From the IMG/VR virus record IMGVR_UViG_2660238363_000004: a DNA stretch of 20,000 nucleotides; one strand, 5' to 3'. The notes beneath the pieces are model-generated. The model was not told the DNA's origin. It saw only the letters and a list, made by a program, of their open reading frames with translations, and made no database searches. The stretch's first letter is position 1. Each line of letters opens with the position of its first letter. Both the position numbers and the translations under genes were made by a program. Source of the DNA: an uncultured virus (IMG/VR IMGVR_UViG_2660238363_000004) (lineage: Duplodnaviria > Heunggongvirae > Uroviricota > Caudoviricetes). This document shows positions 1 through 20,000 of this stretch, piece by piece.

Positions 1-98
1 AACTGGCAGCCGCATGGCTACCAGGGGTTCGGGTTCTTCATCCATGGCCTGTGGAGCGGTTCACCGCCAGACACCCGAGGCAGGAGCCCGGTGCGTAA
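1..98 (+). CDS. ltrA: C-terminus of group II intron reverse transcriptase/maturase (5'-partial)
   Basis: The frame starting at nt 3 reads LAAAWLPGVRVLHPWPVERFTARHPRQEPGA* (TAA 96-98). The WLP..R.LHPWP..RF...HPR.EP pattern is the characteristic class E intron-encoded protein C-terminus running into domain V. Not in the supplied ORF track. Confidence 0.85.
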   Translation, partial: LAAAWLPGVRVLHPWPVERFTARHPRQEPGA

Positions 99-156
99 AT
101 CGCGCACGCCGGGATCTGTGCGGGGGGTATCCGGTAACGGGTATCCCTACCGCGAC
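1..156 (+). mobile_element. 3' end of a group II intron (bacterial class E-like, IIB): domain V (84-116) and domain VI (~122-151), 3' splice site at ~156
   Basis: GAGCCCGGTGCG-TAAATCG-CGCACGCCGGGATC is a domain V hairpin with the AGC catalytic triad at 85-87. GGGGGGTATCCG-GTAA-CGGGTATCCCT-A-CC is domain VI with a bulged A at 149. The terminus CCCTACCGCGAC ends in AY, as typical of this class. Confidence 0.9.
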
Positions 157-175
157 GTTTATCGGAGGGAAGAAC

Positions 176-415
176 ATGCTTCGACAGTCAGACATCGCCG
201 CGGCTTTCCGAGAGTCGGTATTGCGCAACGCCAAAGGCTACCAGTACCTGCACACCCGCGACTTCGTTACCGCGCTGCGCCAGCATGGCATCCACTTTTC
301 TGAGGTGGAAGCTAACGCCTGGATCGCGCGAGAGCAAACGTATTTCGTCGATAAGACGCCTGACCATAGCGAAAACAGGTTGTGGATGATGGCCAACATG
401 GGGAGGGTTCTGTAA
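176..415 (+). CDS. Small prophage protein (79 aa) usually encoded upstream of humD/umuD-like genes (often annotated 'DNA polymerase V'-associated)
   Basis: GGAGG SD before ATG 176; MLRQSDIAAAFRESV...ENRLWMM; stop overlaps the next start (TAATG 413-417). Confidence 0.7.
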   Translation: MLRQSDIAAAFRESVLRNAKGYQYLHTRDFVTALRQHGIHFSEVEANAWIAREQTYFVDKTPDHSENRLWMMANMGRVL

Positions 416-732
416 TGGGCTTTCCATCACCGGCGACGGACTACACGGAACAGCGATTAACGGTTAACTCGATCTGCAATGTCGGTCCAAATACGCTCGT
501 CTTCGAGCAATCTGGCGGTTACGTTGTGCTGGATATCTCCCTGAAGCCAAAGCAGGGAAGCCAGCTGCTTATCCAGCACGGTGGCGGGACGGAACTTGCC
601 ACGCTGAGAGGAAAGTCACTGATAACCGATGATGGCGAAGCGATCGAGGGGGATGCTCTGGACGATGTCACTGTCGTCGGTGTCGTGACATTTACTATCT
701 GCGATGTGCGCCATGACAACGCGGTTGTTTAG
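415..732 (+). CDS. UmuD/HumD-like (S24-related) prophage protein, apparently lacking the catalytic Ser motif
   Basis: Starts with MGFPSPATDY (UmuD cleavage-region motif GFPSPA.DY) and ends with V.GVVT; translationally coupled to the upstream gene. Confidence 0.75.
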   Translation: MGFPSPATDYTEQRLTVNSICNVGPNTLVFEQSGGYVVLDISLKPKQGSQLLIQHGGGTELATLRGKSLITDDGEAIEGDALDDVTVVGVVTFTICDVRHDNAVV

Positions 733-765
733 TTGCTGTCGATGAGGGAAAGAGCACGTGGCGGC

Positions 766-840
766 TGTGTCGTAGATGTGGCGTGACAGGAATGCACGAT
801 AAATACAGGGATGTATTCAAACGACACGAAACGACACAAA
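766..840. repeat. Arm-type integrase binding repeats of the left prophage att
   Basis: TGTGTCGT (766-773) and TGTGGCGT (777-784), plus inverted tandem ACGACACGAA/ACGACACAAA (821-840), lying 60-130 bp from the tRNA-derived core. Confidence 0.55.
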
Positions 841-899
841 ACCGGATGCGAACGCGGAAAACATGTGTGATTACAGTGTGTTATTTAACGCTCTACTTT

Positions 900-944
900 C
901 TTCTAAGCCGTAGGTCACAGGTTCGAATCCTGTAGGGCGTACCA
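900..944 (+). other. att core: 3' half of tRNA-Arg(UCU) (argU-like), from anticodon loop to CCA; attR of the left prophage and attL region of the downstream satellite
   Basis: CTTCTAAGCCGTAGGTCACAGGTTCGAATCCTGTAGGGCGTACCA contains the TCT anticodon loop, GGTTCGAATCC T-loop and CCA. No D-arm or 5' acceptor strand lies upstream. Confidence 0.88.
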
Positions 945-1057
945 TTCTCACTTCTCTTAACGTCTCCTGAAGTCTACTAAATCCAGCATGCACGCGGTAT
1001 TCGCCAATATCTCATTATCTCAACGTCTACTATGGTCTATTGAAATCCACATTCATG

Positions 1058-1108
1058 TGGGGGTACATTTGGGGGTAGATTCCTGTTCAATGAAATGAGA
1101 TACCCCCA
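1058..1108. repeat. P4-type integrase arm/autoregulatory repeats
   Basis: TGGGGGTA direct repeats at 1058-1065 and 1070-1077, with inverted TACCCCCA at 1101-1108 immediately before the int ATG. Confidence 0.65.
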
Positions 1109-1110
1109 AA

Positions 1111-2325
1111 ATGAAGCTCACAGCCCGCCAGGTCGACACATCCAAGCCTAAGGACAAACCCTATAAGCTGTCTGATGGTGGCGGTCTTTACCTGTTGGTG
1201 AACCCCAATGGCTCGCGATACTGGCGCCTGAAGTACCGCATCGCTGGTAAAGAGAAACTACTGGCGTTGGGGGTATATCCTGATATCACTTTGGCGGAAG
1301 CCAGACAGAAACGCGCGGATGCAAAAAAGGTTCTCGCTGCTGGTGGTGATCCAGGGCAGGAGAAGCAGGAAGAGAAACAAGCGAAAGAGCAGGCCGTGGC
1401 AAACAGCTTTGAGCGCCTGGCGATGGAATGGCATTCCCATAAAAGCACATCGTGGTCAGAAGGCTATGCCGAGCATCTCCTGATGTACCTGAAGAAGGAT
1501 ATCTTCCCCTTCATCGGGCAAAAGGCGATTACGGATATCAGCCAGGTTGAAATGCTTAACGTCCTGCGAAAGATGGAACAACGCGGCGTTCTGGATAAAC
1601 TCAAGAAAACCCGTCAGGCCTGCCGGCAGATATTCACCTACGCCATTATTACCGGTAGAGCTGAGCACAACCCTGTATCCGATCTGGCTGGCGCGCTGAA
1701 GTCGCCCAAGCAACAGCACTACCCACACCTTTTAGTCGACCAGATCCCGGATTTTCTCCGTGCGCTAAGTGAATACAGCGGTAGCACAATCACCCGCAAC
1801 GCCACCCGACTGTTAATGCTTACCGGGCTCAGGACAATTGAGCTCCGTGCCTCTGAATGGGTTGATATCGACTTTGACAAAGGCGTTTGGAATATCTCCG
1901 CAGAGCGAATGAAGATGCGGCGCCCACATCTCGTGCCTCTCTCGAGCCAGGTTCGCGAGTTGCTGGAAGAGATCCGCCAGCTTACCGGGCGAGGGAAGTA
2001 TGTTTTCCCCGGACGGAATGATGCCAGCAAGCCAATGAGTGAGGCCAGCATTAACCAGGTGATTAAACGAATCGGTTATGACGGTAAAGCGACCGGGCAC
2101 GGCTTCCGCCACACCATGAGTACCATCCTCCATGAACAGGGATATAACACCGCCTGGATTGAAACGCAGTTGGCCCACGTCGATAAGAACTCAATCCGCG
2201 GGACGTACAACCACGCTCAGTATCTGGACGGCCGGCGGGAAATGCTCCAGTGGTATGCCGACTATATGGCGGCGCTTGAGAACGGTGAAAATATGGTTCA
2301 TGGCTCGTTCGGGAAACGTGCCTGA
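1111..2325 (+). CDS. int: P4-family tyrosine integrase
   Basis: N-terminal arm-binding motif (KPYKLSDGGGLYLLV.PNGSRYWR); catalytic residues in TGLR, MKMRRPH, HGFR, LAH and GTYN. Confidence 0.97.
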   Translation: MKLTARQVDTSKPKDKPYKLSDGGGLYLLVNPNGSRYWRLKYRIAGKEKLLALGVYPDITLAEARQKRADAKKVLAAGGDPGQEKQEEKQAKEQAVANSFERLAMEWHSHKSTSWSEGYAEHLLMYLKKDIFPFIGQKAITDISQVEMLNVLRKMEQRGVLDKLKKTRQACRQIFTYAIITGRAEHNPVSDLAGALKSPKQQHYPHLLVDQIPDFLRALSEYSGSTITRNATRLLMLTGLRTIELRASEWVDIDFDKGVWNISAERMKMRRPHLVPLSSQVRELLEEIRQLTGRGKYVFPGRNDASKPMSEASINQVIKRIGYDGKATGHGFRHTMSTILHEQGYNTAWIETQLAHVDKNSIRGTYNHAQYLDGRREMLQWYADYMAALENGENMVHGSFGKRA

Positions 2326-2384
2326 CTGGATGCATAGACAGTATATGCAGACGATAGTAGACTTAGGTAGACGAACAAAGAATA

Positions 2385-2440
2385 GGCTATGTCTAGGCTG
2401 ATCCCCGAAAACCCGTACACCTCTGCGGGCTGGCATAGCC
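2385..2440 (+). ncRNA. Structured element resembling the int-alpA RNA motif
   Basis: Outer stem GGCTATGTC/GGCATAGCC encloses GGCTGATCCCCGAAAA and an inner hairpin CCCGTA-CACCTC-TGCGGG; it lies between int and alpA. Motif name is from recall. Confidence 0.6.
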
Positions 2441-2469
2441 GCCAAAATCAGAGGGCGTGAGGTGGCGTT

Positions 2470-3228
2470 ATGGTCGTGTCTGTCGCGCAGTTATTGGCAG
2501 AGAAAAATAGTGTTATTTCTTTCTCGGATACAGTTTCCTTTATATTAGAAGACAATGATTTTCTAAATTTTCATGATGTTGTTCAGTTTATTTATAGGAA
2601 TTTCAATCTTGTAAGTGATGATGTTTCTAATTGCTTGGCAAGTTGTTCTTACGATAGAGTTAAAGGAGTGTCTGAGTCTGATGAGATTGCAGCAGAAAGC
2701 CTCGAGACATTAGAGTACTTGATATCATCAAACTGGATATCAGGTATAGAAAATGAAGGGCAAGGTGGATATTTTTCTATTTATAATAACGAAGGGTATG
2801 AAAATGGTTCGCGTAAGGACTTTTTCTTTCGTAAGAATGAATTGATTCATGTGCTTACTACTGCCGGGATTACATTCAGATTTAATGAACAACTTGATAA
2901 TGAAAATTCAGCAGAAAGCAGTGTGCAGGAATATGAAAAGAGAATTAAAATATTATCGGATGAAAATAAAAAATTAAAAAGCGAAGTTGATGAACTAAGG
3001 CATGATAATCCCAAGTATCTTGGTGTGTTTAGAGACGACGATCCATTATTAATTGCTATCAACATAAGGAATGTTGAGTGGGAATTATTTGATGAGAATA
3101 ATGCTCGAGTCACGACGCCATCTGCAGATTATGTAATCGAGAAGTTGAAAGAGCAATATGGAATGTCACATGCACTTGCTAGTGCCATTGAAAGAGTTGC
3201 CTGCCCAATTGTTAGAAAGGCGTCTTAG
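2470..3228 (+). CDS. Hypothetical AT-rich protein (252 aa) with a coiled coil, between int and alpA
   Basis: Uninterrupted ORF with GAGGT SD; markedly AT-rich compared with int; heptad-like stretch YEKRIKILSDENKKLKSEVDEL. Confidence 0.8.
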   Translation: MVVSVAQLLAEKNSVISFSDTVSFILEDNDFLNFHDVVQFIYRNFNLVSDDVSNCLASCSYDRVKGVSESDEIAAESLETLEYLISSNWISGIENEGQGGYFSIYNNEGYENGSRKDFFFRKNELIHVLTTAGITFRFNEQLDNENSAESSVQEYEKRIKILSDENKKLKSEVDELRHDNPKYLGVFRDDDPLLIAINIRNVEWELFDENNARVTTPSADYVIEKLKEQYGMSHALASAIERVACPIVRKAS

Positions 3229-3300
3229 TTCGTTTGAGTACCACCATGAGTCATGATGTATCATAGATGTCAGTCCTTGATACATATCTCACATATCAAT

Positions 3301-3427
3301 CTACCCTAACCCATAGGGTAGAATAACTCAATAAATCAGCCACCTACCTTAACCCTAAGGGTGAAATCTATCCTGAGTCCCTTACCCTCAGGGTAAAATG
3401 TACCTAAATACCCTTAACCCTAAGGAT
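3301..3427. promoter_or_regulatory. Cluster of four ACCCT..AGGG palindromic operator-like sites upstream of alpA
   Basis: CTACCCTA-ACCCA-TAGGGTAG (3301-3321), CCTTAACCCTAAGGG (~3347-3361), TTACCCTCAGGGTAA (~3382-3396), CCCTTAACCCTAAGG (3411-3425). Confidence 0.6.
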
Positions 3428-3494
3428 ATAAAAACATCGTCTTTTTTATGCAATGATATACCTCGTAAACCGCAATAGACGTTACGAGGTAAAT

Positions 3495-3695
3495 ATGGCT
3501 CAGTCATTGATAAGATTTTCTGAAGTACAACGAAGAACTGGATATAGTAAAGCGTGGTTATATCGCCTCATGGAGCAGAACCGATTTCCTTCTGCAATAA
3601 AAATTGGTTCGCGCTCAATTGCTTTCATCGAAAGTGAAATAGATGATTGGATTAATCAACGTATTGCTGAGTCACGCGGTGAGTTGTCCGAATAA
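3495..3695 (+). CDS. alpA: AlpA family transcriptional regulator/excisionase
   Basis: LIRFSEVQRRTGYSKAWLYRLM...FP..IKIG.RSIAF.ESEIDDWI is a classic AlpA sequence; GAGGT SD before ATG 3495. Confidence 0.95.
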   Translation: MAQSLIRFSEVQRRTGYSKAWLYRLMEQNRFPSAIKIGSRSIAFIESEIDDWINQRIAESRGELSE

Positions 3696-3790
3696 TTAAA
3701 GAGTAACATGGACTTTTCTGTGGGGCTGGTGGTGTTGCAGAAAGATAGTGTGAATATTTAATTCTCTACTGTGTAGCGGAGCGAGGATAA

Positions 3791-4393
3791 ATGAAAACTG
3801 AAAAATTCAGATTCAATTCTGAGGGCGTCTCTCAGCCTGTGGCTAGCCAGAAAAATATATTCAAGGCTGAAGTGAATGATATTTCAGTCATTAAATTCGA
3901 GAGGCATTCCGTGCGCATTGTGAATGTCGATGGTGAACCGTGGTTTGTCGTTTCTGACGTTTGCCAGGCCCTAGAAATTAGCAACCCAACCAGTGCTGTT
4001 ACTTCTTTGGATTTCGATGAGGTAATGACCCTAACTTTAAATGAGGGGCATTCAGGTAAGCGTGGCGGAGCACGTAGTTGGAATATGGCCGCTGAGTCAG
4101 GTTTCTACAAACTGATCGCTCGCAGTCGCAAGGCCACCACTCCCGGCACGTTCGCCCACCGCTTCAGCAACTGGGTATTCCGCGAGGTTGTGCCTTCTAT
4201 CCGTAAAACTGGCTCCTACGGTGTGCCGTTCGCGCTCCTTAATGACCATACCCGCCGCAAAGAGCTTTACACGAAGAGGGCCAGCCGGTGCGGTAAAGAC
4301 CTTCAGTCATGCAAAGGTGAGAAAGCTCGCCTGGCCGCCGAAGAAATCGAGCTGTGGCGTAAGTATCAACCTGACTTGCTGGAGGTTCATTAA
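3791..4393 (+). CDS. Bro-N domain antirepressor-like protein
   Basis: VRIVNVDGEPWFVVSDVCQALEISN...ESGFYKLIARSRK...F.NWVFREVVPSIRKTGSY matches the Bro-N signature. Confidence 0.9.
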   Translation: MKTEKFRFNSEGVSQPVASQKNIFKAEVNDISVIKFERHSVRIVNVDGEPWFVVSDVCQALEISNPTSAVTSLDFDEVMTLTLNEGHSGKRGGARSWNMAAESGFYKLIARSRKATTPGTFAHRFSNWVFREVVPSIRKTGSYGVPFALLNDHTRRKELYTKRASRCGKDLQSCKGEKARLAAEEIELWRKYQPDLLEVH

Positions 4394-4572
4394 TGGCTAA
4401 TTCCACCAGCACACCGTTGCCAAATCACGCATATCACGACGCGCAGGGCCAGACGGTGAGCGTCGTCTCTGTAGCGCACAACCGCGTGACGTTCTATCGC
4501 GAGGGCTACCAGTTCCCTTGCGTACAGACCATTGACCGATTCATGAAGGAGTACGTGGAGGTGAAACAATGA
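4393..4572 (+). CDS. DUF4222-like small protein (59 aa)
   Basis: My translation: MANSTSTPLPNHAYHDAQGQTVSVVSVAHNRVTFYREGYQFPCVQTIDRFMKEYVEVKQ. TAATG and ATGA overlaps with both neighbours; below the ORF-track cutoff. Confidence 0.8.
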   Translation: MANSTSTPLPNHAYHDAQGQTVSVVSVAHNRVTFYREGYQFPCVQTIDRFMKEYVEVKQ

Positions 4573-5306
4573 TTACTAGTATCCAAGGTAATAGCCTCTC
4601 TATGGCTGGCCTGTTAGCAAATGTTAGCACTTTGCGAGTGCTGCGAAGCCACGGGAATCTGTCGAAACCTGTCACTTTGCGGGTCACTGAAGGTGGTGCG
4701 CAAAATGCCGGGTGGAATTTCTGGAATAGGAATAGCGATTCCTTTAACACCTGCAGTAAAAATTTTTGCGAGTCCATAAAAAATGGCTTGATGTTCTACG
4801 TCATCCAGGTCTATGGTTATTGTGCACCAGCAAAATCTGGTGCCGGGATTGGCGTCTCGGAGAGTTTACAGGCGACCTATGACGCGCCATGCGTCTTTTT
4901 TTGTGTCGTTAATTCAGTACACCCTTTTTTCTGCGTTGCGGGTATAATCCGCGTCGCTCACAAAATAATGGTGGGCTGGATGGGGGCGGAGAAATCCGCG
5001 CCGGTTTCCTGTAACGCCGGTTACGCCAACCCTGTTCAGTCCACCACCAGCGAAATTGGCGTTTCCGGTGGTGGGTTTCAGACCCAGTTACAGGAGGCTG
5101 CCACCATGGCTACTACCCCTACCCCTACCCAAAATCCACAATTTATCTGGATCATCGCTGCTATACGACGTGATAGCCAATTCGTCACTGTAAAAATCTT
5201 CCACGTTACCGCAGTCTCTGAACGCGAAGCCCGTCGCACTTTAGTGCGTGATCATATTTGTTTTTTCGCTGGCCGCATCCGTCTGACGGAGGTGGATCAT
5301 GCGTAA
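4569..5306 (+). CDS. Ash-family / Icd-like host cell division inhibitor ORF; probable internal icd start at ATG 5106
   Basis: APAKSGAGIGV, AP.VFFCV, MVGWMGA..SAPVS..AGYANPVQSTT.EIGVSGGG (Ash-like), then MATTP...SEREARRTL.RDHICFFAGRI (Icd-like). AGGAGG SD precedes the in-frame ATG 5106. Confidence 0.8.
   Translation: MITSIQGNSLSMAGLLANVSTLRVLRSHGNLSKPVTLRVTEGGAQNAGWNFWNRNSDSFNTCSKNFCESIKNGLMFYVIQVYGYCAPAKSGAGIGVSESLQATYDAPCVFFCVVNSVHPFFCVAGIIRVAHKIMVGWMGAEKSAPVSCNAGYANPVQSTTSEIGVSGGGFQTQLQEAATMATTPTPTQNPQFIWIIAAIRRDSQFVTVKIFHVTAVSEREARRTLVRDHICFFAGRIRLTEVDHA
4968..5048 (+). ncRNA. c4/CI-type antisense immunity RNA with flanking target sites
   Basis: Long stem ATGGTGGGCTGGATGGGG...CCCTGTTCAGTCCACCA with inner hairpins. 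Loop ACGCCAA (5023-5029) is complementary to TTGGCGT at 4849-4855 and 5056-5062. A candidate promoter TTGATG..TATGGT lies at ~4788-4817. Confidence 0.7.
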
Positions 5307-5520
5307 TAACTGCCTCCCTACAGCGATCGCCGAGAAGCCTTATCTACTCGATGAACTCACCTACGAAACAGAATGTGTGTTGGCAATCCTAAGAACAATT
5401 AATGATGTCAGCGATCCACACACCAAAAGCCACCTCGTAGACTCCGCCGAACTTATTGGTACTCAGTTGTTGAAAAAGCTAGAGCACAACGCACGTCTGG
5501 AAGATGGTGATTGCGAATGA
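5299..5520 (+). CDS. Hypothetical protein (73 aa)
   Basis: GGAGG SD; overlaps the upstream icd stop and the downstream primase start (ATGA 5517-5520). Confidence 0.7.
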   Translation: MRNNCLPTAIAEKPYLLDELTYETECVLAILRTINDVSDPHTKSHLVDSAELIGTQLLKKLEHNARLEDGDCE

Positions 5521-8273
5521 AAAATATCGACCTCATCCGTGAAGTTACCCAAGCTGCAGCAGATCGCTGGCCTACGGTTCTGGCTGGGCTGCATATCGAT
5601 GTGCCTGATTCACCGCGTCGGCACGGCCCGTGCCCGGCCTGCGGCGGTTCGGATCGCTTTCGTTTCGATGATGGTGGCCGTGGCAGCTTTATCTGTAACC
5701 AATGCGGCGCCGGTGATGGTCTTGACCTAATCAGAAAGGTGAACAAATGTGATACCACGGAGGCCGCCAGACTGGCGGCGGAGGTTCTGGGTATTGATTA
5801 CCGGGTAGATGAACGCAACGAGGAAGCCGTCCGCCAGCGCCGGGAGCAGATGGAGGCTGAACGCCAGCAAAGGGAGCAGGTTCGCCAGCAGAAGGCATCA
5901 GAGGAAGCTGAGCAGCGCCAGTCTGTGTTTGTGGGCCACTGGCAGAGGCTCACAAATGCGGCCGCATCCGGAGAAAGCCAATACCTGACAGGGAAAGAAC
6001 TAAGCGGATTCACGTTCCCGATCCTGGCGGACGGCAGCTTGCTGCTGTCGCTGGTGGACGATACCGGCACAGTAACAGCTGCGCAGACCATTACACCACA
6101 GGGTGAAAAACGTCTTCTGACCGGCTCGGCGAAGCGAGGTGCATACCATGCTGTAAACGTAGCAGACGCACCGCAGAGTGTTTTAATTGCTGAAGGGCTG
6201 GCAACAGCCTTATCTGTCCATCTGATACGCCCGGAAGCACTGACGGTATGCGCCATAGACGCTGGCAACCTGCAGCCCGTCGCCCAGGCCATGCATCAGC
6301 GTTACCCGAATGCGCAGATCATCATTGCTGCCGACAACGATATTAAGCCCGGAGAGCCAAATACAGGCAAAGACGCTGCGGAGAAAGCTGCAAAGGCCGT
6401 CTCTGGATGGGTGGCTTTACCACCAACGGTGGAAAAGGCCGACTGGAACGACTACCACCAGCAGCATGGCCTAGAAGCCGCTACAACGGCGTTTAAGAAT
6501 TCGATGTATCAACCGCAGGAGCCTGAAGTGTCCGCGAAACTGCAAGTGATCAACGGAGGGAAGAAGGGCGCATCAAAACCTGAATCCCTGCGACCTCATG
6601 TCGAAAGCCGTGTTGACGGTGTTTATTGGGTTGAGCCCAAATCAGACAAAGATACCGGGGAAATCATCAGCCGTGAAAGCTGGTTGTGCTCTGCTCTGGA
6701 GGTTGTCGGTATTGGCATTGATGACAGTAAAACCCGGTATTTGATCCTGCGCTGGCAGGCATTAGGTTCGAAGGGGGACACCGTCCAGGCGATACCACTT
6801 GCTGATATCGGTGAGCGTGAGGGATGGCGAACGCTCAAGTCGGGTGGGGTAAACGTCACAACCAAAAGCGGTTTACGTGCAACGCTAGCCGACTGGCTGC
6901 AGAGCTGTGCCAATGGAGAGGTATGGCGCATTGCGCATGCTACGGGCTGGCAGTGTGGCGCCTATATCATGCCCGATGGTGAGATCATAGGTACGCCAGA
7001 ACAACCTGTGCTGTTTAACGGGCGGAGTTCTGCCGCGTCCGGATACAGCACCAGCGGTACTGTTGAGAGCTGGCGGGAGAGTGTAGGGCGTCTGGCCTTT
7101 GGCAACTATTCGATGATGACTGGCGTGTCCGCAGCGCTGGCAGCTCCTTTGATTGGCCTTGCTGGTGCGGATGGATTCGGTATCCACCTCTACGAACAGT
7201 CGAGTGCCGGTAAGACCACCACAGCGAATGTAGCCTCCAGTCTTTACGGCAACCCGGATATGCTACGTCTCACTTGGTACGGCACTGCGCTGGGACTGGC
7301 GAATGAAGCTGCCGCACACAACGACGCGCTGATGCCGCTAGACGAAATCGGCCAAGGCGCTGATCCGGTGGAGGTCTACAAATCTGCCTACGCGCTATTT
7401 AATGGTACGGGTAAGCTGCAGGGTGCGAAGGAGGGAGGGAATCGTGATCTGAAGCGCTGGCGTACTGTGGCCATCAGTACCGGTGAGATGGATCTGGAAA
7501 CATTCATCGCCAGTGCCGGCCGTAAGGCTAAAGCGGGCCAGCTGGTTCGCCTGCTGAATGTTCCGATGCGTCGGGCAGTACGCTTCCATGAGCATGCCAA
7601 TGGTAAACACCACGCCGATGCCCTCAAAGATGCGTACCAGCATCACCACGGAGTAGCCGGGCGTGAGTGGGTGAAATGGCTAGCTGACCACCAGCAAGAG
7701 GCGGTAAGTGCTGTCAGGGCAGCGGAAGAGCGCTGGCGTAGCCTGATCCCATCGGATTACGGGGAGCAGGTCCATCGTGTCGGTGCCCGGTTTGCCATTC
7801 TGGAAGCCGCACTATTGTTAGGTAAAGTGATCACCGGCTGGGATGAGCAGACGTGTCGGGATGCTATTCAGTACAGCTATAACGCCTGGCTGCGTGAATT
7901 TGGGACCGGAAACAAAGAACATCAGCAGATTATCGATCAGACCGAGGCATTCCTGAACGCCTACGGCATGAGCCGTTTTGCGCCGTTTCCTTATGACCCA
8001 TCCAGTCTGCCAATATCCAACATGGCGGGATACCGGCAGAAAGGTGGTCACGAGTCTGACCCAATGGTGTTCTACACCTTCCCCGCAGCCTTCGAAGGGG
8101 AGATTGCCCGCGGCTTTAATGCTCGTCAGTTTGCCGAAGTACTGAAGAAAGCTGGCATGCTAACGCCTCCGACGTCAGGCCGGGGGTTCCAGAGAAAGTC
8201 ACCACGCATTGATGGGCGACAGATTCGGGTTTATGTCCTGCAGTATTTGCCGGACGATGACCAATCAGAGTAA
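5517..8273 (+). CDS. Primase-helicase replication initiator (P4-alpha-type Zn ribbon + TOPRIM + DUF927 helicase)
   Basis: CPACGGSDRFRFDD...CNQC zinc ribbon; IAEGLATA and IAADND TOPRIM motifs; DWND; Walker A-like YEQSSAGKTT and Walker B LMPLDE. Confidence 0.93.
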   Translation: MKNIDLIREVTQAAADRWPTVLAGLHIDVPDSPRRHGPCPACGGSDRFRFDDGGRGSFICNQCGAGDGLDLIRKVNKCDTTEAARLAAEVLGIDYRVDERNEEAVRQRREQMEAERQQREQVRQQKASEEAEQRQSVFVGHWQRLTNAAASGESQYLTGKELSGFTFPILADGSLLLSLVDDTGTVTAAQTITPQGEKRLLTGSAKRGAYHAVNVADAPQSVLIAEGLATALSVHLIRPEALTVCAIDAGNLQPVAQAMHQRYPNAQIIIAADNDIKPGEPNTGKDAAEKAAKAVSGWVALPPTVEKADWNDYHQQHGLEAATTAFKNSMYQPQEPEVSAKLQVINGGKKGASKPESLRPHVESRVDGVYWVEPKSDKDTGEIISRESWLCSALEVVGIGIDDSKTRYLILRWQALGSKGDTVQAIPLADIGEREGWRTLKSGGVNVTTKSGLRATLADWLQSCANGEVWRIAHATGWQCGAYIMPDGEIIGTPEQPVLFNGRSSAASGYSTSGTVESWRESVGRLAFGNYSMMTGVSAALAAPLIGLAGADGFGIHLYEQSSAGKTTTANVASSLYGNPDMLRLTWYGTALGLANEAAAHNDALMPLDEIGQGADPVEVYKSAYALFNGTGKLQGAKEGGNRDLKRWRTVAISTGEMDLETFIASAGRKAKAGQLVRLLNVPMRRAVRFHEHANGKHHADALKDAYQHHHGVAGREWVKWLADHQQEAVSAVRAAEERWRSLIPSDYGEQVHRVGARFAILEAALLLGKVITGWDEQTCRDAIQYSYNAWLREFGTGNKEHQQIIDQTEAFLNAYGMSRFAPFPYDPSSLPISNMAGYRQKGGHESDPMVFYTFPAAFEGEIARGFNARQFAEVLKKAGMLTPPTSGRGFQRKSPRIDGRQIRVYVLQYLPDDDQSE

Positions 8274-8302
8274 AAGCATTCTTTCATGTGTGTAGTTTAG
8301 GT

Positions 8303-8413
8303 GTTGGTTCAGTTGGTTCAGTTGCCTCAGTAGTTATATATATCTGTTTAATAAGGTTTCATGTTTGAAAATTGAACCAACATTGAGGCAACAAACCACC
8401 ATTTTGAACCAAC
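8303..8413. repeat. Putative replication origin with inverted iteron arrays around an AT-rich spacer
   Basis: GTTGGTTCA x2 and GTTGCCTCA (8303-8329) face TGAACCAAC (8373-8381), TGAGGCAAC (8384-8392) and TGAACCAAC (8405-8413), directly after the primase gene. Confidence 0.75.
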
Positions 8414-8454
8414 ACTGAATCAGGTACAGGGCATCAGAAGAGAGGATCACAGCG

Positions 8455-8898
8455 ATGACAGCTCAAATTTCAGCGTATGGCCGGCTGGTGGCCGACCCGC
8501 AGACCAGAACAACGGGAAAAGGTACGAACATGGCTATGGCCCGCCTAGCGGTAGCTCTGCCCTGTAATGCGGCAGATAACGGAGAGGCTACTTTCTGGTT
8601 GGGCGTGATTGCTTTTGGTAAACAGGCCGATGCGTTGGCCAAACATCGTAAAGGCGACCTTGTCAGTGTGGCGGGCAATATGCAGCTCAATCAGTGGACG
8701 GGTCAGGATGGCGGTATACAGCAAGGCTATCAGGTCATTGCGGACAGTGTACTCAGCGCCAGAACGGTACGACCAGGAGGTAAAGCAGGGCAGCAGGGTC
8801 AAGCTACGGATGCTCTGCGCCGTGCCCATGAGCAACAACCGCCCGCGACCGGGTATGAAGGATTCAACCAGACTCCGCCGTATGAAGATGATTTTTGA
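8455..8898 (+). CDS. ssb: Single-stranded DNA-binding protein
   Basis: OB-fold motifs (GRLVADP, AFGKQA, KGDLVSVAG) and an acidic C-terminal tail YEDDF. Confidence 0.92.
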   Translation: MTAQISAYGRLVADPQTRTTGKGTNMAMARLAVALPCNAADNGEATFWLGVIAFGKQADALAKHRKGDLVSVAGNMQLNQWTGQDGGIQQGYQVIADSVLSARTVRPGGKAGQQGQATDALRRAHEQQPPATGYEGFNQTPPYEDDF

Positions 8899-8947
8899 TT
8901 GAGCTATGTGGTTTAGTTTTTGCTGTTATGAGCCTGAATTGTATGAT

Positions 8948-9820
8948 TCAGGCTGCTATTTTAATAATTCTTTGAGCGGCTTCGAATGCACTGTTTACAG
9001 GAATGAAATTAATATCTTCCTTTAAGGCTAACTCGGTGAGTTCATTAACATAACCACGCATGCTTGCAACGGTTTTAGGTGGGATCGTTGGATCGTCGAA
9101 TGAAGGAATACCGACGATAACGTCAAGAGTCTTTGGCTTTAAAACCATACTGGAGCGAGAAAGTGATTCTAAATCATACACTTTTGCTTTAATAGAGTTA
9201 ATCGATGCCGATAAACGACTAGGTACCATTAACCCAAAATTAGACGCATAGATATCATTATAAAACCCAAAGCGCGTGTGCAACTGCGCACTTGATAGCT
9301 GGACTCGGGTACCAAAATAATCTGAAAGCTTCGGGTTTAGCTTTCTGGCTTCGTCAGATATTCTGGTTGACCATTGCTCAGACTGCTTCTGACTAGATCT
9401 GTCATCATCTTCTAAGCGTTCTGCCTCAAGGGTTAAAGTACCTAGGCTCGCTGTTAGCCTGACAGCCTGCCTTAAGATCCCTGATAAGCTATCGTCGAGA
9501 GCGTCTGAATTTTTTGAAATTGCGAAACCAGAAATCGGTGGAGCCCAATGTTCTAAGTTAATGTGGGATTCTAGGTGAGAATGGAGAGAGCTTCTCACCC
9601 AAGATACCATTGATTTGATTGATTCTGATTTGGTCCCGTAGATTGAATCGAGAACCTCATCTCTGATGGACTGTATGATTTCATGCTTACCATCAACTCC
9701 CCGAGCCACAATGATTGCATTAATTCGTTCGCCTGAACCGATGATGGGCTCAAAGGACACTGACCACCACTTACCTGCGTAGGTTGGTTTAGCTGGGAAC
9801 AGTGAGATGTCAAATGTCAT
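8948..9820 (-). CDS. Uncharacterised partner of the HipA-like kinase (290 aa; N-terminus reminiscent of DUF3037-like partners)
   Basis: ATG 9820 overlaps the kinase stop (ATGA). The N-terminal F.EP..GSGERIN.IIV motif resembles that of partner proteins of HipA_2 kinases. Confidence 0.7.
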   Translation of the reverse strand: MTFDISLFPAKPTYAGKWWSVSFEPIIGSGERINAIIVARGVDGKHEIIQSIRDEVLDSIYGTKSESIKSMVSWVRSSLHSHLESHINLEHWAPPISGFAISKNSDALDDSLSGILRQAVRLTASLGTLTLEAERLEDDDRSSQKQSEQWSTRISDEARKLNPKLSDYFGTRVQLSSAQLHTRFGFYNDIYASNFGLMVPSRLSASINSIKAKVYDLESLSRSSMVLKPKTLDVIVGIPSFDDPTIPPKTVASMRGYVNELTELALKEDINFIPVNSAFEAAQRIIKIAA

Positions 9821-10578
9821 TGAAACATGTCCGTTTGAGAGATGCATAGCCTAGATCTTATCAGAGTCTCGATTGATGACAATCTCTCGGTTAGAAAAGC
9901 TAAAATTTGAGCGATCACCGCATCGGGAACATACATTGTTGCCTGAGCGCTAGACATTACATCTTCCAAATTTAAAGCTCGATACATGGGGGTAATCATC
10001 TGTGAGGCGGTTCGTAAATCGCGGAATTTTTCTAATTCGGATTTGAATGAGAATAGAGCTCTCAAGATATTGTTATCGATTGCCGGTTCGCTAGCAGGCA
10101 GCCCTTCTGGGAGCGCGAGCCCATGGTCAATGAATAAAAAATCATCACATCCATCATAAAGAATGTTACCAACATTTCTGTCATGATTGGCAATCCATTC
10201 ATCGAAAACGCCAACATCTAGGGATGCTTTAAAATTCTGTAGTTTTTCGTATGCTTGACTGCAATCGGCGTACCGCCGAAAACTAGGATAATCCGCATCT
10301 TCAGAACCATACATCAGTGCATGCTGCCCTGGTGGGATAACATCCAACGTAGTGTTATCTGCGAGAACGAGGAAGGGCTTAGGAATTGGTATTCCTAGCT
10401 CTCTACCAAGAATAGCGCAGAATGCTTCCACGCAAATTTCCCGGGGATCAATGATCTTCGCAAACACTACAACCGTATTCGTTGCTGTTCTGACATGGGC
10501 TTTCCACGTCTGGTTTATGTTGCTATCACTAAACAATGTAGCCCCGGGTAAGAGGGTTGCTATCTCAATATTGTCCAT
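9817..10578 (-). CDS. HipA-like (HipA_2/PI3K-like) protein kinase
   Basis: VFAK lysine; E.F...LG..LG.PIP; catalytic loop FDEWIANHDRNVGNIL; Mg-binding IDHG. Confidence 0.88.
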   Translation of the reverse strand: MDNIEIATLLPGATLFSDSNINQTWKAHVRTATNTVVVFAKIIDPREICVEAFCAILGRELGIPIPKPFLVLADNTTLDVIPPGQHALMYGSEDADYPSFRRYADCSQAYEKLQNFKASLDVGVFDEWIANHDRNVGNILYDGCDDFLFIDHGLALPEGLPASEPAIDNNILRALFSFKSELEKFRDLRTASQMITPMYRALNLEDVMSSAQATMYVPDAVIAQILAFLTERLSSIETLIRSRLCISQTDMFQ

Positions 10579-10836
10579 ATCTAAGCCAAGATTTCCTACA
10601 GTACCCCTGAGAATATACAGAATACTCCCCTAGACATATCCTGATAAATGATCAGTGATTCATAATCAATCCGTCTGTAGTGATTTACTGATTTTGGCTA
10701 CTCGTACCGAGGTTGTATGCTCAGCTTGGAACAAAACCTAGTCGTTCTGTTCATGCTGTTGGCCATCACTGCGTGGCAGTTTCAACGCTACATGTAAAAT
10801 CAAAAGCCTCATCAAAATGCCCATATTTTATTTATA

Positions 10837-10924
10837 GGCAGAAACGGTGTGTTCTGGCTATGTATGGCAGGAATGGTGTGTCCTGCCTATCTATGGGCAG
10901 GTTTGACATGTTCTGGCTATGTAT
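10837..10924. repeat. Three imperfect 29-30 bp tandem repeats with internal inverted repeats
   Basis: GGCAGAAACGGTGTGTTCTGGCTATGTAT / GGCAGGAATGGTGTGTCCTGCCTATCTATG / GGCAGGTTTGACATGTTCTGGCTATGTAT. Confidence 0.8.
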
Positions 10925-10953
10925 AGACACATCAGGGTTGATATCTCTTAGTG

Positions 10954-11499
10954 TTAACTTGCTGCGCTGGGAGGTAGCGGGTATCTCAGGTCGATTTGTG
11001 GCGCATCGCTTAGAAGCCGGCCAGATCTTGCCATCAGGTATCCGGCTATTTCTTCAGGCGTCAAATCTACATGGAGCATGTCTTCATTCTGGAACCATTC
11101 ATTAGGCCAGTAGATGAGATCGGACGGATTGGCATCAAAGTTTATCTCCAGCAATCCCAGTGCCTAGCTTTGTTCCGATTCCTTGCCTTCAGCATTGCAC
11201 ACGAAACTAATTATCTGAACGAGTTCATCCCAGGTTAAATCCGCAACGTATTTCTCCTGATTAAATGCCATCCGGGTAAAGTTCTTTGCGTCGGTCCATG
11301 AGGAAAAGTCACGGAAATCAGAGAATTCATACGGATTAACTACCTGCCTGTTCCAGTCATCAATCATCGCTTTAAGCTCTTCATCATCTTCGTCAGCACC
11401 ACTATCAATTTGCGACAGCATTTCTTCGGCTGCGTCCGTTAGTTCTTTAAGTTTCTGGCGATTTATCTTGGCTGGCTTAAAACGTTCGGGTAAGGGCAT
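10954..11499 (-). pseudogene. Colicin/pyocin DNase immunity-like protein (181 codons) interrupted by an in-frame TAG
   Basis: ORFs 11164-11499 and 10954-11154 share a frame and join as ...KESEQS*ALGLLEINFDANPSDLIYWP...LTPEEIA. SDLIYWP matches the SDLIYYP motif of Im proteins. Confidence 0.75.
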
Positions 11500-11697
11500 C
11501 AGGTCTTCCTTGTTAAGTTGAGACTCAGCGGCGACAAGTCATTACGCAATCTTCGTTAAGTACTCCTCAAAAGTCTATAAAACAATCAATTTCCTTTCTG
11601 ATAACGATCGAATTTATTCTTTCATTAATTGCAATATAAACAATGATCATTTCATTAAGTGAAATTAAAATAACTGTATAAATATCAGGAGGTGGTC

Positions 11698-11865
11698 ATG
11701 TCAAAACAGTCCGTCAAACCTGTCTTGCTCAGCGAGGCACAAATTCAGGCAATCAGAAAAATTCAGGAAAAGCAGCGCCAGCAATCAGGTATCGGCGTTG
11801 CGCCAACTATCCATGAAATCGCAAGGGGGCTGGTGGACAAAGCCTTGCAACAGCATTTGGGCTAA
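11698..11865 (+). CDS. Small ribbon-helix-helix-like satellite protein (55 aa)
   Basis: My translation: MSKQSVKPVLLSEAQIQAIRKIQEKQRQQSGIGVAPTIHEIARGLVDKALQQHLG. Strong AGGAGGT SD; not in the ORF track. Confidence 0.75.
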   Translation: MSKQSVKPVLLSEAQIQAIRKIQEKQRQQSGIGVAPTIHEIARGLVDKALQQHLG

Positions 11866-11953
11866 AGGCTCTAACTTGTTGATACAAAGCAAAATAACTA
11901 ACTGCTTATTATTCATGCAGATGTTAAGTGTTTTAGGGTTAATAAAGGTAACT

Positions 11954-12139
11954 ATGAAAGCGTATATCCCTGACGAAGATTTGCTTCAGCAAGTTCAGGC
12001 ACTGGCTGATAAATTGCCACCTGAAGAGCGACTGCTCATTTTAGAGTTACTTCAGCGTTACAGCACTGTCTACAACGTTGCTCAATCATTCATCCCGGAT
12101 TATCCATGCGGTGTTTTGGACGCGTTATCCAAAAATTAA
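11954..12139 (+). CDS. Hypothetical helical protein (61 aa)
   Basis: AAGGT SD before ATG 11954; MKAYIPDEDLLQQVQALADKLPPEERLLILELLQRY...; ends 20 nt before the ejection gene. Confidence 0.6.
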   Translation: MKAYIPDEDLLQQVQALADKLPPEERLLILELLQRYSTVYNVAQSFIPDYPCGVLDALSKN

Positions 12140-12159
12140 GACCATAGGGAGTGCTTGTT

Positions 12160-14853
12160 ATGCCAATAGTACCAACTGTACAAGGTCGCCAAGTTGAAAG
12201 CCGCGGCGTGCAGACCGGAGGGTTTCAGGCCGTCGCTCAGCCAAATATTGGAGATGCCATTCTTGGTGCTGGAGAGCAGGCCTTGAATGTATTTGGCGAG
12301 GCTAAACAAAAGGCTAATGTTGCCATGGCGCAAAATGCGTCACTTAAGCTAAGCCAGACCGAAGAGGAGTTAAAAACTCAGTTGTATGGACTGCAAGGAC
12401 AGAATGCCTTAGGGAAAGGGCATGAGTTCACTCAAAAATATAATGAGCAAGTTCAGACATTATCTGACTCTCTTCCTGATGACGCCTCCAGACAAATGTT
12501 TTTGCAGCAAGCAAGATTGCAGCAGGTTCAATTCCAAGGAAATGTTAACAGATATGAGATAGGTCAAATAAACTCTTTTGAAAATGATCAAGTAAGTGCA
12601 ACCAGGAAGTTACAAATACAAAAAGAAGCTGATGCATGGGATAACCCGCAGGAAGCCGCGTTAGCTAAAAATATAAGAACAGTTTCAATTGCAAGATATG
12701 GTGCAGCCCGCGGATGGTCGCAGGAGCAAATGCTTGCAGAAATAGAAAAAGATAACCAAGAGGCGACAGAATTACGGGCGAAAAACTATGCTGTAGCAAA
12801 TCCAATTGGCTGGCTGGGCGGGAATTTTTCATCAGAAGATACTGGCGAATTAGATATGCGCGCCGTTGGACTGGTGGAATCTGGTGGCAAACACCGCAAT
12901 GCTGACGGCAGTCTTGTAACGTCTCCAGCTGGAGCCCAGGGGGAATTTCAGTTGATGCCGGATACTGGGAAAGAACTGGCAGCTAAGCGTGGATTGGAAT
13001 ACAACCCGGAAGATCCGGAGCAGCATGCGCAGCTTGCGCGAGACTATGCTGGGCAACTCAGTAAAAAATATCAGTCTGAAACGTTGGCTGGCGCAGCATA
13101 CAACTGGGGGATGGGTAACGTCGATAAACTGATCTCTAAAATTGGGGACCCACGTAAGGGCGATATCAGTATTGAGGATTTTGTAAAGCAATTACCGTCA
13201 GAAACTCAAGGGTGGTTATCAAGGTACAAAAAAAATACGACTGGCATGGACCCATTATCAATATATAAAATTGATAATATTGCACATTCTCAAATCGAGA
13301 AACAAAGGAGTCTTGTCCTAAAAGAACTTGAACCTACTTATAATAACACAATGGCCCAACTTAATAATGGTGAGGTCCCGGATTCTATCCCATCAATACC
13401 ATCGATAATGTTTGGCTTTGGAGAGCAGGGCAAAAAAATGGTAACTCAGCTTGATATTGCTATGGATAATGCCAAAACTTTTCAGGCAATCCAATACCTG
13501 CCTCCGACAGAGCAAAAAGCGGAACTTGAGAAGGTAAAACCTCAGGTTAATGACCCGGATTACGCATTAAAGTTTGATGCGTATGGAAAACTAAATGCAT
13601 TAGTCGCCAGATCCAATGAGGCGATTCAGTCCATGAAGGACTCCAATCGTTTTAATGAGGCTTTAGCAATTGGCGAAAAGCTTGATCCAAGCAATAAATC
13701 TATGCAGAAAGCTGCTGACAACACTCCATCTGCGCTTAATTTCCGCATTAATGATGCTAATACCCATGACGCGATCGTGCAGCAGGTAAACCAGACTGGC
13801 ATTATTCCTACTCAAGTTACCTCTCAGCTGAATGCCATCTCCCGTTCAAGTAGTCCTGAAGTAGTCAAACAGGGAGCTAATCTGTTTAATTCTCTGTACG
13901 AAACAGATCCTGCCTCTGTGGGTGACATGCCTAAGGATATGCAGAGTTTTTACCTGACTGTAAAGCAACTTACCGATTCCGGAATGGCGTCAGACGAAGC
14001 GGTGAAGCAGGCGCAGAACGTTACTTATAACCAGTCTGACGCTCTGAAATTACAATTGTCTTCTACGCAGAGTACGAAGGAATACAAAAAAGAACGTGCC
14101 AGCGCGATGGATTCCGCTGTCAGTAGCATGAAGCCTTGGTACAGCTTTGGCGGGCCAGTCGCAGATGACCAGAATGTAAACGCCGTCAATTTCCGCAATG
14201 ACTACCAGTCACTTTATGACATCAATTATCGTAACTCGGGCGGTAATGCTGATGTTGCCAAAAAGATGACCAATACCCAGATCGCCCGTACCTGGAGTCT
14301 CAGTGATGTGAATGGCAGCGCTCAGTTTATGAAATACGCACCTGAGGCGCTCTATAACTATGGGCCATCTGGTTGGCAGGCTGCGCAGTGGAAAGAAGAA
14401 AAAGAGCGCCTGACCTATGGAGAGCGTGAAGGCAAAATTGAAACCAGCCCGACTCAACTGGGAATCACATCAGGCTCTGCGCCAGTTATTAAGTCTAATA
14501 CCCCAGAGTCCAGAATAGGTGGTGAACTGGAAATCACCCCTGATGTTCTAACCACGCATAATGGTGATTACGCCATTATGGTTAGGATGAAAGATAAAGA
14601 TGGCATTGAGAGCGTACAGCCTTATTACGATAAATATGGCCGACCTATGCGCTGGAAACCGTCGCTGGAGGATTGGAAGCCATATCAGGATATGCAAAAA
14701 GAAAGCGAGATAAAAGGCCAGCAAGAGATTATTCGAGGCCAGGAAATTAGAAATTTCAAAGATAAGCATCGGGCTATGGATGAGCAATATCGTAAATTCC
14801 ATAACGATCGTATTAATCGGTTTAAAAACTATTTTTCATGGGATGCCGAATAA
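12160..14853 (+). CDS. Podophage-type internal virion / DNA ejection protein with soluble lytic transglycosylase domain (897 aa)
   Basis: SLT motifs VESGG (catalytic Glu ~12877), GAQGEFQLMP, AAYNWG and PSET at ~12850-13230. The N-terminus MPIVPTVQGRQVESRGVQ resembles, from recall, epsilon15/phiV10-like internal proteins. The rest is Q/A-rich helical sequence. Confidence 0.8.
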   Translation: MPIVPTVQGRQVESRGVQTGGFQAVAQPNIGDAILGAGEQALNVFGEAKQKANVAMAQNASLKLSQTEEELKTQLYGLQGQNALGKGHEFTQKYNEQVQTLSDSLPDDASRQMFLQQARLQQVQFQGNVNRYEIGQINSFENDQVSATRKLQIQKEADAWDNPQEAALAKNIRTVSIARYGAARGWSQEQMLAEIEKDNQEATELRAKNYAVANPIGWLGGNFSSEDTGELDMRAVGLVESGGKHRNADGSLVTSPAGAQGEFQLMPDTGKELAAKRGLEYNPEDPEQHAQLARDYAGQLSKKYQSETLAGAAYNWGMGNVDKLISKIGDPRKGDISIEDFVKQLPSETQGWLSRYKKNTTGMDPLSIYKIDNIAHSQIEKQRSLVLKELEPTYNNTMAQLNNGEVPDSIPSIPSIMFGFGEQGKKMVTQLDIAMDNAKTFQAIQYLPPTEQKAELEKVKPQVNDPDYALKFDAYGKLNALVARSNEAIQSMKDSNRFNEALAIGEKLDPSNKSMQKAADNTPSALNFRINDANTHDAIVQQVNQTGIIPTQVTSQLNAISRSSSPEVVKQGANLFNSLYETDPASVGDMPKDMQSFYLTVKQLTDSGMASDEAVKQAQNVTYNQSDALKLQLSSTQSTKEYKKERASAMDSAVSSMKPWYSFGGPVADDQNVNAVNFRNDYQSLYDINYRNSGGNADVAKKMTNTQIARTWSLSDVNGSAQFMKYAPEALYNYGPSGWQAAQWKEEKERLTYGEREGKIETSPTQLGITSGSAPVIKSNTPESRIGGELEITPDVLTTHNGDYAIMVRMKDKDGIESVQPYYDKYGRPMRWKPSLEDWKPYQDMQKESEIKGQQEIIRGQEIRNFKDKHRAMDEQYRKFHNDRINRFKNYFSWDAE

Positions 14854-17732
14854 TGCCTATCTATCCGCAATCTGATGTTCCGCCGAGCATAATGGATAAT
14901 GCCCTTCAGGCTCCAGCTGGTTTTGATGTATCGCTACCAGAAGGAACTAACCCGGAGCCACAGCAGAAACAACCTTCTGTATGGAATGCTGCTTTTCGTC
15001 AGAATAACCTGCTGGCTGGAATGTTTCGTCCGGCAAAGCAATTCGAACCGGCGGAGGGGTATAACCCTTATTCTGATAAAAACGAACTCAAGGGTTATGA
15101 GCAGTGGGGGACAGCTTTTGCTGATTCTCGATCCCCAGAGGAAACCGCCTGGATTAAAAACCAGATAGACGATGAAAACGAAGACCGCCGGGTGCTGTCT
15201 GAAGCAGGCCCTGAAGGAACTTTAGCCAGTATAGCCGCCGGGGTTATTGACCCCGTCACAGTCGCATCGATGTTTATCCCAGGTGCGCAGGGAAGCCTGG
15301 CCGCTCGTATCGGTTCGCAGGTTGCTATTGGAGCCGCTGGTACCGCGCTTAGCGAGGTAGCGCTCAATAACGAGCAGTACACCAGAACAGCCAGGGAGAG
15401 CGCCGCGCACATTACAGCCGGCGCACTTCTCAGCGGTCTCTTTGCAAGTGCTGGCTCGTTGATATCCCCCGGAGTCAGGTCCGCAGCCACACGTGAAATG
15501 GCCGATGCACTTGAAAATATAGGTACGGCTAACGCTATTAACCGTGGCATGGATAGCCTACCGGATGGCGGAAGCGTGGGCGCTATGCGGATAAGACAGG
15601 CAACCCTTGACGATCTCACTATTGACGGAGGAAAGGCAGCAGATATTGCTTTGAAAGCTGGCGGGTACATGACGCCTATATCACGTGTTATATCGTCGCC
15701 GTCACGCAACGCGCGGATCACGGCACTGGAACTAGCGGAAAATAACTTTGCGCTGCGCGGTAATCAACGCGGGTTCGAGACTCCTGTAGCTGCTGAAACC
15801 CGTGTACGCGGCTGGCGGAGGGAGGAGGCGGCGGTAGTGGTCACTAATAAGCAGGCGTATGCCAAATATAAAGCTGATGGCGGAGATCTCAATTACACCA
15901 GATTCCGCGAGGAAGTTGGAGACGCCATGCGAAATGGTGACATTCACGGTAATGCCGCCGTTCAGGATGCTGCGCGTGCATTGCGTCAGGTGGTCGATAG
16001 GGTAAAAGTCGCTCAGCAGGATCTTGGTTTACTACCACCTGATGCAGAGCTAAAAGCGTTGGGTCAGACCAGTTACTTCCCCCGAGTCTATAGAGTGGGG
16101 AAAATTGTTGAGGAACGCGATAAATTCCGTGATCTTTTAGTTAACTGGTGGTCGCGTGGCGCTTCGGCTATGTCGCGTGAAGATGCAGAGATCGCTGCAG
16201 ACGCAACGATAAATAAAATTGTTGGTGCAAAAATACCCCAGGATTTTATGAATGTTTTTACCGTCAAGGTACCAGGCAGCTCTCGTCAGCGCACTTTAAA
16301 TCTTCCGGATAATATGATGCGAGACTATCTGGAGAGTGACGCGAACTATGTGTTGCAGCGGCATATCAGGGAGGCTTCACCGGATATCGAATTAACCCGC
16401 GTTTTTGGAAACCGCAACCTTGAGCCCCAACTTAAGGCGATACAGGATGAATATGACGAACTGATGCGAGCCCGCCCACAGGAGCAGGCCAAACTAGCTA
16501 AAGCACGTGAGAATGACATTCGGGATATCACTGCTATGCGTGATCGTTTAGTTGGTACGTACGGAATGCCTGATGATCCATCATCCTTTTTCGTACGCGC
16601 TGGCCGGGCTATGCGTAACGTAAACTTCGTTACCAAACTCGGCGGCATGACGGTTTCTGCTATTCCCGATCTCGCTCGCGGAGTGATGGTCAACGGGTTC
16701 AGTAAAACCATGAAGGGTTATGGTGCGTTAATTTCCAAATCACCGGCATTCGCTGCTAACAAAAGCGAAATGAAAAAGATGGGGATTATGGTTGAAACGG
16801 TGCTTAACTCACGCTCGAGGTTGATGGCTGATCTGGTTGACAGTTCTACGCGCACGAACGCGGCTGAAGCTGGGCTGGATCGCGTTACTGATGTGTTCGG
16901 AAAGCTTACGCTGATGGGGCAATATAACGACATCAACAAAGCGATTAATGGGATGGTGACTGCAGATAGTATTCTGTCTGGTGCGGCTCCGGCTTCCAGG
17001 ATTGCGAAGCTGGGTATCAGTCCGTCTACATCCGCGCGCATAAACGAACAGTTTCGTAAGTATGGAGAGGTGCTTGATGGTTGGCACATCGGTAATTTTG
17101 ACAAATGGGATGATGATTATGCCGCAGGCGTGTTTCAGTCGGCTGTTATGAAGGACACAAACAACATCATTATCACGCCGGGGGTAGGGGATACGCCATT
17201 GTGGGCCAGTTCTCCAATTGGGCGTACGGTATTCCAGTTTCGCTCTTTTACGACTGCATCATATAACCGTGCAACAATTGGTGGTTTATCAGAAGGGACC
17301 GCGCAGTTTTACTACGGTACGGCCTTTCAAATTGCGCTTGGGGCACTCACGTATGCGCTTAAACAGGCTGCGAATGGTAAAGAGATCGACTGGTCGCCGC
17401 AAAAACTGGCACTCGAGGGGATTGACCGCTCCGGTTTCCTTGGCCCGCTGATGGAATATAACAATATGGCGGAGAAGGCAACTGGCGGGGCTTTGGGACT
17501 GGGCTCATTGCTCGGTACGGGTACGCAATCCCGTTATGCCAGCCGAGGCTTTGTAGGCTCTGTAATAGGGCCTACATTCGGCCTTCTGGATACCGTTACA
17601 GATGTGACCGCCGGCGTGCTGAATGGCGATGCAGGCGACCGCGTTCTGCACAGTGTGCGTACACTGCTACCTGGTAATAACTTGTTCTGGATCGCACCGT
17701 TGATAAATCAGGTTGATCCTGGTATGCGCTAA
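14853..17732 (+). CDS. Large internal virion / DNA ejection protein (T7 gp16-like class, 959 aa)
   Basis: TAATG coupling to the upstream gene. It has an N-terminal Gly/Ala-rich hydrophobic segment (GTLASIAAGVIDPVT...), YFPRVY, LGGMTVSAIPD and GRTVFQFRSF motifs, and Gly-rich hydrophobic C-terminal helices typical of podophage core proteins. Confidence 0.75.
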   Translation: MPIYPQSDVPPSIMDNALQAPAGFDVSLPEGTNPEPQQKQPSVWNAAFRQNNLLAGMFRPAKQFEPAEGYNPYSDKNELKGYEQWGTAFADSRSPEETAWIKNQIDDENEDRRVLSEAGPEGTLASIAAGVIDPVTVASMFIPGAQGSLAARIGSQVAIGAAGTALSEVALNNEQYTRTARESAAHITAGALLSGLFASAGSLISPGVRSAATREMADALENIGTANAINRGMDSLPDGGSVGAMRIRQATLDDLTIDGGKAADIALKAGGYMTPISRVISSPSRNARITALELAENNFALRGNQRGFETPVAAETRVRGWRREEAAVVVTNKQAYAKYKADGGDLNYTRFREEVGDAMRNGDIHGNAAVQDAARALRQVVDRVKVAQQDLGLLPPDAELKALGQTSYFPRVYRVGKIVEERDKFRDLLVNWWSRGASAMSREDAEIAADATINKIVGAKIPQDFMNVFTVKVPGSSRQRTLNLPDNMMRDYLESDANYVLQRHIREASPDIELTRVFGNRNLEPQLKAIQDEYDELMRARPQEQAKLAKARENDIRDITAMRDRLVGTYGMPDDPSSFFVRAGRAMRNVNFVTKLGGMTVSAIPDLARGVMVNGFSKTMKGYGALISKSPAFAANKSEMKKMGIMVETVLNSRSRLMADLVDSSTRTNAAEAGLDRVTDVFGKLTLMGQYNDINKAINGMVTADSILSGAAPASRIAKLGISPSTSARINEQFRKYGEVLDGWHIGNFDKWDDDYAAGVFQSAVMKDTNNIIITPGVGDTPLWASSPIGRTVFQFRSFTTASYNRATIGGLSEGTAQFYYGTAFQIALGALTYALKQAANGKEIDWSPQKLALEGIDRSGFLGPLMEYNNMAEKATGGALGLGSLLGTGTQSRYASRGFVGSVIGPTFGLLDTVTDVTAGVLNGDAGDRVLHSVRTLLPGNNLFWIAPLINQVDPGMR

Positions 17733-18160
17733 TCACAATCAGCTTTACTAACATTGAATGAGAGGAATGTTATGTCATTTACTGAGACGAAATGATAATG
17801 CAGAGTAACATTCCTTTGACTTAGAGTATCGAAAAACGGATCGCCATTACCAAATGGAGAACAATATTTTTTCACAATCATGTTTTTTGTAGCAACATTT
17901 TGAACACTATCTGGAAGGTGAGATTCGTTTTTAGGTCTTGTAGTATCTATAGCACCTACCTTAACTAAAACAACGATGTCATCATTCGTAGCGGAGATGC
18001 TTTTTATGCTTAAGCTTTTTTCCACATTGGCAGGAACGCCATCTAACGATGGCGTTAATGATTTTGCCATGATGCTTTCGGTTGGTATCTCGTATCGCGC
18101 ATCACCAGCAAATACTAAAGTTGGTAAAGCTAACACTATACAGCATAGTATCGAACGCAT
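17729..18160 (-). CDS. Secreted/periplasmic protein (143 aa) with signal peptide and probable disulfide
   Basis: Sec signal MRSILCCIVLALPTLVFA|GD; mature Cys in KKYCSP and the terminal ADCD; AT-rich; convergent 4-nt overlap with the ejection gene stop. Confidence 0.75.
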   Translation of the reverse strand: MRSILCCIVLALPTLVFAGDARYEIPTESIMAKSLTPSLDGVPANVEKSLSIKSISATNDDIVVLVKVGAIDTTRPKNESHLPDSVQNVATKNMIVKKYCSPFGNGDPFFDTLSQRNVTLHYHFVSVNDITFLSFNVSKADCD

Positions 18161-18227
18161 CTGTAACTTCCGTTATGTCATTGGTGTTGTAAAAATGATT
18201 ACTAGTTCAGTAGTGTGACATGTCACG

Positions 18228-18246
18228 AAAGCCGCTGCGGCGGCCT
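18228..18246 (-). terminator. Probable intrinsic terminator after the toxin gene
   Basis: GCCGC-TGCG-GCGGC hairpin (18231-18244) followed by a short TTT on the minus strand, adjacent to the toxin stop at 18246. Confidence 0.5.
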
Positions 18247-18653
18247 TAAATGCAGTATGCCCTATAGAATTTTAATATCTTCGGATTAGTGAAATCGGAT
18301 GTTTCAAAACCATCCAATACTCGTTGAAGTATGAATTCTTCCATATCCGCGTGGGGAGTAAGTTCTCCGCTTTGCTCGCGTGATATCATGTTTGGCACTT
18401 TCCATACGATAGCATCTTCGTAAAAAACGTAGCTGTCATGGAAGACAAAAGGGTGTTCTCCTGCATGAAGAATACATGCAGGATCACAGTAAGCTGGTGG
18501 GGGATAAACAGAAGAAATGTTCACTACCAGAACACAGTCGCAACCATGTATCGGGTAGTGAACCGGATCATTACAAATGATATGTAAATGATCACTGCCG
18601 CAAACAGGCGCTAAGACAGTTCCTTTCCTGTAAGGGGCATAATGTTGCGTCAT
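18246..18653 (-). CDS. Putative PemK/MazF-fold toxin (PanT partner), 135 aa
   Basis: KGTVL...HLHII......VLVVNISS...CIL.AGEHPFV.HDSYV pattern of PemK-like beta-barrels; ATGA overlap with the Panacea gene. Confidence 0.6.
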   Translation of the reverse strand: MTQHYAPYRKGTVLAPVCGSDHLHIICNDPVHYPIHGCDCVLVVNISSVYPPPAYCDPACILHAGEHPFVFHDSYVFYEDAIVWKVPNMISREQSGELTPHADMEEFILQRVLDGFETSDFTNPKILKFYRAYCI

Positions 18654-19219
18654 GCAAGTTGCCTGCTGAACTGTTTCAGTGCATCTCTTTCACGCATATG
18701 GCGAATTAATTCATCAGCTTCTGATTCACTTTTTCCCCCAGCCATAAGAATATCTTTAGGGCTGATTGGAACTGATGAGCCATGCGGATTTTGCCATTCA
18801 GCACATACTCGATGAGTCAGGTCACAAAGCTCAAATCGTTTGTACCGGCCATATTCATCAAATACTTTGTCAAGAATGCGTTTGTTTGCCTTGCTGAGCT
18901 CATCGAATGCGTCATCGTCATCAAGTCCGTTAACTCGTTTCTTCAATGACACTTCAAAATCTGCCTCACCAGCAATCCAGTCATCCCAAGGTGATTCTTC
19001 CTCCGGGCTTCCTGATTTCAGCAAGTCATATGTTCTTGACAGAACAGGTCCATTATTCATGGATACGGCACGATCACCAGTCATGGAGTCGCCGTAAGTG
19101 ATCATGTATTCCCTGTCAGCAAGATACAGCAACTTCATGAGCTTGATGTATGCCATGCGTCCACCACGTTTAAGCAGCAGATAGCCAGCCATTTGCGCAG
19201 TTTTGCTTTCGCTATACAT
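18650..19219 (-). CDS. Panacea domain (DUF4065/SocA/GepA) antitoxin
   Basis: IKLMKLLYLADR....YG...TGD..V.M.NGPV...YD and L.DLTH...EW motifs; GGAGG SD before ATG 19219. Confidence 0.88.
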   Translation of the reverse strand: MYSESKTAQMAGYLLLKRGGRMAYIKLMKLLYLADREYMITYGDSMTGDRAVSMNNGPVLSRTYDLLKSGSPEEESPWDDWIAGEADFEVSLKKRVNGLDDDDAFDELSKANKRILDKVFDEYGRYKRFELCDLTHRVCAEWQNPHGSSVPISPKDILMAGGKSESEADELIRHMRERDALKQFSRQLA

Positions 19220-19364
19220 ACTCAACCTCCAGAGTAAACAAGATGTTTACCGTGTAGCTAGCTTACTCAAATTTGATGAGTTAAGCAAAGTGAATAGATA
19301 TAAAAAGAAGCGAACACATAGAACATCTAACCAAACTAAGAAGCGAATACCTGCGCCAGCAACC

Positions 19365-19750
19365 TCAGTAACCCTTGGCCTTAGCTATCACGTACTGAGC
19401 GTGCGTCTCGATTTCTCGCAGCGCTTGCTGACGCCAGCTATGTAGCAGAACATAGTCGTTAACTCCGCAGCGGCGCCGGCAACATTATGCCCGTCGGCAT
19501 CCATCTTTTTCAGCATATCCATCAGCATGGAGTGTTCAACCGGACCGTTCACTCCCTCAGGACTATGGATGTGCTCACGGTAGTTCGTCTTCAGAGGGTA
19601 GTGATAGGTCTGCTTCTCTTCCGACTTTATGGTCTCAAGGGTGGCTGGCATCAAACTGGCTACTACCTTCTGCGTTATATCCGCCGGCGAGAGCTCCTGG
19701 CGAACGTATCGCCCGGTGCAGAGGATTTGCGTAAGCAATGTGCCAACTGT
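19365..19750 (-). pseudogene. C-terminal remnant of a Bro-N-type phage antirepressor (5'-truncated, frameshifted)
   Basis: Begins ...LTQILCTGRYV, a degenerate version of the LP.IRKTGRY end of Bro-N. After ~19420 the alternative frame reads LREIETHAQYVIAKAKGY* (TGA 19365-19367), which I recall as the natural C-terminus of such proteins. Confidence 0.55.
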
Positions 19751-19751
19751 A

Positions 19752-20000
19752 TCACGTTGCCTTACTTACCGGGCGAGAAACTCTCTTGTCAACAGGTGGC
19801 TTTTTCCCACCAAAATTACCGGTGTTTGCGGCCTTTCTTTCGTCAAGCCACTGTTCGACTTCATCTCCATCCCAGGCACAGCGTCCGTCGGTAATATAAA
19901 AGCGTTTTGGGAACTGACCTTTGTGTTCAAGGCGGTCGATAGTACTCATCGATAACGGCACCACCAGCAACAACTCTTTCCTACCAAAAGCTTTTTTCAT
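19752..20000 (-). CDS. AlpA-like phage excisionase/regulator (82 aa)
   Basis: KELLLVVPLSMSTIDRLEHKGQFPKRFYITDGRCAWDGDEVEQWLDER shows the AlpA winged-helix pattern; the subtype resembles, from recall, the xis of epsilon15-like prophages. Confidence 0.8.
   Translation of the reverse strand: MKKAFGRKELLLVVPLSMSTIDRLEHKGQFPKRFYITDGRCAWDGDEVEQWLDERKAANTGNFGGKKPPVDKRVSRPVSKAT

Follow-up and report, generated by a model that had tools for sequence, protein, structure and literature searches.

The window, i.e., the whole stretch of 20,000 nt that was analysed, contains at 898–20000 most of a satellite of the Gram-negative PICI/P4-immunity type, integrated at tRNA-Arg and ~19.6 kb (about 20 kb) in length. 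Its features are as follows:

898–944, + strand: attL, made up of the last ~45 nt (3' end) of tRNA-Arg(TCT); the 16-nt att core is at 923–938
1058–1077, + strand: 20-nt arm-type repeat TGGGGGTACATTTGGGGGTA, present once in the window versus 0 expected
1111–2325, + strand: tyrosine integrase, 404 aa (Pfam PF13356, PF22022, PF00589; E ~1e-28 to 1e-30)
2386–2454, + strand: int-alpA RNA motif (Rfam RF02996; 43 bits vs. gathering score of 35.8)
3453–3695, + strand: AlpA-family regulator/excisionase (Pfam PF05930, E=1.6e-17)
3791–5520, + strand: Bro zone with Bro-N, DUF4222, an Ash-family protein and a 73-aa ORF (Pfam, PHROGs)
4824–4901, within the Bro zone: isrK RNA of P4-type immunity (RF01394, 72.8 bits)
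4964–5051, within the Bro zone: C4 RNA of P4-type immunity (RF01695, 78.7 bits)
5511–8898, + strand: replication zone with a Zn-ribbon/Toprim/DUF927 primase (920 aa) and SSB (147 aa) (Pfam PF08273, PF13362, PF06048, PF00436; phrog_1139, E=6e-178)
8948–10578, − strand: accessory cargo, a 299-aa protein (phrog_21150) and a HipA_2-like kinase (253 aa)
10829–10924, no strand: iterons, three ~30-nt direct repeats (repeat search; region kept across the satellite family)
11698–11865, + strand: 55-aa protein heading the late operon, with a good RBS at ATG 11698; conserved across the satellite family
11954–12139, + strand: 61-aa protein with no assigned function, ATG 11954 being the most likely start
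12160–14853, + strand: predicted SLT-domain internal virion (ejection) protein, 897 aa from ATG (900 aa from the GTG start at 12151)
14853–17732, + strand: predicted second internal virion (ejection) protein, 959 aa from ATG (964 aa from a start at 14838)
17729–19738, − strand: rest of the captured phage block and accessory genes (143-aa, 135-aa, SocA/Panacea and 116-aa ORFs)
19752–20000, − strand: alpA2, a second AlpA-like gene, 82 aa (Pfam PF05930, E=6e-6)

Zones and borders of the satellite

The order of these features is that of a Gram-negative PICI. The integration zone consists of an inward-facing int, whose product has arm-binding, central and catalytic domains, followed by alpA, both on the + strand, and the Bro zone combines Bro-N, DUF4222 and Ash proteins with the isrK and C4 RNAs. 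The replication zone contains primase, SSB and the iterons, which are probably the satellite origin, as judged by section 20 of PMC10111431 in its available text. The late zone is the operon at 11698–17732, which is bracketed by att sites in the related element G001, in the X5 contig and in G366, the window's own attR lying outside. The satellite core that the first-pass annotation had placed at 1111–8898 is indeed complete in Pfam and PHROG searches (int, AlpA, Bro-N, DUF4222, Ash, primase and SSB). The same annotation had described the immunity and antirepressor genes as decayed. This is correct for the antirepressor, as the 116-aa ORF (19388–19738, −) is a truncated phage Bro-N antirepressor that aligns to the C-terminal half, but not for immunity: isrK and C4 both score above the Rfam gathering thresholds, and therefore the immunity RNAs are not decayed.

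The attL sequence aligns to positions 1238–1282 of G001, within a tRNA-Arg called by ARAGORN at 1206–1282. In the window, unrelated DNA (1–897) takes the place of the tRNA 5' half, whereas the X5, X11, X15 and X16 contigs continue leftwards with that half present. The att core, TCGAATCCTGTAGGGC (16 nt, 923–938), occurs once in the window with up to three mismatches allowed, so that no second copy lies between ssb and 12160, in agreement with the initial claim that nothing of the kind separates the core from the late genes, and attR must be located beyond the window. It lies ~550 nt past the window end; the attR core of G001 is at 21344–21359. The stretch from alpA2 to attR in G001 is free of ORFs of ≥60 aa, hence there is no structural operon before attR, and beyond attR there are just three ORFs of 62–140 aa. 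The repeat TGGGGGTACATTTGGGGGTA has a second copy ~75 nt inside attR in relatives (1396–1415 and 21268–21287 in G001), which in the X5 contig lies 472 nt beyond the window end; we infer that it is an integrase/AlpA arm site. Altogether, a whole tRNA-Arg, the 16-nt direct repeat and the paired 20-nt arm repeats bracket ~20.1 kb of G001, from int through alpA2. The att and arm repeats also bracket the whole ~20 kb in the X5 contig, and in G366 a tRNA-Gly and a 16-nt repeat enclose 20.3 kb with the cassette within. Identity to G001 is 79–95% in the core and 98.5% in the right half. No TerS, cos or pac site for satellite packaging was identified in the element.

The accessory segment (8948–10578) varies between isolates: the X11 run differs over 6611–10495, and G001 has an additional 322-aa ORF there. 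To the right of the late operon, the 143-aa ORF is syntenic with a phage gene that follows the ejection genes, its homologues at that place in L012, L016, L023 and L026 being 36–38% identical, and the 135-aa ORF and the SocA/Panacea-domain protein (Pfam PF13274) form a toxin–antitoxin-like pair. The captured block extends past the two ejection genes into the truncated antirepressor, as expected of passive capture of a larger piece. Homologues of alpA2 are present at the right end of other epsilon15-type satellites (G366, L191, L193 and L252). A PADLOC scan of ten window proteins (both small proteins of the late operon plus eight accessory ORFs) revealed no convincing defence family; the weak matches were those of the HipA_2-like kinase to PDC-M66A (E=5e-7) and of a 111-aa ORF to Csx1 (E=8e-4).

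The stretch was found at a word share of at least 0.99 in 14 DNA runs, which come from 11 samples and 11 studies and have 3 organism labels, and in the two DNA runs examined one 33-kb contig with another organism label covers window positions 900–20000 with 1 difference. RNA runs contained only 90–95% relatives, as contigs. The whole unit moves between organism labels. The occurrence of near-identical islands under three labels bears only indirectly on helper-dependent induction, packaging and transfer.

The late operon and its two predicted ejection proteins

The late operon (11698–17732) encodes four proteins, of 55, 61, 897 and 959 aa. The run of two small ORFs and two intact, coupled internal virion proteins, one with an SLT domain, had been recognised at first pass, and needed only small corrections of coordinates (starts, TAATG). 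The 55-aa protein has 37 distinct homologues among 80 loci of the satellite family, its gene serves as a marker that is present in 30 of 401 sampled species-representative genomes, and it had no match in 50,697 phage records. An AF2 model of it (pLDDT 89.9) gave weak Foldseek matches to RHH domains, suggesting a ribbon-helix-helix-like fold. The 61-aa protein appeared only alongside cargo of the epsilon15/TL type (L115, L116, G001, L191–193 and G366; 39–95%), and had no phage, Pfam, PHROG or PADLOC match.

The two large genes are open and intact, and they are coupled, the second ATG overlapping the upstream stop as TAATG. The first product matches Pfam SLT at residues 242–331 (E=1.8e-9), and its lytic-transglycosylase motifs, namely ES, G-x-FQ-LM and AYNWG, are intact, with Glu at about residue 240; ES, FQLM and AYNWG line up with the homologues from phages and G366. 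Over its full length (4–899 of 900) it matches phrog_1044, and it is 66% identical to TL-2011b gp37 over 100% of the length. The 959-aa protein matches phrog_342 ('internal virion protein'), full-length, and phrog_16310; its identity is 68–76% with TL-2011b gp38 and a homologue from an E. coli prophage, and 94–95% with the IMG/VR podophages L027/L096. Overall, both are full-length homologues of TL-2011b/epsilon15-like podophage proteins (66–95% aa identity), whose genes are preceded in phage genomes by those of the tail and by a core gene of the T7-gp14 family. Searches of the PDB by sequence, bearing on a T7-type gp15/gp16 fold, gave no match at E≤0.01 for either protein, and the AF2 model of the 959-aa protein had a mean pLDDT of 36.4.

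Among 17 phage structural-operon proteins that were used as probes, only 4 matched the window, all of them homologues of the two ejection genes. Moreover, none of the 25 window ORFs scanned matched capsid, portal, terminase or tail families in Pfam and PHROGs, as had been noted for visible capsid, terminase and tail genes before. Full-length homology, synteny and an SLT domain with its catalytic motifs assign the pair to the epsilon15/TL-2011b-type ejection proteins, the analogues of T7 gp14–16. Judged by this homology, they are two predicted ejection proteins captured from a TL-2011b/epsilon15-like podophage, and the sole virion genes of the satellite; their presence in virions and ejection into the envelope are predicted from annotations of phage records and PHROG names.

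The selection on this cargo that had been suspected from its open frames is supported, over the whole length of the proteins, by the dN/dS estimates, which point to purifying selection. Between satellites dN/dS was 0.05–0.18 at dS of 0.19–1.0 (G366 vs. L115/L116), and between the window and its nearest phage it was 0.04, a value in which the phage branch and the satellite branch are inseparable. Recombination with phages could mimic constraint in comparisons with phages. Most of the cassette is identical between the window and G001, which makes this pair uninformative on selection; the N-terminal 150 aa of the SLT protein form an exchangeable module, being 30% identical to G001, whereas codons 300–900 are identical.

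Cargo of the same slot in related satellites

The linkage of the cassette to the satellite is not a one-off, as it recurs in the diverged G366 and in G367, L115, L116 and L191–193. In the diverged satellites G366 and G367 and in IMG/VR records other ejection-protein sets occupy the same slot: G366, with an integrase of 57% and a primase of 70% identity, has an epsilon15-type set of 898, 575, 855 and 127 aa. The genome of G366 contains no second copy of the 855-aa protein, and hence a resident helper prophage recognisable by a homologue of it was not found there.

A primase-anchored census comprised 80 IMG/VR loci. Virion DNA-delivery or tail-tip proteins followed the 55-aa gene in 62/80 of them, among others tape measure proteins (19 loci), P22 gp7/20/16 (8 loci) and epsilon15-type proteins (7 loci). 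The cargo falls into at least nine unrelated classes, all of the DNA-conduit or tail-tip type, and its slot and orientation, downstream of the conserved satellite 55-aa gene, are constant. No portal or major-capsid family was matched by the late-zone proteins scanned (35 + 68 proteins, 81/156 clusters, smaller singleton ORFs being left out). Terminase-type matches did occur: two of the cargo classes include TerS-like genes, and an ORF of 219 aa in L125/L138 matches phrog_13702 ('terminase large subunit'). The P22-type sets include a DUF2824/gp14-like protein, gp14 being a non-virion assembly factor, and in the tape-measure satellites the small co-varying protein upstream of the cargo has 108 aa (61 aa in the window satellite). 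The same pattern was replicated at 32 places in 30/401 species-representative genomes. No recognised cargo was present in 18/80 IMG/VR loci and at least 7/32 genome places, and in some loci the cargo was broken (a gp20 fragment beside a transposase in L156; gp16 split in two in L158). Taken together, these homologies indicate that across the family the slot holds the module predicted to penetrate the envelope and conduct DNA in the particular phage type exploited, be it a tape measure, P22 gp7/20/16, epsilon15-type cores or a tail-tip hub and spike.

Possible role of the ejection cargo

Satellite biology has so far centred on capsid size and packaging, and the first-pass annotation likewise took it that satellites hijack helpers via capsid size, terminase or capsid genes. 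This premise is outdated, given the late-gene capture by PICIs (PMC10111431) and the chimeric tails of Vibrio cholerae PLEs (PMC12987554), a tape-measure swap shown only in 2026. According to the available text of the latter paper (Nature 2026), the tape measure, chaperone and baseplate hub of PLE11, PLE1 and PLE4 are encoded by the satellite itself, and the PLE TMP and BhuB become part of virions, efficient transduction depending on them. As in PLEs, most virion genes are absent from the window satellite, which encodes its own version of the helper's DNA-conduit/tail-core proteins; a homologue of a helper-type DNA-conduit protein is thus present, a class defined by function and not by sequence. 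In PLEs these proteins replace those of the helper in satellite virions and matter for transduction, as they may in the window satellite. PLEs are an unrelated family with a lytic myophage helper and a substituted part in the tail, whereas here the helper type would be a temperate podophage and the proteins capsid-internal ejection proteins, and the identity of cargo to phage is 66–95% as compared with ~20% for the PLE TMP. No Rta-like inhibitor was identified in the window satellite.

In layout the element resembles the Gram-negative PICIs of Tommasini, Mageeney and Williams (2023, PMC10111431), with int–AlpA, a Bro zone with C4/isrK, primase–SSB, a late zone that is dynamic and contains late genes taken from prophages, and a damaged tRNA fragment at attR. 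In the available part of that work capsid genes are named as the commonest late cargo, the terms ejection, injection, tape measure and SLT do not occur in the main text, the supplementary gene profiles list fis PICIs ending in '...Primase...SLT...', and there is no remark that a large subfamily carries specifically a DNA-delivery module. Some cf-PICIs, which are PICI-type satellites encoding virion proteins, have putative tmp genes (PMC12987554, Extended Data Fig. 10, as available); they encode, however, capsid, portal, protease, connectors and terminase, none of which was found in the window satellite with Pfam/PHROGs. The SUSP1 'F5' E. coli satellites resemble the TMP/Dit/hub cargo classes of its relatives, but have another recombinase and attB and a lytic helper and lack ejection proteins of the podophage kind, and what their two genes do is presumed in the accessible text (bioRxiv 10.64898/2026.10.15.759431). 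With P4 the element shares a tRNA integrase, an AlpA-like gene, C4/isrK-type RNA immunity and an alpha-like primase, but P4 remodels the capsid and is without ejection or tail proteins. The defining features of P4-like satellites are the capsid-size and late-control genes sid, psu and delta; no homologue of Sid, Psu or Delta, and no capsid-size, polarity-suppression or head family, was found among the 25 window ORFs in Pfam and PHROGs. No report of a podophage version of satellite-encoded conduit proteins was found in the literature searched.

On balance, we lean towards the view that the element is a PICI-type satellite whose podophage ejection pair is loaded into the particles of a matching helper to give a satellite-specified ejectosome. 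When such a helper builds procapsids, the two proteins would enter them, replacing or joining the helper's own, and particles with satellite DNA would then inject via the satellite-specified ejectosome. This would be the counterpart, among short-tailed phages, of PLE chimeric tails built with the satellite tape measure. The first-pass annotation had likewise proposed such loading, which might allow entry into helper lysogens, alter host range or poison helper virions. More speculatively, the pay-off could come at DNA delivery, in the evasion of blocks on the helper's conduit proteins, whether these come from helper prophages that exclude incoming phage or from an inhibitor that the satellite makes; the satellite ejectosome may also reduce helper fitness. 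It is possible, if rather doubtful, that the enterobacterial satellite family as a whole follows a rule of 'bring your own injection device' with any helper type, the envelope-crossing module deciding entry and small proteins biasing the loading. If so, siphophages and P22-like, epsilon15-like, TL-2011b-like and hub/spike-bearing phages would be the helper types, the retained module would govern DNA entry into cells with a helper or an entry block, the satellite ejectosome or tape measure would give access to helper lysogens, and the 61-aa and 108-aa proteins would be adaptors or inhibitors favouring the satellite's copy.

The linkage of core and cargo would be accidental if a standard satellite (900–8900) were in tandem or fused with an unrelated degraded podophage prophage, as the tandem or rearranged elements at tRNA-Arg in the left flank, the uneven identity to G001 and the opposite orientation of the second alpA could suggest. 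However, between ssb and the cassette lie the iterons and the family-conserved 55-aa gene and no copy of the att core, the repeats enclose the full 20 kb in G001 and the X5 contig and likewise, at a different tRNA, in G366, four other satellites likewise end on the right with the reverse alpA2, and the entire unit moves between organism labels, all of which makes such a mis-joining highly improbable. Late-gene capture is documented in Gram-negative PICIs (PMC10111431, in its available part), and under passive capture the cargo would be a recently hitch-hiking fragment of a helper prophage at a stage of capture and loss, with no role for the satellite. The truncated antirepressor and the syntenic phage gene in the block, the 94–95% identity of the second protein to phage copies and the broken cargo of a few relatives would fit that. 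Yet random sampling of late operons should give capsid, portal, terminase and tail genes equally often, whereas the cargo of 62/80 loci, in at least nine unrelated classes, is all conduit or tail-tip, with no portal or major-capsid match in 81/156 clusters, though TerS-like and 'terminase large subunit' matches occur. The constant slot and orientation behind a conserved satellite gene, the intact ORFs and dN/dS of 0.05–0.18 between satellites at dS of 0.2–1.0 also argue against it, and we consider it improbable.

The cargo could also act in interference or defence, the variant ejection proteins chiefly spoiling virions of the helper or other podophages in a dominant-negative manner, or blocking superinfection, with no part in the satellite's own delivery. 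Helper assembly is commonly disturbed by satellites, PLE11 combines a TMP of its own with an inhibitor directed at that of the helper (available text of PMC12987554), and proteins 66–95% identical to their phage homologues are near enough for co-assembly. Additionally, the N-terminal module is exchanged between near-identical islands, as in arms races, and toxin–antitoxin-like and kinase accessory genes lie nearby. Complete multi-gene sets, including the P22-type assembly factor, are nevertheless kept, which fits a working module better than poisoning, the purifying selection extends along the full length of the cargo, and PADLOC recognised no convincing defence family among the ten small late-operon and accessory proteins scanned; a role confined to interference seems unlikely. 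Interference and own delivery are not exclusive of each other.

Loading of a satellite ejectosome into helper particles, the reading we lean towards, suggests an extension of the conduit-swap strategy to short-tailed phages, with capsid-internal ejection proteins. The census suggests a further one, that a common enterobacterial satellite family (marker gene in 30/401 genomes) systematically carries the helper's DNA-conduit module, so that selection would act on the step of DNA entry and not on the building of tails in itself. Superinfection exclusion, helper specificity and the spread of satellites between species become directly testable questions. Satellite finders that forbid structural genes (PMC10085698, in the part available) may overlook such elements, and virus catalogues class them as partial proviruses, G001 being rated 55% complete.

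The satellite island and its boundaries

From a six-frame listing, 25 window ORFs were scanned against Pfam and PHROGs, and none of them matched capsid, portal, terminase or tail families. The features are as follows:

900–944: 3′ part of tRNA-Arg(TCT)
1111–2325, plus: tyrosine integrase (Pfam/PHROG)
2386–2454: int-alpA RNA motif (Rfam, above gathering score)
3453–3695, plus: AlpA (Pfam/PHROG)
plus strand: Bro-N protein, DUF4222 protein and Ash-family protein (Pfam/PHROG)
4824–4901: isrK (Rfam, above gathering score)
4964–5051: C4 (Rfam, above gathering score)
5511–8273, plus: Zn-ribbon/Toprim/DUF927 primase
8455–8898, plus: SSB
8948–10578, minus: accessory pair, phrog_21150 protein and HipA_2-like kinase
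10829–10924: three iterons of ~30 nt
after the iterons, minus: 111-aa ORF
from ATG 11698, plus: 55-aa ORF heading the late operon
from ATG 11954, plus: conserved 61-aa part of a small ORF
12160–14853, plus: SLT-domain protein, end-to-end match to phrog_1044
14853–17732, plus: second large protein, phrog_342 'internal virion protein', TAATG overlap with the SLT gene
downstream of the cassette, minus: 143-aa ORF, with 36–38% homologues at the corresponding place of four phage loci
minus: 116-aa ORF, C-terminal half of a Bro-N antirepressor located 2–4 kb downstream in TL-2011b-like phages
18246–19225, minus: SocA/Panacea-domain protein (191 aa) and 135-aa protein (phrog_19071), 4-nt overlap
to the window edge, minus: second AlpA-like gene (alpA2)

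The isrK and C4 RNAs are of the P4 immunity type. The HipA_2-like kinase gave a weak PADLOC match (PDC-M66A, E = 5e-7), and the accessory segment containing it is exchanged from one island to another where the rest is identical: a contig from DNA sequencing run X11 has other sequence in its place, and the closest IMG/VR relative, G001, has an additional 322-aa ORF there. This segment looks like a variable cargo spot, possibly one for defence. The SocA/Panacea and 135-aa genes look like a toxin–antitoxin pair, and their homologues are found elsewhere in another satellite (L140), between ssb and the origin.

Within the window, a single copy of the 16-nt att core was found with as many as 3 mismatches allowed. 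Hence ssb and the cassette start at 12160 are not separated by an att site, in agreement with the first-pass annotation, and attR must lie past the window end. G001, a provirus record of 23,162 nt, is 98–98.5% identical to window 8922–20000 and 72–95% identical to the core, with some segments unrelated. Its tRNA-Arg is whole, a copy of the 16-nt core is present at 21344–21359, and a 20-nt repeat lies ~135 nt inside attL and ~75 nt inside attR, placed as arm sites would be. The bases following the attR core do not rebuild the tRNA end, in keeping with the attR 'damage' reported for PICIs (PMC10111431). Between alpA2 and the attR core, G001 has no ORF of at least 60 aa, and thus no structural operon; beyond the core, three unannotated ORFs of 62–140 aa occupy the record's right end.

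A 33-kb contig from DNA run X5, which carries another organism label, covers window 900–20000 with one difference. In this contig the tRNA 5′ half precedes the island and the second 20-mer lies 472 nt past the window end, so the island is about 19.6 kb long. In the window itself, a UmuD-like S24 peptidase fragment and a phrog_3893 ORF (1–897) stand in place of the tRNA 5′ half, and this flank resembles E. coli chromosomal and plasmid copies. In G001 and the contigs of X5 and X11, an intact tRNA directly precedes the island; in the window genome, attL is therefore abutted by a second element or a rearrangement. Besides those of G001 and X5, island ends were verified only in G366, a genome with a diverged satellite, where the cassette lies between tRNA-Gly(CCC) and a 16-nt copy of the tRNA 3′ end located 20.3 kb away. 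An automated att search of the IMG/VR loci of relatives gave only three credible repeats, in L139 (20-mer), L155 (14 nt) and L163 (18 nt, an att candidate of a P22-type satellite), and no tRNA was found in the six representative loci searched.

The linkage of satellite core and cassette is not a one-off fusion. Region 11600–17800, including the satellite-specific small genes, reached a word share of at least 0.99 in 14 DNA runs (11 samples from 11 studies, three organism labels, dated 2015–2025), one of which may be the source sample. In the X11 contig, under the third label, 900–6611 and 10495–20000 are identical within 2 differences and 6611–10495 is replaced. Window 8900–12200, used as a query against 401 genomes from the family of G002, led to the diverged satellite in G366; its integrase is 57%, AlpA 78%, primase 70%, SSB 74% and 55-aa protein 98% identical. 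Downstream of the same two small genes lie genes for an 898-aa SLT protein (41% identity in its first 365 aa), a 575-aa protein (phrog_3003), an 855-aa protein (phrog_684 'virion structural protein') and a 127-aa protein, and then a YafO-like gene and a reverse alpA2. This cargo is the epsilon15-type set of the E. coli MB07152 prophage, and no second copy of the 855-aa protein was found in the G366 genome. Two other genomes, G182 and G282, contained fragments only (o130/o111/alpA2-like).

In RNA runs X15 and X16, only relatives at 90–95% were present, as contigs. Those from a strain of organism A (depth ~110–119) were ~95% identical to 17508–18226 and to patches of 15454–17508. The 3′ cassette region of a related element may be transcribed, but the contigs could also stem from DNA carry-over.

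The late operon and the phage origin of its cassette

The 55-aa protein at the head of the late operon is represented by 37 distinct sequences family-wide, with the conserved core VKPVLLS...IGVAPTIHEIARGL. It had no match in the phage collection, and a Pfam scan of 20 aligned homologues gave nothing meaningful. Its AF2 model (pLDDT 89.9) consists of an extended N-terminus and two helices; all Foldseek matches of this model in the pdb set were weak (E > 2), the best being the PutA ribbon-helix-helix domain. Judged from the model, the protein is likely a ribbon-helix-helix regulator. The promoter and terminator scan of 10600–20000 gave fewer sites than in shuffled sequences, and none upstream of the late operon.

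The 61-aa protein is confined to satellites with epsilon15- or TL-type cargo; in satellites with tape measure proteins its place is held by a coupled gene for a 108-aa protein (phrog_19131, function unknown). Neither protein gave an informative Pfam, PHROG or PADLOC match. The 113-aa ORF was considered as a T7-gp14-like protein and rejected, since tblastn with the gp14-family protein of L114 was empty in the set searched, the 80 IMG/VR satellite loci. In G366 the 113-aa frame is broken, and only its C-terminal ~61–77 aa are conserved.

The SLT domain retains its ES, FQLM and AYNWG motifs. A PDB sequence search with both large proteins gave 0 matches, and the AF2 model of the 959-aa protein, from a 21-row alignment, had a mean pLDDT of 36.4, too low to be of use. 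Comparison with G001 revealed an allele swap (window 11998–12597 versus G001 12651–13393) comprising the 61-aa gene and the first ~150–300 SLT codons: amino acid identity is 39% for the 61-aa protein and 30% for the first ~150 SLT codons, while no difference separates SLT codons 300–900 or any part of the second gene; over its other 5 kb the cassette has not a single base change. The N-terminal SLT module of the window is 49–69% identical to those of TL-2011b and epsilon15-group phages; that of G001 had no match above 34% among the loci compared.

Megablast of 11500–17800 against the phage collection gave no matches. By tblastn, the SLT protein matched 179 of 50,697 phage records, 5 of them with at least 80% query coverage; the best match was Escherichia phage TL-2011b (66%, whole length). 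The gene pair forms part of the structural operon in TL-2011b and E. coli prophages; it comes after the tail genes and the genes of small internal virion proteins (one of these is annotated in E. coli MB07152 as 'virion core protein, T7 gp14 family') and before the moron region, tailspike and lysis genes. When 17 phage-operon proteins were probed against the window, only the 4 homologues of the two genes matched, and no match was obtained with the connector, tail, GNAT, small core, terminase or downstream phage proteins. Therefore, homology to the structural operon starts at the SLT gene start. As the 143-aa and 116-aa ORFs keep phage homology rightward, the captured block extends over ~12160–19738 and ends inside a phage gene.

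In species-representative genomes searched with the two large proteins, all 6 loci were prophages or prophage fragments. Among the best 80 of 322 IMG/VR relatives of these proteins, 79 had phage structural neighbours, and satellite genes were present only in G001. A prophage remnant in a Raoultella scottii contig (L012, 10001–12172) contains residues 241–964 of the second protein (97%), followed by terL and a tailspike, with nothing recognisable upstream; it is a truncated phage copy very near the satellite allele.

We calculated dN/dS with our own script by the Nei–Gojobori method. For the window second protein against its nearest phage copies (L027, L096), dN/dS was 0.04 at a dS of 0.67–0.77; for the SLT protein against phages, it was 0.06–0.09 with dS saturated. 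Satellite-to-satellite comparison of three proteins of G366 with L115/L116 gave 0.05–0.18 (dS 0.19–1.0), and that of L191 with L192/L193, which have few differences, gave 0.04–0.47. These ratios show sequence-level constraint on the cargo proteins, in which phage and satellite time are not fully separable by dN/dS. Recombination with phages is evident in the cargo.

Cargo of the satellite family and its possible role

With the primase as query, 219 IMG/VR relatives were obtained; the best 80 loci were examined by tblastn, by listing the ORFs that follow the 55-aa gene, by clustering, and by scanning 35 + 68 proteins against Pfam and PHROGs. The scanned proteins represent 81 of 156 late-zone clusters, the others being mostly singleton ORFs below 200 aa. 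As an independent sample, the 55-aa profile found 32 places in 30 of 401 species-representative genomes, which were classified from 20-kb contexts.

Table. Cargo classes after the 55-aa gene
IMG/VR loci (best 80 of 219)
Siphophage tape measure proteins (903–1023 aa): 19/80
P22-type gp7/gp20/gp16: 8/80 (DUF2824 gp14-like gene in 6 of these)
Epsilon15-type sets: 7/80 (one in reverse orientation)
TL-2011b type: 1/80 (G001)
SLT-bearing tape measure, Dit-like protein and baseplate hub: 2/80
Dit and/or hub only: 7/80
SLT 'lytic tail protein', hub and gpV-like spike: 8/80 (Sf6-type TerS in 4 of these)
phrog_7694 SLT-like protein and ~200-aa TerS-like protein: 4/80
Hub-like 337-aa and 238-aa pair: 6/80
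None recognised, other content, or too little sequence: 18/80
Places in species-representative genomes
Tape-measure type: 8/32
Dit/hub: 3/32
Epsilon15-type: 2/32 (G366, G367)
P22-type: 1/32
SLT types: 2–3/32
TerS-like gene only: 5/32
108-aa gene only: 2/32
Nothing recognised: 7/32

DNA-delivery or tail-tip proteins were thus present in 62 of the 80 loci, and no portal or major-capsid family was found among the late-zone proteins scanned. The terminase-type matches consisted of TerS-like genes and, in L125/L138, a 219-aa ORF of phrog_13702 ('terminase large subunit'); a tail-sheath block was present in L128. G367, the other genome with an epsilon15-type set, encodes all three proteins at 40–63% together with the reverse alpA2. 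In some relatives the cargo is broken or lies in the other orientation: L156 contains a gp20 fragment next to a transposase, in L158 gp16 is split into two 325-aa ORFs, and in L182 the epsilon15-type set lies on the opposite strand directly after the primase.

The paper of Tommasini et al. 2023 (PMC10111431) describes a four-zone layout of Gram-negative PICIs, proposes that helper late genes are captured into a dynamic late zone, and gives capsid genes as the commonest late cargo. None of the words ejection, injection, TMP, SLT and transglycosylase is used in its main text; its supplementary gene profiles include fis PICIs ending in SLT. The SatelliteFinder paper (PMC10085698) states that PICIs are typically without other structural genes and uses 'forbidden' components. 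According to the PLE11 paper (Nature 2026, PMC12987554), PLEs have genes for a tape measure, a chaperone and a baseplate hub of their own; these proteins enter chimeric tails, and transduction is efficient only with them once the helper tape measure has been blocked by the PLE inhibitor Rta; putative tmp genes are also mentioned there for cf-PICIs and PLE-like elements. We found no report of a satellite with podophage ejection proteins in the full-text literature, the coverage of which excludes most subscription journals.

We regard it as solid that the window carries a complete-looking satellite, mobile between species, whose sole virion genes are those of the two large ejection proteins of a podophage, in the family's standard cargo slot. 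Random capture is hard to reconcile with at least nine unrelated conduit or tail-tip cargo classes and with no portal or major-capsid protein among those scanned; this pattern argues for selection for a DNA-conduit or tail-tip function. By analogy with PLE, the most economical mechanism would be the replacement of the helper's conduit proteins by those of the satellite in satellite particles, which in the podophage case would mean loading into the procapsid. The satellite might gain by evading entry exclusion in helper lysogens, by being immune to an inhibitor of helper proteins that the satellite itself makes, or by damaging helper virions. More speculatively, an island of 19.6–20.3 kb, about half of a 40–45-kb helper genome, that lacks capsid-remodelling genes is compatible with multimers packaged in full-size heads.

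Repeats near the island ends

A 29-nt stretch between primase and ssb (8301–8329) has an inverted copy near the right end of the island (G001 21097–21125, minus, 97%), ~220 nt before attR, which is present in the X5 and X11 contigs too. It might act as a terminator or as a site for packaging or recombination. In the G001 locus, beyond the window's right end (L010 8990–9130), the region upstream of the reverse alpA2 contains three direct AAATGTTGGTTCA-like words together with GAACCAAC copies in inverted orientation. This cluster might serve as operator, second origin or packaging site; L171, a satellite with unrelated cargo, has a similar TGTTGGTTCA/GAACCAAC cluster at its right end.
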